Below, piece by piece: positions 1 through 64,000 of a stretch of 64,000 nt of DNA; positions within the stretch are counted from its first letter, which is position 1, and the number at the start of each line of letters is the position of its first letter. The DNA is from Candidatus Sulfopaludibacter sp. SbA3. Its GTDB lineage: Bacteria > Acidobacteriota > Terriglobia > 20CM-2-55-15. The stretch spans positions 30,308 through 94,307 of the forward strand of contig CAMBFR010000002.1 of the NCBI GenBank assembly GCA_945865815.1. The letters are read 5' to 3'. The notes under the pieces were generated by a model, which was not told the origin of the DNA, made no database searches, and saw only the letters and a list, made by a program, of their open reading frames with translations. The position numbers were made by a program, and so were the translations under genes.

Positions 1-828
1 AGTTGGCATCGACAAATCATGATGGGTCGTCAATGATCGACCTGATGCCGCAATGATTCGCGAAGTAAGCTCTTTTATTGTTATTGCTGAACCCGCGCCG
101 CAATTGTAAATCGCGAAAGAATTCGGCTGTCGGTCAATGGCCCGGTGCACCATATCGACAAGATCAGCAACGTATATCAAGTCCCTGGCCTCCTCCCCGG
201 TTCCCCAGACTGCTATGGAGTCCACGGCCGTCATCACCTTGGTGATCGTCGCACCGAAAACATGGCTGAGTTCTAGATCGAATTTATCGTGGGGCCCATA
301 GACATTGCTGTGCCTGATGGCTGTGAACTTGGTGGATCCAAGGCGAGAATAGAATTCGCACATCTTCTCTAAATAAACTTTGGTCCAGCCAGCTCCGAAA
401 TAGCGGGGATGAAGTTCGGCATTGGCGTCGAAATCCCGCTCGCTCAGTGGGAGTGAACTCGATTGCAGCATGACGCTACAACTGAAAAACACAACATGGT
501 CCAGTTGATGCTCATATGCCGCACGGAAGAGAAAGGAGTTCATGACCGCATTTTCAGCGATTTGGAGATGTGGTCGCGCGTCAGTGTCCTTGATGCCTGA
601 AGTCACTGCCGCGGCCTGAATCAGGATGCTCACTCCGTCCATTACTCGCTCAACCTGTGAAGCACACGTCAGATCGGCCATAACCCAACGAATGCCGGGG
701 AGAGAAAATGGGGGACGGCGATGGTAAACACCTATGACATCGTACGCCGGGTCCCTGGAAAAAGACTCTACAAGGTTACGGCCAATAAACCCGGTGGCGC
801 CGCATATTAGGACGGTCTTTTTTTTCAT
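1..828 (-). CDS. NAD-dependent epimerase/dehydratase (extended SDR), N-terminal part; gene runs off the window start
   Basis: Hand translation of the minus strand from ATG at 828..826 gives MKKKTVLICGATGFIGRNLVESFSRDPAYDVIGVYH. This contains the classic GxxGxxG Rossmann motif of sugar-nucleotide epimerases. The frame stays open to position 1. It is absent from the ORF track because no stop lies in the window. Confidence 0.65.
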   Translation of the reverse strand, partial: MKKKTVLICGATGFIGRNLVESFSRDPAYDVIGVYHRRPPFSLPGIRWVMADLTCASQVERVMDGVSILIQAAAVTSGIKDTDARPHLQIAENAVMNSFLFRAAYEHQLDHVVFFSCSVMLQSSSLPLSERDFDANAELHPRYFGAGWTKVYLEKMCEFYSRLGSTKFTAIRHSNVYGPHDKFDLELSHVFGATITKVMTAVDSIAVWGTGEEARDLIYVADLVDMVHRAIDRQPNSFAIYNCGAGSAITIKELTSRIIAASGRSLTTHHDLSMPT

Positions 829-1797
829 TCAGAGTGTACTAACAATGAATTTACGCGTCTTGTGCAGCGCCTCAATCCGGGCGCAGGATTCCTGCGATAG
901 TGGTCCTGCATTTGACGCCTGCGCGTTGCTCGCGACCTCTGTCGGGGTGATCATTCCGGCAGTCGCTGTAGACACGTGCGCATAAGACAGACAGAAGCGA
1001 AGCGCGAGCAGGAATGGAGCAGTATCCGAAGACTCAGCGCAACAGCCATGTAATTCGCGTGCCCCCGAAGCCCAGAGACGAATCTGCTCTCGCGGCCAGC
1101 GACTGCGATGATCCTCCGGCGGAAACACCTCTTCCCCGGTAAGCGTCCCGGAAAGGAATCCAAATGACATCGGAGTACGCGCGATAAATCCCGCGCCAAC
1201 GGAATGTAGCTTGTCAGGCAGCCCGCATTCAAGGGCGCGGATATCCAGCATATTGAAATTCGCCTGAACAGAGCGAAACGGAAATAATTCCAGCAACTGA
1301 TCCGCATCCGCCGGGCTCTTGACGGAAACACCAATGGCGCGAATCTTGCCGTCTTTCTGCAGACAGGTCATCTTTTCCATAGTTTCCGGATATTTGCGCA
1401 GCCATTCGGCGGACGGATTATGCAGCTGGAGCAGGTCAATGTAGTCTGTATTTAAGCGACGGAGACTTGATTCGACGGATCGAACGATGGCCGCTGCCGA
1501 AAAGTCCGGAGGGCTTGCGTAGTCGATGAACCCGGCTTTCGTGGCTATAACGACCTCACTGCGGCGCCTCGAGAATACATTCCCGATCAGAGTCTCGCTG
1601 TGGCCATCGCCATACACGTTCGATGTGTCGAAAAAATTGATTCCCTCATCGAGCGCGCATTCCAGCGCGGCACAGGACGTGGAATCGTCCGTCCGTCCAT
1701 ACGAAGTGGGTCCCGCGGTAACCCCACCGATCCCCCATGCCCCGAAACCGATTTCCGATACGCTGAGTCCGGACTTGCCTAACGGGCGATAGTGCAT
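829..1797 (-). CDS. aldo/keto reductase family oxidoreductase
   Basis: N-terminus MHYRPLGKSGLSVSEIGFGAWGIGG, then FFDTSNVYGDGHSE and IDLLQLHNP, all typical AKR motifs; 322 aa. Confidence 0.85.
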   Translation of the reverse strand: MHYRPLGKSGLSVSEIGFGAWGIGGVTAGPTSYGRTDDSTSCAALECALDEGINFFDTSNVYGDGHSETLIGNVFSRRRSEVVIATKAGFIDYASPPDFSAAAIVRSVESSLRRLNTDYIDLLQLHNPSAEWLRKYPETMEKMTCLQKDGKIRAIGVSVKSPADADQLLELFPFRSVQANFNMLDIRALECGLPDKLHSVGAGFIARTPMSFGFLSGTLTGEEVFPPEDHRSRWPREQIRLWASGARELHGCCAESSDTAPFLLALRFCLSYAHVSTATAGMITPTEVASNAQASNAGPLSQESCARIEALHKTRKFIVSTL

Positions 1798-2082
1798 GCA
1801 CTTCTAATATCTCGAATACGCGGCTCTGAATCAATAGTCTCTGCCATTTTGGAGGCCCGATCTTCAGCCGCTGGCTTCTCCAAAGCGTCCCCAATGCGCC
1901 CTGCGCCCCAGCACCAATCGCCCCTATGATCCATTCTCCTTAGTCGACTTCCAGGACGGCTCAATCCGCCGATCCGCCGCGCTCCGGTTGACTATACGCC
2001 CATACTATGAGATTCTCACCGCTGCCCCAGGTCGCTGGTCCGTGCCTTAAAAGCTTATCCGCTCAAGGAGTTGTGACTGACG

Positions 2083-3759
2083 ATGAAAATCTTCGCGATT
2101 TACCCCAACGCCGATGGCTATGGAAGGATTCCCACCGGATTGGCGATCGTCATGACCGTGCTTGAGAACGCGGGCCACCAACTCGATCTTTTCGACACGA
2201 CGTTTCTTCACGACGCCAACCATGACAACGACACCCGCGAACGGGCTGGCTTGGTCAAGACGGTGGAGTCGTATGTAGGCCCACAGCTGACCAGTTGTGA
2301 CGGGATGCCTGTCCTCGCCTACGAGTCCCTGAGCCAGGACGCCGTCGACAATCTGCTACGCGAGAAGCTGAAGCTGTCCAATCCCGACGTCGTAATCATG
2401 AGCATAGTCGAGGACAACTACAACTGGGCCGACAGACTTCTTCGCGTCGTCAAGAACTTCCGGCGATCGATCCCGGTGATCGTGGGTGGGCCCACGCCCT
2501 CCGCGGCGCCTGAACGGCTGATCGAGAATCCGCACATCGATTACCTGGTGCAGGGCGAGGGTGATGAAGCTGTAGTCGAACTCTGCGACGTATTGGAACG
2601 CGGCCGGAGCGTCGAGAACGTTAGGAATCTCTGGCACAAAACGAAAGACGGCGGCATCCATTCCACACCGCTTCGACCGTTTATCAACCTGGACTCGAGT
2701 CCCTATCAGAACGTGGAATTGTGGGATCGGCGGCATTTCTACAAGCCGTATGACGGGAAGATTTACTGGACAGGGTATTTCGAAATGTCGCGCGGGTGTC
2801 CGTACCTGTGCACTTATTGCGTCAATCACACTATTCAGAGCAGCCTGAAGACCGCTGGAAAATACTTCCGCCGCAAGACCCCGTCCGTGGCGGTGAAAGA
2901 GATCAAATACCACAAGGAGAAATACGGCCTCAAACGGATCGTGTTCTGCGACGACAACTTCCTCCTCATGCCCGGTCCGGCATTCGAGGCTTGGGGGGCT
3001 GAATTCAAGGAGGCCTGGCTCCGCGAGGTCAACTTGCCATATTGGATTACCACGTCCGCTGACTTCATCCATCCGCAGACGCTCCAGCTGTTGGCGGAGA
3101 CGGGATGTGACGGAATCGGGTTGGGCGTCGAAGCCGGGGGCGAATGGTTCAAGCGAAACATCCTCAAGCGGCGGCTGACGAACGAGCGCACGGTCGAGAT
3201 CTTCAAGTTGGCCCACGACTACGGGATCCGAACCACCGCGAACATCATGATGGGATTCCCCGGCGAGTACGAAGAAGACATCTTCGAGTCAATCAAGCTG
3301 ATTCGGAGAGTTCAACCGAAGAGCTTCGACGTGTCGCTGGTCGCACCCTACGTGGGGACGGATATTCACACCGCCTGCGTAACGCTGGGTTTGATCGACG
3401 TCTTTGACAAACCCGGCTTCCGAGGCATGAGTACGGAAATCTCGTTCCGTCAGTATTCGACTATTCGGAATCCCAATATCAGCCGGGAGCGTATCTCCGA
3501 CCTCTACGACACGTTCGTCGACTACGTCAGCGGAAAGCTGCCGATTCCCGAAAAGTATCTCGCGCCGGCCCCTGGAGCCGACGATACGGCTCCTCCACGA
3601 GGCGACATGAGCCGGGACGTGGCCGAGGCGATCAAAGGGATCAAGGCGGATACCCGCCCCGAGGCAAAGGAGTTGCCGGATGTGGGGGTTGTCGCCATCG
3701 GAGGTCTCAGGACCGCATCAAGAACTGAGACTATGGCGCCGGTCGGAAGCGACGTCTGA
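2083..3759 (+). CDS. B12-binding domain radical SAM protein (class B, cobalamin-dependent)
   Basis: N-terminal B12-binding Rossmann-like region (VVIMSIVEDNY...IPVIVGGPTPS...VQGEGDEAVVEL). Radical SAM CxxxCxxC motif MSRGCPYLCTYC. GGAGG-like SD (aaggag) about 8 nt upstream of the ATG. Confidence 0.85.
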   Translation: MKIFAIYPNADGYGRIPTGLAIVMTVLENAGHQLDLFDTTFLHDANHDNDTRERAGLVKTVESYVGPQLTSCDGMPVLAYESLSQDAVDNLLREKLKLSNPDVVIMSIVEDNYNWADRLLRVVKNFRRSIPVIVGGPTPSAAPERLIENPHIDYLVQGEGDEAVVELCDVLERGRSVENVRNLWHKTKDGGIHSTPLRPFINLDSSPYQNVELWDRRHFYKPYDGKIYWTGYFEMSRGCPYLCTYCVNHTIQSSLKTAGKYFRRKTPSVAVKEIKYHKEKYGLKRIVFCDDNFLLMPGPAFEAWGAEFKEAWLREVNLPYWITTSADFIHPQTLQLLAETGCDGIGLGVEAGGEWFKRNILKRRLTNERTVEIFKLAHDYGIRTTANIMMGFPGEYEEDIFESIKLIRRVQPKSFDVSLVAPYVGTDIHTACVTLGLIDVFDKPGFRGMSTEISFRQYSTIRNPNISRERISDLYDTFVDYVSGKLPIPEKYLAPAPGADDTAPPRGDMSRDVAEAIKGIKADTRPEAKELPDVGVVAIGGLRTASRTETMAPVGSDV

Positions 3760-3917
3760 CGGGCTCTCGCTTGTTTCTCACCGAAGTTTCCTTTTGAGCG
3801 CGCTCTGCTGCTCCCACGAGATCATCCCTTATTGTCACGACATTACCCGGAGCACCTGGATTCCAAGCACGCACGGCGCCAACCTTCTGACAGAACGAAC
3901 TCGATACGTTTCTTGAG

Positions 3918-3941
3918 TCCTGCAAAGGCAGGAATTCTTTG
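3918..3941 (+). terminator. weak hairpin (tcctgc-aaag-gcagga) followed by a T-rich run ATTCTTTG, downstream of the radical SAM gene at 2083..3759
   Basis: 6-bp stem, 4-nt loop and T-rich tail, read directly. Stem is short and GC content modest. Confidence 0.2.
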
Positions 3942-3970
3942 TCGGGCGAGCAAAAAAGTAGGTTACCTTT

Positions 3971-4711
3971 ATGGGCATGGGAACACCCATGGGACCATCG
4001 TTTGCATCAGATCCGAAGGGCGCACTCGAGTTCTTCAACGAATATGGCTATCAGATCGAGCCCGATGTCCACTCGGCCGCCGAGTGCAGGGAACTGATCG
4101 AGGCGTCCCACCGGCTCAGCGACTACGGCAACGGGAACTTGACGCCCGCGATGCAGGCGCACCGTTACGATCCCCGGTTCATGCTGGCCTTCTCAAATCC
4201 CAAAATCGTCTCGATCATGGAAATGCTCCTCTCCGGAAAGGTCAGCGGCCTGCAGACGGAGATTTTCTACTGCCCTCCGGGAACGCCCGGCTTCAGCCTG
4301 CACCAGGACAATTTTTACGCCGAAGTCGTGCGCGGGGGGTTCGCGACGGCGTGGTGCCCACTGCAAGACGTCACGTCCGAAAACGGAGGTCTGATTGTGT
4401 ACCCTCGCAGCCATCAACTGCCGCTGCTGCCGGTCGAACCGGTGCCTGACAGACCGGCGGCCACGCCCCACCAGGACCCTAACGCCGCGCAGATCCAATG
4501 CGTGCTGCCGACGGGCTTTGAGCCCGTAAACGCCGAGATTACGCTCGGCTGTGCGCTTTTCATCCACGGCTTTCTTGTACACGGATCGAATCAAAACCGC
4601 TCCACCGACCGCTACCGCCACGTCTTTCTGGGCACCTACGTGCGCCAGGGCGAGAAGTTCCGGGCGGGCAACTACGCCAAGCGCGAGGAAGTGAATGTCT
4701 ACCGAACCTAG
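3971..4711 (+). CDS. phytanoyl-CoA dioxygenase (PhyH) family Fe(II)/2-oxoglutarate-dependent oxygenase
   Basis: HQDNFY (HxD iron ligands) and distal FIHGFLVHGSNQN histidine, typical of the PhyH family; 246 aa. Confidence 0.65.
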   Translation: MGMGTPMGPSFASDPKGALEFFNEYGYQIEPDVHSAAECRELIEASHRLSDYGNGNLTPAMQAHRYDPRFMLAFSNPKIVSIMEMLLSGKVSGLQTEIFYCPPGTPGFSLHQDNFYAEVVRGGFATAWCPLQDVTSENGGLIVYPRSHQLPLLPVEPVPDRPAATPHQDPNAAQIQCVLPTGFEPVNAEITLGCALFIHGFLVHGSNQNRSTDRYRHVFLGTYVRQGEKFRAGNYAKREEVNVYRT

Positions 4712-5489
4712 GCTGGCGCTGGTAACGGGCGCGAGCGCAGGGATCGGACGCGAGATCACCCTGAGTTTGGCCCGTCAGGGAATGCGTGTGGTGGCCTGCG
4801 CTCGTGGAAAGCGGGCGCTGGCAGCGCTGGCACGCGAGGCGCAGGAGGAAAGCTTGCGCGTGGTGGTATTTAGCTGCGACGTTACCCGTGAAGCGGAGGT
4901 GCGAAAACTAGCCGTTTTCGTGCGACGGGAATGCGGTGGGGTCCTGGACGTGCTGGTGAACAATGCCGGCGGGCACAGGGCATTTGGAGAATTTGAAGAC
5001 CTCACGGTGGCTGACTGGGAGCAGGCGTACGCGCTGAACGTGTTGAGCGTGGTTCGGATGACGCGGGCCCTGCTGCCGCTGTTGCGCCGTTCGAAGCGGG
5101 CACCGGGCATCGTCAACCTGGCCTCCGCGGTTGCATTGTCCCCAGGTGCATTTCATCCGCACTACTCCGCAGCCAAGGCCGCGCTCCTGAATCTCTCAGT
5201 TTACCTGGCCAAGCGCTACGGACCCGAGGGTATCCGCGTGAATGCGGTCGCGCCGGGCACGATCACGGGGCCGGCCTGGGACCGCAACGTCGCCGCGTGC
5301 GCGAGAGACCGCCGCATGACTCATGCCGCGGCCGAACGGTTTTCGAGAGAGCGGCAACTAGCCAAGATCCCGCTGAGGCGGCTTGGCGAGGCTGCGGACG
5401 TGGCCGCGGCGGTGGCGTTCCTGGCTTCCGCGTCCGCCGCGTGGATCTCGGGTGTATGCATCCCGGTGGACGGAGGCGCCACACGATGA
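4695..5489 (+). CDS. SDR family NAD(P)-dependent oxidoreductase
   Basis: LALVTGASAGIGREI glycine-rich motif, NNAG, and YSAAKAA (YxxxK catalytic pair). Confidence 0.85.
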   Translation: MSTEPRLALVTGASAGIGREITLSLARQGMRVVACARGKRALAALAREAQEESLRVVVFSCDVTREAEVRKLAVFVRRECGGVLDVLVNNAGGHRAFGEFEDLTVADWEQAYALNVLSVVRMTRALLPLLRRSKRAPGIVNLASAVALSPGAFHPHYSAAKAALLNLSVYLAKRYGPEGIRVNAVAPGTITGPAWDRNVAACARDRRMTHAAAERFSRERQLAKIPLRRLGEAADVAAAVAFLASASAAWISGVCIPVDGGATR

Positions 5490-5500
5490 TCCAGCATCGT
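5483..5500. terminator. short hairpin (acgatg-atccag-catcgt) in the 60-bp gap between convergent genes
   Basis: 6-bp inverted repeat overlapping the SDR stop codon. Lies between the convergent 4695..5489 (+) and 5550..7535 (-) genes. Confidence 0.15.
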
Positions 5501-5549
5501 TACGAAGGCTGGCGTTTGCAGGACCGCGAGGCATCGTAGAGATCGAAGT

Positions 5550-7535
5550 CTAATGATGCCCTGCCAGCTTGAACGGCTCATCAATCGTCTCCGCCGCGCC
5601 GCGAATCGAGTAAAGATAGGACCCGCTCTTGCTGCCGAACCATATCACTTCACGGCACCAATCTTGCCAGTTCTCCCAGCGGGAACTCGTGCGGTCAATG
5701 GAATAGGTGCACGAGGTGCGGACGAGCGGGACCTCTTCGCCACAGACCGCGGCGCGGTAGAACTCCCAGATGTTGTAATCGCTCTTCACGGTAACATCGG
5801 CTTCGCAGAAGGGCTGACGGATCAACGCAGCATTCAGGGCGACGGCGGCGCGTAGCAACTCCTCGGGCATCTCGGTTCCAGTCTCGCGTAAGTAGACACA
5901 CAGCCGACGCTCAGCTTCGGCATGGAAGGCTGTGAGTTTTCCCTCTACCGAGAGCTTGATCATCATGTATTCGTCGGCGGGCCAGTACACGCCCAGCCAT
6001 TCAGGGGACGGGCACAGCTCGAAGTCACCTCGCTGGATGGCGCGCGCCTTTTCATGGAAGAACTGAGCGATCTCGGCGAGCACTGGGAATTCCGCCGTCT
6101 TCTCATTCAGGAATACCTCCGCAAGCTCACGGTAAGAGCGGCCGTACTCCTTGTTTAACAGAATAAACGGAATCTGAAGCAGCTTGTTGAAGTGCAGGAG
6201 ATTCAACATCCACGAGAACGCGCGAGCACGCACCCAGTCCTCGCGTGACAGCGACGAGTTGGCGATCACCAGCTTCTGCATTTCCGGCACGTCGCCTTCG
6301 GGCCGTTCAATGAGGCCGCGGATGTAGACCACCTCGTTCTCGATCGTCACGATCCCGAAGCGCTTCTGGTACTCGGGATCGCCCATCTCTGCGTTGGGCA
6401 GGATCGACAAGTTCATAAAGAAAATGCGGTTGTGCTGCCCGCCCTCAATCAGCGTGGCTACGCCGTCCATGTACGAGTCACACGTTTCGCCGGGCAAGCC
6501 GAGGATGATATCGCTGTAAGTCGGGATTCGATCCGCAGTGAAGCGGCGCTGAAGTTCCTGAAACGACTTCAGTGAAATATTGTCGCGCTTGATGTTTTTC
6601 AACGTCTCGGTGTCCGTGCTTTGGAACGACAGCGTGATCGCCTTGTTGAGGCCGCTGGTGGCTAAAAGCTTTTGGACCTGATAGGCGTTTTCGGTGGCGT
6701 TCTTGGTGTTCTGGACGGACATGGCATGCGGATAACCATACTTCTGCTTGGCCTCGACCACGCACTTCGCAATTTCGAAATCACGTTTAAGGATGCCGAA
6801 GTTGGCGTCGGCGCAGAATACAAACTCAATCTTGTTCCGAGCGAACCAGTCGACCTCGCGCTCAAGGCGGGGCATGCCGAACGGCGAAACCTTACTTTGG
6901 ATGGCCGAGCCCCAGTCGCAGTATGTGCACGAGAAGGGGCAGCCCCGGTTGGTCTCCCAGATCGCGAGCCACTTCTCGGCGGGGTTGGCCTCGATCAACG
7001 GCTCGAAGACGCCGTTCAGGTATGGCGAGGTCTCTTCGGCATAATCGGGGATGCGCGGGTTCTTTTCGTTTCGTTGGTAAATTCCGTCAGCTTTCAGGAA
7101 GCTCAGGGACTTGATCTCTCCCCAGGGGCGTTCGCCAAGACCTTCCAGAATATTCAGAAAAGGTGTCTCGCCCTCTCCGTGCACGACGAGGTCGATGAAA
7201 GTGTTCTGACGAAGGAACTCCTCAGCGTGATCCGGCACTTGGGGGCCGCCGAAGACAATCACAGTATTGGAATTCAGTTCCCTGAGGCGCTTGGCGATCG
7301 CAAGAGAAAGGTTCACGTTCCAGACGTATACGCTGAAAGCCGCAACGTCGGCCTTGGCGATGGCTTGGGCGCCTTTCTCGATCGGGAGGCGGGAGTGGAG
7401 CGGCAGCAAGAACTCGTAGTCCTCGGGCCGTCTGGCACGGGCCTTGACGAACGACTGCAACAGACCCACGGAATAGGGCAAGTACCCCTGTCCAGAGTAG
7501 TCGTTGTTGATTTGAATCAGAGCGACGCTAACCAC
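5550..7535 (-). CDS. B12-binding domain radical SAM protein with extended C-terminal domain (661 aa, GTG start)
   Basis: N-terminal B12-binding region (IVFGGPQVP...VVHGEGETPFLNIL). Radical SAM core ETNRGCPFSCTYCDWG. Paralogous in architecture to 12918..14945. Confidence 0.85.
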   Translation of the reverse strand: MVSVALIQINNDYSGQGYLPYSVGLLQSFVKARARRPEDYEFLLPLHSRLPIEKGAQAIAKADVAAFSVYVWNVNLSLAIAKRLRELNSNTVIVFGGPQVPDHAEEFLRQNTFIDLVVHGEGETPFLNILEGLGERPWGEIKSLSFLKADGIYQRNEKNPRIPDYAEETSPYLNGVFEPLIEANPAEKWLAIWETNRGCPFSCTYCDWGSAIQSKVSPFGMPRLEREVDWFARNKIEFVFCADANFGILKRDFEIAKCVVEAKQKYGYPHAMSVQNTKNATENAYQVQKLLATSGLNKAITLSFQSTDTETLKNIKRDNISLKSFQELQRRFTADRIPTYSDIILGLPGETCDSYMDGVATLIEGGQHNRIFFMNLSILPNAEMGDPEYQKRFGIVTIENEVVYIRGLIERPEGDVPEMQKLVIANSSLSREDWVRARAFSWMLNLLHFNKLLQIPFILLNKEYGRSYRELAEVFLNEKTAEFPVLAEIAQFFHEKARAIQRGDFELCPSPEWLGVYWPADEYMMIKLSVEGKLTAFHAEAERRLCVYLRETGTEMPEELLRAAVALNAALIRQPFCEADVTVKSDYNIWEFYRAAVCGEEVPLVRTSCTYSIDRTSSRWENWQDWCREVIWFGSKSGSYLYSIRGAAETIDEPFKLAGHH

Positions 7536-7604
7536 ACGGCACAGAATAGCACATCAAGTTATATCCATCGTTCAGAGGGCAAACGAAATAACTATCGGTA
7601 TCGG

Positions 7605-8471
7605 TCAATCGCCCCTGAGCTTGCGACGGATCTCGACCTCGCTCGGCGTGACCTGCTTCACCGTCGTCCCCATCATCACGTCAATTTCCCTACACCGTTT
7701 TCGCAATATATCCATTGCGAGTACCTCGAGGCTCGATTTTTGGTCGGTTCCCCACATGTCGTGGGACAAAGTGATATGCCTTTCAACGACCATTGCGCCC
7801 AATGACACTGCCAGGACGGTCGGTTCGAGGTCCGGTTCGTGGCCGGAATAGCCGACAACGCAGCCATATCTTTCTTTGAGAAACGGGATCAACGAAAGAT
7901 TGAGTTCCGCCCGAGGCGTCGGATAACTCGAATTTGTGTGCAATACAACCGGCTTGACGCCTTTCGACATGATCAGATTAATTGCCTGGTCGACTTCCTT
8001 GAGGTCTGACATGCCGGTCGATACCACCAGAGGCCTTCCTGATGATGCTGCTTCAGAAACGAGTTCATGCTTTGTCAGCATAGCGGATGGGATCTTGAGG
8101 AACGGTACGTCGTAATCGAGCAAGAACTGAAGGCTGTTCATGTCCCAGATGGAAGCGGTCCAATCCAGTGGCTTTTCTCGGCAATAACGATCAATGTCGT
8201 CGTAATCGCTCTTGCTTAGTTCCACCCTTCGTTTGTATTCCAGATAGGTCATGTGGCCCCAGGGTGTGTCACACGGTACGCTTTTTTGGTGCTCCGGAAC
8301 TGCTTTGTCGGGATCGCGCTTTTGAAATTTGGCGCAATTCCAGTTGCAAGCATTGACGGCGTCAATGAGCTTTTTCGCGATACCAAGATCGCCGTTGTGG
8401 TTGATTCCGATCTCACCAACAAAATAAGGAACGGTTAGATTCTCAAAGATTGTATTCATTTGCTGCTCCAC
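7605..8471 (-). CDS. NeuB-family (N-acetylneuraminate synthase-like) 2-ulosonic acid synthase without SAF domain
   Basis: FVGEIGINHNGDLGIAKKLIDAVNACNWNCAKFQKR matches the NeuB/PseI/LegI TIM-barrel N-terminus. At 288 aa it is too short to carry the C-terminal SAF domain. Confidence 0.7.
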   Translation of the reverse strand: MEQQMNTIFENLTVPYFVGEIGINHNGDLGIAKKLIDAVNACNWNCAKFQKRDPDKAVPEHQKSVPCDTPWGHMTYLEYKRRVELSKSDYDDIDRYCREKPLDWTASIWDMNSLQFLLDYDVPFLKIPSAMLTKHELVSEAASSGRPLVVSTGMSDLKEVDQAINLIMSKGVKPVVLHTNSSYPTPRAELNLSLIPFLKERYGCVVGYSGHEPDLEPTVLAVSLGAMVVERHITLSHDMWGTDQKSSLEVLAMDILRKRCREIDVMMGTTVKQVTPSEVEIRRKLRGD

Positions 8472-8687
8472 TCCTTACCAGGCGGTCCATCCGCCATCCA
8501 TTCTGAGAACGGTACTGCTGCTATGGCGACAAACATCTCCAACCAGAATTCCACGAGCGGTAATAATTCGCGAACATTCATGATTCGTCTGAGAGGCGTG
8601 TGGCGAGAATCAGATTCGGAAAAAGACGCATCCGGTGCGTTTGTAACTGCGCCAGGCTCAATGAATTTTACTCGAAGAGTGAATCGT

Positions 8688-9914
8688 TTACCGTGATGAC
8701 TCCAGCTTACGAATAGTCTTATGCAGACAATCAGCTTTTTGCTTCGCCAGACGGAGGTCGCGGTAGTTCGTCTTGAATTGCATCAGTTTTGGCTGAATCC
8801 GCTCCGCCACCGGGCACATTCCCTGGTGGTAGACCACGTCATTATAGATGTACGGGCATCGCCGAGCGAATCGCCGACTTGCCATCACTGGTTCCAAATA
8901 AGGAACTGACCATGCACCGTAGATCCCATCCCCACCCATTTCTTTGTAAGTACGGCGAAAGTCTTCCCACGTAACTCCGATTGCTTCCAAGCCTTCGTAG
9001 CGAACGCCCAGTGTGTAATACGAGTGCGACAGTCCCTCTGGAACCTCCTGAGGAATCAGGTAATTACAGTCCGCGATTATATCGAGGAAAAACTGCGCTG
9101 ACTTTTGTCGCAGTTCGACAAGTTCGTCCAGTCTTTCCAGTTGCCCGAGCGCGACAGCGGCATTGAATTCCGATAAGCGATAGTTCCAGCCAAGCTCATC
9201 GTGGCGCTTATAGTGAGGATTCTGGAAGACATCTTCGTTAAGCCGAACCCGGCCCTCACCGGCTCCGAGGTTCTTAAAACCATGACCACCGATCTTGCGT
9301 ACCAATTCGGCACACTTCTCGTCGTTGGTAATGATCATGCCGCCCTCGCCGCAGGAAATATGCTTTGTGTTCTCGAAGCTATAGCTTGCGAGATGACCGA
9401 TGGTTCCAGTCATTCTACCTTTGTAAAGGCTGAGGAAGCACTGGGCGTTGTCTTCGATAACCGTCAGACCGTGTTTTTTGGCGATTGCGAGCAAGGGATC
9501 AAGGTCGGCGGGGAGTCCATAAAGCGAGACGGCGATGATCGCCTTGGTTTTTGATGTTATTTTCCTCGCGACGTCCGCCGGATCAATATTGAACGTACGC
9601 GGATCAATGTCAGCGTAAACGGGAATCGCATTGGCATGCAACGTCGCTGTTGTATCCATGATGACGGTCAACGCGGGAGAAATTACCTCCTCTCCCGGCT
9701 GGACGCCCACCGCTTCGATCGCTGCATGTAGCGTCGATGTTCCTGAATTAAACGCAATGGCGTACCGGGCCCCAAACTTCTCAGCGAATTGCCGTTCCAA
9801 TACCTGGTTCCAGCTGCCGGCCGTTGCTGACCATGACTTGGCTTCCAGAACTCGCTTCAAATACTTATATTCATTCCCTAAATATTTCGGTGGGTTGAGC
9901 CGTGACGTTTTCAT
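8688..9914 (-). CDS. DegT/DnrJ/EryC1/StrS family PLP-dependent sugar aminotransferase
   Basis: FNSGTSTLHAAIEA..., SFENTKHISCGEGGMIITND (PLP-lysine region) and ELGWNYRLSEFNAAVALGQLERLDE, typical of the family. Confidence 0.85.
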   Translation of the reverse strand: MKTSRLNPPKYLGNEYKYLKRVLEAKSWSATAGSWNQVLERQFAEKFGARYAIAFNSGTSTLHAAIEAVGVQPGEEVISPALTVIMDTTATLHANAIPVYADIDPRTFNIDPADVARKITSKTKAIIAVSLYGLPADLDPLLAIAKKHGLTVIEDNAQCFLSLYKGRMTGTIGHLASYSFENTKHISCGEGGMIITNDEKCAELVRKIGGHGFKNLGAGEGRVRLNEDVFQNPHYKRHDELGWNYRLSEFNAAVALGQLERLDELVELRQKSAQFFLDIIADCNYLIPQEVPEGLSHSYYTLGVRYEGLEAIGVTWEDFRRTYKEMGGDGIYGAWSVPYLEPVMASRRFARRCPYIYNDVVYHQGMCPVAERIQPKLMQFKTNYRDLRLAKQKADCLHKTIRKLESSR

Positions 9915-11200
9915 GAATTGGGCTTCAGGCGTAATTTTGTTTTTGATTTCTGATTTGCCAGGAACTGCTCCTGCAGGTGCTGGTTGATTCGAACGATTTC
10001 AGGGTTCAAGTCAAGATACGTGATGACATCACGCAGGGTGAAGTCCTGAGCCCCGTGCTCCTGAAAATGCCCCACTATCTTCTCAAAGAACCGGAAATCA
10101 TCTGGGTAATCCAGGGTCATACGGATTTCCGGACGCTTGAATATGTCTGCAACATTTTGAAGCTTCTCGGTTCGGAATCGCCCGCTGTCTGTAAAGTAGA
10201 CCCACATCATTTCGGTATCGTCCGTATCCTTAATACGACAGACGATTTCAAGAGCGGACGTCTTAACCCCGTAAGTGAACGACCCCACCGCAAGCCCTTC
10301 GGATTCGATAAAATCCGCGCCAGACGAGCGGTATTGAGCAAAAGCAAGGTCAATCAACTCCGGTTCGCAGAACGGATCGTCCCCATCTGCGGTTACGAAA
10401 AACTCGACGCTGAATTGCTCCGCTGCACCGCGCCAGCGCTCAAGTTTGTCTTGCTCGCTGCCGCGAAAACATTCGATGCCCTCTGCTCTGGCAATGTCGC
10501 AGAGGACGCCATCTTCCTGATTCGTTGTCGTGCACAGAACGATAGTATCAGCGAGCCTGCTCTTTTTCAGGCGACGGATAAGGAACTCGATTACCGACTG
10601 TCCATTAAGGTCAAGGAAGCACTTGCGGGGTAGCCGAGTGGAACCAGTGCGAACGGTTACGAAAATGGCGGTCCGTTTCTTATTCGTCGCACCGTATTCA
10701 AGGCCCAGCAGTTCAGCGGCAATTTCCCGCACAACTCCGCCCCCTCCGGGCACGGATAGGATTACTTCGGATATAGAGCGCACCGCAGCATGTGCGTCCG
10801 CCGGGCAGATCGCATGACCGGCAGCCTTCATTGCCTGTAGATCATTAAGGTCGTTTCCCACATACCAAGTGGAATTTATGGGCACCTTTAACCGGTGGCA
10901 CGAATCCTCCAGGGCTTTACGCTTGTCTCCTGCCCCCTGCACACACTCGACCCCCAGCTTCTTGCAACGTTCGGAAACAACGGGATTCTTCTCGGTCGAA
11001 AGCACCAGGCATTGTATTCCGGCTTGCTGAAGCATTTCGAAACCTAGCCCGTCGGCGCGGTTGCAGGTGACGGCCTCCATGCCGTTCTCCATCACAAGCA
11101 CCCGGTTGTCTGTTAGCACCCCATCGAAATCGAACACCAGTAGTTGGGGGCGGTCCGGGATTCGGTTCCTACCGGCTGACTTGGTTGCCTGTTCACTCAT
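9911..11200 (-). CDS. fusion protein: KdsC-like HAD phosphatase (N-term) + acylneuraminate/3-deoxy-ulosonate cytidylyltransferase (C-term)
   Basis: N-term LLVFDFDGVLTDNRVLV...GNDLNDLQAMKAAG (HAD motifs I and IV, KdsC/Kdn-9-P phosphatase type). C-term AIFVTVRTGSTRLPRKCFLDLNGQSVIEF (SpsF/NeuA-type cytidylyltransferase). ATGA overlap with the upstream gene. Confidence 0.7.
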   Translation of the reverse strand: MSEQATKSAGRNRIPDRPQLLVFDFDGVLTDNRVLVMENGMEAVTCNRADGLGFEMLQQAGIQCLVLSTEKNPVVSERCKKLGVECVQGAGDKRKALEDSCHRLKVPINSTWYVGNDLNDLQAMKAAGHAICPADAHAAVRSISEVILSVPGGGGVVREIAAELLGLEYGATNKKRTAIFVTVRTGSTRLPRKCFLDLNGQSVIEFLIRRLKKSRLADTIVLCTTTNQEDGVLCDIARAEGIECFRGSEQDKLERWRGAAEQFSVEFFVTADGDDPFCEPELIDLAFAQYRSSGADFIESEGLAVGSFTYGVKTSALEIVCRIKDTDDTEMMWVYFTDSGRFRTEKLQNVADIFKRPEIRMTLDYPDDFRFFEKIVGHFQEHGAQDFTLRDVITYLDLNPEIVRINQHLQEQFLANQKSKTKLRLKPNS

Positions 11201-11365
11201 TCAATTGTTTAGTCCTCAAGAGTTATCCCGACTTTTGGTTTCGAGAAAGGGACAATTTGACGATGCCATCGACGCAGGGCATTGACAACGGAGGCGCCTT
11301 CTTCAGCGGAGGAGACCAGTACGACTGCCACGACCAGGCCGGGGTCAACGACGACTACAATCCGC

Positions 11366-12466
11366 TTACCCTGGAACCACCTGCCGACTCCTGGATTCGT
11401 CCAAATAGCTGTGCAGCTTGACCTGATCACACCGCTCGGCACACTTGTGACCTGCAGGAAATGTGCCGGTGATATGCATACGCCGAAACTCTTTATACTT
11501 TTCACCGTTCCAGATGTCTTCCAAGGACATGTCTTTAATGTTTCCGAACGAAAGTTCGGCGTCATAGTCCTGAGTACAAGGCACCACATCTCCGTTAGCC
11601 ATCACTGTCAAAGAGGTCCATGGGAATTCACAGTACTGCTGTGCATAGTGCGACCTGTTTTCCAGGGCTTCATCTTCCTCGTGATACCAGCGGTTATCCT
11701 GACTCTTCACATAGGCGAATACATCTTTACCTTGCCAGAGATCGAGAAAATCCATGTGCATCTGGCGCGAAATGTCGTCAACTCTGAGCTCGATCATGGT
11801 AGGCGCAATAATGGTCTTATAGCCCTTGGCTGCTTTCATGTCGATGACATCTAGTATCGTCTTAAAGGCTTGCTCAAAATTGGCATGCTTTCCTCGAATC
11901 TGCTTGATGGCCTCATCGTCAAGCGCATCAATGGAGAATTTCAACACGCCAAGGCCCGCATGCATGAGTCGTTCAGCCTTCTCAACAGTAATGTTTGCGG
12001 GTACGCAGGAAAAATAGGTGGGGATACCCAGGTCTGTACAGGCCTGCACTCGGTCGAAAATATTCTTGTCCACCAGAGGCTCACCATAACCATGCAAGAT
12101 CAAATGCTTGGCAACTATATGAAAATAGAAGGCATTCTCTGAGCGCTGCTCAAAGGTAATTCCATAGGACCCTTTGACGAATTCCCAAAAACTTTCAAGC
12201 TTTTTGTCGTCATGAACCTGCGATTGACTAATTATTCTCGAAAATTCCTGACTTTCCAGCGTGGTGATCGACCTCTTCATCAAACTGGTACGCGGGCACA
12301 TCACGCACGTCATGTTGCAGGCGTTCGTGGTTTCCACATTGAAAATGTACGGCTTGGTGTTGCGCAGGGCCTCCATTTCCCTTTCCACCTCTTCAAAGCT
12401 CACATCATTATTAAGAATGCGCTCCTTCAGGTGATGCGTCGCCATGAAAAAATCAATGTCAAACAT
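11366..12466 (-). CDS. radical SAM protein with Cys-rich C-terminal (SPASM-like) region
   Basis: ETTNACNMTCVMCPRT (CxxxCxxC). The C-terminal VVPCTQDYDAELSFGNIKDMSLEDIW...HKCAERCDQ contains additional Cys clusters consistent with an auxiliary Fe-S (SPASM/twitch) domain. Confidence 0.7.
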   Translation of the reverse strand: MFDIDFFMATHHLKERILNNDVSFEEVEREMEALRNTKPYIFNVETTNACNMTCVMCPRTSLMKRSITTLESQEFSRIISQSQVHDDKKLESFWEFVKGSYGITFEQRSENAFYFHIVAKHLILHGYGEPLVDKNIFDRVQACTDLGIPTYFSCVPANITVEKAERLMHAGLGVLKFSIDALDDEAIKQIRGKHANFEQAFKTILDVIDMKAAKGYKTIIAPTMIELRVDDISRQMHMDFLDLWQGKDVFAYVKSQDNRWYHEEDEALENRSHYAQQYCEFPWTSLTVMANGDVVPCTQDYDAELSFGNIKDMSLEDIWNGEKYKEFRRMHITGTFPAGHKCAERCDQVKLHSYLDESRSRQVVPG

Positions 12467-12623
12467 AATTGGAGTCTACTTTGTTTACGATTTCGGCCAA
12501 AGAACATAAGTGGCCAAGAGCCCTTTACGGACCTGGCGCTTTCCGAACTCTTGTCGACACCACGCGGCGAGATCGCGCCTTATGGGGCGACAGCGATTTG
12601 CATTCGGATCAATGATCACTGTA

Positions 12624-12641
12624 TGACATCCATGGATGTCA
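12624..12641. promoter_or_regulatory. perfect 18-bp palindrome TGACATCCATGGATGTCA in the 450-bp divergent intergenic region; candidate dimeric transcription-factor operator
   Basis: Verified base by base: positions 12624..12641 are self-complementary. Located between divergently transcribed radical SAM genes (starts at 12466 and 12918). Confidence 0.35.
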
Positions 12642-12917
12642 GTTTCGATGAGAGTCCACCTCGGTTCCTCTCATTTGGTTTCGCTTGCCGGGTGGAAAAG
12701 GTTATGGGAAAGACTGGCCGGAGCGGCCTTGGAAGACTCTTCGAGTTTTCGGCTTTCCCAGAACCTCGACGACAGAGGATAATTCAACCGAATCCTCGCT
12801 CATTGTTTAGGCAACCGAAGTTTTATTTGTGAGCAATCAGGGGGAATTGACTGGATTGAAGAAAGTAGCAGCTTTGAAACCGATATCTCAAGACCGCACA
12901 CGCTCGGGAGGTTCCAC

Positions 12918-14945
12918 TTGAAAACGAGGGTCTACCTCGCTGACTTAACACACACTCGAAACGGCATAATGGCTTTGACCTTTCCTATCGGCACAGCGTT
13001 CGTAGCCGCTTATGCGAAACATGTATTAGGCGACGATTTTGAATTCCACCTCTTCAAATTTCCTGAACGTTTGAGTCAGGCAATCAGTGAAAAGCCTCCA
13101 CGCGTGCTGGCACTGTCCAATTATTCCTGGAACCTGGAACTCGGCTACAAAATAAGCGCCTGGGCCAAGCGGCAAGATCCCAAGCTCATCGTCATTTTCG
13201 GGGGTCCTAACTTTCCTGTTTCGACTGATGAAAAGGCGAAATTCCTTCGGCGAAGATCGGCCATAGATGTCTATGTGGAAAACGAGGGTGAAGTGGGATT
13301 TGCCGATTTGCTCACCAACCTGGAGAATTACAATTTCGACATCGCCGCCTTTAAACGCTCCCACCAGGCGGTTGGGAACTGCACGTATCTTGACGGCAAT
13401 CAAGTAATCCAAGGCGGAATAGATCGAATTCGAGACGTCAACGCCATCCCCTCCCCTTATCTGACCGGAATTTTGGATGAATTCTTTGAATTCCCTTTGA
13501 CTCCCATGATCGAAACGACCCGGGGCTGCCCCTTCAGTTGCTCGTTTTGCGCCGATGGCCTTCCTTCAAAGAGCAAAGTAACCGCCTTTCACCACGATAG
13601 AGTTCGGGAGGAACTGAATTACATTGCCGAGCGCATCAAGAATAGTAATGAGCTTCTGATTACCGACCTGAATTTCGGGATGTATAAACAAGATTTGGAA
13701 ACGGCTCAATTCATTGCGGATATTCAAAGCAAGTTCAACTGGCCTGTGCTCATCAAGGCATCCGCAGGAAAAAATCTACCCGAACGGATCATTGAAGCCG
13801 CATCCCTTCTCAAGGGGTCGTGGGTAATCGGATCCGCAATCCAGTCTTCAGACCAGGAAGTCCTGAAGAATATCAAGCGCGCCAACATATCCGTGGACGC
13901 ATATAGAGACTTCCTGAAACTGATGAACAACCTGGACAAGAAAGCCTCGACTTTCAGCGAGATAATACTGGCGTTACCCGGGGATTCGAAGAAAAAGCAC
14001 TTCGAGTCTCTGCGATACGCGATCGACAGCGGCGTGAACCTCGTGAAGTCGTATCAGGCGATGTTGCTCATGGGAACGGACATGGCATCCCAGGCAACCC
14101 GTGTTCAGTTTGGACTCATGACTAAATTCAGAATCATGGCTGGCGGTGTCGGGGTCTATCAGTTTGGCGAAGAAGAAATTCGGGTGGCAGAAATCCAGGA
14201 GATTATTGTCGGCAGTAAGGACATGTCTTTTGAAGATTACGTGTCCTGCCGCATCATGAGCCTTATCATTGAGACGTATTACAACAACGCCCCGTTCGGG
14301 GAGATTCTTGCCGCCATGAAGGTTATGGGGCTACCGGTGTTCGATTTCCTGGTCTATCTTAACGAGCACGAGGAGTTGTATACGCCAAGAATCAAAGAAA
14401 TAGTCAAGAGGTTCGTTGATGGCACGACCAGCAACTTATACGATTCTCACGAAGAAGCGGAGTCGCTGGGCCTGAGCCCGGACCTGTTTGACCGGTATCT
14501 CTCTGGTGATCTGGGCTTCAACGAAGCGCTGGAATGTAAAGCACTCCTCTATTTTGAGATGGAGCAGACTCTGGCTGTGCTGCTGACCGCTTTAAAAATG
14601 TATCTCGCAGAGAAGGATTTGCTGACTGAAACCATCCAGGACTATTTTGATCAGCTCGGTGATTTTATTCTGTGCAAGAAGAAAGAGATCAACGAGACAG
14701 AGTTGGTTATAGAAAGACTCTTCAATTATGATTTCGGGGCAATCGATGCTCTGAATTATCAAGTCGATCCCCGAAGTATCCAACGAGCAAGCGAGGGCAT
14801 TCGCTTCACGTTCTTCCACGACCAAGAGCAAAAAAATTACATTAACCAGTCCCTCAGCCTCTATAAGAACCATCCCGGTGGAATCAGCAGGGCGCTTTAC
14901 GTGCAGAATCTGAAAAAGATGTACAGGACTTTTCAGCGCCTGTGA
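12918..14945 (+). CDS. B12-binding domain radical SAM protein with extended C-terminal domain (675 aa, TTG start)
   Basis: B12-binding region (LIVIFGGPNFP...YVENEGEVGFADLL). Radical SAM core ETTRGCPFSCSFCADG. GGGAGG SD 6 nt upstream of the TTG at 12918. Confidence 0.85.
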   Translation: MKTRVYLADLTHTRNGIMALTFPIGTAFVAAYAKHVLGDDFEFHLFKFPERLSQAISEKPPRVLALSNYSWNLELGYKISAWAKRQDPKLIVIFGGPNFPVSTDEKAKFLRRRSAIDVYVENEGEVGFADLLTNLENYNFDIAAFKRSHQAVGNCTYLDGNQVIQGGIDRIRDVNAIPSPYLTGILDEFFEFPLTPMIETTRGCPFSCSFCADGLPSKSKVTAFHHDRVREELNYIAERIKNSNELLITDLNFGMYKQDLETAQFIADIQSKFNWPVLIKASAGKNLPERIIEAASLLKGSWVIGSAIQSSDQEVLKNIKRANISVDAYRDFLKLMNNLDKKASTFSEIILALPGDSKKKHFESLRYAIDSGVNLVKSYQAMLLMGTDMASQATRVQFGLMTKFRIMAGGVGVYQFGEEEIRVAEIQEIIVGSKDMSFEDYVSCRIMSLIIETYYNNAPFGEILAAMKVMGLPVFDFLVYLNEHEELYTPRIKEIVKRFVDGTTSNLYDSHEEAESLGLSPDLFDRYLSGDLGFNEALECKALLYFEMEQTLAVLLTALKMYLAEKDLLTETIQDYFDQLGDFILCKKKEINETELVIERLFNYDFGAIDALNYQVDPRSIQRASEGIRFTFFHDQEQKNYINQSLSLYKNHPGGISRALYVQNLKKMYRTFQRL

Positions 14946-15325
14946 ATACTGTCGGGGATATTCTCTACCCTCTCAGCTTGATTTCGGTGGCTCAAACCTT
15001 CCCGAAGCGCAATCTCCTGAACAGTCTTCATCAGTTTCTGTTCAATGCGTTCGAGTTTCACGTACATGCGATACATGACAAAGAACACAAATACGATAGC
15101 CATTCCGAAAAACGTTCCCAAGCCGGCTCTACCTCCCCCAAACGCATTAATCAGGATGTCAATCAGCGCCGGAAACACAGCAACGACAACGATGGCTATC
15201 CAGGTGGCGGTCCAAAATACGAACATTTGCAGGGATTCAAGACGAGAACGGAAGTCCACATAGCTCTTGGAAATTGCGATCACGGCGAGCAGCACGGAGA
15301 ATATCTGCGAAATGAAGACAAACAT
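14933..15325 (-). CDS. DUF2304-like small membrane protein (GT2-associated)
   Basis: 130 aa with three predicted TM helices followed by a charged coiled tail (MYRMYVKLERIEQKLMKTVQEIALREG). Start abuts the stop of the upstream GT2 (15325 vs 15327). This architecture typically accompanies polyprenyl-phosphate GT2 genes. Confidence 0.5.
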   Translation of the reverse strand: MFVFISQIFSVLLAVIAISKSYVDFRSRLESLQMFVFWTATWIAIVVVAVFPALIDILINAFGGGRAGLGTFFGMAIVFVFFVMYRMYVKLERIEQKLMKTVQEIALREGLSHRNQAERVENIPDSIHRR

Positions 15326-15326
15326 T

Positions 15327-16058
15327 TCAGGTTCGCCGCATCAATCGCATCAATAAGCCGAGAATCAGATTGACTCCGTTCAGGAAATGCTGGCCCTTGG
15401 CGCGCGAGTAATCCGTGTAGACAGGTTTGACGGGAACTGATTTGTAGCAGAGATTCTTTCTGTAGATTTCTCCGACAATCTCAGAACATATCTCGTAGCC
15501 CGCCGATTCAAGTTCCAGTCTTTCAACGGCGCTGCTCGTGAAGACCTTGAAGCCGGATTGGGAATCGGAAACGATCTTGCCGTAAACTAGGTAAGTCAAC
15601 GCGTTGAGAAGCAAGTTGGCGGCTATCCTCGTTAATGGCATACCGGCCGGCTCGAGAATCCGGCTGCCGATGACTACGTCGAAATGCCCTTCATTCAGGC
15701 ACCGAACCAGTGGCTCGATCTCTGCGGGATTGTGCTGGCCATCCGAATCCATAGTTACGATGACATCCGCTTCAAGCGCACGCGCAGCCTTCAACCCTGT
15801 AATGGTAGCTGCTCCCGCGCCGAGATTAACAATGTGCCGGATAACCACAGCGCCATGACGCCGGGCTATTTCGCCGGTCGCGTCTGCGGAGCCATCGTCG
15901 ACAACGATGCTGAAAACGGACATCCCCTCGATGTTGGCAGGAATTAATGCCAGAACCTGTCCAATGACGGCAGCCTCGTTGCAGGCCGGCATCACAACCG
16001 CAAGAAGGCCGGAACTGATGGGCAGGTCCGCTTTTTCCGTGGACTCAAGGTTAATCAC
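15327..16058 (-). CDS. GT2 family glycosyltransferase (polyprenyl-phosphate sugar synthase, DPM1/GtrB-like, soluble form)
   Basis: LAVVMPACNEAAVIGQVL, IVVDDGSADATGEIA and MDSDGQH (DxD region) typical of GT-A dolichyl/undecaprenyl-phosphate glycosyltransferases; 243 aa. Confidence 0.8.
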   Translation of the reverse strand: MINLESTEKADLPISSGLLAVVMPACNEAAVIGQVLALIPANIEGMSVFSIVVDDGSADATGEIARRHGAVVIRHIVNLGAGAATITGLKAARALEADVIVTMDSDGQHNPAEIEPLVRCLNEGHFDVVIGSRILEPAGMPLTRIAANLLLNALTYLVYGKIVSDSQSGFKVFTSSAVERLELESAGYEICSEIVGEIYRKNLCYKSVPVKPVYTDYSRAKGQHFLNGVNLILGLLMRLMRRT

Positions 16059-16168
16059 AAACGTATCCCTCGGATGAGCCTACAATCTGATACATATGCC
16101 AGCATCCAAATTCTATGCGCCAATTCTAGAACGAATTGCTGTGCTAGCGAACGAAATGAGCGTTTAAG

Positions 16169-17647
16169 TTAGGGCGATATGCTCTCAGACTCACTCGCCG
16201 TCCTTCCCAACCTCAGGTAAGCGTAGAAGCCAACCAGGGCTACGAACAGAATCAGCGAAAGCATATACGCTGCTTTCACCGTGTCCTGGTACGACTCATC
16301 ATTTGCCATTGTAAGCAACTGGGGACACAGGGCAAACAGTGGCAGGTTATTCGAATTCCCGGTCCAGTACGTACCGGTAGTTGGAAGCGCCCAGAGCCAT
16401 GAGTTCCGAACGAGCATGGCGAAAAGACCCAGCAATAGAACCCATTTGACAGCCACACGAAGGCTTGCGTTTCCGATTCCTTCGAAGACCTGATCAAATC
16501 CAGAGGCAGCGAGCAATACGAGATATAGGATAAGGAATATCATCATGCGGGCCGGATATTGATCCAATGCCGAAATAGGGATCACATACTGGAGAAGTAG
16601 CCAGGCCACCTGGAGGACGGACGCGAGGAGACAAACAAGGATAACCAGCATTGCACAGACAAATGGTTTTGCCCTTAACGGATTAGGCGTTTGTGTTCCA
16701 CTCCACGCTGGATAAGCAATGGCTACGGCAATGAGGGCGAGCCCGAGCCAGCCAAGATATGCTGTGCGCTCCCACTCAATACCATCTGCGATAACCGGGT
16801 ACGGAACCAATAATGATTGAAACAACTGGGGGATAATTGTGAATGGATAAGTAAAGCTACCGAAGCCGCTGGATATCAGACGTCCGCTTTCGGCATACCC
16901 GCTGTAGAAGAGAACCGGGATGAACAGGTACGCAGCCACTGAGAACGCGATTCCGAATCCAAGTCCCACCCATGGAAGCTGGCGACGGTGAAACAGAAAA
17001 ATGCAGGTAGTGCCCAGTAGAATGGGTTGAAGAACGTGAAGGGCACCGAACGAAATAATCAGGACCAATAATCCAGCCCACTCCAGTGTCAGCATCAGCT
17101 TCTGGCGGCGGTTAGCGTGCTCCGACTCCGCAAAGTTTGCCCAAAGCCAAAACACCCAGGGGATAAGGAAATAGCCTCCCAGATCTCCGATATGTCCAAC
17201 ACCAGCCTTGGCGCTGTAAAAGCCGTTAAACACAAAGAGGACTACTGCGAAAGTCGCGGCAGCGACAGAAAGATTCAGCCTGTGAATCCACCTCATAATG
17301 CCCAGGAAACCGATCGAATAAAGCAACACGACGTGCAGGACAATCCACTGAGAAACGCGGAGCCATCCAAGAGCAACGAGGTCTGGTGAAGTGAGTATCC
17401 ACGGTGCAGCCAGAAGACGAAAATTGTTCAGATAACTGCCCCGGACGCTTTCGTCACAAAAGAACGATGCGTGATAAGGAATCTGACCTGTACGAATGGC
17501 TGTCTGGGTGACCGTCAATATTGACTCGTACAGCATCCAGTCAAAAGTGTGCGCATTGCCCCAGTCCAAAAACAGCATCCAGTAGACTGCTCCAAGAATG
17601 TAAATACTCAGAAGCCAGATCCATTTGGAGTCAAGCTGGCGCAGCAC
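16169..17647 (-). CDS. polytopic integral membrane protein, putative GT-C-type glycosyltransferase
   Basis: 492 aa with more than 10 hydrophobic helices and aromatic-rich loops. No soluble-domain motifs. Placed between two polyprenyl-P GT2 genes. Confidence 0.45.
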   Translation of the reverse strand: MLRQLDSKWIWLLSIYILGAVYWMLFLDWGNAHTFDWMLYESILTVTQTAIRTGQIPYHASFFCDESVRGSYLNNFRLLAAPWILTSPDLVALGWLRVSQWIVLHVVLLYSIGFLGIMRWIHRLNLSVAAATFAVVLFVFNGFYSAKAGVGHIGDLGGYFLIPWVFWLWANFAESEHANRRQKLMLTLEWAGLLVLIISFGALHVLQPILLGTTCIFLFHRRQLPWVGLGFGIAFSVAAYLFIPVLFYSGYAESGRLISSGFGSFTYPFTIIPQLFQSLLVPYPVIADGIEWERTAYLGWLGLALIAVAIAYPAWSGTQTPNPLRAKPFVCAMLVILVCLLASVLQVAWLLLQYVIPISALDQYPARMMIFLILYLVLLAASGFDQVFEGIGNASLRVAVKWVLLLGLFAMLVRNSWLWALPTTGTYWTGNSNNLPLFALCPQLLTMANDESYQDTVKAAYMLSLILFVALVGFYAYLRLGRTASESESISP

Positions 17648-17697
17648 GTTGGCGGTTTCAGCGGGACGGATCAGATAGACCTCAAGGGCGCGTCATG

Positions 17698-19254
17698 TCA
17701 CAGCGCCGCGGCGTCATGATGCTCGTGATGAGTCCTTCGGCCACTTTCGCCTTTCTTGCGACGAACAATGGCGAACAGGCGCTCTTCGAAAACAGTATCT
17801 GATCTGTGCAGGGAATAGTTCCGAACGGAACGCAGAACATGGCTGGGATGGAGCAGGTAGCTTAGGCCATACGAGAGAGACATACCCAACAGACGATAGA
17901 AAGAGATTTCCAGTGGGCCGACATTTTCGCAGTAGTTTGTATGCTGCTTCAGATCCATGAACGTCATCAGGGACCGAAAATATGCACGATTCATATCTGC
18001 GATGGCGCCGGTCTTACGAAGATACTCGTACAGTTCCGAGCCAGGGTAAGGAGAATAATTATAGATAGCCGTGTCGTCGACGCCGCTCCACGCAAATTTC
18101 ACGGCGCACCACACGGTCTGGAGCATGTCGCGGCGAGTTTCATGCGGAAAACCGATAATCAGGTTGCACTTGACAAATATTCCATTCGATTTCGCATGCT
18201 TGATGGATTCGAAAAGACGAGGAAGCGCAACCTTCTTCTTGATCAGCTTCAACGTTCGAACTGAGCCGCTTTCCGGAGCGTACGTAACGTTCATACATCC
18301 GGACGTAGCCATTTCCCGTAACACTTCTGAATCCATTGCTTCGGAACGGGTGCCGCTTGGCAACTGCCACGTAACCTTGAGATCGCGACTCTTCATCTCT
18401 TTGCAGAATGCGAGAATCCAGTCTCTCTTGATAATCGCCGTCAGGTCAAAAAAGTCGATGTTGTCGGCCTTATACGTTCTTACATAGTGCTCAATCTCGT
18501 CGACTACCATCCGGACGTTACGCATCAGGTATCGAGTAGTCCACATCAAAGGACTGGAGCAGAACGTACACTGGTAGGGACAGCCCCGGGTGGCCAGGAT
18601 TGGCATACTGCGACCGCGCTCTACTCCGTGCCCCTGCCCGGCCTTGAAGTAAGGCTCGAGATTGAACAAGTGCCAGGCTGGCCGTGGAATTTCATCAACG
18701 GCCCTGATTCGGGTGCGCTCTGGATTCACAACCATGTTTCCGCTTGCATCGAGATACCGAATTCCGTTGACGTCAGAGAGTGAGATCTTGCCATCAAGCC
18801 AGTCTGCCCAGTCGACGATGGTTTCATCGCCTTCTCCGACCGCTACAAAATTCACAGCAGGAAAACTTCGGAGCACATACTCACCAGCCGCAGTTGCGTG
18901 CTCCCCTCCCAGGATTATGGGAACATCGGGAAACCGATCGCGGATGGCGCTGATCATGTCTTCGATATGCGGCCAATCCTGGGAAAACATCGCCGAAATG
19001 CCAATGCCATCTGGCCTCTCGGTGATTCGCTCGACAATGCGGGGGATCGAAAGACCGCGGTACCTGACACGGGAGTCGTAGGAGACTCCTATGTTTTCAA
19101 TGTCTTCGCCAAGCGCATCCAGGTTTGAAACCTGATGCCCACTCTCGATCAGATTGGCGCTCAAGTAAGCGAGAGCTAAAGGCATGGTGACAGGAGCGCT
19201 ATAGCTGGAACTGGAAAACACCGCAGGGGGCCTGATAAGTAAGATACGACTCAT
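17698..19254 (-). CDS. B12-binding domain radical SAM protein
   Basis: B12-binding region (PIILGGEHATAAGEYVL...VAVGEGDETIVDWA). Radical SAM core ILATRGCPYQCTFCSSP. 518 aa. Confidence 0.85.
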   Translation of the reverse strand: MSRILLIRPPAVFSSSSYSAPVTMPLALAYLSANLIESGHQVSNLDALGEDIENIGVSYDSRVRYRGLSIPRIVERITERPDGIGISAMFSQDWPHIEDMISAIRDRFPDVPIILGGEHATAAGEYVLRSFPAVNFVAVGEGDETIVDWADWLDGKISLSDVNGIRYLDASGNMVVNPERTRIRAVDEIPRPAWHLFNLEPYFKAGQGHGVERGRSMPILATRGCPYQCTFCSSPLMWTTRYLMRNVRMVVDEIEHYVRTYKADNIDFFDLTAIIKRDWILAFCKEMKSRDLKVTWQLPSGTRSEAMDSEVLREMATSGCMNVTYAPESGSVRTLKLIKKKVALPRLFESIKHAKSNGIFVKCNLIIGFPHETRRDMLQTVWCAVKFAWSGVDDTAIYNYSPYPGSELYEYLRKTGAIADMNRAYFRSLMTFMDLKQHTNYCENVGPLEISFYRLLGMSLSYGLSYLLHPSHVLRSVRNYSLHRSDTVFEERLFAIVRRKKGESGRRTHHEHHDAAAL

Positions 19255-19302
19255 TTGGACCGCAAGTACATGGAGTTGATTGTACGCATATCGATCAAGA
19301 GG

Positions 19303-20268
19303 TCACAGTCTCTCTGTGTTGATGGTCTGAGCTACAATCGCTCCTCTTCTCGTTCGGAGTTCCTTGTATATACGGCCGACGTATTCCCCGATGATACCTA
19401 GAAAGACTGCGTTCAGAAGAATGGACGAAAGAATCAAAATAGTGGTTGTTGCAAACCCGGGCGGCCAATTCCATCCAAACACTGTTCTCGCAACTGTGTA
19501 TCCGATGATGCCGATGATCATCGAGATCGACACGATCAGGGCGGTAAAGCTGGCAAGCCGCAGCGGCACTATGGAATGGTTAAGAATTCCGTCGATGGCA
19601 AGCTTTGTCAGATTAACGAGACCAAACTTGCTGGTGCCCCGCTCACGTCCGGACCGGTCATAAGGAATCCCGTACTGCTTAAAACCCAGGGTCGCTATCG
19701 AACCCCGCAGATATGTATCCGACATGTGTTTCAGTTCCTCCAGTATCCGCCGGTCCATGAGCCGAAAATCCCCCGCATCACGAGGCAGGCGATCTTCGCT
19801 CAGAAAATCGATGAGCCTGTAAAACAGTTTTCGAATAGCCGTGATCGCACGGCCTTCCTGGCGAGTTCTCCGAACTCCGTACACGACTGCAAATCCCTCT
19901 TCCCATTTCTCTAACAAGGCAGGGATCAGGGAAGGTGGGTCCTGGAGATCGCAATCCAGCTGGATGGCAGCGTCTCCGGTGGCATATGTGTAAGCCGTGT
20001 ATATGGAGCGCTGATAACCGAAATTCCTCGAAAGGCCGATGACCTTGACGCGCTTGTCGGACGCGAGCTGAGTGAGAATTGAAAAGGAACTATCCGTACT
20101 GGAGTTATCGGAAAACACGATCTCAAACGAGTACTGCGGAAGCCCTTCGAAAACGCGGCAAACCTCTTTGTACAAAGGGACTATATTTTCTTCTTCGTTA
20201 TAGACCGGGACAACGATCGAGATTGTTTTTCTCGTTCGTGGGTGGCTCAATGTGGATTGCCCACTCAC
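19303..20268 (-). CDS. GT2 family polyprenyl-phosphate glycosyltransferase (ArnC/GtrB-like, with C-terminal TM helices)
   Basis: ISIVVPVYNEEENI, VFSDNSSTDSS and QLDCDLQDPP (DxD), plus two C-terminal hydrophobic helices as in ArnC. Confidence 0.8.
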   Translation of the reverse strand: MSGQSTLSHPRTRKTISIVVPVYNEEENIVPLYKEVCRVFEGLPQYSFEIVFSDNSSTDSSFSILTQLASDKRVKVIGLSRNFGYQRSIYTAYTYATGDAAIQLDCDLQDPPSLIPALLEKWEEGFAVVYGVRRTRQEGRAITAIRKLFYRLIDFLSEDRLPRDAGDFRLMDRRILEELKHMSDTYLRGSIATLGFKQYGIPYDRSGRERGTSKFGLVNLTKLAIDGILNHSIVPLRLASFTALIVSISMIIGIIGYTVARTVFGWNWPPGFATTTILILSSILLNAVFLGIIGEYVGRIYKELRTRRGAIVAQTINTERL

Positions 20269-21647
20269 GGCTCTTTCTCAGCACTCAAGGAGTTTGCAAC
20301 CGAGACACCCTGTGGCGCGGGCTTCCTGAAATACGACGAGAACTGCTCGATGACATAATCGATCATTTCGTCAGTCAGCCCAGGATAGACTCCGACAAAG
20401 AAAGTGTCCCGCATGATCCGATCTGATCCGGTCAATGCTCCATGAATCCGCCTCTGGATATCCATATAGCCGGGTTGTCTCAGAATATTGCCGCCAAAAA
20501 CCAGCCGCGTTTCGATATTGCGATCTTCCAGCCATCGGATAAGTCTGGCCCGATCGGTTCCAGGCTGCACGGTTATGGGAAATCCAAATGGGGAAGGATT
20601 TGATTTTGAATCGATCTGTGGAAGCAGGAGATATTCCTGCAATGAACGAAGGCCTTCGTAGAGTCGGCGAAAGTTATGACGTCTGCGCCCGACGAAGAGC
20701 GGGACTTTTTCGAGTTGGGCTAACCCGATCGCAGCCTGAAGGTCAGTGGGTTTCAAGTTGTAGCCAATATTCGAGTAGATGTACTTGTGATCGTAACCAA
20801 ACGGCAGTTCGCCCAGTTGCCACTCGAATCGCTTCCCGCAGGTATTTGAAACTCCCGGATCGCACCAGCAATCCCGGCCCCAGTCCCTTATGGACCTTGC
20901 CGTCTTTTTGAGCCGAGGATGATTGATAACGACGCCTCCGCCTTCGCCCATCGTCATCTGGTGAGCCGGATAGAAGCTCAAGGATGACATTGCGCCGAAC
21001 GTGCCGGCCAGTTGCCCGTCGTAGGTGGCTCCCAGAGCGTCGCAGCCGTCTTCGAGCAGCCACAACCGATGCCTGTCGGCGATGGCTTTGAGCGCATCCA
21101 TGTCACAGGGAAAACCAAGCGTATGCGGGACGAAAATAGCCCGGGTCCGCGGGCCTACTGCTCCTTCAACCTGTAACGGATCGACGTTGTAATTGCCAGG
21201 CTCACAATCCACGAAAACCGGAACGAGACCGTTCTGAATGACGGGTGCCAAGGTAGTCGGAAACGTGACGGCGGGAGTAATCACCTCATCACCAGGCACC
21301 AATGGCAGCGGATCGTCTTCTCGCAAAAAGGACTTCAGCTCCCGTGAGCATAACGTTGCGACCATCAGCAAATTTGCGGCCGATCCTGAATTCACCGCAA
21401 CAAAGTCGTTCGAACCGAAGAAGCGCTGCATTCCATTTTCGAATTTGTCGGCGTACGGACCTGCGGTCAGCCAGAAATCCAGGGAGGCATCAATTAAGTT
21501 CACCATCTCGCGTTCATCGTAGACCCGGCCCGAATAATTAATTCGACTCTTGCCTGGACTGAAAGAGGGACGCTGGTGCGCAGCATGGAAGTACGTACGG
21601 ACCATTTCAAGGATCTCTGTCTTCAACCCGTCGGCATCTTTACTCAT
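20265..21647 (-). CDS. rfbH: CDP-6-deoxy-D-xylo-4-hexulose-3-dehydrase-like (RfbH/DdhC/E1) PMP-dependent enzyme
   Basis: N-terminus LKTEILEMVRTYFHAAHQRPSFSPGKSRINYSGRVYDEREMVNLIDASLDFWLTAGPYADKFE closely follows the RfbH/E1 N-terminal signature; 460 aa; ATGA overlap on both sides. Confidence 0.8.
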   Translation of the reverse strand: MSKDADGLKTEILEMVRTYFHAAHQRPSFSPGKSRINYSGRVYDEREMVNLIDASLDFWLTAGPYADKFENGMQRFFGSNDFVAVNSGSAANLLMVATLCSRELKSFLREDDPLPLVPGDEVITPAVTFPTTLAPVIQNGLVPVFVDCEPGNYNVDPLQVEGAVGPRTRAIFVPHTLGFPCDMDALKAIADRHRLWLLEDGCDALGATYDGQLAGTFGAMSSLSFYPAHQMTMGEGGGVVINHPRLKKTARSIRDWGRDCWCDPGVSNTCGKRFEWQLGELPFGYDHKYIYSNIGYNLKPTDLQAAIGLAQLEKVPLFVGRRRHNFRRLYEGLRSLQEYLLLPQIDSKSNPSPFGFPITVQPGTDRARLIRWLEDRNIETRLVFGGNILRQPGYMDIQRRIHGALTGSDRIMRDTFFVGVYPGLTDEMIDYVIEQFSSYFRKPAPQGVSVANSLSAEKEP

Positions 21648-23011
21648 AATGCCTCCTTAACCACAGCATAACCCCGGCCCACTGAACGATACGTAACATC
21701 CGAGGAAAAGTATGTTTCATTCAACAAGTTTCGCGCATCGATGATGATGGGGTGGGCCATCAGTTTCACCAACTCACCCCAGTTCAGTTCTCGAAATTGC
21801 GGCCATGCTGTCGCTATAACAGCCGCATCAGCACCGCGCAAGACATCCTCGACGCTGCTCCGAAGCGCAATATCGATACTACCAGCCCGGACTTGAGCAA
21901 CTGAAATGAGTGGATCGTGTGCACAGATTGCCGCACCCGCTTGATGCAGTCGCCGGGCAATCGAAATTGCCGGTGAGTCCCTGAGATCATCGGTGCCCGG
22001 CTTGAATGCCAGACCGAGCAGTGCAATGCGCTTGCCCTGAACTCCTCCGGCGGTTTGCTGGAGTAATCCAACGACCTGATCCGGTCTTCTTTCGTTCACA
22101 TTCATCACCGCGTCAAGCAGCGGTGTCCGCGCCTGGACTCGGGAAGCAAACTCTCGCAAAGCGTTAACGTCCTTCGGTAAGCAGCTTCCACCAAACCCGC
22201 AACCCGCGCGCAGATAATGAAGAATCCCTGGACGAACAGCTTCACCGCTCACAGAAGTTGCAAATCGGCGGTCCAGGTGAACGCCGTCCATCACGGTTTC
22301 AATATCACTGTCAGGCATGGCCTCACAGAGGCCGGCAATTTCGTTGCTGAACGAGATCAGCGTCGCCAGCAATGAATTCGACGTATATTTGATCAACTCC
22401 GCATTTCTCAAAGTGGTTCGCAGTTTGGGGCACCCAAAGTTCGCATAGAGTTGCATCAGCACGTCACCGGACTTTCGATTCCACTCTCCAACAATAATGC
22501 GGTCGGGATTCATGAAATCATCGACAGCCGAGCCTTCGCGGAGGAATTCCGGATTCATGCACAATCCAAACTGTCCCGCCGTCATACCCGATTCCCGTTC
22601 CAGTACCTGGCGGACAAACGTATCCGTCGTTTGAGGCTGTACCGTGCTTTTCACAACAACGACGTGATAGGAACCGTGTTTCCGCAATTCGCGACCAATG
22701 CTGCTCGCCGCCGATGTCAGGAACCGCAAGTCAACAGTATCGCCAGACTGCGGAGTTCCTACTGCGATTATCGAAAGCGCGCTACCGGTCAACGCACCCG
22801 CGGAGTCCGTGGCCAGAATCAGTGTCTTTCGTTCAAGGCCGCGACGGATCAGTTCATTCAGGCCAGGCTCGTGGAATGGGGCTTTGGCTTGTTGAATAGC
22901 CGAAATTCGCTCGGTCGACACGTCAACACACCTTACGATGTGTCCCAACGACGACAGACAAGCCGCCGTCACCAAACCGACGTAGCCCGCGCCAAAAATC
23001 GTAATCTGCAT
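21644..23011 (-). CDS. nucleotide-sugar dehydrogenase (UDP-glucose/GDP-mannose dehydrogenase family)
   Basis: MQITIFGAGYVGLVTAACLS (NAD-binding GxGxxG) and catalytic region GFGGSCLPKD; 455 aa. Confidence 0.85.
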   Translation of the reverse strand: MQITIFGAGYVGLVTAACLSSLGHIVRCVDVSTERISAIQQAKAPFHEPGLNELIRRGLERKTLILATDSAGALTGSALSIIAVGTPQSGDTVDLRFLTSAASSIGRELRKHGSYHVVVVKSTVQPQTTDTFVRQVLERESGMTAGQFGLCMNPEFLREGSAVDDFMNPDRIIVGEWNRKSGDVLMQLYANFGCPKLRTTLRNAELIKYTSNSLLATLISFSNEIAGLCEAMPDSDIETVMDGVHLDRRFATSVSGEAVRPGILHYLRAGCGFGGSCLPKDVNALREFASRVQARTPLLDAVMNVNERRPDQVVGLLQQTAGGVQGKRIALLGLAFKPGTDDLRDSPAISIARRLHQAGAAICAHDPLISVAQVRAGSIDIALRSSVEDVLRGADAAVIATAWPQFRELNWGELVKLMAHPIIIDARNLLNETYFSSDVTYRSVGRGYAVVKEAL

Positions 23012-23013
23012 TG

Positions 23014-24120
23014 TTATCGACGGATAGTACCGTTAGCTGCCTCTGGAGAGCAGGCAGGATGGTCTGAATCCTGATAAGACCGCAATGTTCTGGTCAAACC
23101 TTCGCGAATATCCACTTCTGGCTTCCACGTACCCAGATTACGCAGCTTGGTCAGATCGGGATAACGGCGATTGGGATTGTCTGTGAGGTAGTCGCTGTCC
23201 TCACTGATGTGGTACTCGACCGTTATGCCCGGACCGGCAACCTGACACATCACATCGGCAACGCGTGAAATCGGAGTTTCCTCCGTGTCGTTCCCGACGT
23301 TAAACGCCTCTCCATTGGCATCTGAAAGCAGGACAAGCAGCATGGCTCGAATTGCGTCTCGAATGTAACAAAAGGCGCGCGTTGCGCGACCATCGCTGTA
23401 CAAGACAAGCGGCTGCCGCCGAAGCGCCTTTGATATCAGATCTGGAATGATCCGGCCGTCATCCAACCGCTGTCCCGGTCCGTAGACATTAAACGGGCGG
23501 ACCACCTTCACGGGCAGTCCGAAAAGGCGATGGTATGAAAAACAAAGCGTCTCAGCCAGTCTCTTCGACTCGTCGTAGCACGCACGAGGCCCCACGCACG
23601 AAACACTGCCACGATATGTCTCGGGAGTCGGAATGGCGTTCGGCTCAGGATCGCCGTAGATTTCGCTGCTGCTCAAGTAAAGGAAGCTTTGAGTGCCACA
23701 TCGGGCTGCCTCCAGAAGATTCCGGGTACCGTCAACGTTAACGGCTATTGTCTCGAGAGGATAACGGCGGTAGAACACAGGCGAGGCGATGCTGGCTCCG
23801 TGAATGATGTAGCCTGGCTGCGCATCCAGAGTGAGCCCCTTGCTTAAGTCGGCAGTCACGACCTGTACATCAGCCCTGTCTGCCAAATGCTGAAGCCGAT
23901 CCGGGACTCCACTCACGAAATTGTCCACGGCTATGACGCGACAGGGATCATCCAGCGCCGCATCGTTGAACGCAACTAACAGATCCACGAAGTAACTCGG
24001 CAGAAACCCGCACGCTCCCGTTACGAGGACCGTTTTTCCCGCCAACACAGACAGCGTGTCGGCCATCTGCGCCGCTACATACTGGACGTCTTCGAGAATT
24101 ACTGTAGAGATCTTTGCCAT
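23014..24120 (-). CDS. NAD-dependent epimerase/dehydratase family protein
   Basis: VLVTGACGFLPSYFVDLL Rossmann motif and YDESKR (YxxxK). Confidence 0.8.
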   Translation of the reverse strand: MAKISTVILEDVQYVAAQMADTLSVLAGKTVLVTGACGFLPSYFVDLLVAFNDAALDDPCRVIAVDNFVSGVPDRLQHLADRADVQVVTADLSKGLTLDAQPGYIIHGASIASPVFYRRYPLETIAVNVDGTRNLLEAARCGTQSFLYLSSSEIYGDPEPNAIPTPETYRGSVSCVGPRACYDESKRLAETLCFSYHRLFGLPVKVVRPFNVYGPGQRLDDGRIIPDLISKALRRQPLVLYSDGRATRAFCYIRDAIRAMLLVLLSDANGEAFNVGNDTEETPISRVADVMCQVAGPGITVEYHISEDSDYLTDNPNRRYPDLTKLRNLGTWKPEVDIREGLTRTLRSYQDSDHPACSPEAANGTIRR

Positions 24121-24122
24121 TC

Positions 24123-25109
24123 TCAGGCTTCGCTCAGCTGATCTAACAGATCCCTATGCTCACGGTACCAGTCAATGGTCCTCTGTAAGCCTTCTTCCAG
24201 GTCCACGGTTGGTTGCCATCCCAAATGCATTCTTGCCAGTTTGTTGGTTCCACTCTGAAAAAACATCTCGCCAGTCCTGTATGGAATCGCGCCAACGTGG
24301 ATGCTCGCAGGCTGGCCCAGAAGCCGATAAATGAGTTCGACTGCGGATCGCATTCTTGTTCCCTGCCCGCTGCATAGATTCAAGACGTTCCCGACCGCGG
24401 TATCGGATCCGGCGGCAAGCAGAACACCCTCGACAGCATCATCTATGTAGACAAGATCTCGCTCCTGCTCCCCGCTCGTCATGTTCATGTCTCTGCGAAG
24501 CAGACCGTTGACGATCGCACTGGGAACCAGACGAGTCGCGCGTTCCCAAGGGCCATACGGCGTAAACAGACGAATTGAGATAACCTTCAGCCCAGTTGAT
24601 CGGCCGATGGACTGTGCCAGGATTGTGCCGGCGGCCTTCGAGGCGCCATAGATTGTGGTCGGGCAGAGGCTCGATTCTTCCGAAAGTGCGCTACCCTCTC
24701 CGTACTCAAAACTTGAACCGAAATGAATGAGCCTCTCCACCCCGGCGTTGGCGCAGCCGTTGGCGATTGCAAACGTCCCAAATACGTTGGTGTGAAGTAC
24801 CGACTCGCTGGGCGTAGATGGCACGACTCCCGCTGCAGCCGCATGAAAGACTATCTGCGGCTTTGCAGCATCAAGTATTCGCGCAACACTCCCTATATCG
24901 GAACAATCACCTTCGACGACATGGAGTTCACGAGCAATATCGGCTATCCGGAAGCGATGCGAAGCCGGCCGTACCAGGACGGTTACATCTGCACCCGCAC
25001 CAAGCAGTCTCCGCGCTAAGTGTGAGCCTACGAAGCCGGTTGCGCCTGTTACGAAGACTCGACATCCTCTCCAGTCCCTCGTCGGGCGCTGGCTCACCAA
25101 ACCATCCAT
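24123..25109 (-). CDS. NAD-dependent epimerase/dehydratase family protein (candidate CDP-hexose 4,6-dehydratase or reductase step)
   Basis: VFVTGATGFVGSHLARRLL and YGASKAA (YxxxK). Position between rfbF and rfbH homologues. Confidence 0.7.
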   Translation of the reverse strand: MDGLVSQRPTRDWRGCRVFVTGATGFVGSHLARRLLGAGADVTVLVRPASHRFRIADIARELHVVEGDCSDIGSVARILDAAKPQIVFHAAAAGVVPSTPSESVLHTNVFGTFAIANGCANAGVERLIHFGSSFEYGEGSALSEESSLCPTTIYGASKAAGTILAQSIGRSTGLKVISIRLFTPYGPWERATRLVPSAIVNGLLRRDMNMTSGEQERDLVYIDDAVEGVLLAAGSDTAVGNVLNLCSGQGTRMRSAVELIYRLLGQPASIHVGAIPYRTGEMFFQSGTNKLARMHLGWQPTVDLEEGLQRTIDWYREHRDLLDQLSEA

Positions 25110-25861
25110 GGAACGTTGCCACTCTCCCAGATGCGCTCCATCAACTGCATGTCTCTCAAGGTGTCGATGGATTGCCAGAATCCTTCATGACGATATCCAA
25201 CAAGCTGTCCTTCCTCTGCAAGCCTCTGCATGGGCTCCCGCTCCCAGGAAACATCGTCGCCACTAATGTAGTTAAGGGCTTCAGGCTCAAGGACGAAGAA
25301 TCCCCCGTTGATCCAGCCTTCTCCAACCTGAGGTTTTTCTTCAAAACGGACGACCTTGTCGCCCTCAAGGCTTATGCTGCCGAATCTGGCCGGAGGCCTG
25401 ACCGCAGTAACCGTTGCCAGGCGTCCATGCTTCTTATGAAATTCAAGGAGAGAATTTATGTTGATGTTTGCAAGGCCGTCGCCGTACGTGAACATGAATG
25501 TTTCTTTGCCGAGCACCCGAGACAAACGGCGCAGGCGCCCTCCAGTCAGCGTGTTCATGCCTGTCGAAACAAGCTGGACAGTCCAGTCTTCCCGGCTGGA
25601 GTCATGCGTTTCTATTTCGCCACTTCCTAGCTTGACCGTCAGGTCGTGAGACATGTGATGGTGACTAAGAAAATAGTTCTTGATCACGTCCCCTTTGTAA
25701 CCCAGCGCAACAGCAAAGTCAGTCAGTCCGTAAGCGGAATAGATCTTCATGATGTGCCAGAGCAGCGGCTGACCTCCAATTTCGATCATGGGTTTGGGCT
25801 TCGTGAGCGTCTCTTCCTGAAGGCGAGTCCCGTATCCACCTGCTAGAATCGCTACTTTCAT
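25094..25861 (-). CDS. rfbF: glucose-1-phosphate cytidylyltransferase
   Basis: MKVAILAGGYGTRLQEETLTKPKPMIEIGGQPLLWHIMKIYSAYG is near-identical in pattern to RfbF/DdhA N-termini. MTGGRL and GDGLANI motifs present. Confidence 0.88.
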   Translation of the reverse strand: MKVAILAGGYGTRLQEETLTKPKPMIEIGGQPLLWHIMKIYSAYGLTDFAVALGYKGDVIKNYFLSHHHMSHDLTVKLGSGEIETHDSSREDWTVQLVSTGMNTLTGGRLRRLSRVLGKETFMFTYGDGLANININSLLEFHKKHGRLATVTAVRPPARFGSISLEGDKVVRFEEKPQVGEGWINGGFFVLEPEALNYISGDDVSWEREPMQRLAEEGQLVGYRHEGFWQSIDTLRDMQLMERIWESGNVPWMVW

Positions 25862-26023
25862 ACGATAATCTCAAGAATCGAAGCGCTGCCAACGCGCCAC
25901 AACGCGTAACACCACCCCGAACCTTTTCTGATAGTTGTTAGTCTTAAGAAATCGTGAGAGGTCACACGTCCTCGACTGGCCGGGAGACGCTGATTCACAC
26001 GCAACAGCAATCGGTACAGCAGT

Positions 26024-27082
26024 TCATGCTCGAAGAAGAAAACGCAGCGGTCGCAGCCCATCGAGGACTCTTGTTACAAACTTCCGCATTCCTGGAATCA
26101 GGAGCGGTGAAAGCCCGAAGAAGATGCCTCGTACTATCATGGGTGGACACCAATCCATTTTCCTCGCCACCGTGACACCGGGTCCCAGCCACTTGTAGAC
26201 CGTTCGGCTTAACGAAACGACCTCGGCCGATTTCAGGCCAAGAACCGCGCCAGAGTTCTTCAGAATCCGATCGACGGATTCGATGAGATCCGTCAATTCT
26301 TTCTTGGACAGGTGCTGTTCCCATACGCCGGGCTCTATACGCAGCAATGAACCTGCCAGGCGCAAATCCGATGCGGGAAGCAGAGTCGCCAGAAGTTTTT
26401 CGTGAGCGCGAACTGTATCCTCCCAATGCTTGTGAGCCTTTGTCGCGGACTGACGCCCTCCGTGAACTCTGTACATCGACAATGGTTCCTCGATTACAGC
26501 CGCGCGGTGTCCACGCAACATTACATCAATCCACAAGGCGTAGTCCGAAGCGATGGCGTAGGTTTGATCATATCCACCCGCTTCGCATATGACCGCGCGC
26601 CGGTATGCCACTGCGGGGTGAAGCAACGCGCACCGCCCCACCAGGAAGAGCCCCGCCAGCTCACCAAAGTCCCGGACACGCCACTTCCACACCGTTCTTT
26701 TCACCGTGTGCTCATCGATGCTGTAGGCCCAGCTTCCAACAACTGCAACATCGGGATGCTCGTCCAGATACCGGACCTGTTTATCGATTCGCCCGGGCAG
26801 GCACATATCGTCCTGATCAATCCGGACCACGATTTCGCCGCGGGCTTCCTTCAGGCCGATGTTCAGCGACGGGTTCTGCCCCAGGTTCTGCGGATTGGAC
26901 AGCAGACGAATTCGAGCATCCGCGTAGGACCGGATTAACGCCACGGATCCATCCGTGCTCGCATCATCGATGATGAGGAATTCGAAGTCCCGGAAGCTCT
27001 GCGTTAGAACACTCTCGATGGCTTCTGCGAGATAGGCCTGACCGTTATAGACGGTCATCAGTACCGTGACTCGAGACGTCAT
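26024..27082 (-). CDS. GT2 family glycosyltransferase
   Basis: VTVLMTVYNGQAYLAEAIESVLTQSFRDFEFLIIDDASTDGS and downstream DQDD (DxD). Confidence 0.8.
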   Translation of the reverse strand: MTSRVTVLMTVYNGQAYLAEAIESVLTQSFRDFEFLIIDDASTDGSVALIRSYADARIRLLSNPQNLGQNPSLNIGLKEARGEIVVRIDQDDMCLPGRIDKQVRYLDEHPDVAVVGSWAYSIDEHTVKRTVWKWRVRDFGELAGLFLVGRCALLHPAVAYRRAVICEAGGYDQTYAIASDYALWIDVMLRGHRAAVIEEPLSMYRVHGGRQSATKAHKHWEDTVRAHEKLLATLLPASDLRLAGSLLRIEPGVWEQHLSKKELTDLIESVDRILKNSGAVLGLKSAEVVSLSRTVYKWLGPGVTVARKMDWCPPMIVRGIFFGLSPLLIPGMRKFVTRVLDGLRPLRFLLRA

Positions 27083-27978
27083 TGGGATTGTGGGCGATCT
27101 TTCAGCGCGGGCATCAGGTCGCTCAGAACGTATTCCCGCAGCGCCTCCGGCCAGGGCGCCATTTTGTCCATTCCAAGCAGCTCCAGCTTCAGGTTGCGTA
27201 GTGACTCGGAGTGGCCGCGGGGAGCGGGAAGCGGAAATGACGCTGAAGATATAGGCCTGATCTCAATATCTTTCCTCTGCAGTATGTCCTTCAGGGCGAG
27301 CGCGATTTCGTAACGCGACGCCGAGCCGCGATTAACCATATGGTAAAGACCGAAGTAGCCCGTCGCGATCAATGATTTGATTCCACCAAGCAGGTCCTTC
27401 GCGTAAGTAGGACTTCCCACCTTGTCGTTCACAACCGACAGTTCCTTCTTGCCATCGAGAATCATGCGGACGATTTTCCCAACGAACTTCTTGTCGCGTT
27501 CGCCTCCGCCGATCATCCAACCGGCCCGTACGATGTAGTAGCGCTGGAGCAGTGTCGAAACAATCTGCTCTCCGGCCAGCTTCGAATGTGCATACAGATT
27601 GGATGGTTGCGGAAAGTCGAACTCGGTATACGGCTCGGGCTTGTCTCCCGGGAACACCGCAGCGGTACTGACGTATATGAGCGGAATCGAATGAAACTGG
27701 CAGGCCAGCGCAACATTCTGCGTGCCGATTGAGTTGACGTGAAACGCCCAATCGGGTTCCTGCTGACATCGGTCCACATCGGTCGCTGCCGCAAGATGCA
27801 GTACGAAGTCGGGACGCGACTCGGCCGTAAGCCGCATCACCGCGCCTGGATCGCGGATATCGAGATGGATACACTCATCACTCATATCGGTCAGTGTCAA
27901 ATCCCAATCCTTGAACACAGCCGATACGTAACTGCCGACCATTCCGGCTGCGCCGGTCACCAACATCCGAGCCGTCAT
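27079..27978 (-). CDS. NAD-dependent epimerase/dehydratase/reductase family protein
   Basis: MLVTGAAGMVGSYV and YAHSKLAGE (YxxxK); 299 aa; ATGA overlaps on both sides. Confidence 0.7.
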   Translation of the reverse strand: MTARMLVTGAAGMVGSYVSAVFKDWDLTLTDMSDECIHLDIRDPGAVMRLTAESRPDFVLHLAAATDVDRCQQEPDWAFHVNSIGTQNVALACQFHSIPLIYVSTAAVFPGDKPEPYTEFDFPQPSNLYAHSKLAGEQIVSTLLQRYYIVRAGWMIGGGERDKKFVGKIVRMILDGKKELSVVNDKVGSPTYAKDLLGGIKSLIATGYFGLYHMVNRGSASRYEIALALKDILQRKDIEIRPISSASFPLPAPRGHSESLRNLKLELLGMDKMAPWPEALREYVLSDLMPALKDRPQSQ

Positions 27979-28751
27979 TGAGGCTTACCTGCTCCCAGTA
28001 TTTCTTTTAACATGCTGGCCTGACGCGCATCTTCCCGAAGCGATTGCTCGACCATCCCCACTTCGCGCGGTTCGTTGATCGATGGATAGGCACGCGCGAA
28101 ATCCACGGCTATCAGATTCAGGTCATGTTCAATAATTCGCGACTGGTCGATCGCCTGCGCGATCTCCAGTGGAGTCCGGCTCAAAGCTCCGTAGCGCTCG
28201 AGAAACGGCCGGCTGTACGCCATGACTCCTATGCTCTTACGCACTGGATCAAAGTTTTCATTCAGCTTCAGGTGCGAGAGATCGCGAGTACAAAACAACA
28301 CGCGGTTCGTCCCGGAAACAACCAGTTTAACGATTGAAGGATCCTGCAGCTCCTCCTGTGATTCCACTCGGCCGACGGCGTTCCACGCCGCGTTTGCAGG
28401 ATCCGCGGCGACGGCTCGAACCATCTCGGTCAAGTCCTGGGGCAAGACCAATACCTCGTCTCCCTGCACATTGATGACATGAGAGCAGTCGCAGTGACTC
28501 ATTGCCTCAGCCACCCGATCCGTGGCGCCAGGATGATCGGGCGATGTCATGATCACTTTTCCGCCGTAACTGAGGACTACGTCGGCGATCTCGGCGTCGC
28601 ACGTTGCTACCGCCACTTCGGCCAGTTCCCTGCAGCGTATGACGCGCCGGCGCACATGCTCGATCATCGGCAGACCATGAATGCTCAGCAGCGGTTTCCG
28701 CGGAAGGCGGGATGATGCGAGACGGGCCGGAATGATGGCGACGATGCGCAC
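27975..28751 (-). CDS. 3-deoxy-ulosonate / acylneuraminate cytidylyltransferase family (KdsB/NeuA-like)
   Basis: MRIVAIIPARLASSRLPRKPLLSIHGLPMIEHV is the canonical CMP-Kdo/CMP-NeuAc synthetase N-terminus. Confidence 0.75.
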   Translation of the reverse strand: MRIVAIIPARLASSRLPRKPLLSIHGLPMIEHVRRRVIRCRELAEVAVATCDAEIADVVLSYGGKVIMTSPDHPGATDRVAEAMSHCDCSHVINVQGDEVLVLPQDLTEMVRAVAADPANAAWNAVGRVESQEELQDPSIVKLVVSGTNRVLFCTRDLSHLKLNENFDPVRKSIGVMAYSRPFLERYGALSRTPLEIAQAIDQSRIIEHDLNLIAVDFARAYPSINEPREVGMVEQSLREDARQASMLKEILGAGKPQ

Positions 28752-28753
28752 AG

Positions 28754-29698
28754 TTACTCTGAAGCCAGGCGCACCAGGCGGTGCATGGTGTCACCATCGA
28801 AGTAGTTCACGAATGGTATCCGGACGCCGAGGATCTTCGGGCCCCGCGGGAGCGTCTGTTTCGCGAAGAAGTGGGTGTAATAGGGGCAGAGTCCATCTAT
28901 GAAGATTTCGTCGTCCTTGCGCCACGGAAATTCTGAGAACCGTGCAACCTCGCCACCCGGCAACGTCTTTTCCACTCGGTTGACGCAGTAAAAACGCGAC
29001 TGCCGGGAACTGCGCTGACGAAGAAAACTGAAATAGTGGCTGATCGTCAGTGCGTTCATTTCCTGCATGCTTGCGATGTTGATGGCGCAGTCAATCGTAT
29101 CTCTGATCTGCAAAACGTCCTGAGGCAGAACGAATACGACGTCTGCGGAATCGTCGCCTCCGTGAGACATCACTGCCAGCCGCGCCTGGGGATCAGCAGC
29201 CTCGTGATTTCTCGCCTGGAACACGAGCGTCTTCGGAATATCGATGCAATAGAGCCGCATGCTCTTCAGATGCCGGCGGATCAGGGCTCCCAGAAAACCG
29301 TGGCCATCGCCGATGACTGCAACAGTCCGCGGAAACAACTTGTGATCAATCCAGTGATCATTGAGGAGGGAGAGGATTACAGTGTATTTCCAAATGTCGA
29401 AAGTAAGGCTGCACCGAAGGTCACGAGCCAGTTCCCGCGCCAGATTCCACATGGCCGGGTACGATCGGTACGCCGAACTCACGGAACGATAGGAAAATCT
29501 TTCCGCGGCATGAAGCGTATGCCCCGCAAGCCAGCTCCCCCGGACCGTTCCGATACCGTAATCCTCGAGATACAGATCGCCATTCCTGCGTTCAACAACA
29601 TTGGACTTCCCATACTCTCGCCAGTAGGAACTCGTAAACTCGGCCGGGTAGGGATCCTTGGCGACAATATCGACAAGTGTTTCGATGACGGTATTCAT
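28754..29698 (-). CDS. hypothetical protein; possible SAM-dependent methyltransferase
   Basis: Likely start at internal MNTVIETLV, which forms an ATGA overlap with the hpcH-like stop at 29695. The listed ORF extends to 29746. Contains a VIGDGHGFLG glycine-rich segment. No confident family. Confidence 0.35.
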   Translation of the reverse strand: MNTVIETLVDIVAKDPYPAEFTSSYWREYGKSNVVERRNGDLYLEDYGIGTVRGSWLAGHTLHAAERFSYRSVSSAYRSYPAMWNLARELARDLRCSLTFDIWKYTVILSLLNDHWIDHKLFPRTVAVIGDGHGFLGALIRRHLKSMRLYCIDIPKTLVFQARNHEAADPQARLAVMSHGGDDSADVVFVLPQDVLQIRDTIDCAINIASMQEMNALTISHYFSFLRQRSSRQSRFYCVNRVEKTLPGGEVARFSEFPWRKDDEIFIDGLCPYYTHFFAKQTLPRGPKILGVRIPFVNYFDGDTMHRLVRLASE

Positions 29699-30489
29699 GA
29701 ATCGAATTCCCGGATCATGAGATCCGTCTCTTCGCTTCGCTTCCACAAATTGAAGATGTCGGAACCGAGCACCAGAAAAGTAAAGTCCTGTTCGAACTTA
29801 AGCCGCATGTCTGCTGCCGTGGGATAAACGAGGTGCATTCCACAGCCGATTCCGCGTTGACCACAGATGCGCGTGACCTGGCCGCAGGCTTCAACAACGC
29901 TCGGGTGATCCAACTGACCCGGGACTCCAAGAGATCCGGACAAGTCATACGGACCGACCATGACGCCATCGATAGCCGGGTTATCCAGAAGCCGTTCCAG
30001 ATTCTCGACACCCGCGACGGTTTCAATCTGAATAACCAAAGACAGGGAAGCGTTGGCGTCTCGAACGTAGTCCTGAAACGTGCGGCCGTACTGGTGCGCC
30101 CCAGCCACGCCAAATCCCCTGCGGCCATCCGGGGGATACTTCATGTGCCGGGCAAAGAGTTCGACCTGCTCTGCAGTCGATATCTGGGGAACGATCACTC
30201 CATCGGCGCCGGCATCCAGCAACCGCCGCATGTCTTCGATGTTCTCGGGATAAACCCGTGGCAGGCATGGACGGCCGTGTTCGTGACAAGCCCGGATGAT
30301 TCCCTGCGCGGCCGGCAGGGGAATCGTTGTGTGTTCCAGATCAATGCCGACGAAATCGCCGCGCGACGAGGCGAAGATACTCGCTATTTCCGGGCTCCCG
30401 ATGGACAGCCAGGCCCCGAACAGGCGGCCACGCGAACGGAACCGGCGTTTCAGCGCAGCAGCAGCTTCCAATTGTGTGGCCATTGTCAC
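29695..30489 (-). CDS. HpcH/HpaI family aldolase (2-keto-3-deoxy-acid aldolase/citrate lyase beta-like)
   Basis: LFGAWLSIGSPEIASIFASSRGDFVGIDLEHT and DGVIVPQIST are typical of the HpcH/HpaI PEP/pyruvate TIM-barrel aldolases. Confidence 0.8.
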   Translation of the reverse strand: MTMATQLEAAAALKRRFRSRGRLFGAWLSIGSPEIASIFASSRGDFVGIDLEHTTIPLPAAQGIIRACHEHGRPCLPRVYPENIEDMRRLLDAGADGVIVPQISTAEQVELFARHMKYPPDGRRGFGVAGAHQYGRTFQDYVRDANASLSLVIQIETVAGVENLERLLDNPAIDGVMVGPYDLSGSLGVPGQLDHPSVVEACGQVTRICGQRGIGCGMHLVYPTAADMRLKFEQDFTFLVLGSDIFNLWKRSEETDLMIREFDS

Positions 30490-30491
30490 CG

Positions 30492-31181
30492 CTACTTCTG
30501 AAGCCGTGCGCCGTCTTCGAGGAACATCCGGACGGTTTCCTTGCTGTAGGGATGGACGAGCATTCCTTCGATGAGGTCGGGAACGGCGGTGACGATGTCC
30601 GCGCCGGCCTCAAACCATTCGACGATATTGAGCACTTCCCGGGTGGAGCCTACGATTATCTTGGCTGTACTGTTGAATGCGTCGAGCAGGCCGCGGATCC
30701 GGCGAATTTCGTGGCACGAGTTGTACCCCATGTTGTTGACGCGGCCACCGAAGATCGAAACATAAGTAGCTCCCGCCATGGCAGCCAGCAGGCACTGTTG
30801 TGCGCTCATCATGGCTGTAACGTTCACCCGGACATTGTGTTTGTTCTCCAGCTCATGAACCAGCTTCAAATTCTCAGTTCCGCCATCCGGGCCATGAATC
30901 GTGATCTTCACATTGATGTTCTTCGCCCACGCCGCGATCATCAATGCCTGCTCCTGCATTTCGGCCATGACGTTTGTAGTCACTTCGACAGAGAGCGGAT
31001 GAGGCGCAATAAGCTGGGCAATTTCTTTGCAGTGCTTCTCGATACCCGGCCAACCGCCGGCAATGCCATCCTTCCTTAATATGGTGGGATTGGTGGTGAC
31101 CCCGCGGATGATTCCCAGTTCGTGGTATTTGCGGATTTCAGGAATCTTGCCGGTGTCCAGAAAAATGCCGGTTAACTTCAT
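30492..31181 (-). CDS. transaldolase / fructose-6-phosphate aldolase family protein
   Basis: MKLTGIFLDTGKIPEIRKYHELGIIRGVTTNPTIL (FSA/TalC signature); 229 aa. Confidence 0.8.
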   Translation of the reverse strand: MKLTGIFLDTGKIPEIRKYHELGIIRGVTTNPTILRKDGIAGGWPGIEKHCKEIAQLIAPHPLSVEVTTNVMAEMQEQALMIAAWAKNINVKITIHGPDGGTENLKLVHELENKHNVRVNVTAMMSAQQCLLAAMAGATYVSIFGGRVNNMGYNSCHEIRRIRGLLDAFNSTAKIIVGSTREVLNIVEWFEAGADIVTAVPDLIEGMLVHPYSKETVRMFLEDGARLQK

Positions 31182-31807
31182 TTCGACTTTGCCTCGCTAT
31201 CCTGCTGCACAGTGGTTTCCCACTTGTTCCCGGCTTTCAGGAGCCTGGGATCGCACACAATGCCGTGCCAGACGACGGCTTGAAACGCTTCCGAATGCGC
31301 CGTCACATTTTTTGGATTTACTGTGGGAATCACCAGCACGATGTCGCCACGCTGTTTCGTATACCCGCCGTCGCGGCCGACAATGCCGAGAACATCCATT
31401 CCTCGTCTCTTGGCCTCGTCCACGGCGTTCACGATGTTAACACTGATGCCGTGCTCCCGGCTTCCACCCCCAACCGAGAGCACGAACAACACATCGCGCT
31501 CCGAGGCGCGGCTGGTTGAAAGCCAGGACGCAAAGACAGTGTCCCACCCGTCATCGTTCGTGCGCGCCGTAAGTTCCGATACGTTGTCTACCGGTGAGTA
31601 GGCTTCGATACCGTCCAATTTGCGGAAGTCGTTCACCGCATGGCTGCAGTTTCCGGCGCTGCCACCAACACCGCAAAGAAACAAGCGGCCGCCGGCCGCC
31701 TGAAGGCGGGCAAGACGAACCACCATCTGGTCGATCAAACGCCTGTCGAGCGTCCGGGCAATTTCGGCGGCCTCGTCGAAGTATCCGCCCAGGTATTCCA
31801 GGCTCAT
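31178..31807 (-). CDS. SIS-domain sedoheptulose-7-phosphate isomerase (GmhA-like)
   Basis: GRLFLCGVGGSAGNCSHAVNDF and VLFVLSVGGGS are phosphoheptose isomerase motifs. Confidence 0.8.
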   Translation of the reverse strand: MSLEYLGGYFDEAAEIARTLDRRLIDQMVVRLARLQAAGGRLFLCGVGGSAGNCSHAVNDFRKLDGIEAYSPVDNVSELTARTNDDGWDTVFASWLSTSRASERDVLFVLSVGGGSREHGISVNIVNAVDEAKRRGMDVLGIVGRDGGYTKQRGDIVLVIPTVNPKNVTAHSEAFQAVVWHGIVCDPRLLKAGNKWETTVQQDSEAKSK

Positions 31808-32769
31808 CTTTTCTTTCTACCCACGAGGCGCGCGAAGGAACTCATGTTGTTCTGTTGAAGGAAAGTCTGAAACGAACCCTGTACTTCCCCGCCTCGAGCC
31901 ATAAGCTGCCTTTCGAAAACGGACAGGGGAATCGAAGGATCGCGCTCGACATGCGCGCGAACAATCTCGACGTCAAGGACGCCGGGCGTGCTCACTTCCA
32001 GAAGCTCGAAGCCGGCTCTCGCCAGCAATACTTCCAGGCCGGTCAGGCTGAAGCAATTGGTTCGGTCCGGCGGAAAGAGGTAAAGGTTACGCTTGCCCAG
32101 CAACGCAAAGTCGAAACCGGAACTCACGAGTGAGGTCACGAAAATGAGACCGCCCGGACGAAGATAGCCGGCAACAACTTTGACAAGCAATGCCGGATCG
32201 TGAGCGCGATCCAGGGATTCCAGGAGGGCGGCGGCATCAATTTGCCCTGACAACTTCGGTGCGCCGGCGAGTTCCGTCTCATCGAGCGCAACGACTTCCG
32301 AAAAGATTCTGCTTTCCCGGAGTATCGGCAGGAACTCGCTGGAAGGGACGGATGCTTCGACGAGCGACGGCGTGTGAAGGCCCTCAAGAACGAGAACGCT
32401 TTGAATCCAGTCCAGCTTCGGAAGATGGACGTTCTCGCGCCGCGATGGCGCAATCTCCGCATGAAACGTCGTCGGCGACTGACGATGGCGATTCACATCC
32501 TTCAGCAAATCGCCCCATGTATCCGTATCGGGCAGACTCGCCAGGAACAGGCTGTCCGTGTCCGGGCATCGCAAATATTCCAGTCCCGCGATTTCGCCAA
32601 ACGCCTCGAGCCGGCTCCCGGTGACCGGCGATTCTTCACGCCGCAAGGCGGACTTCCTGAGCGACTCGTGTGTAGCTTCCAGGCAGTAATCCCTGTAGGG
32701 CGTCATTCCCTCCAGTGGTTTGACCGAGGAGAGTGGAAACGTCCGGCGTGTTTCAGATGACCACATCAT
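31804..32769 (-). CDS. hypothetical protein, methyltransferase-like
   Basis: 321 aa with weak class-I MT-like segments (VLVLEGL...GGLIFVT). Assignment uncertain. Confidence 0.35.
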   Translation of the reverse strand: MMWSSETRRTFPLSSVKPLEGMTPYRDYCLEATHESLRKSALRREESPVTGSRLEAFGEIAGLEYLRCPDTDSLFLASLPDTDTWGDLLKDVNRHRQSPTTFHAEIAPSRRENVHLPKLDWIQSVLVLEGLHTPSLVEASVPSSEFLPILRESRIFSEVVALDETELAGAPKLSGQIDAAALLESLDRAHDPALLVKVVAGYLRPGGLIFVTSLVSSGFDFALLGKRNLYLFPPDRTNCFSLTGLEVLLARAGFELLEVSTPGVLDVEIVRAHVERDPSIPLSVFERQLMARGGEVQGSFQTFLQQNNMSSFARLVGRKKR

Positions 32770-33818
32770 CTATGAACCAGCCCTTTCATTCGTTCGGATA
32801 TGGCGTATGCATCGCGAATCAGCTTCATGACGCTCCGTGCTTCATCGAGGGTCCCATGTGTGGATGGGCGCCCTTCTTTAATGGCGTCGATGAAGTCCTG
32901 CACTTCCTTGTCCCAGGAATCGTCTCGATCGAAGTGAATGACTTCTTCACGCGGATTTCCGAGCGCCAGAGCTTCGTCTTCAAACTGCCGCTTGCCTATG
33001 ACCAGTTGCTCCCTGCCGTAGCTGCCGGTCTTCGAGAGCAGGCCGCTGGCAACGACATAGCCGTCTCGACAACCGATTTCCAGCCTGAACGTGTGCTTCC
33101 AGAGCGTGGCCGAGGAATGTAGAAACGCCGGAACGCCCTGTTCGCCTCTCATGAGAACGAATGCGTTGTCCTCAACTCCGCAGTCCCAGAAGGAATCGAT
33201 AAGCACCGCATCCGCTACTGCAAGTGGACCCAGGAAGAACTGAAAAATATCGAGCATGTGAATGCCCTGATCCAAAAGGATCCCGCCTCCGGATACTTCA
33301 CGCTTGTTCCGCCAACTCTCGCGGTATCGTGCTCCGCCGGACTTTCCGTACGTGCCCTTTATATAAAGGATGTCTCCGAGCTGGCCGCCGGCGATCAACG
33401 CCTTTGCCGATTGGACGCAGGGATGCAGCCGATGGTTGAAGCCAAAAGACAGAATGTGTCCGGGAATTGCATCCGCGGCAGCTGCAATGCGGGAAAAATC
33501 GTCCCAGTTTCTGCCGGGAGGTTTCTCACAAAATACCCGGCCGCAGCGCTTCAGACTTTCAACACAAAGATCGGCTGTCACGTCGTTGGGCGTGCACACG
33601 AATGCGGCATCAACGTTGTCCCAACGAACCTGGTCAGCGGATCTCAGAACTGTGGCATTGGCCTCGGAAGAGTTCGCAGCTGGATCAACGATGATCACGT
33701 CGCCGATATCATTGCGGCGGCGCAAAGCTTCGTGCCGGATCTGACCCATGTAACCGTAGCCGAAAATCAAACAATTCATGCGTTGAAGATTAATTAAGCG
33801 GGCCCACCGCGGTAACAA
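32766..33818 (-). CDS. Gfo/Idh/MocA family NAD(P)-dependent oxidoreductase
   Basis: MNCLIFGYGYMGQIRHEA N-terminal Rossmann and CEKPP motif. Confidence 0.8.
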   Translation of the reverse strand: MLPRWARLINLQRMNCLIFGYGYMGQIRHEALRRRNDIGDVIIVDPAANSSEANATVLRSADQVRWDNVDAAFVCTPNDVTADLCVESLKRCGRVFCEKPPGRNWDDFSRIAAAADAIPGHILSFGFNHRLHPCVQSAKALIAGGQLGDILYIKGTYGKSGGARYRESWRNKREVSGGGILLDQGIHMLDIFQFFLGPLAVADAVLIDSFWDCGVEDNAFVLMRGEQGVPAFLHSSATLWKHTFRLEIGCRDGYVVASGLLSKTGSYGREQLVIGKRQFEDEALALGNPREEVIHFDRDDSWDKEVQDFIDAIKEGRPSTHGTLDEARSVMKLIRDAYAISERMKGLVHR

Positions 33819-35445
33819 AACGATCGATAGATGTCTCGTCGACCGGAACAGTATACGAATTCACGTAGTCCCAGGCGGGCTTCCACAAAGCCAGGGCTTC
33901 CGCGTCGCCAAGGTTACTGTAACTGCCCAGCAACCGGCACAGCTCGTCCTCTGATGAAACGTAATCCCGCCATGTCTGAAGCTCAAACAGCGGATCGATG
34001 TCGAAAATGTCGTTCTCGTTCCGAACGTAGACGGGCCGCAACCCGTCGAGGACCGCATGAGAGACGGCAGATGAACCGCGATATAGTACGACAGACGATC
34101 GGGCAAAGTCGGTGGATATCGCGCTCTCTTGCGACACGACAACGTTTGCCAACCCATCGAGATTCCGGCTGAGATGTCCCCGGACTTTTTCGAAAGGAAG
34201 CAGCGGATGACAGCGGAAGATGAACCGATGGTCCGGCACGAGCCGCGCGACGTTCAGGGCAAAATCAAAAAGCAATTTGGATTCCACCAGGTTGCCTTCC
34301 GGTACAACGACGACGGTTCGTTCGCCCAATCGCGGCCGTCGCGGCCCACTCTCTGATTTCGGCCGGCGATGGGAACCGAAGACGACCAGTTTCGCCGCCA
34401 TTCCTTCGTATCCGGCGGATATCATTCTTCGGGTTGGCTCGCCGAGGCATAGCACAACGTCGGGCGCAACGATTTCCCACGAGTCCCTGTTCGGACGGCT
34501 GACCGACAGCGAGTGGCGCATCACGGTTGTGTGCTGGTATCCGACAAGTTTGCAATCGGGCCAGGCGGCCTTCATGCCATGCCATGCCTGCTTCTCTGAG
34601 GGCTGGCCTTCGAAGAGGGTCACGAATACGGCTGGCCTCCAGTATTCTCCGGTCGTCTTCGCGATGTAAAAGTGCATCAGGTTTCGAGTCGTGTTGGGAT
34701 GAAGACAATCCAGGCTGGCTTGCCTGCAAACGAGCCGGAGGTTCCTTTCCTTGATTCCTGACATTTGACGTCTCAGCATGAGAACAGTCGCGACCTGACG
34801 CCAAACCGAATAGAACGGCGCCCATGCCGGCACAAGCATGAGTTGTGGAACAGCCACGATATCCTTTTGCCGGAATACCCCGGCTGCGAATCGCAGGTCT
34901 TTGGCGGCAAGCACGTTTCCGCAGATCAGCAGGCAACTCACACCTCGCTGCGGAAGCCGTTTGTGAAGATCCCCGAAATAGAAATCGGAGTCGCTATTTA
35001 TCGAGCCTGGACCAAAACACCACGTTTTTATGGCAACGTCCACCGCCGTTTGGCGGACCCGCCGCAATTGGCGCGAGAAAAACAACTTCAACGCCAGTAT
35101 CGTGCAGGTATCCCAGGCTGCTACAAGGACCGAAAGAATGAATCGCTTGGCGAACTCGGGCAGGGAGTCCCGGATATTGTCTCGACCGTCTGCGGCCGCC
35201 ATAACGCGCATGAGGTCGAGATGCTCCGCCGGCACGATATGCCGTGGATGAACAGTCGATGTCGCCAGCAGGGTGACCGACGGACATCGGCGTCGAAGTG
35301 CGTACATGGCGTCGGCTAGTTCCGAGAAAGCCGTCCAACCCGATGGCTGCGGGCCTGGTCTTGCCTCCTTCACTTGGAAAGACGGTAAAGCAGGAACGAT
35401 TTCAGCGTACTGCTGAACGTATCGTTGCCGAAAAGACAGCGCCAT
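33790..35445 (-). CDS. hypothetical protein; candidate GT-B CMP-sugar (ulosonic/nonulosonic acid) glycosyltransferase (HP motif)
   Basis: No classical motifs except FIFRCHPLLP, followed about 30 aa later by GSSAVSHAVLDGLRPVYV. This resembles the HP plus S-S-x-x-E/A-x-L-x-G-x-P-V nucleotide-binding pattern of GT52/80/99/107 enzymes. Start codon is uncertain because of a 76-nt overlap with the upstream gene. Confidence 0.35.
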   Translation of the reverse strand: MALSFRQRYVQQYAEIVPALPSFQVKEARPGPQPSGWTAFSELADAMYALRRRCPSVTLLATSTVHPRHIVPAEHLDLMRVMAAADGRDNIRDSLPEFAKRFILSVLVAAWDTCTILALKLFFSRQLRRVRQTAVDVAIKTWCFGPGSINSDSDFYFGDLHKRLPQRGVSCLLICGNVLAAKDLRFAAGVFRQKDIVAVPQLMLVPAWAPFYSVWRQVATVLMLRRQMSGIKERNLRLVCRQASLDCLHPNTTRNLMHFYIAKTTGEYWRPAVFVTLFEGQPSEKQAWHGMKAAWPDCKLVGYQHTTVMRHSLSVSRPNRDSWEIVAPDVVLCLGEPTRRMISAGYEGMAAKLVVFGSHRRPKSESGPRRPRLGERTVVVVPEGNLVESKLLFDFALNVARLVPDHRFIFRCHPLLPFEKVRGHLSRNLDGLANVVVSQESAISTDFARSSVVLYRGSSAVSHAVLDGLRPVYVRNENDIFDIDPLFELQTWRDYVSSEDELCRLLGSYSNLGDAEALALWKPAWDYVNSYTVPVDETSIDRFVTAVGPLN

Positions 35446-36254
35446 GCCGCAAATGCCACGCGCTCGTCCAGTCCCTTCGGAACGTCAACGACCGGCACCA
35501 CCTCGACAGCCACGATTTTGAACGCCGTATGTGACAGCAATGAGTCCCAATGCGCGCGGGACAATTCGAATATGTGATGCAGTTCTTCGGGTCCGTGATC
35601 ATCGTAGCGAGGATAAACCGTTGTCGAATTCACGTTAGGTACGGAGATGAAGACGCCCTTGCGGCAAACGCGGTAAAGCTCGTTTAACGCTGCAAACGGG
35701 TCGGGCAAGTGCTCCAGCGTTTCAAAGGACAGGATGTAATCGCAGGCCTCGTCTCGAAAGGCCAGATGCATGGCGTCGGACTGGACGCCGCATATGCCTC
35801 GGGCGGCAATTTGCCGCAGCGGCCCCGGAGAAAGATTGATCGCGACGCCCGCCTTGCCCAGCGCTCTTAGAAAAATGCCGTTGGAGTCCCCGACATCCGC
35901 GAACGTCGCGGTCTTGATCTCGGATCCCAGGCATCTCTCAATAAACTCCAATCGTGCGGCAGTGAAGCTCGTGATGACGTTCAGCAGGGCGTTCTGTGTG
36001 ATTTCGATGTCTCCGTAATGTTCTTTTTCGCTCTCGGACTCCAGGATTGATCGATACTTCGATCTCTCCAGGCGTTCCATAAGCACCCGGCGGGAGTTTT
36101 TCTCGAGAATGCGGACAAACCACTGCGCCAGGTCAATTCCCGCGCTGCGCGCAATGAATCGATGCATCCGTGTCAGCACAGGGCGGCGCACGGTGGGAGC
36201 GTTCGGATTTCCGGTCCGTGCGCTGGATTTGATAAGCGTGTCCTGGGAAGACAT
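35370..36254 (-). CDS. class I SAM-dependent methyltransferase
   Basis: ADVGDSNGIFL motif I-like region and LSFETLEHLPDPFAALNELYRVCRKGVFISVPN, typical of Methyltransf_11/23 proteins. Confidence 0.7.
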   Translation of the reverse strand: MSSQDTLIKSSARTGNPNAPTVRRPVLTRMHRFIARSAGIDLAQWFVRILEKNSRRVLMERLERSKYRSILESESEKEHYGDIEITQNALLNVITSFTAARLEFIERCLGSEIKTATFADVGDSNGIFLRALGKAGVAINLSPGPLRQIAARGICGVQSDAMHLAFRDEACDYILSFETLEHLPDPFAALNELYRVCRKGVFISVPNVNSTTVYPRYDDHGPEELHHIFELSRAHWDSLLSHTAFKIVAVEVVPVVDVPKGLDERVAFAAWRCLFGNDTFSSTLKSFLLYRLSK

Positions 36255-36260
36255 GGCTGG

Positions 36261-38375
36261 TTATGTTGGAAGTAAGACCGTAGGCGCGGGTGTCTTGCTG
36301 AGTTCGGTTATTTTGTCGAAGCCCCACACGCTGCCATAACGTTCCGCAGCATCGGCCATCACAAGCTGCCGGTCCACACCACTATTTAGGCCCTCGAGCA
36401 GCCACGTCAGGTAAGTTCCCGTGCGCTCTGCGGCTCTCCCGTCTCTGAACGGATCGAGTGTCTCAAACATGCCGGACCAATCACCAAAGCCAGGAATACC
36501 CTGAGGCCGGCTCCAGTGCTCGTTAAGCCGGCTCCACAGACTGGGCCAATCCTGAAAAACGACGCGGCCGACACCCAACTGGTAAAACGAGCTGACATGC
36601 CACCCCTCGCGATCGAGCATCAGAGTGGGCACTCCGGCAAGGGCCGCCTCCAGGCCGGCTGTCCCTCCGCACAAATGCCCATGCATGGCGACGTCTGCGG
36701 ATAGCGCCGCCAGAGCGGGCGGATGCGAACCGTGCAGTGTTCCTTCCTCGTAAACATGGCAGCGCCCCGTGGCGACCGCGCGATCGAGTAACGCAACCAC
36801 TGCGGGTCCAAGCCGGGCGCGCAAGGTGTTTGGCACTTTCGGCTTGATCACCAGACCGAACCATGGTTCGGACAAGACCTTCTCCAGCAGGAACTCGTAA
36901 TTCTCGGCCTGAAAGCGGGCTCCAGTGTGCCAACGCTCATCTGGACCCGAATTCTCATCAAAGAACGCAAGAATTCGAGCGGCGCCGTTTCGTTGAAGCT
37001 TCTCCCTCATACGAAGCGCGGGCTCACGCAGCAATTCAAAACGATGATCACCGAAATAGCCCACCGCAATGTGATACCGAATTGATGAACCGGACTGTCG
37101 TTCTACTGTGGCATCGCTGGGGGAATAGCCAAACATAATGTCTGCATTGACGGCAACTTCCGGAGCGGGATCCGGCTGACAGGCACGCTGATATATAGCG
37201 GTAATGCCGCCGGTGCTTTCGAGCGCGTCTGCAATCGCGTAGTGCCGGTTATCGAATCTGTACCAGGTGAGAAATATTTTCACGTTGTAGCTGTGAAACA
37301 GATCGGCCCAGTAACTGCGCTCTACGAAGTATTGATTCACCTGATCCCTCACCCAGCGGGCTTCTATCCTGCTGAGCGATTGCAGGGAGCGGGTTTCGCG
37401 CGTCGCATAATCTGCAAGACCAGGCCGATGAATGAAGAACGGTACCGTATCGCACCGGGTGGCCCCGGGATGCAGAGCCACCGCTTCAATCCCGTACTCC
37501 GCCAGACTTGCTGCCTTTGCGTCGTCAAATGGATCCTGAGGCAATGGATTCATCACCAGAATATTTGCTGCCGGGAATTCAGACCTCTGCCAAAAGAAGA
37601 AATCGGAATGGCGCTCCGGGTGCTTCAAATTAAGTTGACCGGCGTATTCCATGCCCAGCTTTCCGGAAACAGACGTCTCTCGGACCTTGCGGGCTCCCCG
37701 ATGGCGAAACGCGTAGAGGCTGTTACGCAAGTACCGCAGAAGAGCCACCGGGCGCGGCGTTCCAAAGCGACGGCGCAATTCTGACAATGTGAGCGCACCG
37801 GGCAATTCCACTACTGAAATACGGCGTCCGGAGGAAAATCGTTTTACAGATGCTCCCCAGGCACGCCGTTCAATAAACAGCAGCGCTTCACTGTCCGGGC
37901 AACCGAGCTTTCGGCGCTGCCAGTCGGCAACATGTACCAGCAGGAGCGCACGCCACAATGTCGCCTGTTCCGACAGGCTGATCGTAGCGACAGCTTTCTT
38001 CAGGAAGGCAACTAGTCTGCCCTCCGACTCGTCTCGAACCAGGGATTCCAGGCGGACTTGGTCTTCAACATAGGCCTGGACTTCAGCCAGGTCATGGTTA
38101 GCAATAACCAGACGGCTTAATAAACCGGAGTCGTCGCGGACGTCAATGAGCCGAAAATTCAGTCTTTCGACTGAAGCATGGGCCAGGAATGAAGACGCGT
38201 TTGCCACGGCCAGCGCAAATCGAGAACCGTCAATAACAAAGCACCTCTGCGAGCCGTTTCCAATTCGCAACCGGATCAGCGTTGGCAGGATCTGCCTGAA
38301 CCACCGGCGAACTGTCAGGTTTTCGACGAAGGACAGGCTCACGCTTGTAAGGTTTTCCGGAGCTGTTCGATACAA
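36261..38375 (-). CDS. large hypothetical protein; candidate GT-B CMP-sugar glycosyltransferase (HP motif)
   Basis: 704 aa. Near the C-terminus, GTLHGSHPPALAALSADVAMHGHLCGGTAGLEAALAGVPTLML matches the HP plus TAGLEAAL-GVP pattern of KpsC/KpsS/Lst-type CMP-sugar transferases. Confidence 0.35.
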   Translation of the reverse strand: MYRTAPENLTSVSLSFVENLTVRRWFRQILPTLIRLRIGNGSQRCFVIDGSRFALAVANASSFLAHASVERLNFRLIDVRDDSGLLSRLVIANHDLAEVQAYVEDQVRLESLVRDESEGRLVAFLKKAVATISLSEQATLWRALLLVHVADWQRRKLGCPDSEALLFIERRAWGASVKRFSSGRRISVVELPGALTLSELRRRFGTPRPVALLRYLRNSLYAFRHRGARKVRETSVSGKLGMEYAGQLNLKHPERHSDFFFWQRSEFPAANILVMNPLPQDPFDDAKAASLAEYGIEAVALHPGATRCDTVPFFIHRPGLADYATRETRSLQSLSRIEARWVRDQVNQYFVERSYWADLFHSYNVKIFLTWYRFDNRHYAIADALESTGGITAIYQRACQPDPAPEVAVNADIMFGYSPSDATVERQSGSSIRYHIAVGYFGDHRFELLREPALRMREKLQRNGAARILAFFDENSGPDERWHTGARFQAENYEFLLEKVLSEPWFGLVIKPKVPNTLRARLGPAVVALLDRAVATGRCHVYEEGTLHGSHPPALAALSADVAMHGHLCGGTAGLEAALAGVPTLMLDREGWHVSSFYQLGVGRVVFQDWPSLWSRLNEHWSRPQGIPGFGDWSGMFETLDPFRDGRAAERTGTYLTWLLEGLNSGVDRQLVMADAAERYGSVWGFDKITELSKTPAPTVLLPT

Positions 38376-39529
38376 ACAGCGAGATCTTCATCCCGCAGGC
38401 CAACGCTGGTGGGAAGGCTTATCGCTCGTCGATAGAGGGCGGAAGAATGCTCGATTTCATAAGCCTGGCAGGACTGATACGGAGGAAGATCGTGCAGTGT
38501 ATGCCACAGCGGCCGGGCGCCAACGCCATTTGCATTGAGTATTCGGATGACTTCCCTGCGGCGTTCAAGAGTCGTGTCATTACTCATCAAGACCGTGTAC
38601 AGCCAATACGTCGGCTCGACTCCGTCAGGCACGGGCATCGTGGTCAGGCCATCCAAACCGGATAATGCAGCCTCGTAGGACGAGGCTATGGCGCGTTTCT
38701 TTGCAATAAACTCATCAATGCGCTCAAGCTGGGCAACTCCAACCGCAGCTTGCAGACTCGACATCCGGTAATTGAACCCGGCTTCGCGATGAATGTATTC
38801 GACAGGATCATCCTTTGCCTGTGTGCTCAGATAGCGCGCATATTCCGCCAGCGAGTCACTGTCGGTGACAAGCATGCCGCCACCACCGGAAGTTATGATC
38901 TTGTTTCCATTAAAGCTGAACACTCCGACATCGCCGAATGTGCCCGCGTGCAATCCGCGATAGCGCACTCCCATTGCCTCTGCCGCATCTTCGACGACTT
39001 TCAGGTGAAATTCCCGGGCCATATCTACAATCCGATCGATTTCACAGGCGAGACCCAGAATATGAACGGGCAGAATTGCCTTCACGCGGCGGCTGGTACG
39101 CTTGTTGAAACACTGGCCAGAGCGGACTTCACACTCGTTCTGAAGAAAACTGCGGACTTTCACCGGATCGATGTGCCACGTAGCGGGATCGGCGTCCATG
39201 AAGACGGGGAAAGCGTGACAGTACGTGATGGCGTTGGCCGAGGCGATGAAGCTGAGGCTTGACACGATCACCTCATCGCCGGGCTCTACACCGACAATGC
39301 GCAATCCAACATGGAGACCTGCCGTACCATTGCCTACGGCGACGCCGTTTCGGGCTCCAACGTAAGCAGCGACCTCACTTTCAAACCGGTCTACAAATGG
39401 ACCCGCGGCGGAAACCCATCCGGTATCGAGACATTCCTTGAGATATGTCCACTCATTGCCACTCAGTTCGGGAGCGTTCAACGGAATGAGCTCTCGCAGT
39501 CTGGTCTGGCCGCCTTGATCAAACGACAT
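38339..39529 (-). CDS. DegT/DnrJ/EryC1/StrS family PLP-dependent sugar aminotransferase (PseC/LegC-like)
   Basis: Probable start at MSFDQGG (39529). The listed ORF extends 23 codons further into the upstream gene. Contains LIPLNAPELSGNEWTYLKECLDTGWVSAAGPFVDRFE and FSFNGNKIITSGGGGML (PLP-lysine). Confidence 0.85.
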   Translation of the reverse strand: MSFDQGGQTRLRELIPLNAPELSGNEWTYLKECLDTGWVSAAGPFVDRFESEVAAYVGARNGVAVGNGTAGLHVGLRIVGVEPGDEVIVSSLSFIASANAITYCHAFPVFMDADPATWHIDPVKVRSFLQNECEVRSGQCFNKRTSRRVKAILPVHILGLACEIDRIVDMAREFHLKVVEDAAEAMGVRYRGLHAGTFGDVGVFSFNGNKIITSGGGGMLVTDSDSLAEYARYLSTQAKDDPVEYIHREAGFNYRMSSLQAAVGVAQLERIDEFIAKKRAIASSYEAALSGLDGLTTMPVPDGVEPTYWLYTVLMSNDTTLERRREVIRILNANGVGARPLWHTLHDLPPYQSCQAYEIEHSSALYRRAISLPTSVGLRDEDLAVCIEQLRKTLQA

Positions 39530-40502
39530 ATGCGCCGACTCGGTACTCGTCCTGATGTGCGCGGATCCACTCGATAGTCCGGTACAGACCCTGTTCAAAA
39601 GAAATCAACGGCTTCCACCCAAGGACCTCGGCGGCCAGCCGATTGTCTGCGAGAAGGCGATCGACCTCGCTGTTCTCAGGCCGCTTCCGATCGTTCTCGC
39701 CTTCGATATCGACCTCCCGGGCGAGAAGGCCTCCGATCCTGCTCGCAAGGTCCCGAATGCTGATTTCCTCACCCGATCCTATGTTGATGGTGTGACCTTC
39801 TGCACGCTCGGCAGTCGCTGCAAGCACGAAACCATCGACCGTATTCGACACAAAATTGAAGTCGCGTGTTGGATGCAGGTGTCCCAGGCGAACTGCCTTG
39901 CCTGCGAGACACTGCGTGATGATCGTAGGTATTACGGCCCGCGCCGATTGACGGGGTCCGAAAGTATTAAACGGACGCAGCGTCACGACAGGTAATCCGA
40001 ACGAAAGATAAAACGACTCCGCCATCTTGTCGGCGCCGATCTTGCTGGCGGAGTAGGGCGACTGCCCCTGGAGCGGATGCTTCTCATCCATCGGCACGTA
40101 GGTGGCGCTGCCGTAGACTTCGCTGGTAGATGTGTGAACAACCCGCCCAACACCGGCCTGTCGTGCAGCAGTCAGCACGTTCAGAGTGCCCTCAATATTC
40201 GTCCTGACATAAGAGGACGGCGCTTCATACGAGTACGGAATGCCAATCAGGGCCGCAAGGTGAAAGACGACGTCCACGCCCTGCATCGCGCGGGTAACGC
40301 TCTCCTGGTCGCGAATGTCTCCAGCAATGATTTCAATTTCGCCACTGCGCGGGGAACGATTCAGCCATCCCCAGGAACCGTTTGAACGGTAATGGACAAA
40401 CGCCCTGGGACGGGCTCCCGCCTCGACTAGTGTTTCGGTCAAATGACTGCCGATGAAGCCGCCCGCACCGGTAACGAGAACCCGCTTTCCGGCGAGGCTC
40501 AC
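39519..40502 (-). CDS. NAD-dependent nucleotide-sugar 4,6-dehydratase/epimerase family protein
   Basis: VLVTGAGGFIGSHLTETLV, YSASKIGADK (YxxxK) and TSTSEVYG. Confidence 0.85.
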   Translation of the reverse strand: MSLAGKRVLVTGAGGFIGSHLTETLVEAGARPRAFVHYRSNGSWGWLNRSPRSGEIEIIAGDIRDQESVTRAMQGVDVVFHLAALIGIPYSYEAPSSYVRTNIEGTLNVLTAARQAGVGRVVHTSTSEVYGSATYVPMDEKHPLQGQSPYSASKIGADKMAESFYLSFGLPVVTLRPFNTFGPRQSARAVIPTIITQCLAGKAVRLGHLHPTRDFNFVSNTVDGFVLAATAERAEGHTINIGSGEEISIRDLASRIGGLLAREVDIEGENDRKRPENSEVDRLLADNRLAAEVLGWKPLISFEQGLYRTIEWIRAHQDEYRVGAYVV

Positions 40503-41575
40503 GAGGAGGCCTTCCAGACATTCGCGTCTTCCTGAGCTCGCGCGTAATCGGTCTGGTGACCAATGTCTAACCAGTATTCACGGATTGGAAAGCTCGCTAC
40601 CGGGCGCCCGGCGGCAAGGAGCAACTGGATGAGATCGGTCATATCAAAATGCTCGCCATTCGGGATTAAAGCGCGAACACCAGGCTCCAGCAAATAGATA
40701 CCCGCATTCACGAAGTACTTGAGAAGAGGTTTTTCCGTAAGGCCGGTAACCGCTGCGCCGTTGCATTCCACGACGCCATAGGGCAATTGGATGTCATATT
40801 GACGCACCGCGACTGTCAAATCGGCTTTCTGCTCCCGATGAAACGCGAGAATGCTGCGGAAGTCCACACCAGTAAGAATGTCTCCATTGATAACCAAAAT
40901 CGGATCATGAAGCGAGTCGATCATGCTAAGAGCACCGGCCGTTCCCAGCGGCCGGTCTTCGGTGACATAGAGCATATCAACGCCAAAACCCTGTCCGTCG
41001 CCGAAGTGTTCGCTGATCTTTTCGGGGAGATGATGCGTAGCGACATGAACCCGATGAATTCCGGCGTTTCGGAGTTGCTCGACGATAATTTCCATGAGCG
41101 GACGCTCTCCGATCCGGAGCATCGGCTTCGGCGTGTCGGAGGTCAACGGAGCTAACCGGGTTCCCAGTCCGCCAGCCATGATGACAGCCTGCAAAGGGAG
41201 TGCCTGTGTGGAAAACAATTCGTCGCGCGTCACGAGACCGATCACTTTGTCTTCTTCATCAACAATGGGCAGATGGAGGATGCGATGTTCCTGAAGAGCA
41301 CTCAGGTAGTACGAAGGATCGCTCGCGCGCTGGACCCTGATTGGCTGGGCATATTGCGTTCCAGCCTTCCGCTCGAGCAGAACTGTAACCGAAGAGGCAA
41401 GGTCAACGTTCGCGAGCATTGCGCGCCGTACATCACCGTCCGTAATGGTGCCTATGAGATTGCCTTCATCTGAAACGACAAGCATGATGCCAAGTCTGCT
41501 GGCATCCATCGCGGCTATTGCATCGCGAATAGACTTGTCGCTCGTCATGCAGAACTCTGTGATCTCAGTAAGCAT
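40499..41575 (-). CDS. CBS-pair + sugar-phosphate nucleotidyltransferase (PtmE/LegA-type hexosamine-1-P nucleotidyltransferase-like)
   Basis: N-terminal tandem CBS region (SIRDAIAAMDASRLGIMLVVSDEGNLIGTITDGDVRRAM...ILHLPIVDEEDKVIGLVTRDELF). Followed by AVIMAGGLGTRLAPLTSDTPKPML, the NTP-transferase G-loop. Confidence 0.8.
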   Translation of the reverse strand: MLTEITEFCMTSDKSIRDAIAAMDASRLGIMLVVSDEGNLIGTITDGDVRRAMLANVDLASSVTVLLERKAGTQYAQPIRVQRASDPSYYLSALQEHRILHLPIVDEEDKVIGLVTRDELFSTQALPLQAVIMAGGLGTRLAPLTSDTPKPMLRIGERPLMEIIVEQLRNAGIHRVHVATHHLPEKISEHFGDGQGFGVDMLYVTEDRPLGTAGALSMIDSLHDPILVINGDILTGVDFRSILAFHREQKADLTVAVRQYDIQLPYGVVECNGAAVTGLTEKPLLKYFVNAGIYLLEPGVRALIPNGEHFDMTDLIQLLLAAGRPVASFPIREYWLDIGHQTDYARAQEDANVWKASS

Positions 41576-41576
41576 T

Positions 41577-42785
41577 TCAGCTAATCGAGTGTCTCAATTG
41601 CCAATTCCCGTTTTCCTTTTTCCAGAGATGCGGGGACCTATACGCATCACACAATTCGATGAAGCGTTCCGGCTTCATCCCTATGTAATCCATTACTTCC
41701 CTGAAATACTTCTCCGGAAATTCTCCATCGAAGCGCCGCACCAACGTCACACCTTCCTCGCGAGTCAGATGATGGTTTCTGATTTCCTGAGATGCATCAT
41801 AAGTGGCGCGCCCCAGACCGAACTTAATATAGGTCGTGTAGTAGTGAAAACCATCAATCTTGTCGTCAAGGCTGTTGTATTTGCTGTACGTGCCCTCGGT
41901 GCGGAAAGGATTTGCCTCAAAGCCAGCGTGCTCGACGGCATAGTAGTATGCCTCCTGGGGCACCCATTTGAGGTAATAACCAAGGTAGTGAACCTCAATG
42001 CTGGACTGCTCCAGTTCCCGATGATCTGCCGGCAGGTAGGTCATTAGATCGTTTAATGAAAGTTCGTGCCGCTCCATCAACTCCGTAACTGACAGACCGG
42101 CCAGATGGATTTCCGACAAGTCCCGCATCGTGTAATAGGACTTGTCACGAAGAGAACTCGCATTGTCGGCTAACGGATTTCCGTATTCGGCCTCGTTCTC
42201 ACCGTAGAAGATCAAAGGTATGCCGTATTTAATAGCAATCTTCGGAGCCAGATTCTTCTGTCCCAAAATGAACGTCTGAAAGGGATGCAGGAGATTCTCG
42301 ATTGCCAGTCGTGTCAGCAGCCGCAAAACTCTGCCGTTCTGCTTGAAACTGATGTTGTCAAAACCCCCAACCTCAATCCAGTTTCTGAAGTTTTTCCAAC
42401 CTACATCCGTATATAGAATCGGCGGCCATGTGATTGTGAGCGGATGCATACCGTACTTGTATTTCAGCACGTGAGACTGGTAGACGCTGTCCTTTCCGCC
42501 GCTACCCGGGACGATGCAGTCGTAATAGCCGTCGTTACGGCGATGCTTGTCCAGCACCCGCAGCAGCTCTTCTTCTCTTTTTTGCCAGTCGATGTGGTCC
42601 TTCTGCTCATTCGCACGACAGGCATCGCAAACGCCCTGCTCATCCATGTGTAGCGAACGATGCTTGTGACTCCGAGTGTGCTTGAATTCAATGGATGAAC
42701 TCGGCCGCTGATTGGACATTACACAGCGTTTGCAAAAAGTCACCTCCTGGGGCAATCCCCAAAAGGCTTCCAACTGTTCAGTCAT
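41577..42785 (-). CDS. N-acetyl sugar amidotransferase (PP-loop ATP pyrophosphatase; WbuX/PseA/LfnA family)
   Basis: N-terminal CKRCVMSN...CDAC zinc-ribbon. CIVPGSGGKDS PP-loop motif. Confidence 0.75.
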   Translation of the reverse strand: MTEQLEAFWGLPQEVTFCKRCVMSNQRPSSSIEFKHTRSHKHRSLHMDEQGVCDACRANEQKDHIDWQKREEELLRVLDKHRRNDGYYDCIVPGSGGKDSVYQSHVLKYKYGMHPLTITWPPILYTDVGWKNFRNWIEVGGFDNISFKQNGRVLRLLTRLAIENLLHPFQTFILGQKNLAPKIAIKYGIPLIFYGENEAEYGNPLADNASSLRDKSYYTMRDLSEIHLAGLSVTELMERHELSLNDLMTYLPADHRELEQSSIEVHYLGYYLKWVPQEAYYYAVEHAGFEANPFRTEGTYSKYNSLDDKIDGFHYYTTYIKFGLGRATYDASQEIRNHHLTREEGVTLVRRFDGEFPEKYFREVMDYIGMKPERFIELCDAYRSPHLWKKENGNWQLRHSIS

Positions 42786-43482
42786 ATGAATGTTGCTCTT
42801 GTAGTGAATGAATACTGGCAGCCAGTTTCCTGTAGATTGCCAGACCTCGCGGTCCGCTTCGCTCCGGGTGAAATTGGCATCCGAATATATTGCGCTTTTG
42901 AAAGCTTGAACAAAACTCCAGCGATCCGTAGCGCGTCAGCGACAGGCGCACATCCGGCGATTCCGGCTTCGGGTAGTATGAATGCACGAAGTACATGAAT
43001 GTGCCGTTAGGCAGATCTTCGATCAACGATCCCTTCCAAGCGCCAACCGGGACCTGTTCATCGATTGAATCAGCCGAGTAAATACGGCTCCAGCCCATAT
43101 GTGGAACCTTCAGGGGTCGGTCCAGGTGTGTATCCACGGATAGGCGCGTAACCTCTCCCTCGATTAGGCCCAGACCGCGGTGACGGCCGAACTCGTGACT
43201 CTCGGTCATCAGGAGCTGCATGCCAAGACATATTCCTGCAACGGGTTTGCCCGAGTTCGCCAGCTCCTGAATAACCTGGACCAGATCGAGTTGCTCAAGG
43301 ATCTGCATTGCGTCCCCAAAAGCGCCGACTCCCGGCAAAATGACAGCGCTCGAAGCGAGGATCGTTTTTTTCGAATTCGTAATTATGGCGTTGAGTCCGA
43401 CCTGCTCGCAGGCCTGCTTCACACTGAACAGGTTGCCCATCCCGTAATCTGCAATCGCAACTTGCGGCGCTTCTCTAGGCAC
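42778..43482 (-). CDS. HisH-like class I glutamine amidotransferase (WbuY-type)
   Basis: VAIADYGMGNLFSVKQACEQVG, GICLGMQLL (catalytic Cys) and FGCQFHPE (His). Confidence 0.85.
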   Translation of the reverse strand: MPREAPQVAIADYGMGNLFSVKQACEQVGLNAIITNSKKTILASSAVILPGVGAFGDAMQILEQLDLVQVIQELANSGKPVAGICLGMQLLMTESHEFGRHRGLGLIEGEVTRLSVDTHLDRPLKVPHMGWSRIYSADSIDEQVPVGAWKGSLIEDLPNGTFMYFVHSYYPKPESPDVRLSLTRYGSLEFCSSFQKRNIFGCQFHPERSGPRGLAIYRKLAASIHSLQEQHSYD

Positions 43483-44344
43483 GACTGGTGTCCAATGTCT
43501 CGGCGCGGCAGGGAATGCCGCTCTTGATCAAGTACGTCTTGATCTCCGGCAATGCGCTGTCTTCAACTTTTGAAAAGCCGCGCTGGTTTTTGAGGTACTC
43601 AACGTTGCCTTCACCCGAAAAATCATCCTTCGAAGAAAGAGATCGAAGGAGGTTGTAATGCAACATTGATGCCAGACAAACCGCATCTGCTCTACCTTGT
43701 TGAACCACTTCCGCAACGTGGCTTAGCTTGCCGGCTCCACCGGCTGCGATTACGGGAATCGGAACAGCCCCTGCGATTGCGCTCGTCAGCTCCAGATCAA
43801 AGCCTTTGCCAGTCCCTTCACGGTCAACCGACGTCAGCAGGATTTCGCCGGCTCCGGATTCCGCCACCCGCATGGCCCACTCGACAGCATCGAAACCAGT
43901 GCTTTCGCGGCCATTGTTTGTGTAGGCCTGATAACGTCCATCCGGCTGCCGGATCGCTTCAATTGAAATGACGATGGTTGAGGAACCGAACCGCCTGGCA
44001 GCTTCTTTGATGAATTCCGGATTCTGAATGGCCGCAGTGTTCAGCGAGACCTTGTCGGCTCCCGCCCTCAATACTTGATTGATGTCGTCGAGGGATCGGA
44101 TGCCACCGCCCACCGTCAACGGGATGAAAATTTCCCTGGAAGTTCGCGTAACAATATCCAGAAGACTGTTTCTTTGATAGAGGCTCGCGACAGCATCCAT
44201 GTACACGAGCTCATCGGCCCCTTGCTCGTAGTAATGCCTCGCGAAACGCTCCGGCTTGCCCAGCACCCGAAGGCCTTCCAGATGGATGCCCTTTACGAGG
44301 TTTGGCCCCTTGATATCCAACCGCGCGATAACGCGTACGTTCAA
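43475..44344 (-). CDS. HisF-like cyclase/synthase subunit (WbuZ-type)
   Basis: [50 protein letters not shown] matches the HisF (beta/alpha)8 fold signature. Confidence 0.85.
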
Positions 44345-45255
44345 GCTGCCATCCTCTCATTTCGCCAGGCCAGAAGCCCTTCTCTCAGCGTAAATTGAGG
44401 CGCAAACCCCAGCACAGTCCTTGCAAGGCTGATGTCGAGGTAACACCTTTCCCGATTCCCCTCAGGAATATAGACCACCTTCGAGGCGCCTTGAGGTGGC
44501 GAAAAGACCTCGACAATCGCCTCCGCCAGGGTCCCCCAGGATGTCTCGACACCACTGCCCATATTGATAACTCCGCCCTCGGACCGAGCCTGAACTGCAT
44601 TCACAATCCCGCGGACAGCATCATCAATGTAGATGAAATCCAGACTCCGCATCCCATCGCCGTAGACCACGATATCCTCGCGGTTCCTGGCAGTCTGAAC
44701 CCAATTGCTCACCAAACTGCCGGCGTATTCTCCCGGTCCATAGATTCGTCCAAGTCTCAAAGAGAGACATGTTAGACGCCTCTCCTGTCGAAAACGCTCG
44801 CAGATCGATTCGCCAGCCAGCTTGGATATGCCGTAGTAGCTGTCGGGCGCCTGCACTGGATAGGTCCGTCCTTCTTCAGCGATGGGTATCGCCTGAGGCA
44901 AGGCATACACAGAAAGCGTGGAGCAGTAGACAACTCTCTTGATATTGAGCGCCTCGGCGTAGGCAAGCACATTGATTGTACCGAGCGTATTCACAAGGAA
45001 GGCAGTACGGACTGCAGTTGCGCTAGCTGAACCCGGCCGATCCGCGGCTGCGTGGACGATCGTGTCAATCCCTTCTGGCAGCCCTTTGAATGACTCTGGA
45101 TCGGTAATGTCGAGCGGAACTTGCTGTACTTCGCCGGGGATGGAAACCGCGGAACGCCGGCTCGCGGCAACCACCGTATGATTCTCTTTCAGCAAGGCAG
45201 GCACAAGCCGCCTGCCTACAAATCCGCTTGCCCCGATCACGAGCACCCGGCTCAT
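44341..45255 (-). CDS. NAD-dependent epimerase/dehydratase family protein
   Basis: Probable start MSRVLVIGASGFVGRRL at 45255, forming an ATGA overlap with the upstream stop. The listed ORF extends to 45315. YGISKLAGE (YxxxK). Confidence 0.75.
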   Translation of the reverse strand: MSRVLVIGASGFVGRRLVPALLKENHTVVAASRRSAVSIPGEVQQVPLDITDPESFKGLPEGIDTIVHAAADRPGSASATAVRTAFLVNTLGTINVLAYAEALNIKRVVYCSTLSVYALPQAIPIAEEGRTYPVQAPDSYYGISKLAGESICERFRQERRLTCLSLRLGRIYGPGEYAGSLVSNWVQTARNREDIVVYGDGMRSLDFIYIDDAVRGIVNAVQARSEGGVINMGSGVETSWGTLAEAIVEVFSPPQGASKVVYIPEGNRERCYLDISLARTVLGFAPQFTLREGLLAWRNERMAA

Positions 45256-46265
45256 TGTAATACCGCGCGGCCGATCCGCTCGAAATCGTCCCAGGAAACG
45301 AATTGCTCCTCCCAATAACGCAGGACGACCCCGTACTTGCTTTGCTGGAGCATCATCCGCTCATCGAAAGCCACAGCCCGTATCACGGCTTCCACTTCAT
45401 TGAATCCAGCCAGCGCCCGGATGATTGTTGTTCCTGAGAATCGTGCATTGATCTCGAAGATCGCCGGTCCTGCCGGGCCAAGCCGCAATTGGAAATTCGC
45501 GGGTCCGTATGGGTTGAGCGCCAGAGCCGCTCTCCGGATCAGGGCTTCAAGCTCCGGTTCAGGCCGAAGGTATGAACGGAATGTATTGCCATCGCGAAGG
45601 TCACGCCGCATCACGATGACACCCAGGCACTCTCCGTCAAACACAACAGCGCCACACGTGTACTCACTATCGGGCGTGCCTATGGCTGCTTGAACGATGG
45701 GATCGGATCCTGCGTGCATAAGCGCGGAGGACAGCCCAGTCCGCTCTCTAACCAGTGAGACCTGCCGTGATCGCGCGCCGCGCCGCGGTTTGACTATCAA
45801 GGGGAATCCCACCTGAGCGACAAATGCATCAATCCTGTGGATGTCAATCAGCGATGGAGGACATGGCAGGTCGTGAGCCTTGAGAAACTGATAGGTCAAC
45901 CACTTGTCATCGGCGATCTCAGCAACCTCTGGCGAACTGACTACAACTTTGCACTTGCACCGAGTTTCAATCTCACCCCGACGCCTGGCGAACATCGGGA
46001 CTTCGAAGTCCGTCGCCACTAACAGCACATCCGCTCGCTCGCGATTCAGCAATTCGACCAGATACTCGACGTATTCCGCTTCGCTCACATTCGGAGCTAG
46101 CACATCCGGCACTACATGCGCGCTGTCCGCCCAATACAAGCCTACGGCTGTCGGAAACGCATCCAGTGCGATTAGCGTTGATTCCAAACTCGCCATCTTC
46201 AACGCCTTTATGATGCCCTGGCCGATCAGGGAACCAGCCCCCTGGATGGCAACCCTCACTGGCAT
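45252..46265 (-). CDS. ATP-grasp domain protein (carboxylate-amine ligase type)
   Basis: VAIQGAGSLIGQGIIKAL N-terminal pre-ATP-grasp. Central GFPLIVKPRRGARSRQV and C-terminal FEINARFSGTT are typical ATP-grasp motifs. Confidence 0.7.
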   Translation of the reverse strand: MPVRVAIQGAGSLIGQGIIKALKMASLESTLIALDAFPTAVGLYWADSAHVVPDVLAPNVSEAEYVEYLVELLNRERADVLLVATDFEVPMFARRRGEIETRCKCKVVVSSPEVAEIADDKWLTYQFLKAHDLPCPPSLIDIHRIDAFVAQVGFPLIVKPRRGARSRQVSLVRERTGLSSALMHAGSDPIVQAAIGTPDSEYTCGAVVFDGECLGVIVMRRDLRDGNTFRSYLRPEPELEALIRRAALALNPYGPANFQLRLGPAGPAIFEINARFSGTTIIRALAGFNEVEAVIRAVAFDERMMLQQSKYGVVLRYWEEQFVSWDDFERIGRAVLQ

Positions 46266-46969
46266 CCCAATCCCCGCTGCCGGAGCGCATCTCGACAGGT
46301 AGCCAGATCACTGAGCTTATGCACGTCGGAACCGACTGATACGATGGGATTGACCTGTCTGCAAATGGTCAGAAACTCGTCCAGCCTGCGTGTGTACGAG
46401 GTATTGATCTCAATTGCGATTCCACGCTCGAGGGACGCCTGCATCAGCATTTCGAAATAACTTGCTGGAAACTCTCCAAAGGCTGCCTGACACATTCCTC
46501 CGGGATGGGAGAGCACGTCAATCGGAGCGTTTTTCAGTAGTGCCATCGCAAGCGCGAGTTCCCGCCGAGCTGCTTCTTCGTACCTGAACTCCCTGGCCGG
46601 AAGGAATTTTCCGTCTACGGTCGGAAATCGATGAACGCTGCCGAGCACGATCTCCGATTCGGCCAAAACGCCGGATGATGCGTCGAGCGTTCCATTTTCG
46701 TCCTCAACCTTCGCCTCAATCCCGACGTAGACACGCACGTTCGTGGTCTTCCTCGACTCGCGCACTTCAGCGGCGAAACCCTGAAAGTAAGCGCTCTCCT
46801 TCCGGACATGTTCCGTGAAAGCGATCTCCCCGAGTTCCAAGACTTCCGCACGACTGATTATTTCAGCGATTGTGGCCTGCCCGTCCGTGGCCGTTGTATG
46901 GATTTGAAGGTCCCGGTTCACATGTTCCGGACGGAGTTCGTTGAAGCGGACAAAGGGAGGCCGCGTCAT
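46256..46969 (-). CDS. PHP-domain (histidinol-phosphatase-like) metal-dependent phosphoesterase
   Basis: DLQIHTTATDGQATIAEII...AFTEH has the PHP motif I/II histidines. C-terminal GSDVH. Confidence 0.65.
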   Translation of the reverse strand: MTRPPFVRFNELRPEHVNRDLQIHTTATDGQATIAEIISRAEVLELGEIAFTEHVRKESAYFQGFAAEVRESRKTTNVRVYVGIEAKVEDENGTLDASSGVLAESEIVLGSVHRFPTVDGKFLPAREFRYEEAARRELALAMALLKNAPIDVLSHPGGMCQAAFGEFPASYFEMLMQASLERGIAIEINTSYTRRLDEFLTICRQVNPIVSVGSDVHKLSDLATCRDALRQRGLGCQ

Positions 46970-48150
46970 GCCGGCGCGGCCTCCGAAATGACACCTGTTT
47001 GAAACCAGATGAATTTCTTCCGCACAAGGTCCGGCATGTTGTCGATTGCGGCGAGACGGTGCACAATTCGTTCTGCGGCATGACCGTCACCATACGCATT
47101 CTTCAGCTCATCCAGACTCCTGCGGAAGTCCGCACTGAGAGCGCGTCGCAAGCCAGCGGCAATATCGTCCACGCTGTATCCTGAATGAATCACGTTACCC
47201 ATGCACACACGGCCCGCCTGGCGCGTTCCGATATTCACGACCGGCAGTTTGAACGATGGTGCTTCAACCAACCCGCTCGATGAATTCCCGACCATTACCG
47301 AAACCACGCTCATAAGGTTGAGATAGCCGCTCTGCCCCGCGTTGACGATGACGTGCCGATCGGCGCGGCCACTGCAAAAGAGTTCGATTGCCTCGATTAC
47401 CTGACGCCCTGCCGTGTCTGCGTTTGGATAAGTGAAAAGACATTGGACTCCGCTCTTGTCCAATGCAGCCAACAGGTTGTTGATTTGCTCTGACGTCCGG
47501 TCGTACTCGAGCGTTACTGGATGGTAGGTCACCAACGCGACCGGCTGCGCCAGGTCGAAACCAAAGCGCCGGGCTGTTTCTTCCGCGGATGCCAGGCTGG
47601 CATTTCGACAATTATCGATTGCGAGGGCGCCCGAGACTATCACTCGCCATGGCTCCTCCCCCATCTGCAGAACTCTCCTGCCATACTCCTCCATCGCTAC
47701 AAAGTGGAGGTGGCTGAGTTTGGTGAGACTGTGCCGGAGTGCGTCATCGATCGCACCCTCCGTAATTTCTCCGCCCGCGATATGGGCAACCGGAATCCGG
47801 AATGGGAGCGCGGCAAGCGCAGCTGGAAACATATCGAAGCGATCACCGAGCACCACGAGCACGCTGGGGCGCCACCGTGCAAACAACCGCGCAAAACCGG
47901 CCACGCCATTGGCGATGGATCTGGCAACGCTCTCCGGCGTGTCTTCATCTACAAGGCTCTCGATGCGCTCGTGGATGCGAAAGCCCGCAGCCTCGATTTC
48001 TTCCACGGTCATCCCAAACCTTGGAGAAAGATGGGATCCGGTCGCGATTATTTCTAGTTCGAGTTCTGGATGTGCCTCGATGGCGGTAATCAACGGCATG
48101 TACAGACCGAAGTCGGACCGGGCACACGTAACGACCCCGACCGTAATCAC
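46966..48150 (-). CDS. neuC: UDP-N-acetylglucosamine 2-epimerase (hydrolysing), NeuC/LegG family
   Basis: MITVGVVTCARSDFGLYMPLITAIEAHPELELEIIATGSHLSPRFGMT and VLGDRFDMFPAALAAL are NeuC signatures. Confidence 0.85.
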   Translation of the reverse strand: MITVGVVTCARSDFGLYMPLITAIEAHPELELEIIATGSHLSPRFGMTVEEIEAAGFRIHERIESLVDEDTPESVARSIANGVAGFARLFARWRPSVLVVLGDRFDMFPAALAALPFRIPVAHIAGGEITEGAIDDALRHSLTKLSHLHFVAMEEYGRRVLQMGEEPWRVIVSGALAIDNCRNASLASAEETARRFGFDLAQPVALVTYHPVTLEYDRTSEQINNLLAALDKSGVQCLFTYPNADTAGRQVIEAIELFCSGRADRHVIVNAGQSGYLNLMSVVSVMVGNSSSGLVEAPSFKLPVVNIGTRQAGRVCMGNVIHSGYSVDDIAAGLRRALSADFRRSLDELKNAYGDGHAAERIVHRLAAIDNMPDLVRKKFIWFQTGVISEAAPA

Positions 48151-49196
48151 AGGAACATCTCAAGAGTCAGCAATGTTCCCGACGGGATTTCCATTTTCGC
48201 CCTTCGGCCTATGATCAGCGATCGAACTGCCGGCTGCAAACCCGTGCCCGGACGTTTGATTGCAATTACTTCCTCCGTTATGACGCTCCCCAGGGGAATG
48301 TCCCGCGCAGCCACAAGACTTCTGCGTGCCACTGCAGCCGTTTCGGCCTCACTCGCTGCGGGCTCCTTACGTCCATTGCCCAGCGCCTGCTCCACCTTTC
48401 GAACACCACGCACAAGCGCGCCCAGTTCAGCCGGCTCGAGTGACGCGCCATGGTCCGGACCCGGAAGACTTCTATCCAGAGTGAAGTGCTTCTCAATGAT
48501 CGATGCGCCGAGCGCAACCGCGCCAAGCGCGATTTCGATACCGAGCGTGTGATCCGAGTATCCGACGGGTACGCCAAATGCCTGCTGCATCGTGAGCATC
48601 GCTCGCAAGTTGACGTCGGAAGGACTTGCAGGGTAGTTGGAAACGCAATGCAGCAGCGCCAAATCAGCAGCGCCGGAAGACCTCAATACGCGGAGAGCCT
48701 CGTCCACTTCCGCAAGATAAGACATGCCGGTGGAAAGTATGATGGGCTTGCCTGTCCGTCCGACGTAATCGAGAAAAGGATGATTAACAACCTCGCCGGA
48801 TGGAATCTTAAAGGCGGGAACGTCAAGCTTCGCCAAGTAATCGACAGCGTCAAAATCGAAGGGCGTCGACAGAAACATGATTCCCGACTGGTCGCAGTAC
48901 CGTTTAAGCCTTCCAAACTCCTCGAATGGGAGTTCAAGACGCTTGACCATGGCAAACTGAGACTCTTCGTCGCCTGTTGTTTGTCTTTGATAATCGGCCT
49001 TTGGCGCCGAAGGCACCATCACGCCTTCTGTCCGGAAGGTCTGGAACTTGACGGCATCAGCACCGGCTTCTTTCGCCGCGTCCACAAGCTTTCGAGCCAG
49101 TTCGGGATTGCCGTTGTGATTTACGCCGGCCTCGGCGATCAGGAAACAAGGCTGTCCCTGGCCGATGACTCGCGTTCCAATGCGCATCGTACTCAC
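48147..49196 (-). CDS. neuB: N-acetylneuraminate/legionaminate synthase family protein with C-terminal SAF domain
   Basis: CFLIAEAGVNHNGNPELARKLVDAAKEAGADAVKFQTF. Full length of 349 aa with a C-terminal antifreeze-like (SAF) region ...IKRPGTGLQP. Confidence 0.88.
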   Translation of the reverse strand: MSTMRIGTRVIGQGQPCFLIAEAGVNHNGNPELARKLVDAAKEAGADAVKFQTFRTEGVMVPSAPKADYQRQTTGDEESQFAMVKRLELPFEEFGRLKRYCDQSGIMFLSTPFDFDAVDYLAKLDVPAFKIPSGEVVNHPFLDYVGRTGKPIILSTGMSYLAEVDEALRVLRSSGAADLALLHCVSNYPASPSDVNLRAMLTMQQAFGVPVGYSDHTLGIEIALGAVALGASIIEKHFTLDRSLPGPDHGASLEPAELGALVRGVRKVEQALGNGRKEPAASEAETAAVARRSLVAARDIPLGSVITEEVIAIKRPGTGLQPAVRSLIIGRRAKMEIPSGTLLTLEMFL

Positions 49197-50449
49197 GATT
49201 TACCGACCGCCTCCGCTTCCCACGACGCTGGCGTATAGGAAGTGCCTTCATATGCGCGCCACAATTTACAAGGAACATTACGACCCTGAAGGTATCGGTA
49301 AATTTCCTCCTGGAACGCGTAGGGCACAACAATGATGTCGGAATACATGCTGTAGTCAGTGCCCTCAGAACCAGACACTGTTGCGTTGACGCCAGCCACC
49401 TCACGCGACCATTTGGCCGAATCCGAGTCGATCACTCCAAATCGATTGCGCCGCTCTTCAGGCAAAAGCGCATTGATGTTGCACAGACCAAGACATGCAC
49501 CATACATGGCAACTCCGGCCTGGCTTTTCCGTATGATGTCCTTAATGCGCCGCTGGCGCACATGGCCCTTCGATATGAATGCCTGAAGCGTTCCTGAAGG
49601 GCCGGGTTCGGATTGAGAGCCCATGCGGGCCGGGAATTCGCGCCTTGCATGAATGATAATCTCCATTCGATTGTGAATGATGCGTTGAACACGCAGGCCG
49701 GCGCCCTCACAGATCAAAGTAAGATTCGCGGGGGTGAAATAATTGAGGTGTTCGTGCGCAAACATCCCCAGGTCTCCATCCATCAGGCCTGCTTCTCCAT
49801 TCGGCATCTCAGCTATGAAGTCCCCGCCGGGCATCAACAACTCTGCCGCAGCGGCAACCACGCTGTGTACATTGCTGAGGTGCTCGAGCACGCCAAAGGA
49901 ATAAATCAGGTCGAAGTGCTCTGAAAACTCACGGGCTTTGCTCACTCCGAAATAATCTCGTACAACCGTTGCGCCGTTAGGAGTCTCGTCAATTGCAGAT
50001 GATGGCTCGAAACCCACTGCCACCTTCGCACCCCTAATCTTCCATTCGTCGATAAGAAATCCGCTGCCGCAACCAATTTCAAGCACACACGCCGGATCCA
50101 GACCTTTCAATACCTCTCGGAGTTGCATGACGACCTGCGCGCCCCAACCTTTACTTCCCGCAGCAGCGGAAGGGTTGTTGATGCCGGCCGTCGAGTAGAT
50201 GAATTGCAGGACTTCAGCGATCTCGCTGGAAGGCGGTTGCTGCACCAATCGACACTTCTCGCACTCCACCAACCGTGATGGAAAGTTGCGCCCGCGAAGC
50301 ACCTTCTCGGCTACTTCGGATTTGATGCCGTACCAGAATGAGAGAGGGCCAAGGTCGGCGACATGCGAAGAAACCTGCGTCGCGCCGCATCCGTTGCACG
50401 TAAAAGCAACTGGCTCGTTGACAATCCGCATTTCCGCGCCGCCTACCAC
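49193..50449 (-). CDS. zinc-ribbon + class I SAM-dependent methyltransferase (sugar C-/N-methyltransferase-like, Methyltransf_13/14 architecture)
   Basis: N-terminal CNGCG...CEKC zinc-binding pairs. VLEIGCGSGFL motif I. C-terminal domain as in TylC3/TcaB9-type sugar methyltransferases. Confidence 0.6.
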   Translation of the reverse strand: MVGGAEMRIVNEPVAFTCNGCGATQVSSHVADLGPLSFWYGIKSEVAEKVLRGRNFPSRLVECEKCRLVQQPPSSEIAEVLQFIYSTAGINNPSAAAGSKGWGAQVVMQLREVLKGLDPACVLEIGCGSGFLIDEWKIRGAKVAVGFEPSSAIDETPNGATVVRDYFGVSKAREFSEHFDLIYSFGVLEHLSNVHSVVAAAAELLMPGGDFIAEMPNGEAGLMDGDLGMFAHEHLNYFTPANLTLICEGAGLRVQRIIHNRMEIIIHARREFPARMGSQSEPGPSGTLQAFISKGHVRQRRIKDIIRKSQAGVAMYGACLGLCNINALLPEERRNRFGVIDSDSAKWSREVAGVNATVSGSEGTDYSMYSDIIVVPYAFQEEIYRYLQGRNVPCKLWRAYEGTSYTPASWEAEAVGKS

Positions 50450-51273
50450 GCGGTCCAGCCGCCATCCACGACGAGGTTGTGTCCCGTAACATACAATGAA
50501 AGATCACTCGCTAAATACGCCACTGCGCCTTTCAAATCCTCTTCCGTTGCCATGCGAGCCATTGGCGTCCTTGCGGCATACCGATCGTGGAATGATTCCG
50601 GTTGCCGGCGCCATACTCCACCGGGCGTGATGGCATTTACACGAACGCCGGGAGCAAGCGTCGTGGCCAGATACCTGGTAAGTTGAAGTAAGCCTGCTTT
50701 CGAAGCGCCGTAGGCCGCAGGATTTCCCATGCTCGTTCCTTCGTACAGTCTGAGATCTGGCCCAGCGACTCCATAAATCGACGAGAACAAAATAATGGAG
50801 CCGTGGCCGGAATCCAACAGCGGTTGTCTCGCTGCCTGGACCATTACAAACGCGGATGTGAGATTGACCCTTAGTGCTGCGTCCCAGGCTTGTACTGTCT
50901 GGTCCTCAAATGGAACAGCCCACCCTGGAATTTGTGTAGTGCCGACATAAGCTGCGCCGTGGATCAGAATGTCCAATCCCCCAAGGCGCTCAATGGCGTC
51001 CTTAATCGATGCGCGTGTCGCTGTTTCATCGGCCAAATCGCAGACTGCGGAAAAGGCCCGTTGCTGGCCGTAACGCTCGGAGAGCTCCGCCGTCCGCTGT
51101 TCGCATGCCTGGGCGTCAACGTCCAGAATGACAACGGTCGCGCCAAGTTCGAGCAATGTTTCATCGATCGCCAGTCCGATGTGGCCGGCTCCGCCCGTCA
51201 CTATGGCTCTTCGCCCTTTCAGTTGGGCCAGCTCGCTGATAGAGCGCATTGTCACTGCGGATTCTCCAGCCAT
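50443..51273 (-). CDS. SDR family oxidoreductase
   Basis: Probable start at internal MAGESAVTM or MRSIS (51273 or 51249). The listed ORF reaches 51396 but overlaps neuA by 145 nt. AIVTGGAGHIGLAI and YGASKAG. Confidence 0.8.
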   Translation of the reverse strand: MAGESAVTMRSISELAQLKGRRAIVTGGAGHIGLAIDETLLELGATVVILDVDAQACEQRTAELSERYGQQRAFSAVCDLADETATRASIKDAIERLGGLDILIHGAAYVGTTQIPGWAVPFEDQTVQAWDAALRVNLTSAFVMVQAARQPLLDSGHGSIILFSSIYGVAGPDLRLYEGTSMGNPAAYGASKAGLLQLTRYLATTLAPGVRVNAITPGGVWRRQPESFHDRYAARTPMARMATEEDLKGAVAYLASDLSLYVTGHNLVVDGGWTAW

Positions 51274-51995
51274 CGAAAAGCAACTAATCCAGACTGCACC
51301 AAGAGCTCCGAGCGCCTGAATTCGTCCATTGTGTCGATGGACATCGCTCTCGCTTCTGGAATCTCGTGAATAAGGTGTTTTCCGCTCTCCCGCCACGAAT
51401 TCCGGACGGTCCGCACAAACTCCGCCCGCCAGACATAAAGAGAGCCATTAATGCGATAGATTGCGGGAACATCCTGCCGCCGCGCGAACTTGCCTGCGCC
51501 ATCGAAAAGGTCATCCATCCACCCATCCGTCTCAATCACACAGTTCCATAGAGGATTGAAATCCGGCTTGGACACACTTACAACGCCATTCGCAGCAGGA
51601 TTGCGCTTCAACCGATCGAGCGCCTGAGCAACATCACTCGGTTCCCGTCCCGGAGAAGTCGGATCCAATAGCACAACGAACTGAAATGAAACTTCCTGGC
51701 TATTCTCGATTGCCGACAGCGCGTGTTGCACCACCGGCATCATTGGCGTATCGTCTTGCGCTAATGAGGCCGGACGCAGGAACGGGATATCCGCATCGAA
51801 CTGCCGTGCCACTGCGGCAATCTCGGCAGAATCCGTCGAAACGACGATGCGATCGATCTCCGGACACATTCTTGCAAAGAGAATCGAGTGGGCAATCAAG
51901 GGCAGGCCCGCGAAAGACCTGATATTCTTGCCTGGTAGTCCCTTAGAGCCACCCCGCGCCGGAATTACTGCCAACACTTCGGAACGGGATTTCAT
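51252..51995 (-). CDS. neuA: acylneuraminate cytidylyltransferase (CMP-nonulosonic acid synthetase)
   Basis: Probable start MKSRSEVLAVIPARGGSKGLPGKNI at 51995, forming an ATGA overlap with the upstream stop. This is the canonical NeuA N-terminus. Confidence 0.85.
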   Translation of the reverse strand: MKSRSEVLAVIPARGGSKGLPGKNIRSFAGLPLIAHSILFARMCPEIDRIVVSTDSAEIAAVARQFDADIPFLRPASLAQDDTPMMPVVQHALSAIENSQEVSFQFVVLLDPTSPGREPSDVAQALDRLKRNPAANGVVSVSKPDFNPLWNCVIETDGWMDDLFDGAGKFARRQDVPAIYRINGSLYVWRAEFVRTVRNSWRESGKHLIHEIPEARAMSIDTMDEFRRSELLVQSGLVAFRWLENPQ

Positions 51996-52987
51996 TGTTC
52001 GACCTTTTCTTCTCTTCGATGCGATGACGCAAGGCGTGCTGCATCGCACACGGCAAGAGCCGTCACGCCCTCGCGCCCCGTCGTCAGACGCTCATCGTTG
52101 ACTCCCGCGACTGCATTAAGGAAGGCTGCGTCCTGAGACGACAACATCTCAGTTCGAGTCTGAGCGGAACGAATGATCTCCTGCGGTGCATCGGCCAGCT
52201 TGAGCGTAACGGTTTGTTCTATTCCGTTCCACTCCAACGTGCCGCGCTCGCCAAGGGCACGGACCAAGCGCCGAGGGGCCCTCGTCAGATAGTCGAGACC
52301 GACAGAAACAATACAGTGCTGAGCCGTCTCCCAACTCAGTTCAGCCACTTCATCCGAATGTATGCCCAGTCTTCCAAGGTTGTGAACTCGGGCCAACACG
52401 GTGGTGGGCCATCCGAAAAGCCAACCTGCATAATCGATCTCGTGAATGAGATCGCGCAGTACACCGCCTTCACCGGCGCATGCGGAATAAGATTCCCGGA
52501 AAGGACGCGCAGGCCGCCAGTCCGGCAGATACGATTGACACTCGATTCGAACGGAGTGGAGTTCCCCAACCGCGGCTATAAGTGTCCGGAACGTGTTGAG
52601 TGATTCGGAAAATCGAAGGACGCAACCGACAAACAGCTTTCTACGGCGCTCCCGGGCGCAAGCATCGATCGCTGCTGCTTCACTCGAATCAATGGCCAGA
52701 GGTTTCTCTACGAGGACGTCAAGGTCATGCGCCATCGCAAGGAGAGAATCTTGCTTGTGGCGCCCTGTGTTTGTGGCGATGATGCAAGCCGTGACTCCCG
52801 AATCCACTGCCTCCTGAAGGTTCGGCGCAACATCAAATCCTGCAGATCGAAGTTCGGCGACCCGGTCCTGTCGCGCGGGTATCGCAAAGGTCTTGACGGA
52901 ATCCATGGCACGCAAGGCTTCCAGGTGCCGCATTCCGGCGCTGCCTGTACCAAGAACCGCGATACATTTTGCAGGCACACTGCTCAC
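51992..52987 (-). CDS. Gfo/Idh/MocA family oxidoreductase
   Basis: Probable GTG start at 52987 (GTGA overlap with upstream SDR stop). The sequence then reads VSSVPAKCIAVLGTGSAGMRHLEAL...VLVEKP. The listed ATG at 53185 would overlap the SDR by 202 nt. Confidence 0.65.
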   Translation of the reverse strand: MSSVPAKCIAVLGTGSAGMRHLEALRAMDSVKTFAIPARQDRVAELRSAGFDVAPNLQEAVDSGVTACIIATNTGRHKQDSLLAMAHDLDVLVEKPLAIDSSEAAAIDACARERRRKLFVGCVLRFSESLNTFRTLIAAVGELHSVRIECQSYLPDWRPARPFRESYSACAGEGGVLRDLIHEIDYAGWLFGWPTTVLARVHNLGRLGIHSDEVAELSWETAQHCIVSVGLDYLTRAPRRLVRALGERGTLEWNGIEQTVTLKLADAPQEIIRSAQTRTEMLSSQDAAFLNAVAGVNDERLTTGREGVTALAVCDAARLASSHRREEKVEQ

Positions 52988-53688
52988 AGAACTCCGCCAT
53001 TGATATCTATCACGGTGCCGTTGATGTATGAGGCCTGTTCGCTGGCGAGGAACCCAATTGTTTCGGCTACTTCTCCTGGCTCTGCAAGGCGGCCCAGAGG
53101 ATTGCCTGCGGCCAGTTGCTTCAGGTCGGCCCCAGCCACAGCAGCCGTAAGCATTTCGGAAAGTGTCTGAGATGGCGCGACACAATTGATATTTATGCCG
53201 TCCCTCCCGAATTCCGCGGCGAGTTGCCGGGTGAGGCCAACAACACCGTATTTCGAACAGGTGTATGCCACCGAAGCGGTGCGGCTATAACTACGGGCTG
53301 CGACAGAAGCGGTGTTGATAATTCGGCCGTACCTTTGAGCGCGCATGTAGGGAATGGCATGTTTGCAGCAGAAATATGTCCCAATCAGATTCGTCCTGAG
53401 TACGGACTCCCAATCTCCCAGGCCAAGACTTAAGGCATCGCCAGGCGTCGCAATCCCGGCACAGTTCACCAGAATGTCAATACGGCCATGTGTGGTGGCA
53501 ACTTCGGCGAATACACGCGATATGGAGTCTTCGTCGCGTACATCGCACCGGCGCGTTTCGTTCGATTCCTCAACGTGCCGGGAGATACCGATTGAAAGAA
53601 TGTTCCTGCTCGCCAGGAGCTTTGCAGTGGCGTTTCCGATGCCACGCGACGCGCCGGTGATGATTGCGACCCGGCGGTCACTCGACAT
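52984..53688 (-). CDS. SDR family oxidoreductase
   Basis: VAIITGASRGIGNATAKLLA, NCAG and YTCSKYG. Confidence 0.85.
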   Translation of the reverse strand: MSSDRRVAIITGASRGIGNATAKLLASRNILSIGISRHVEESNETRRCDVRDEDSISRVFAEVATTHGRIDILVNCAGIATPGDALSLGLGDWESVLRTNLIGTYFCCKHAIPYMRAQRYGRIINTASVAARSYSRTASVAYTCSKYGVVGLTRQLAAEFGRDGININCVAPSQTLSEMLTAAVAGADLKQLAAGNPLGRLAEPGEVAETIGFLASEQASYINGTVIDINGGVL

Positions 53689-54850
53689 AGACGTGCTCCA
53701 TGTCTCTCGCGCCGCACGCCAGGCGGATACCCGGCTCTTTGCTGACGCAGACTATGCTGTGGATCGTCCCACGCGGCAGAAAAACAACATCGGAAGGGCC
53801 GGCCCGGACCACTTCGCCTTCTGCCAACCTCCACTCGAAGGTTCCCTCAAGAACAATCCACCATTCGTCATGGGTTACGTGGCAGTGCTTTCTGGCGCCT
53901 TCGCCGGGCTCCTGGCAAATCAGGGCCGTCTGGTCAGTCCCTGTGTAAACAAGCAGGTAGAGCCACGGAGCCTTCCCCATCTTCCGTTTGATTTCGTCGA
54001 GATTTCGAAACCGCAGGTTGGCTTCCGACCCTTCAAACCGGACGACTCCATCGCGACTGATCAGATCCTTAAGATCGTTTTCAATTCCCACGACGCTGTC
54101 ATCGAACCGGTGTTTTCCAACGGCTCCGGTTTGCCGCCGGTGCTGCAGGGAAGCTTCGATGAGATAGAGGTCATCCCAGGTATCAGCGTCCAGCGCCTGT
54201 ATCCGATCCATCGGAAACACGCCGGTCTTGCCGCAGAATGTGGGACCATTCTCGGCAGGATCGTCGCGCAGATAAGACTGCATAAACGAGGATGTCTTCC
54301 ACCCGCTCAATGCCCACGTGATCATTTGAAGTGGCTGAAGAGTCTGCGTGGGCGTCTTCCTGGAGTAGGAGAAGTTCAGAGGCTTTCCATCAATTAAAGT
54401 CTCGGTGAAGCGTTCCTCGACGGAAAACAGAGAATCATATTCGTCCTTTTCAAGCGTCTGCATGAATTCTCTGATCGTCGACTCGCGAATCAGGGGGGAC
54501 GTCGTGTGCACCAACGCAAGATGGCAAGGTTCAAGAGTCTGCATGAAATCGAACAAAAAATGGTCGTGGGTCTGGCATCGGGCACTTTCACACTGTCGTG
54601 ACTTGCTTTTCATCACGCAGGCCGAACCCCCACGCTCCGGGCTTCGGCGGTAGAACTTCACGCCGAGCATACCTGCCATCTTTTCAAAGATGTCGTGTTC
54701 AGAGTTGATATAGATTTCATCGAATATTCCGGATTGTTTGCAGGCGCGGCCAACGTAAAAGGCCATCGGCCAACCGTCTACCAGAAGCAGATTTTTATCG
54801 GGAATTCTTGTGCTTCCCAAAAGAACCGGGATCATCGCGATCTTTTTCAT
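53678..54850 (-). CDS. fusion: NeuA/KdsB-like cytidylyltransferase (N-term) + cupin domain (C-term)
   Basis: Probable start MKKIAMIPVLLGSTRIPDKNLL at 54850 (ATGA overlap). C-terminal HCHVTHDEWWIVLEGTFEWRLAEGEVVRAGPSDVVFLPRGTIHSI is a two-His cupin motif. Confidence 0.65.
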   Translation of the reverse strand: MKKIAMIPVLLGSTRIPDKNLLLVDGWPMAFYVGRACKQSGIFDEIYINSEHDIFEKMAGMLGVKFYRRSPERGGSACVMKSKSRQCESARCQTHDHFLFDFMQTLEPCHLALVHTTSPLIRESTIREFMQTLEKDEYDSLFSVEERFTETLIDGKPLNFSYSRKTPTQTLQPLQMITWALSGWKTSSFMQSYLRDDPAENGPTFCGKTGVFPMDRIQALDADTWDDLYLIEASLQHRRQTGAVGKHRFDDSVVGIENDLKDLISRDGVVRFEGSEANLRFRNLDEIKRKMGKAPWLYLLVYTGTDQTALICQEPGEGARKHCHVTHDEWWIVLEGTFEWRLAEGEVVRAGPSDVVFLPRGTIHSIVCVSKEPGIRLACGARDMEHVYVE

Positions 54851-55956
54851 TGGGAAATATCCTGTTCCGGTCTCAGATAGCGCTGCTCGTAATCGAAGCA
54901 AAGCCTATCGAGGACTTCCATTGCCTGGGGCGTAGCTAACTCGGCTACAAACTGCCTCCGCCGTTCGAACTCCCTCGCTTCGTCAGATTCTTTCTGTGGG
55001 GGTTCCCAGCCATATTCTTTGTAGATCGGCAACGCGATTCCCTCTGCGTACATTTTGCGGGGAACGTTTTGTTGCTTGAGCGCCTTCCGTGTTGTCGACG
55101 TAACATCCGTGCCCAGAAGCTGCGCCATCTCTTTCATGTATGGCCACGGGTCTGTCACAAAACGTTCGAAGGGAATAATCAGTAACTGCGAGCGCTGGGA
55201 TTGAGGCAGACCATCAATGACGGCTTGTTGCGCGCGATGCATCTCTTCGTTCATATAGATGGCCTGATCCATGGGATTTGCGGTCAGATACTTGCTTTCC
55301 CAGCCCGAAACCCACCACGGCAACGAACGGTCCTGATATTCGAACCAGACAGAGAAGTCGCGAGGATCATTTGCCCAGCGATGCATGAATTTCAACTGCT
55401 GCTTCAACATGTAAAGCGGGTGACGCACAACTTCGATGAACTTCAGCCTCGTACCAAGCGCCTCAAACAGACAGGGACTGATTCCGAGCAACATGTGAGT
55501 CACCAGGTGAAGAATAGGCCGCTCCCGCTGGATTCGCTCAATAGCCGCCGCGTCGCCCGGCTGGAAGAGTCGCCGAAGATACTTCCAGCGATTCGGATTG
55601 AAGCGAACACTCGAGATGTCGCTCCACCGAAAATTCGTCTCACGTGACATCGTTACGTTGTAAAGCTGCAGATCTGTGAAGATTCGTATGAGGCTGGTTG
55701 CCGCATCGGCATCGATCTTGTCGAGGAACTTCAGGCAACAGGTGTATTCAAGCTGGTACGAGTACTGAACCAGTTCAACGCGCGCCATACCACTGACAAT
55801 CGGCGCCAGCATCGTCTTGCCGCATCCAGGCATGCCATCAACGAGGACTACTGTCTCCGCCAAATGAACCGGCCGGCTGACCCTTTGTGTCTGTCCCCTC
55901 AGAATTGTCACGCTACGATGAGGAGCCCCGATCTGAGCTGTCGACGCTGTAGCCAA
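54847..55956 (-). CDS. P-loop containing protein (possible sulfotransferase or small-molecule kinase)
   Basis: VLVDGMPGCGKTMLAPIV Walker A-like motif. The rest is unassigned. Size and context are compatible with a sugar sulfotransferase or kinase. Confidence 0.3.
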   Translation of the reverse strand: MATASTAQIGAPHRSVTILRGQTQRVSRPVHLAETVVLVDGMPGCGKTMLAPIVSGMARVELVQYSYQLEYTCCLKFLDKIDADAATSLIRIFTDLQLYNVTMSRETNFRWSDISSVRFNPNRWKYLRRLFQPGDAAAIERIQRERPILHLVTHMLLGISPCLFEALGTRLKFIEVVRHPLYMLKQQLKFMHRWANDPRDFSVWFEYQDRSLPWWVSGWESKYLTANPMDQAIYMNEEMHRAQQAVIDGLPQSQRSQLLIIPFERFVTDPWPYMKEMAQLLGTDVTSTTRKALKQQNVPRKMYAEGIALPIYKEYGWEPPQKESDEAREFERRRQFVAELATPQAMEVLDRLCFDYEQRYLRPEQDISQ

Positions 55957-56977
55957 ACAGTTGTTCCCCGTACCGCGTCAGATCAAGAGTCGTCTGCAGT
56001 GAGATGAGTGGCATGATGGCTCGTATCTTCGAGTCGAGCATTGCCGCAACCTGTTCCACGAAACCTGTTTTGACATCCGCAGCCAGGGTTGTCAATGGGA
56101 CTTCTTCCCAGTCGCTCATCGGATCCGTTCGCTGGAAGAGTTTTTCGAGCGGGCATAGCCGGTAGGACGAAACCCTGGTATGAATCTCGACGAACCACCT
56201 TCCCGCCGATCCCCAATCCGCATGGTAACTATAAGGAATTTGGAGACTGGAGATTCCGGCGCCCACAAACCTGCTCCCGCTTGGGTGCCAACTGACAGCT
56301 GCTCCGGTCCTGTAGCCGTTCCACTGGCCTGGCAATCCGATCAGCCCATGTGCCAGGCTCATCACGTGCAGGCTGTTGGCTATGCCCCATCTCCTCATTT
56401 CATCCGGTGAATAGCGATTGGGATCAAGCTTCTTAACGAACTCCGTGAAGGAATACGTGCACGATGTGATACCGCCTTGTTCCTCTGCTCTGGCGCGTGC
56501 TTCATGGAACGACGGATAGGCGACTCGGTTATAACCGCATGCAGTGTCGACCTGACAGCTGCCAGCCTCGACTGCTAACTCCTCGATCTCTGAGGACCAG
56601 AGGGAAACCGGCTTTTCGATGAGGATCTTTCGATAGCCCAGAGCCATGAGATGTCTTGCGGCCGGAACCAGGCTTTTAATCGGCAACGCAATAATCGCCA
56701 GTTCACCGTTTACCGGCTTGATCCGCAGTTGTTCAAAATCACCCGGCAATCGCGTGATACCGTGCTGTTCATCCAATTCCGTCAATTCGGCGCTTGGTCT
56801 GGAACATACCCGTACGTGGCCAACGCGCAATGTTCGAAGCGCTTTTACGAACTGGCGTCCCATGCCGCCATATCCGATCACCGTAGCGGTGTGTGTGGAG
56901 AAATCGGCCTGGGATATCGCTGCAGCGAGCTGCGATGAATTGGCGCTGATGTTTGAACTCCCGGGAAGGCTGGTCAT
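55913..56977 (-). CDS. Gfo/Idh/MocA-like oxidoreductase
   Basis: TATVIGYGGMGRQFVKAL Rossmann start and ILIEKP. Confidence 0.55.
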   Translation of the reverse strand: MTSLPGSSNISANSSQLAAAISQADFSTHTATVIGYGGMGRQFVKALRTLRVGHVRVCSRPSAELTELDEQHGITRLPGDFEQLRIKPVNGELAIIALPIKSLVPAARHLMALGYRKILIEKPVSLWSSEIEELAVEAGSCQVDTACGYNRVAYPSFHEARARAEEQGGITSCTYSFTEFVKKLDPNRYSPDEMRRWGIANSLHVMSLAHGLIGLPGQWNGYRTGAAVSWHPSGSRFVGAGISSLQIPYSYHADWGSAGRWFVEIHTRVSSYRLCPLEKLFQRTDPMSDWEEVPLTTLAADVKTGFVEQVAAMLDSKIRAIMPLISLQTTLDLTRYGEQLFGYSVDSSDRGSSS

Positions 56978-57951
56978 GTAACAGGAGAGTGACTGACTGG
57001 AGTGCCGAGGAGACGTTCAAAGTGTGGCTGGAGTTCTGTGAGTATGAAATCGTGTGCGGCAAAGCACTGCTTCAAACTCGGCAGCTGACAACACCCGTGA
57101 GCCAGAATATCCGTGACAAAACCTCTGCTCATATTGCTGATCGTCAGGTCAGCCTCAAATGGCACAGGCCGCCAGGCCCATCCGGTTTCTTCGCTGCTCT
57201 CGTACAGCCATTTCATCATGTCGTCAACCACAGCTCGATAGCGGGACGACACGACTGAAAAAAGAACCGGTGAAGAGTGTTTCGCGTCAAAAGAGAGGAA
57301 CAAGGTGCTGTCCCTCTTTGAACGGCCACAGAGAGTTCCACTTAAATCGCAGGCGCCGCGCTTAGTCTGGTGCAGGATTGGGTCTATTCGACTGGCAAGG
57401 CCCTCAATACTGTCCGCATCATCGTAAAAGGCAAACAAATCGGCAACGTGGATGCCATTCGTTACCAGCCCGTGATTACCGCCGGTTGCCGTAAACACGA
57501 ACGGTTCTCCACCGCGCAAGTTCGCTTTCACCCGAGAGTGGGAAGGATGAGCCCGTGTCTTACAGTTGACCCAGACCAGGAGCTGCTTCGCGTCAGAGAA
57601 ACGGATCAGTTCCTGATAGTCCAGAACGGATTGAGAGACGACCTTCTCTAACAGAAAGCTCTTATAGTCCAAACGGTCTGCCACGTCACGCACCACGCGG
57701 CAGCGAACGTCAGCCTGAGTCGCAACAATGCAGAGGTCTCCGCCGGGACTGACTTCATCCAAGGACGATAGCCATCTGAATGTCGTGACCCGCGAGTCCG
57801 GCACTTCAGAAACCCGCTTCCGGCCCAACTCCAATGCTTCCGGCCGGCGGTCCACTATTTCGATCTCTCGTACCTCCGGTAAGGAAGCAACGGCTTGCAG
57901 ATGACGGCTCCCGATCTCGCCACAACCGATCAACAGAATGCGTTTGCTCAT
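56974..57951 (-). CDS. Gfo/Idh/MocA family oxidoreductase
   Basis: MSKRILLIGCGEIGSRHLQAVASL and LLEKVV. Confidence 0.7.
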   Translation of the reverse strand: MSKRILLIGCGEIGSRHLQAVASLPEVREIEIVDRRPEALELGRKRVSEVPDSRVTTFRWLSSLDEVSPGGDLCIVATQADVRCRVVRDVADRLDYKSFLLEKVVSQSVLDYQELIRFSDAKQLLVWVNCKTRAHPSHSRVKANLRGGEPFVFTATGGNHGLVTNGIHVADLFAFYDDADSIEGLASRIDPILHQTKRGACDLSGTLCGRSKRDSTLFLSFDAKHSSPVLFSVVSSRYRAVVDDMMKWLYESSEETGWAWRPVPFEADLTISNMSRGFVTDILAHGCCQLPSLKQCFAAHDFILTELQPHFERLLGTPVSHSPVT

Positions 57952-58535
57952 CGATTACTGGAGTATTCGGCCGATCCAATAATCTGATCGCACACGGCAA
58001 GCAGCCAAATATGATGTGTCATTTCGACGATGTTATAGGCCCGGCTGTCGACCCAGAAATTCAGATGGCCGTGTCTCTTCAGGGGATTGTCTTCAGCGAA
58101 GCCCGTAAACGTTACTAATTTCAATCCCGCATTCACGGAGTAGCTGGCCGCGTTGACCATATTCGGCGACCTTCCGCTGGAGCTGATGAGAATGACAGCA
58201 TCTTCACTGTCGGCATAGAACTCCAGTGCCTTCTCCACCCAGTGCTCGTAACCGTAGTCGTTGGCAAAACAAGTAATAAGATCGGCCTCGTTGAAATTAA
58301 CAGCCCGAATGCGCGCCTGCTTGGTCAAATCGACAGCGCAGTGACTGGCGATTGCGGAGCTTCCGCCATTACCGGCAAGGATGACCTTCCCCCCTTTCTT
58401 CGAAATAGAACAAAGAAGGTCCTTCAGCTCAACGAGCAGCGAAATCACGCCAGGTTGAAAAAGGCTAGCCTGGTATCGCTCGAGGTACTGTGTCAGCCAC
58501 TGTTCCTCCGGCCGGTCCGGTTTACCGGTTTTCAT
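57948..58535 (-). CDS. SIS-domain sedoheptulose-7-phosphate isomerase (GmhA-like), second copy
   Basis: GGKVILAGNGGSSAIASHCAVDL and AVILISSSGRSPN. Confidence 0.8.
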   Translation of the reverse strand: MKTGKPDRPEEQWLTQYLERYQASLFQPGVISLLVELKDLLCSISKKGGKVILAGNGGSSAIASHCAVDLTKQARIRAVNFNEADLITCFANDYGYEHWVEKALEFYADSEDAVILISSSGRSPNMVNAASYSVNAGLKLVTFTGFAEDNPLKRHGHLNFWVDSRAYNIVEMTHHIWLLAVCDQIIGSAEYSSNR

Positions 58536-59562
58536 AAATCTTGTCGATGAGCCGCATCAGTTTCAGAGCATCCTGCGATGTTCCGCACTCGATCGGTGTG
58601 TCGTTCTCGATTGCCCGGAAGAAATGTTCGATCTCGTAGCGCCACGAATTGTCCACCTCAAACACCAGATCTTCCTGCTCGGTCCACGTGGCCGCAGGCG
58701 CGGCAGAACGGTTCTTGGTAACTGTCATCGATTCGGCGCCGTAGCTGCCGGAAGGAGTGAGAAGACCGTTAATGATAATGCAGCCCTTGTCCAGGAAGAT
58801 CTCAAGCGAGAACAGGTGCCGCCACTGGGTCATCGTGGAATGGAGAGAAGCGACAACGCCATCTTTGTTCCTGAAGGTGGCGAATACGTTGTCCTCGACA
58901 TCGAGTTTCCAGTAAAGGTTAGAAACAAATGAGTGCACTTCGTCGAAGTCACCGGCCATCATCACAAAAAGGTCCAGCATGTGAATGCCCTGGTCAATCA
59001 TGATGCCGCCGCCGGCATATTCCTTCTTCGCGCGCCAACTGCCGTAGAAGCTCTCCTCGACGCTCTTGCCGTAACGTCCACGCATCCACAGGATCCGCCC
59101 GTAGGCGCCGGAATCGATGAACTCCTTGGCCTTGATGATGCTCTCGTGATGCCTGTGGTTGAATCCATACATCAACTTCTTGCCGTTCCGCATCTCCACC
59201 GCGATGACTTCTTCGATTTCTTTCGCTGTGAACGCGGGCGGCTTTTCACAGAAAACGTGCTTTCCCGCTTTCAAGGCCTCAATTGTCAGTTTCTGGTTCA
59301 AATAATTGGGCGTGCAGATGAATACAGCCTGAACCTCGGGATCGGCTATAAGGTCCGCTGCCGTCCGGTGAACGCGAACGTTCGTCAGTTGCGCGAGCCG
59401 CTCGGAATCTGGGTCTGTTGCCGCCACCACACGCGCATTCCCGTTCTCGGCGATCGTGGAATAACGGATGCGGCCCATTTTCCCCATGCCGACAATGCCA
59501 ACCGAGATCACGTTTCTTGTCTGCTTTGGTGGATTCTCCAGGTCTGGAGCGTTTCTAGTCAT
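58522..59562 (-). CDS. Gfo/Idh/MocA family oxidoreductase
   Basis: ISVGIVGMGKMGRIRYSTIAE and VFCEKPPAF. The C-terminal half is similar in pattern to 32766..33818. Confidence 0.8.
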   Translation of the reverse strand: MTRNAPDLENPPKQTRNVISVGIVGMGKMGRIRYSTIAENGNARVVAATDPDSERLAQLTNVRVHRTAADLIADPEVQAVFICTPNYLNQKLTIEALKAGKHVFCEKPPAFTAKEIEEVIAVEMRNGKKLMYGFNHRHHESIIKAKEFIDSGAYGRILWMRGRYGKSVEESFYGSWRAKKEYAGGGIMIDQGIHMLDLFVMMAGDFDEVHSFVSNLYWKLDVEDNVFATFRNKDGVVASLHSTMTQWRHLFSLEIFLDKGCIIINGLLTPSGSYGAESMTVTKNRSAAPAATWTEQEDLVFEVDNSWRYEIEHFFRAIENDTPIECGTSQDALKLMRLIDKIYENR

Positions 59563-60637
59563 AAATCAGACCATTTCCGATAGTCCGCAAGTATTGCCTG
59601 CAGACCCCCTGAAATCGTTCGTCATTCGGATACCTTCCTCTAAACACGTGGCCGGGCTCCTTCATGAGGATGAGCGCAAGGTCGCCACCGACATTCTTCT
59701 TGTCACGCGCGAGAGCTTCAAAAAATGGGTTCTCCGGAATGTGAGTGCGTTGGAAACCCGAAAAATTCCGCGACAACAGAATGTGTAGTTCCTCGAATAT
59801 AGATCGGGTGGTGAGGCCCAGGCGGCAGGACACGTAATTGGCGATATCCGCACCCATTGTGACGCCTATTCCATGGGGTATAGCGTAGTTCGTCGCACTC
59901 TCAAGGGCGTGGCCAAAGCTGTGGCCATAGTTCATGACCAGTCGTTCTGCCCGGTCAAACTCGTCGATCTCGATCTTCGCTTTCTTCAGCTCCAGGGATC
60001 GCCGGATGTATTTCTCCATGGTAGATCGGTTTTCGAGTATCCGTTCGTAGTCCGCCGCGATGGCGCGCGTGTCTTCCCATCCGGAAATGATATGAACCTT
60101 CAGCATTTCGCCGACGCCGGACTTCAGATCCACCGCATCAAGAGTGTCCAGTAATTCGGTGGAAATTCGCACCTCATCCGGGGGAGTGAACGTCCCCAGT
60201 TGATTCTTATAGCCGCCTACGTTGATCGACGTTTTGGATCCGATACAGCTATCCGCTTGTGCAAGCAATGTGGTTGGATAGAACCGCCAGCGTAGCCCTC
60301 GCAGCAATGTTGCAGCAATGAATGCCGTGATGTCCTGAATAATGCCGCCACCGATGGCAACAAGCACATGATCGCGGCGGATCCCGTGATTGACCAGGTG
60401 GATAACGTATTCGGGAATCTTTTCAAGCGATTTGTTTTCCTCGGCCGCCTGTATGCGGAGGGTTGAAGGACGCGATAGAGCTGACTGCAACGGTTCGGCA
60501 TAGAGTTCGGCAACGCGGGAGTCGATGATGAGATGTTCGTTCTCTTTCAGGCCTGCTTCCAGTCCATCGAACGCGTGTCCAAACGCAACCGTGTATGGTC
60601 CACGATGCGACTGGATTATCAACTGTGTGTCAGACAC
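59555..60637 (-). CDS. 3-dehydroquinate synthase-like sugar-phosphate cyclase
   Basis: LVAIGGGIIQDITAFIAAT (GGGxxxD NAD loop), GSKTSIN, and YGHSFGHALESATNYAIPHGIGV (metal-binding His pair), all hallmarks of DHQS/2-epi-5-epi-valiolone synthase enzymes. Confidence 0.75.
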   Translation of the reverse strand: MSDTQLIIQSHRGPYTVAFGHAFDGLEAGLKENEHLIIDSRVAELYAEPLQSALSRPSTLRIQAAEENKSLEKIPEYVIHLVNHGIRRDHVLVAIGGGIIQDITAFIAATLLRGLRWRFYPTTLLAQADSCIGSKTSINVGGYKNQLGTFTPPDEVRISTELLDTLDAVDLKSGVGEMLKVHIISGWEDTRAIAADYERILENRSTMEKYIRRSLELKKAKIEIDEFDRAERLVMNYGHSFGHALESATNYAIPHGIGVTMGADIANYVSCRLGLTTRSIFEELHILLSRNFSGFQRTHIPENPFFEALARDKKNVGGDLALILMKEPGHVFRGRYPNDERFQGVCRQYLRTIGNGLIYD

Positions 60638-61337
60638 ACGTAAATCCGCCGTCGACGATTACATTTTGGCCGGTCATATACGTATTATCTTCACTGGCCA
60701 AAAAGCCGATGTAGCGTGCGATCTCTTCGGGCTGTCCCAACCTCTGCATAGGGACTCGCGCCTGCATTTCCTGCATACCTGCGGGTCCGAGATTGGCTCG
60801 GGTAAGATCCGTATCAATGAAGCCTGGCGAGAGACAGTTCACAAGGATGTTGTCCGCGGCAACTTCGATAGCCAGTGAGCGGCTTAGACCGACGAGGCCA
60901 AACTTGCTCGCCGAATACGCGGAGCGGCCCTCCTTGCTGACCACGCTGAAAATAGATGCGATGTTGACGATCCGTCCGAATCGACGCGATTGCATTCCTG
61001 GAACAACGGCTCTGCAAAGCATGAACGGCGCTGTCACATTGACCTGGTGAATCAGGGCGAAATCTTTCGGATCGCACTGGGAAAGGGGACCGATTTTGTT
61101 AATACCGGCATTGTTGACGAGTACCGAGAGCCGCAGGTCGCCGATCGTGGAAGCAAGCCTCTCCAGAGCAGCCAAATCGGCAAAGTCGCAGGAGAGATAG
61201 TGGCATCCGGGCGGCGGCTCGCACTGCGAAGAGCGGCCGGTTACGAAGACTTCATGTCCAGACCTGACAAGAACCAGGGCGGTGGCGAGGCCAATACCGC
61301 GAGTTCCGCCAGTAACCAGGGCGCGTTTTTCAGGCAC
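60630..61337 (-). CDS. SDR family oxidoreductase
   Basis: ALVTGGTRGIGLATALVL, NNAG and YSASKFG. Confidence 0.85.
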   Translation of the reverse strand: MPEKRALVTGGTRGIGLATALVLVRSGHEVFVTGRSSQCEPPPGCHYLSCDFADLAALERLASTIGDLRLSVLVNNAGINKIGPLSQCDPKDFALIHQVNVTAPFMLCRAVVPGMQSRRFGRIVNIASIFSVVSKEGRSAYSASKFGLVGLSRSLAIEVAADNILVNCLSPGFIDTDLTRANLGPAGMQEMQARVPMQRLGQPEEIARYIGFLASEDNTYMTGQNVIVDGGFTCV

Positions 61338-61357
61338 GAGAGGGTTCCAGGAAACGG

Positions 61358-62743
61358 CTAACCAAGAGCAGGGAGCCCGCCTTGGTTGAAGACCAACTCA
61401 CACAGGATTTGAGGTACGCTTTTCCTGTCAGGTGGAACGAACTTGCGGCGAACAAATATGTCCGGGTCATAGCTGCAGTCGTTTTCGATCCATCCAATGT
61501 GGTCCGACACTCCAAATGAGAAACGGGGATTGGAAACGTTCGGGTGAGACACCGCAATAAGGCCGATCACGTTTACGAAATTGCAGGCTTCGCGGGCAAC
61601 AAATAATCCGTTTGAGAAGGGACCGACAACTGCGACATAGTCGCACGCTACTTCCCTGATCGGTTGATCGTTCTCCGCAACAGTCGCGACAATGCCTTGC
61701 ATCCTTAAATAGGTGCACAACTTTGCAGCCGGGTCCCCCTCTGACCTGGGGTGGGGCCGCAAGTGAACCGCACTGCCTCCGGTCTTCTTAAGCACAGTTT
61801 GAATATCACGATAATAAAGAGGGAAAAACTCTTCCGGCACGTAGCCTTCTACGAGAACCAGGATGATCGAGCTGCCAGACTCCATTGTCCGGCAACGGCA
61901 GTTATCCCGTGTTGGATAACTCGCCACATAAACACGTGATTTCTCGAAGAGTGGGGCGTGCGCCCTTGCCATGACTTCATCAAAAAAAATCGTGGCGTGG
62001 CTTCTGCCCGATCCGATTTGAGTCAACTGATCGTATGCGTGATAAGGGAAACTCCTGCCTGCAAATACGGTGGGCAGTAGAATACGATCGATAAAATAAG
62101 TGTCTTTCTCTAAGAGGTTCCTAACGCGAACACGCACTTGTTCTATCAGTTTGCCAATCAAAAATCTGAGGGATCCAGTCTGCTTTACGCCGGCAACTAA
62201 ATTGCGAATTGCTCGTTTCTGCTTTTCTGATTCGGCTTGTTTGCCGAGTGCCACAGCGCTGGCAGGACTCCTGCCGCTTAACAATTCTTTCGACAGCACC
62301 TCTTTCAACAATAAGTGGGTTCTACCCACGCTGAGGCAAACGCGAACGCAATCACTGGGAAGCACACATTCTGTCAAATACCGATGAAATGAGACCAACT
62401 CGTCACTCGCCAGCAAGGCGTCGAAATTGAAACTGCGCCAAAGTCGGATATTGCGTCGAATGAACCAATGGTGATTAAACAGATCCGCACGACGCCCGGA
62501 GGGAGCGTAATCCGGCAGAAGCCAGCACTTCTCAATGGACCCCGTTCTAACCAGACAGTCCAATAGTTCATGCAAGCGCCCGGTAATCCGATAATCCCAG
62601 AGAATGATATAGACGGTAAAGTGCTCAACTAGTTCAGGAATCAAAGGGACGATGGCCTCATGGAACATATAGGGACTCGTCCACGAAATCAGCAGCCTCT
62701 TTTTCACAGAGCTCACTGACCCGTCGGGGATCGACGGCCACAC
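61358..62743 (-). CDS. hypothetical protein; candidate GT-B CMP-sugar glycosyltransferase (HP motif)
   Basis: 461 aa with no classical motifs except VHLRPHPRSE and a later AVSHPN, plus a GPFSNGLFVAREA segment. Resembles the HP-motif transferases at 33790 and 36261. Confidence 0.3.
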   Translation of the reverse strand: MWPSIPDGSVSSVKKRLLISWTSPYMFHEAIVPLIPELVEHFTVYIILWDYRITGRLHELLDCLVRTGSIEKCWLLPDYAPSGRRADLFNHHWFIRRNIRLWRSFNFDALLASDELVSFHRYLTECVLPSDCVRVCLSVGRTHLLLKEVLSKELLSGRSPASAVALGKQAESEKQKRAIRNLVAGVKQTGSLRFLIGKLIEQVRVRVRNLLEKDTYFIDRILLPTVFAGRSFPYHAYDQLTQIGSGRSHATIFFDEVMARAHAPLFEKSRVYVASYPTRDNCRCRTMESGSSIILVLVEGYVPEEFFPLYYRDIQTVLKKTGGSAVHLRPHPRSEGDPAAKLCTYLRMQGIVATVAENDQPIREVACDYVAVVGPFSNGLFVAREACNFVNVIGLIAVSHPNVSNPRFSFGVSDHIGWIENDCSYDPDIFVRRKFVPPDRKSVPQILCELVFNQGGLPALG

Positions 62744-63585
62744 ACCATAAACACGGAGTCCGCTGCACCCTGAGAAATCAGAGCCTGCTCGTAGTGCTCA
62801 TTCAGCTGTTCATCGTTGAAGAAGTCCCACTGATCCTGTCCGCCTCCCCTGTTGTTAATCAGCCAGCCGAGATTATTACCAAGGGTATATCGCTGCAACT
62901 GCGAGTCAACGAGGACTTCCAGTCCGGCAAACTCCACTATCAGGCGCAAGGTCTTGGACGTGAAGTAGTAAACATGTTCCGAACTGAAGTGGTTCTGGCG
63001 ATAAGCGCGGTTCTTAAAGACTGAATTCAAGGCTTCTTGAGTGTTCGGAACCTCGATAACGAAGGTCTCGGCCATGGGAAAGCGATTCATCAAATCTGTC
63101 AACAGAAGCCACGGCTTCGGAAGGTGTTCGAGCACATGAAAGAGCGTTATGACATCAACATCCCCCGGCACATCCGCAATGGAGCTAAAGCACTTCCATC
63201 CCAACGCGTTGTGCAGACTACAGATGCTTTCATTGACATCGAAGCCGGCGACTTCGAGAAACGCCCCGTGTGCCTGCTCCAAAAAGCCACCGGTTCCGCA
63301 ACCGTAGTCGAGAACTTTTCTGTCTACTGCAGCCGGAAGCAATGCCTTCAGCCTTGCCACACGCTTTCGGTTCCAGTGCCACTGTCTCTCCCGCTCCTTC
63401 TCCGGAACCCCGCCATAGTAGTTGGCGTCCGCGTAGTACGCCAGATTGACATGAGAGAAACTCACCGCCTGAATCAATTCGCAAACCGAACACTGGCCGA
63501 TGACAAGATCAGGCAAGTCTGCGCACTTGTCGCCGGTCTCCACAAGAGAGTTTCCACAGAACGAACACCGAAAATCTGAGTTCAA
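62713..63585 (-). CDS. zinc-ribbon + class I SAM-dependent methyltransferase
   Basis: N-terminal CSFCGN...CSVC zinc-ribbon and VLDYGCGTGGFLE motif I. Confidence 0.7.
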   Translation of the reverse strand: MNSDFRCSFCGNSLVETGDKCADLPDLVIGQCSVCELIQAVSFSHVNLAYYADANYYGGVPEKERERQWHWNRKRVARLKALLPAAVDRKVLDYGCGTGGFLEQAHGAFLEVAGFDVNESICSLHNALGWKCFSSIADVPGDVDVITLFHVLEHLPKPWLLLTDLMNRFPMAETFVIEVPNTQEALNSVFKNRAYRQNHFSSEHVYYFTSKTLRLIVEFAGLEVLVDSQLQRYTLGNNLGWLINNRGGGQDQWDFFNDEQLNEHYEQALISQGAADSVFMVCGRRSPTGQ

Positions 63586-63608
63586 AGGTATAAGGGACTC
63601 GGCTCTGT

Positions 63609-64000
63609 CTATTTGAGCGTCGGAAGGGGATTCTCCAATAGATCGGTTTCAAGTGCGCTGGCAACTGCCTTGTGGCCGTCTGCGGTCCAGTGAGCGTCAT
63701 TCCCGAAATAAAGAAAATTGGTGCAATCTGGACATCGCTGCTGTTTGTAATCCGTAAGCGCGGGCAGCAACTTTAACAGGGGAACGCCGACGGAATTCAA
63801 TTCCCTCTTAAGGAATTCTTCCAAACCGTGATCGTCAAAGAAGATTCCATCACGGAGGCTCAAAGCCTTCCTGCAAGCTGTGCATTCGTATGGATCGACA
63901 TCTATGCCAAGTGGGACATAGACCACCGTCAGTTCTATCCCTTTGGATCGCAGGTACGTTGAAAAGTCCATAATTGATTGAGTTGTGGTCCGCACACTCT
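63609..64000 (-). CDS. C-terminal fragment of a probable SGNH/GDSL-type hydrolase or acyl-esterase (N-terminus beyond window)
   Basis: FGNDAHWTADGHKAVASAL resembles the block V DxxH catalytic motif of SGNH hydrolases. The frame is probably open to the window edge. Confidence 0.35.
   Translation of the reverse strand, partial: SVRTTTQSIMDFSTYLRSKGIELTVVYVPLGIDVDPYECTACRKALSLRDGIFFDDHGLEEFLKRELNSVGVPLLKLLPALTDYKQQRCPDCTNFLYFGNDAHWTADGHKAVASALETDLLENPLPTLK

Follow-up and report, generated by a model that had tools for sequence, protein, structure and literature searches.

A 3-dehydroquinate synthase-like protein in an acidobacterial glycan locus belongs to a widespread AroB sister family and may help to make a CMP-activated acidic sugar

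Results

An AroB-like gene in a translationally coupled glycan operon

The DHQS-like protein encoded in the window (the whole 64,000-nucleotide stretch analysed, from Candidatus Sulfopaludibacter sp. SbA3) belongs, judged by its sequence, to TIGR04425, a widespread and hitherto uncharacterised sister family of 3-dehydroquinate synthase (AroB, DHQS). We give a probability of about 0.5 to the reading that it carries out the chemistry of DHQS on a 3-deoxy-ulosonate phosphate resembling DAHP and so feeds a CMP-activated acidic sugar. Its gene is one member of a translationally coupled operon of SDR, AroB-like, GFO and SIS genes, accessory genes and a cytidylyltransferase-cupin fusion. Six overlapping minus-strand genes lie at 55913-61337 (the SDR, the DHQS-like enzyme, one clear GFO enzyme, a GmhA-like SIS and two very divergent GFO-like proteins); genes of the operon overlap by 4-14 bp at their junctions, the SDR and AroB-like genes by 8 bp, and independent calls on two other metagenome assemblies gave identical gene boundaries. 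The preliminary description had placed the DHQS-like gene in a glycan locus, and its open reading frames were confirmed on the minus strand, as were the other locus genes that it named: a second SIS (31178-31807), a TAL/FSA (30492-31181), an HpcH (29695-30489) and the CTP_transf_3-cupin fusion (53678-54901). The features are as follows.

60630-61337, minus strand: FabG-like SDR, near-obligate upstream partner of the AroB-like gene (Pfam adh_short_C2, 2e-51)
59555-60637, minus strand: predicted AroB-like NAD+/metal-dependent sugar-phosphate phospholyase, TIGR04425, 360 aa
58522-59562, minus strand: predicted canonical Gfo/Idh/MocA sugar or cyclitol dehydrogenase (Pfam N and C domains, both ~1e-25)
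57948-58535, minus strand: putative GmhA-like SIS_2 phosphosugar isomerase (SIS_2, 3.5e-11)
56974-57951, minus strand: protein E, very divergent GFO-like Rossmann protein, accessory and rare (GFO_IDH_MocA N domain, 24.2 bits, cutoff 24)
55913-56977, minus strand: protein F, very divergent GFO-like Rossmann protein, accessory and rare (GFO N domain, 25.6 bits, cutoff 24)
54847-55956, minus strand: protein G, conserved (cluster c30), with a Walker-A-like GMPGCGKT motif
53678-54901, minus strand: CMP-type cytidylyltransferase (PseF/NeuA-like) fused to a C-terminal cupin (CTP_transf_3, 2e-11; Cupin_2, 7e-11)
27975-33818, minus strand: second module with a KdsB-subfamily cytidylyltransferase, a further ORF, HpcH, TAL/FSA, SIS, a methyltransferase and GFO (Pfam)

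Of the three GFO oxidoreductases counted in the preliminary description, only 58522-59562 is a clear one; in the PDB it comes closest to DgpA C-glycoside 3-oxidase, levoglucosan dehydrogenase, 1,5-anhydrofructose reductase and inositol dehydrogenases. The other two are highly divergent and barely pass the Pfam threshold: protein E matches 3c1a best (5e-5) and has a homologue in only one surveyed locus (L001), and protein F keeps the EKP motif, matches dimeric dihydrodiol dehydrogenase best (2e-3) and has homologues in L001 and L068 only. The isomerase, first described as GmhA-type, has the SIS_2 domain and GmhA (1tk9, 4e-16) as its nearest PDB entry, but it scored 65 bits against the gmhA model (cutoff 209) and is classed here as GmhA-like, not as a verified GmhA. 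Protein G gave no Pfam, NCBIfam or PDB sequence match; it has homologues in 5 loci (best 51% identity) and an AF2 model with a pLDDT of 34. In the fusion protein, the N-terminus resembles CMP-NeuAc synthetase 1qwj (4e-9) and the cupin resembles KdgF 5fq0 (3e-4), and we regard it as the putative activating enzyme of the AroB-like module.

The surrounding glycan locus spans ~48 kb and also holds a complete legionaminic-acid pathway, which the module of the DHQS-like gene abuts. In the second module, the cytidylyltransferase (27975-28751) scored 197 bits against NF003952 (cutoff 193), and the HpcH, of the pyruvate aldolase type, resembles HpaI/GarL aldolases. Three loci elsewhere (L009, L017 and L037) have the contiguous layout HpcH-CTP-(MT)-GFO-SIS-SDR-AroB-like, and the second module is possibly linked to the SDR/AroB-like operon within the window. 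The operon is best explained as a branch within a large glycan locus for ulosonic and nonulosonic acids.

Family, active site and phylogeny of the AroB-like protein

The protein contains the motifs GGGIIQD and NYGHSFGHALE and matches Pfam DHQ_synthase (5e-32) and DHQS_C (3e-26). It passed the TIGR04425 model, "AroB-related putative sugar phosphate phospholyase", with 453.7 bits (cutoff 400) and failed the aroB model TIGR01357 with 238.8 bits (cutoff 305). Identity to AroBs is 25-31%, and in neighbour-joining trees, the only kind computed, the family formed its own clade (bootstrap 99/100) with 9 and again with 17 AroB references. These results indicate that the protein is not the housekeeping AroB, in agreement with the preliminary description. 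That description had named two marks of a bona fide AroB; the DAHP-binding residues are indeed all conserved, but the protein does not nest within bona fide AroB. Many databases label its relatives '3-dehydroquinate synthase', and a literature search on the TIGR04425 family found no paper.

The window protein shares with AroB the two-domain fold, the GGGxxxD NAD site, the three metal ligands and all 13 active-site residues, including the sites changed in EEVS, DDGS and DOIS; the same 13-residue pattern was found in 17/17 AroB references. Among 74 relatives, 12 of the 13 positions are invariant; the remaining one, 197, has K in 50 relatives and H in 24. The DHQS fingerprint K250, R264, N268, H275 and K356 is present in the window protein and in all 74 relatives, which have none of the changes of EEVS (K250M, N268D, H275P), DDGS (K250M, R264D, N268A, H275P) or EVS (K356R). 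Since all 13 residues are identical to those of AroB, the protein is, as far as can be read from the sequence, not an EEVS/DDGS-type sedoheptulose-7-phosphate cyclase. However, EVS, which uses sedoheptulose-7-phosphate, departs from DHQS at only 1 of the 13 sites (K356R), and thus the DHQS fingerprint is no proof of a carboxylate substrate. Of 60 family-invariant positions, 45 agree with the consensus of AroB and just 6 are specific to the family, among them C131, two residues past the catalytic Asp. The AF2 model (pLDDT 88) had AroB structures as all of its 19 best PDB fold matches (TM 0.75-0.84), and the nearest solved structures are likewise all AroB.

Gene context across related loci

The context survey covered 80 related loci spread over more than 15 phyla, archaea among them, with 49 loci in group A (to which the window belongs) and 26 in group B. 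An SDR homologue lies directly upstream of the AroB-like gene in 66/77 loci (same strand, ending at -60 to +150 bp of its start) and anywhere in the locus in 76/80. GFO homologues were found in 40-43 loci, SIS homologues in 29-35, a 2-hydroxyacid dehydrogenase in 34, a Maf-like gene in 17, NeuB in 12, and DegT and class I/II aminotransferases in 20 and 8, respectively. An aldolase (HpcH, HpcH-like, HMGL or NeuB) occurs in 41 of the 80 loci; only 18/49 group A loci have one within 9 kb. One locus has two AroB-like copies. No AroK-like, aroE or DAHP-synthase neighbour of the AroB-like gene was found in the 80 loci, in contrast to bona fide aroB, which adjoins aroK, shikimate dehydrogenase or DAHP synthase in 7/8 loci fetched; the preliminary description's view that the neighbours are glycan genes and not aro genes was thereby borne out.

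Group A adds GFO, SIS, 2-hydroxyacid dehydrogenase, a CMP-type cytidylyltransferase, a pyruvate aldolase and a Maf-like transferase to the pair, and group B adds a ThDP enzyme, an FGGY kinase and an aldolase, and also combines the AroB-like enzyme with NTP_transferase, aminotransferase and GT2 genes. CTP_transf_3 is present in 37/49 group A loci and in 0/26 group B loci, which suggests that the product is not always CMP-activated. In many group A loci, the AroB-like gene is followed immediately by a homologue of the cytidylyltransferase-cupin protein. Of the partner cytidylyltransferase clusters, one passes KdsB-subfamily cutoffs and the other is PseF-like; the partner DUF386 is N-acetylneuraminate-anomerase-like (NanQ-like), and both HpcH and HMGL are similar to pyruvate aldolases. 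No Maf, 2-hydroxyacid dehydrogenase, DUF386 or Cyclase partner was found in the window. Taken together, the recurrent partners (KdsB/PseF-like, DUF386 or cupin, pyruvate aldolases, Maf-like) speak for a DAHP-like substrate and ulosonic-acid chemistry in preference to a validamycin-type NDP-cyclitol, and the earlier suggestion of a tie to nucleotide activation held in the form of a CMP-type enzyme.

Discussion

The preliminary description raised the possibility of an EEVS-like cyclase converting sedoheptulose-7-phosphate into a C7 cyclitol, which would be modified by GFO and SDR enzymes, nucleotide-activated and placed in a glycan by validamycin/acarbose-type logic. EEVS (ValA/AcbC), DDGS and EVS are of the same superfamily and presumably oxidise, eliminate phosphate and reduce in the same way. 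Their role lies outside the shikimate pathway, and kinases, reductases and nucleotidyltransferases go on to modify what they make. The adjacent isomerase with phosphoheptose isomerases as nearest structures, the TAL/FSA gene of the locus, the inositol dehydrogenases among the named relatives of the GFO enzyme and the 12/13 fingerprint residues that EVS, a true cyclase of this substrate, has in common with DHQS and the AroB-like family fit this explanation, and group B, with its FGGY kinase, NTP_transferase, aminotransferase and GT2, recalls pathways of kinase, nucleotidyltransferase and pseudoglycosyltransferase. Nevertheless it is unlikely: the fingerprint differs at 3-4 sites from that of EEVS and DDGS and at K356 from that of EVS, the EEVS+DDGS clade (100/100) is remote and EVS grouped with the family in 0/100 bootstraps. 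The isomerase fails the GmhA model, and a GmhA would draw sedoheptulose-7-phosphate off from the cyclase. In addition, the nucleotidyltransferase of group A, as of the window module, is of the CMP/ulosonic-acid and not the GlgC/VldB type and comes together with pyruvate aldolases and a domain of the anomerase-like or cupin kind. A DOIS-like cyclase would convert a hexose-6-phosphate into a deoxy-inosose and, with SDR, GFO and aminotransferases, yield a deoxy- or aminocyclitol substituent of the glycan; it would leave CMP-type activation and pyruvate aldolases unexplained. DOIS was a frequent sister of the family in bootstrap trees (14/100), the GFO enzyme resembles inositol dehydrogenases and aminotransferases recur, but DOIS has G, E and N in place of R264, N268 and K356, all three of which the AroB-like family keeps in 74/74, and we consider such activity very improbable.

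That the gene is a shikimate-pathway DHQS, or a redundant copy, lying by chance in a glycan locus is extremely unlikely, despite the unchanged catalytic and DAHP-binding residues, the AroB folds and the database names: the score lies beneath the curated aroB cutoff and above that of TIGR04425, the clade is separate, and the SDR partner and glycan surroundings recur across phyla without aro neighbours, once with two AroB-like copies. A somewhat different role, in which the SDR/AroB-like pair supplies a side chain that is not itself a sugar (such as an acyl or ether group derived from quinate or shikimate) and that decorates the neighbouring legionaminic acid, would fit the abutting pathway, the frequent decoration of nonulosonic acids and the group B loci without any CMP-transferase. 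It is also unlikely, since many group A cassettes have their own CMP-transferase and Maf-like gene with no NeuB within 9 kb, and the search of the recurrent neighbours turned up no conserved acyl-activating ligase.

Two known systems resemble the preferred reading, that of a DAHP-like ulosonate phosphate as substrate. AminoDHQ synthase (RifG/Asm47) is a DHQS paralogue with a near-unchanged active site that acts on a DAHP analogue. The RifG precursor is made by RifL (GFO), RifK (DegT), RifM (HAD phosphatase), RifN (kinase), an isomerase and a C-C transferase, and AroB-like cassettes hold GFO, DegT, HAD, FGGY kinase, SIS, TAL and aldolase genes. However, aminoDHQ synthase has K197R and its own clade (100/100), and the AroB-like cassettes are without AHBA synthase or dehydratase logic and lie in a glycan, not a polyketide, context. 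The CMP-Kdo and CMP-legionaminic, -pseudaminic and -neuraminic acid pathways share with them CTP_transf_3 (KdsB-subfamily, PseF-like), an anomerase domain like that of NanQ, an aldolase or synthase that takes a C3 donor, transferases of the Maf-like type (MptE/DUF115) and, as in KpsF/KdsD, a SIS isomerase, but AroB-like loci often have pyruvate-dependent HpcH/HMGL and not PEP-dependent NeuB/KdsA. We know of no characterised CMP-ulosonic acid pathway with an AroB-like phospholyase.

Against the preferred reading stand the small share of group A loci with an aldolase within 9 kb to supply the substrate, the partners missing from the window and the lack of a CMP-transferase in group B. Under this reading, the enzyme would bind a DAHP-like 3-deoxy-2-ulosonate omega-phosphate, which may be DAHP or one of its stereoisomers or derivatives, supplied by an associated HpcH, HMGL or NeuB-type aldolase, with the tetrose phosphate coming via SIS, TAL or kinase. 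The ring C5-OH would be oxidised by tightly bound NAD+ at the Zn/Co site, phosphate would be lost by E1cB and the hydride returned, and the resulting ketone would be reduced by the adjacent SDR. Two outcomes may be considered. In (a), the usual DHQS-type cyclisation would give a dehydroquinate-like carbocycle and, after the SDR, a quinate-like carbasugar acid. In (b), the product of interception ahead of the aldol step would be a 3,7-dideoxy-heptulosonic acid, and the AroB-like/SDR pair would be a phosphate-eliminating analogue of an NDP-hexose 4,6-dehydratase and 4-ketoreductase (RmlB/RmlD). The analogy would be functional only: both would use transient NAD+ oxidation and beta-elimination at a terminal carbon, with the keto product reduced by a dedicated adjacent reductase, but the fold differs, phosphate would leave in place of water, and a free sugar acid phosphate would take the place of the NDP-sugar as substrate.

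Outcomes (a) and (b) appear to match the data about equally: (b) would better suit the CMP-transferase, anomerase-like and Maf partners, and (a) the unchanged active site. Against (a), CMP esterified to a tertiary carbocyclic alcohol would make a poor glycosyl donor; against (b), we know of no precedent within the sugar phosphate cyclase superfamily. Knowles and co-workers reportedly argued that DHQS need catalyse the redox steps alone, and an unchanged active site is thus compatible with another fate of the enol-pyranose intermediate. A carbocyclic product, as first suggested, is possible. In either case, the product would be tailored by the GFO and other enzymes, CMP-activated by the cytidylyltransferase and added to a surface glycoconjugate, and the AroB-like enzyme probably helps to make a bacterial sugar hitherto undescribed.

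An AroB-related gene in a packed operon

The DHQS-like protein is encoded in a module of six genes, and all of the ORFs listed in the preliminary description were found there on the minus strand:

60630-61337, minus strand: SDR, upstream of the DHQS-like gene
59555-60637, minus strand: DHQS-like protein of 360 aa; Pfam DHQ_synthase (5e-32) and DHQS_C (3e-26); motifs GGGIIQD and NYGHSFGHALE
58522-59562, minus strand: complete Gfo/Idh/MocA (GFO) oxidoreductase, with N-terminal Rossmann and C-terminal GFO domains (each about 1e-25)
57948-58535, minus strand: SIS_2 protein, downstream of the DHQS-like gene
56974-57951, minus strand: divergent GFO-like ORF; N domain at 24.2 bits (threshold 24); best solved relative of the GFO family (5e-5)
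55913-56977, minus strand: divergent GFO-like ORF; N domain at 25.6 bits (threshold 24); best solved relative of the GFO family (2e-3)

The DHQS hallmarks claimed for 59555-60637 are present, with both Pfam DHQS domains in addition to the two motifs. Three GFO oxidoreductases had been counted; 58522-59562 carries both domains, whereas the other two ORFs give only the N domain, at 24-26 bits against a threshold of 24. The label "GmhA-type" for the SIS_2 protein agrees with its nearest PDB structures, which are GmhA (4e-16), but its score against the gmhA equivalog TIGR00441 was 65.4 bits, compared to a cutoff of 209. Adjacent genes overlap by 4-14 bp, which suggests that the six genes form a single translationally coupled unit, and scanning the window at 52-64 kb for promoters and terminators gave nothing exceeding chance within the block. 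The same genes, with identical called boundaries, occur in two independent metagenome assemblies.

The DHQS-like protein (hereafter, the window protein) scored 453.7 bits (E = 3.9e-136) against TIGR04425, with residues 8-352 covering positions 1-347 of the 348 in the profile. This is above the 400-bit cutoff of this NCBIfam hypothetical equivalog, named [quoted passage not shown]. In contrast, its score against the aroB equivalog TIGR01357 was 238.8 bits, below the cutoff of 305. The nearest solved structures by sequence were all AroB (about 1e-37), followed by DOIS (6e-25), ValA/EEVS (9e-23) and DDGS (2e-15). AlphaFold modelling with 12 family sequences gave a DHQS fold (pLDDT 88), and the top 19 PDB matches of the model were AroBs with TM scores of 0.75-0.84. 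Sequence identity between the window protein and AroBs is 25-31%, compared to 29-65% among the AroBs themselves; to EEVS and DDGS it is 22% and 19%, respectively. The AroB consensus is matched at 45 of the 60 family-invariant positions, and only six invariant positions (S10, Q101, W117, C131, L215 and I222) are specific to the family.

Phylogeny and active site

The preliminary description had proposed a phylogeny against AroB, EEVS, DDGS and EVS, among others. Neighbour-joining trees (corrected p-distances, 100 bootstrap replicates) were built with the window protein, 73 relatives and 9 AroB references, or 17 once eight chromid and plasmid genes annotated as aroB had been added; a search of a plasmid collection had returned only genuine aroB genes, which were taken as extra references. 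With either set, the window protein and its 73 relatives formed a clade of their own in 99 of 100 replicates. The AroB references were paraphyletic in the tree, and some AroB was the sister of the family in 29 replicates. EEVS and DDGS formed a clade in all 100 replicates, with the family outside it, and the family was never grouped with EVS (0/100).

The catalytic, metal-binding and DAHP-binding sites of DHQS we take to be, in A. nidulans numbering, R130, D146, K152, N162, E194, K197, K250, R264, N268, H271, H275, H287 and K356; all 13 positions were confirmed on the A. nidulans sequence. The window protein and its 73 relatives were aligned with references for every sugar phosphate cyclase class, which were available as source data to Osborn et al. 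(eLife 2015; PMC4426668). The window protein has the AroB residue at 13 of 13 sites. Site 197 is K in 50 of the 74 family members, including the window protein, and H in the other 24; the remaining twelve sites are invariant in all or nearly all members (K356 in 73 of 74). The EEVS references carry K250M, N268D and H275P, where all 74 members have K, N and H, and none of the DDGS changes (K250M, R264D, N268A and H275P) is found in the family. The DOIS references carry R264G, N268E and K356N, where the family retains R, N and K. A check of residues that discriminate DAHP from sedoheptulose-7-phosphate (S7P) had also been suggested earlier; it sets the family apart from EEVS and DDGS, but less so from EVS, whose references deviate from DHQS only by K356R. 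Judged from these alignments and trees, the window protein belongs to a putative deep sister group of AroB in which the catalytic core is essentially unchanged.

Related loci and two neighbour architectures

A genome scan returned at least 598 loci encoding relatives. Gene context was counted in the best 80 of these, using simple longest-ORF gene calling over 9 kb on each side and annotating neighbour clusters through representatives, which stand for whole clusters. The best 80 loci come from Nitrospirota, all proteobacterial classes, Verrucomicrobiota, Bacteroidota, Planctomycetota, Lachnospiraceae and three archaeal lineages, and the Nitrospirota relatives show 67% identity and synteny with the window. 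Carriers of the family include chromosome OY781919.1 and two isolates, Joostella sp. CR20 and Butyrivibrio sp. MB2005. When these best 80 of at least 598 loci were probed with the genes of the window, an SDR homologue was found in 76; in 66 of the 77 loci with enough upstream sequence, the SDR gene shares the strand of the AroB-like gene and ends between -60 and +150 bp from its start.

Unbiased clustering of the neighbours gave two nearly exclusive architectures, group A (50 loci, including the window) and group B (26 loci), with features of both in one locus. The group A order is GFO, SIS, (D-2-hydroxyacid dehydrogenase), SDR, AroB-like, (DUF386 or 2-hydroxyacid dehydrogenase), CTP_transf_3, (PF04199 cyclase/amidohydrolase), (HpcH aldolase) and Maf-like MptE/DUF115, with optional genes in brackets. 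CTP_transf_3 genes occur in 37 of 49 group A loci and Maf-like genes in 17, compared to none in group B for either. One cytidylyltransferase cluster of group A is above KdsB-subfamily cutoffs and the other is PseF-like, the DUF386 partner is N-acetylneuraminate-anomerase-like, and the HpcH partner is similar to HpaI, GarL and 2-keto-3-deoxy-rhamnonate aldolases. The group B order is (NDP-sugar genes), acetolactate-synthase-like ThDP enzyme, SDR, AroB-like, xylulokinase-like FGGY kinase, (HMGL-type pyruvate aldolase, divergent NeuB or HpcH-like), HAD phosphatase and GT2. An IolD-like ring-opening role for the ThDP partner was considered and dropped, since its best matches are acetolactate-synthase-type models. 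When aldolases of any kind within 9 kb are counted, 41 of the 80 loci have one, among them 21 of the 26 group B loci and 18 of 49 group A loci.

Groups A and B do not correspond to two clean clades in the enzyme tree, where no more than 15 of 23 group B members come together in a clade free of other sequences, and for this reason we do not present them as isofunctional subfamilies. The distant group B proteins are taken as putative TIGR04425 members. Among the 80 numbered loci (L001-L080), His replaces K197 at L020, L022-L026, L028, L031-L037, L039, L041-L043, L045, L046, L048, L051, L054 and L060; nearly all of these are group A-type cassettes, many from Bacteroidota and Verrucomicrobiota, and two are in loci without a group. 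The group B-type architecture, without any CMP-transferase, is seen at L038, L044, L049 and L055-L080; such loci often adjoin NDP-sugar 4,6-dehydratase and aminotransferase genes and occur in Lachnospiraceae isolates and archaea. L067 has two AroB-like family genes on opposite strands inside one 21 kb locus.

The family is deep-branching, with the DHQS active site unchanged, and is found in surface-glycan operons of Nitrospirota, Proteobacteria, Verrucomicrobiota, Bacteroidota, Firmicutes and archaea. Its genes usually adjoin machinery for the activation of sialic-acid-like sugars.

Partner genes in the window

From about 15.3 kb to the end of the window, nearly all genes are on the minus strand and have glycan functions. 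Beyond the six genes, the window has the following features:

54847-55956, minus strand: gene G, conserved, found in 5 related loci
53678-54901, minus strand: cytidylyltransferase-cupin fusion (CTP_transf_3); N-terminus like CMP-NeuAc synthetase (4e-9), cupin weakly KdgF-like (3e-4)
38339-53688, minus strand: complete legionaminic-acid-type pathway, directly downstream of the module
41577-42785, 42778-43482 and 43475-44344, minus strand: acetamidino machinery (WbuX, HisH-like and HisF-like, respectively)
27975-33818, minus strand: second acidic-sugar module, with KdsB-subfamily cytidylyltransferase, 330-aa protein, HpcH pyruvate aldolase, TAL/FSA, SIS, methyltransferase and GFO
7605-11200, minus strand: third ulosonic-type set, with short NeuB-family protein, DegT aminotransferase and KdsC-like HAD phosphatase-CTP_transf_3 fusion
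61358-62743, 36261-38375, 33790-35445 and 16169-17647, minus strand: four large ORFs (461-704 aa) with no Pfam hit
2083-3759 (plus), 5550-7535 (minus), 12918-14945 (plus), 17698-19254 (minus) and 11366-12466 (minus): four B12-binding and one SPASM radical SAM enzymes

The second SIS, TAL/FSA, HpcH aldolase and cytidylyltransferase-cupin fusion reported elsewhere in the locus were all recovered. Activation of the product as a CMP or NDP derivative had been anticipated, and the putative activating enzyme, the cytidylyltransferase in the operon (53678-54901), is of the CMP type. The HpcH gene (29695-30489) and both NeuB genes of the window lie outside the module. The 27975-33818 module is 25 kb from the AroB-like module and is without NeuB or KdsA; its HpcH/TAL/SIS/GFO/KdsB-like set is contiguous with the SDR-AroB-like pair in L009, L017 and L037. 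Homologues of the Maf-like, 2-hydroxyacid dehydrogenase, DUF386 and cyclase genes were not found in the window. Since no Maf-like gene is detectable there, the four large ORFs are candidate novel glycosyltransferases or polymerases.

Gene G and the upstream ORF U1 gave no Pfam, NCBIfam or PDB sequence matches, and a single-sequence AF2 model of gene G was unusable (pLDDT 34). The public call of gene G (321 aa) begins past a Walker-A-like GMPGCGKT, and its start looks mis-called because homologues align upstream of it. Gene G probably encodes a P-loop enzyme, and its "VVRHP" motif may point to similarity with sulfotransferases.

In the legionaminic set, LegC (477 bits, cutoff 420), NeuB (464, cutoff 400) and hydrolysing NeuC (435, cutoff 236) exceed their cutoffs and LegB is near its own (454, cutoff 475); a CBS-nucleotidyltransferase and a PseF/LegF-like cytidylyltransferase complete the set. 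PHP, ATP-grasp and methyltransferase genes are also inside 38339-53688. The NeuB-family protein of the 7605-11200 set has 288 aa and is without a SAF domain. In total, the window has four CTP_transf_3 genes and two NeuB genes, which suggests that it makes several ulosonic/nonulosonic acids. The radical SAM enzymes in or beside the glycan locus suggest C- or unusual methylations of sugars, and a B12-radical SAM cluster recurs near the AroB-like cassette in four other loci.

Proposed chemistry and alternatives

The analysis shows that the window protein is a TIGR04425 member with its DHQS machinery intact, that it is paired with the SDR and that its other partners are of the ulosonic-acid type; the chemistry below is proposed. 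As substrate, the enzyme would take a DAHP-like 3-deoxy-2-ulosonate phosphate, drawn from primary metabolism or made from a tetrose phosphate by the associated pyruvate/PEP aldolases. In DHQS-type chemistry, NAD+ would oxidize the position next to the ring carbon carrying CH2-O-phosphate, phosphate would be lost by E1cB and hydride returned, and the SDR would then reduce the ketone so formed. Ordinary cyclisation would give a dehydroquinate-like carbocycle and, on reduction, a quinate-like acid. Alternatively, the ring-opened 6-keto intermediate might be captured before the aldol step, giving a 3,7-dideoxy-heptulosonic acid, and the SDR and AroB-like pair would then be the phosphate-eliminating counterpart of a 4,6-dehydratase and 4-ketoreductase.

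Both outcomes are compatible with the data. The unchanged active site favours the carbocycle. In contrast, the partners favour the dideoxy acid: the CMP-type transferase, the anomerase-like protein and the Maf-like transferases all require a sugar in hemiketal form, and a tertiary carbinol esterified with CMP would donate poorly. Knowles and co-workers reportedly argued that DHQS may catalyse redox steps only, in which case the dideoxy acid would be feasible without any change in the active site. The cassette classes (GFO, DegT, HAD, kinase, isomerase, transaldolase/aldolase and DHQS paralogue) parallel those of the aminoshikimate pathway, whose aminoDHQ synthase is a precedent for a DHQS paralogue with a substrate that resembles DAHP and derives from a modified sugar.

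[quoted passage not shown] More tentatively, with a probability of about 0.3, the SDR and AroB-like pair would mark a class of acidic sugars not yet described from bacteria and archaea. The product, either a carbocyclic ulosonic-acid analogue (quinate-like or carbocycle-fused) or a 3,7-dideoxy-heptulosonic acid, would arise through DHQS chemistry taken over from the shikimate pathway, and would be activated with CMP and exposed on the surface glycans of many phyla, most of them uncultured.

The proposal that the enzyme cyclizes S7P to a C7 cyclitol is weakened by the DHQS-type fingerprint and by the tree, in which the family is outside the EEVS and DDGS clade and apart from EVS. EVS uses S7P with a nearly DHQS-like site, which keeps this proposal alive, and the kinase, NTP-transferase and glycosyltransferase content of group B resembles the logic of cyclitol activation. 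A DOIS-like reaction is disfavoured by the retention of R264, N268 and K356. The likeness to bradyrhizose was dropped, as the paper on its proposed gene cluster, which centres on a dTDP-glucose 4,6-dehydratase, mentions no AroB-like gene (PMC4743980).

A housekeeping AroB would also have all of the DAHP-binding residues, and these are conserved here. However, the family forms a separate clade (in a tree where the AroB references are paraphyletic), the aroB cutoff is missed while that of TIGR04425 is passed, and no AroK-like neighbour was found within 9 kb on each side in the best 80 of at least 598 loci; at genuine aroB loci, aroK, shikimate dehydrogenase (aroE) or DAHP synthase adjoins in 7 of 8. 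The curated cutoffs, tree and genomic context thus make a housekeeping AroB very unlikely. In the window, it is possible that the AroB-like product is a substituent on legionaminic acid, although this would leave the many self-contained cassettes without NeuB unexplained.

Significance

The existence of the family is already known, since NCBI has catalogued it as a hypothetical equivalog. Our literature search found no paper on the TIGR04425 family or on dehydroquinate synthase homologues in nonulosonic/sialic-acid or flagellin-glycosylation pathways, and the pairing with the SDR, both neighbour architectures and the connection with CMP-ulosonic-acid machinery appear to be previously undescribed. 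Several public sources label family members "3-dehydroquinate synthase", which could wrongly credit genomes with a step of the shikimate pathway; finding the product of the family would correct this label. The product would probably turn out to be a new monosaccharide, or else a known one that is reached by a new route. Its identification would widen the known repertoire of nonulosonic/ulosonic acids, with relevance to host mimicry, phage receptors and flagellin glycosylation.
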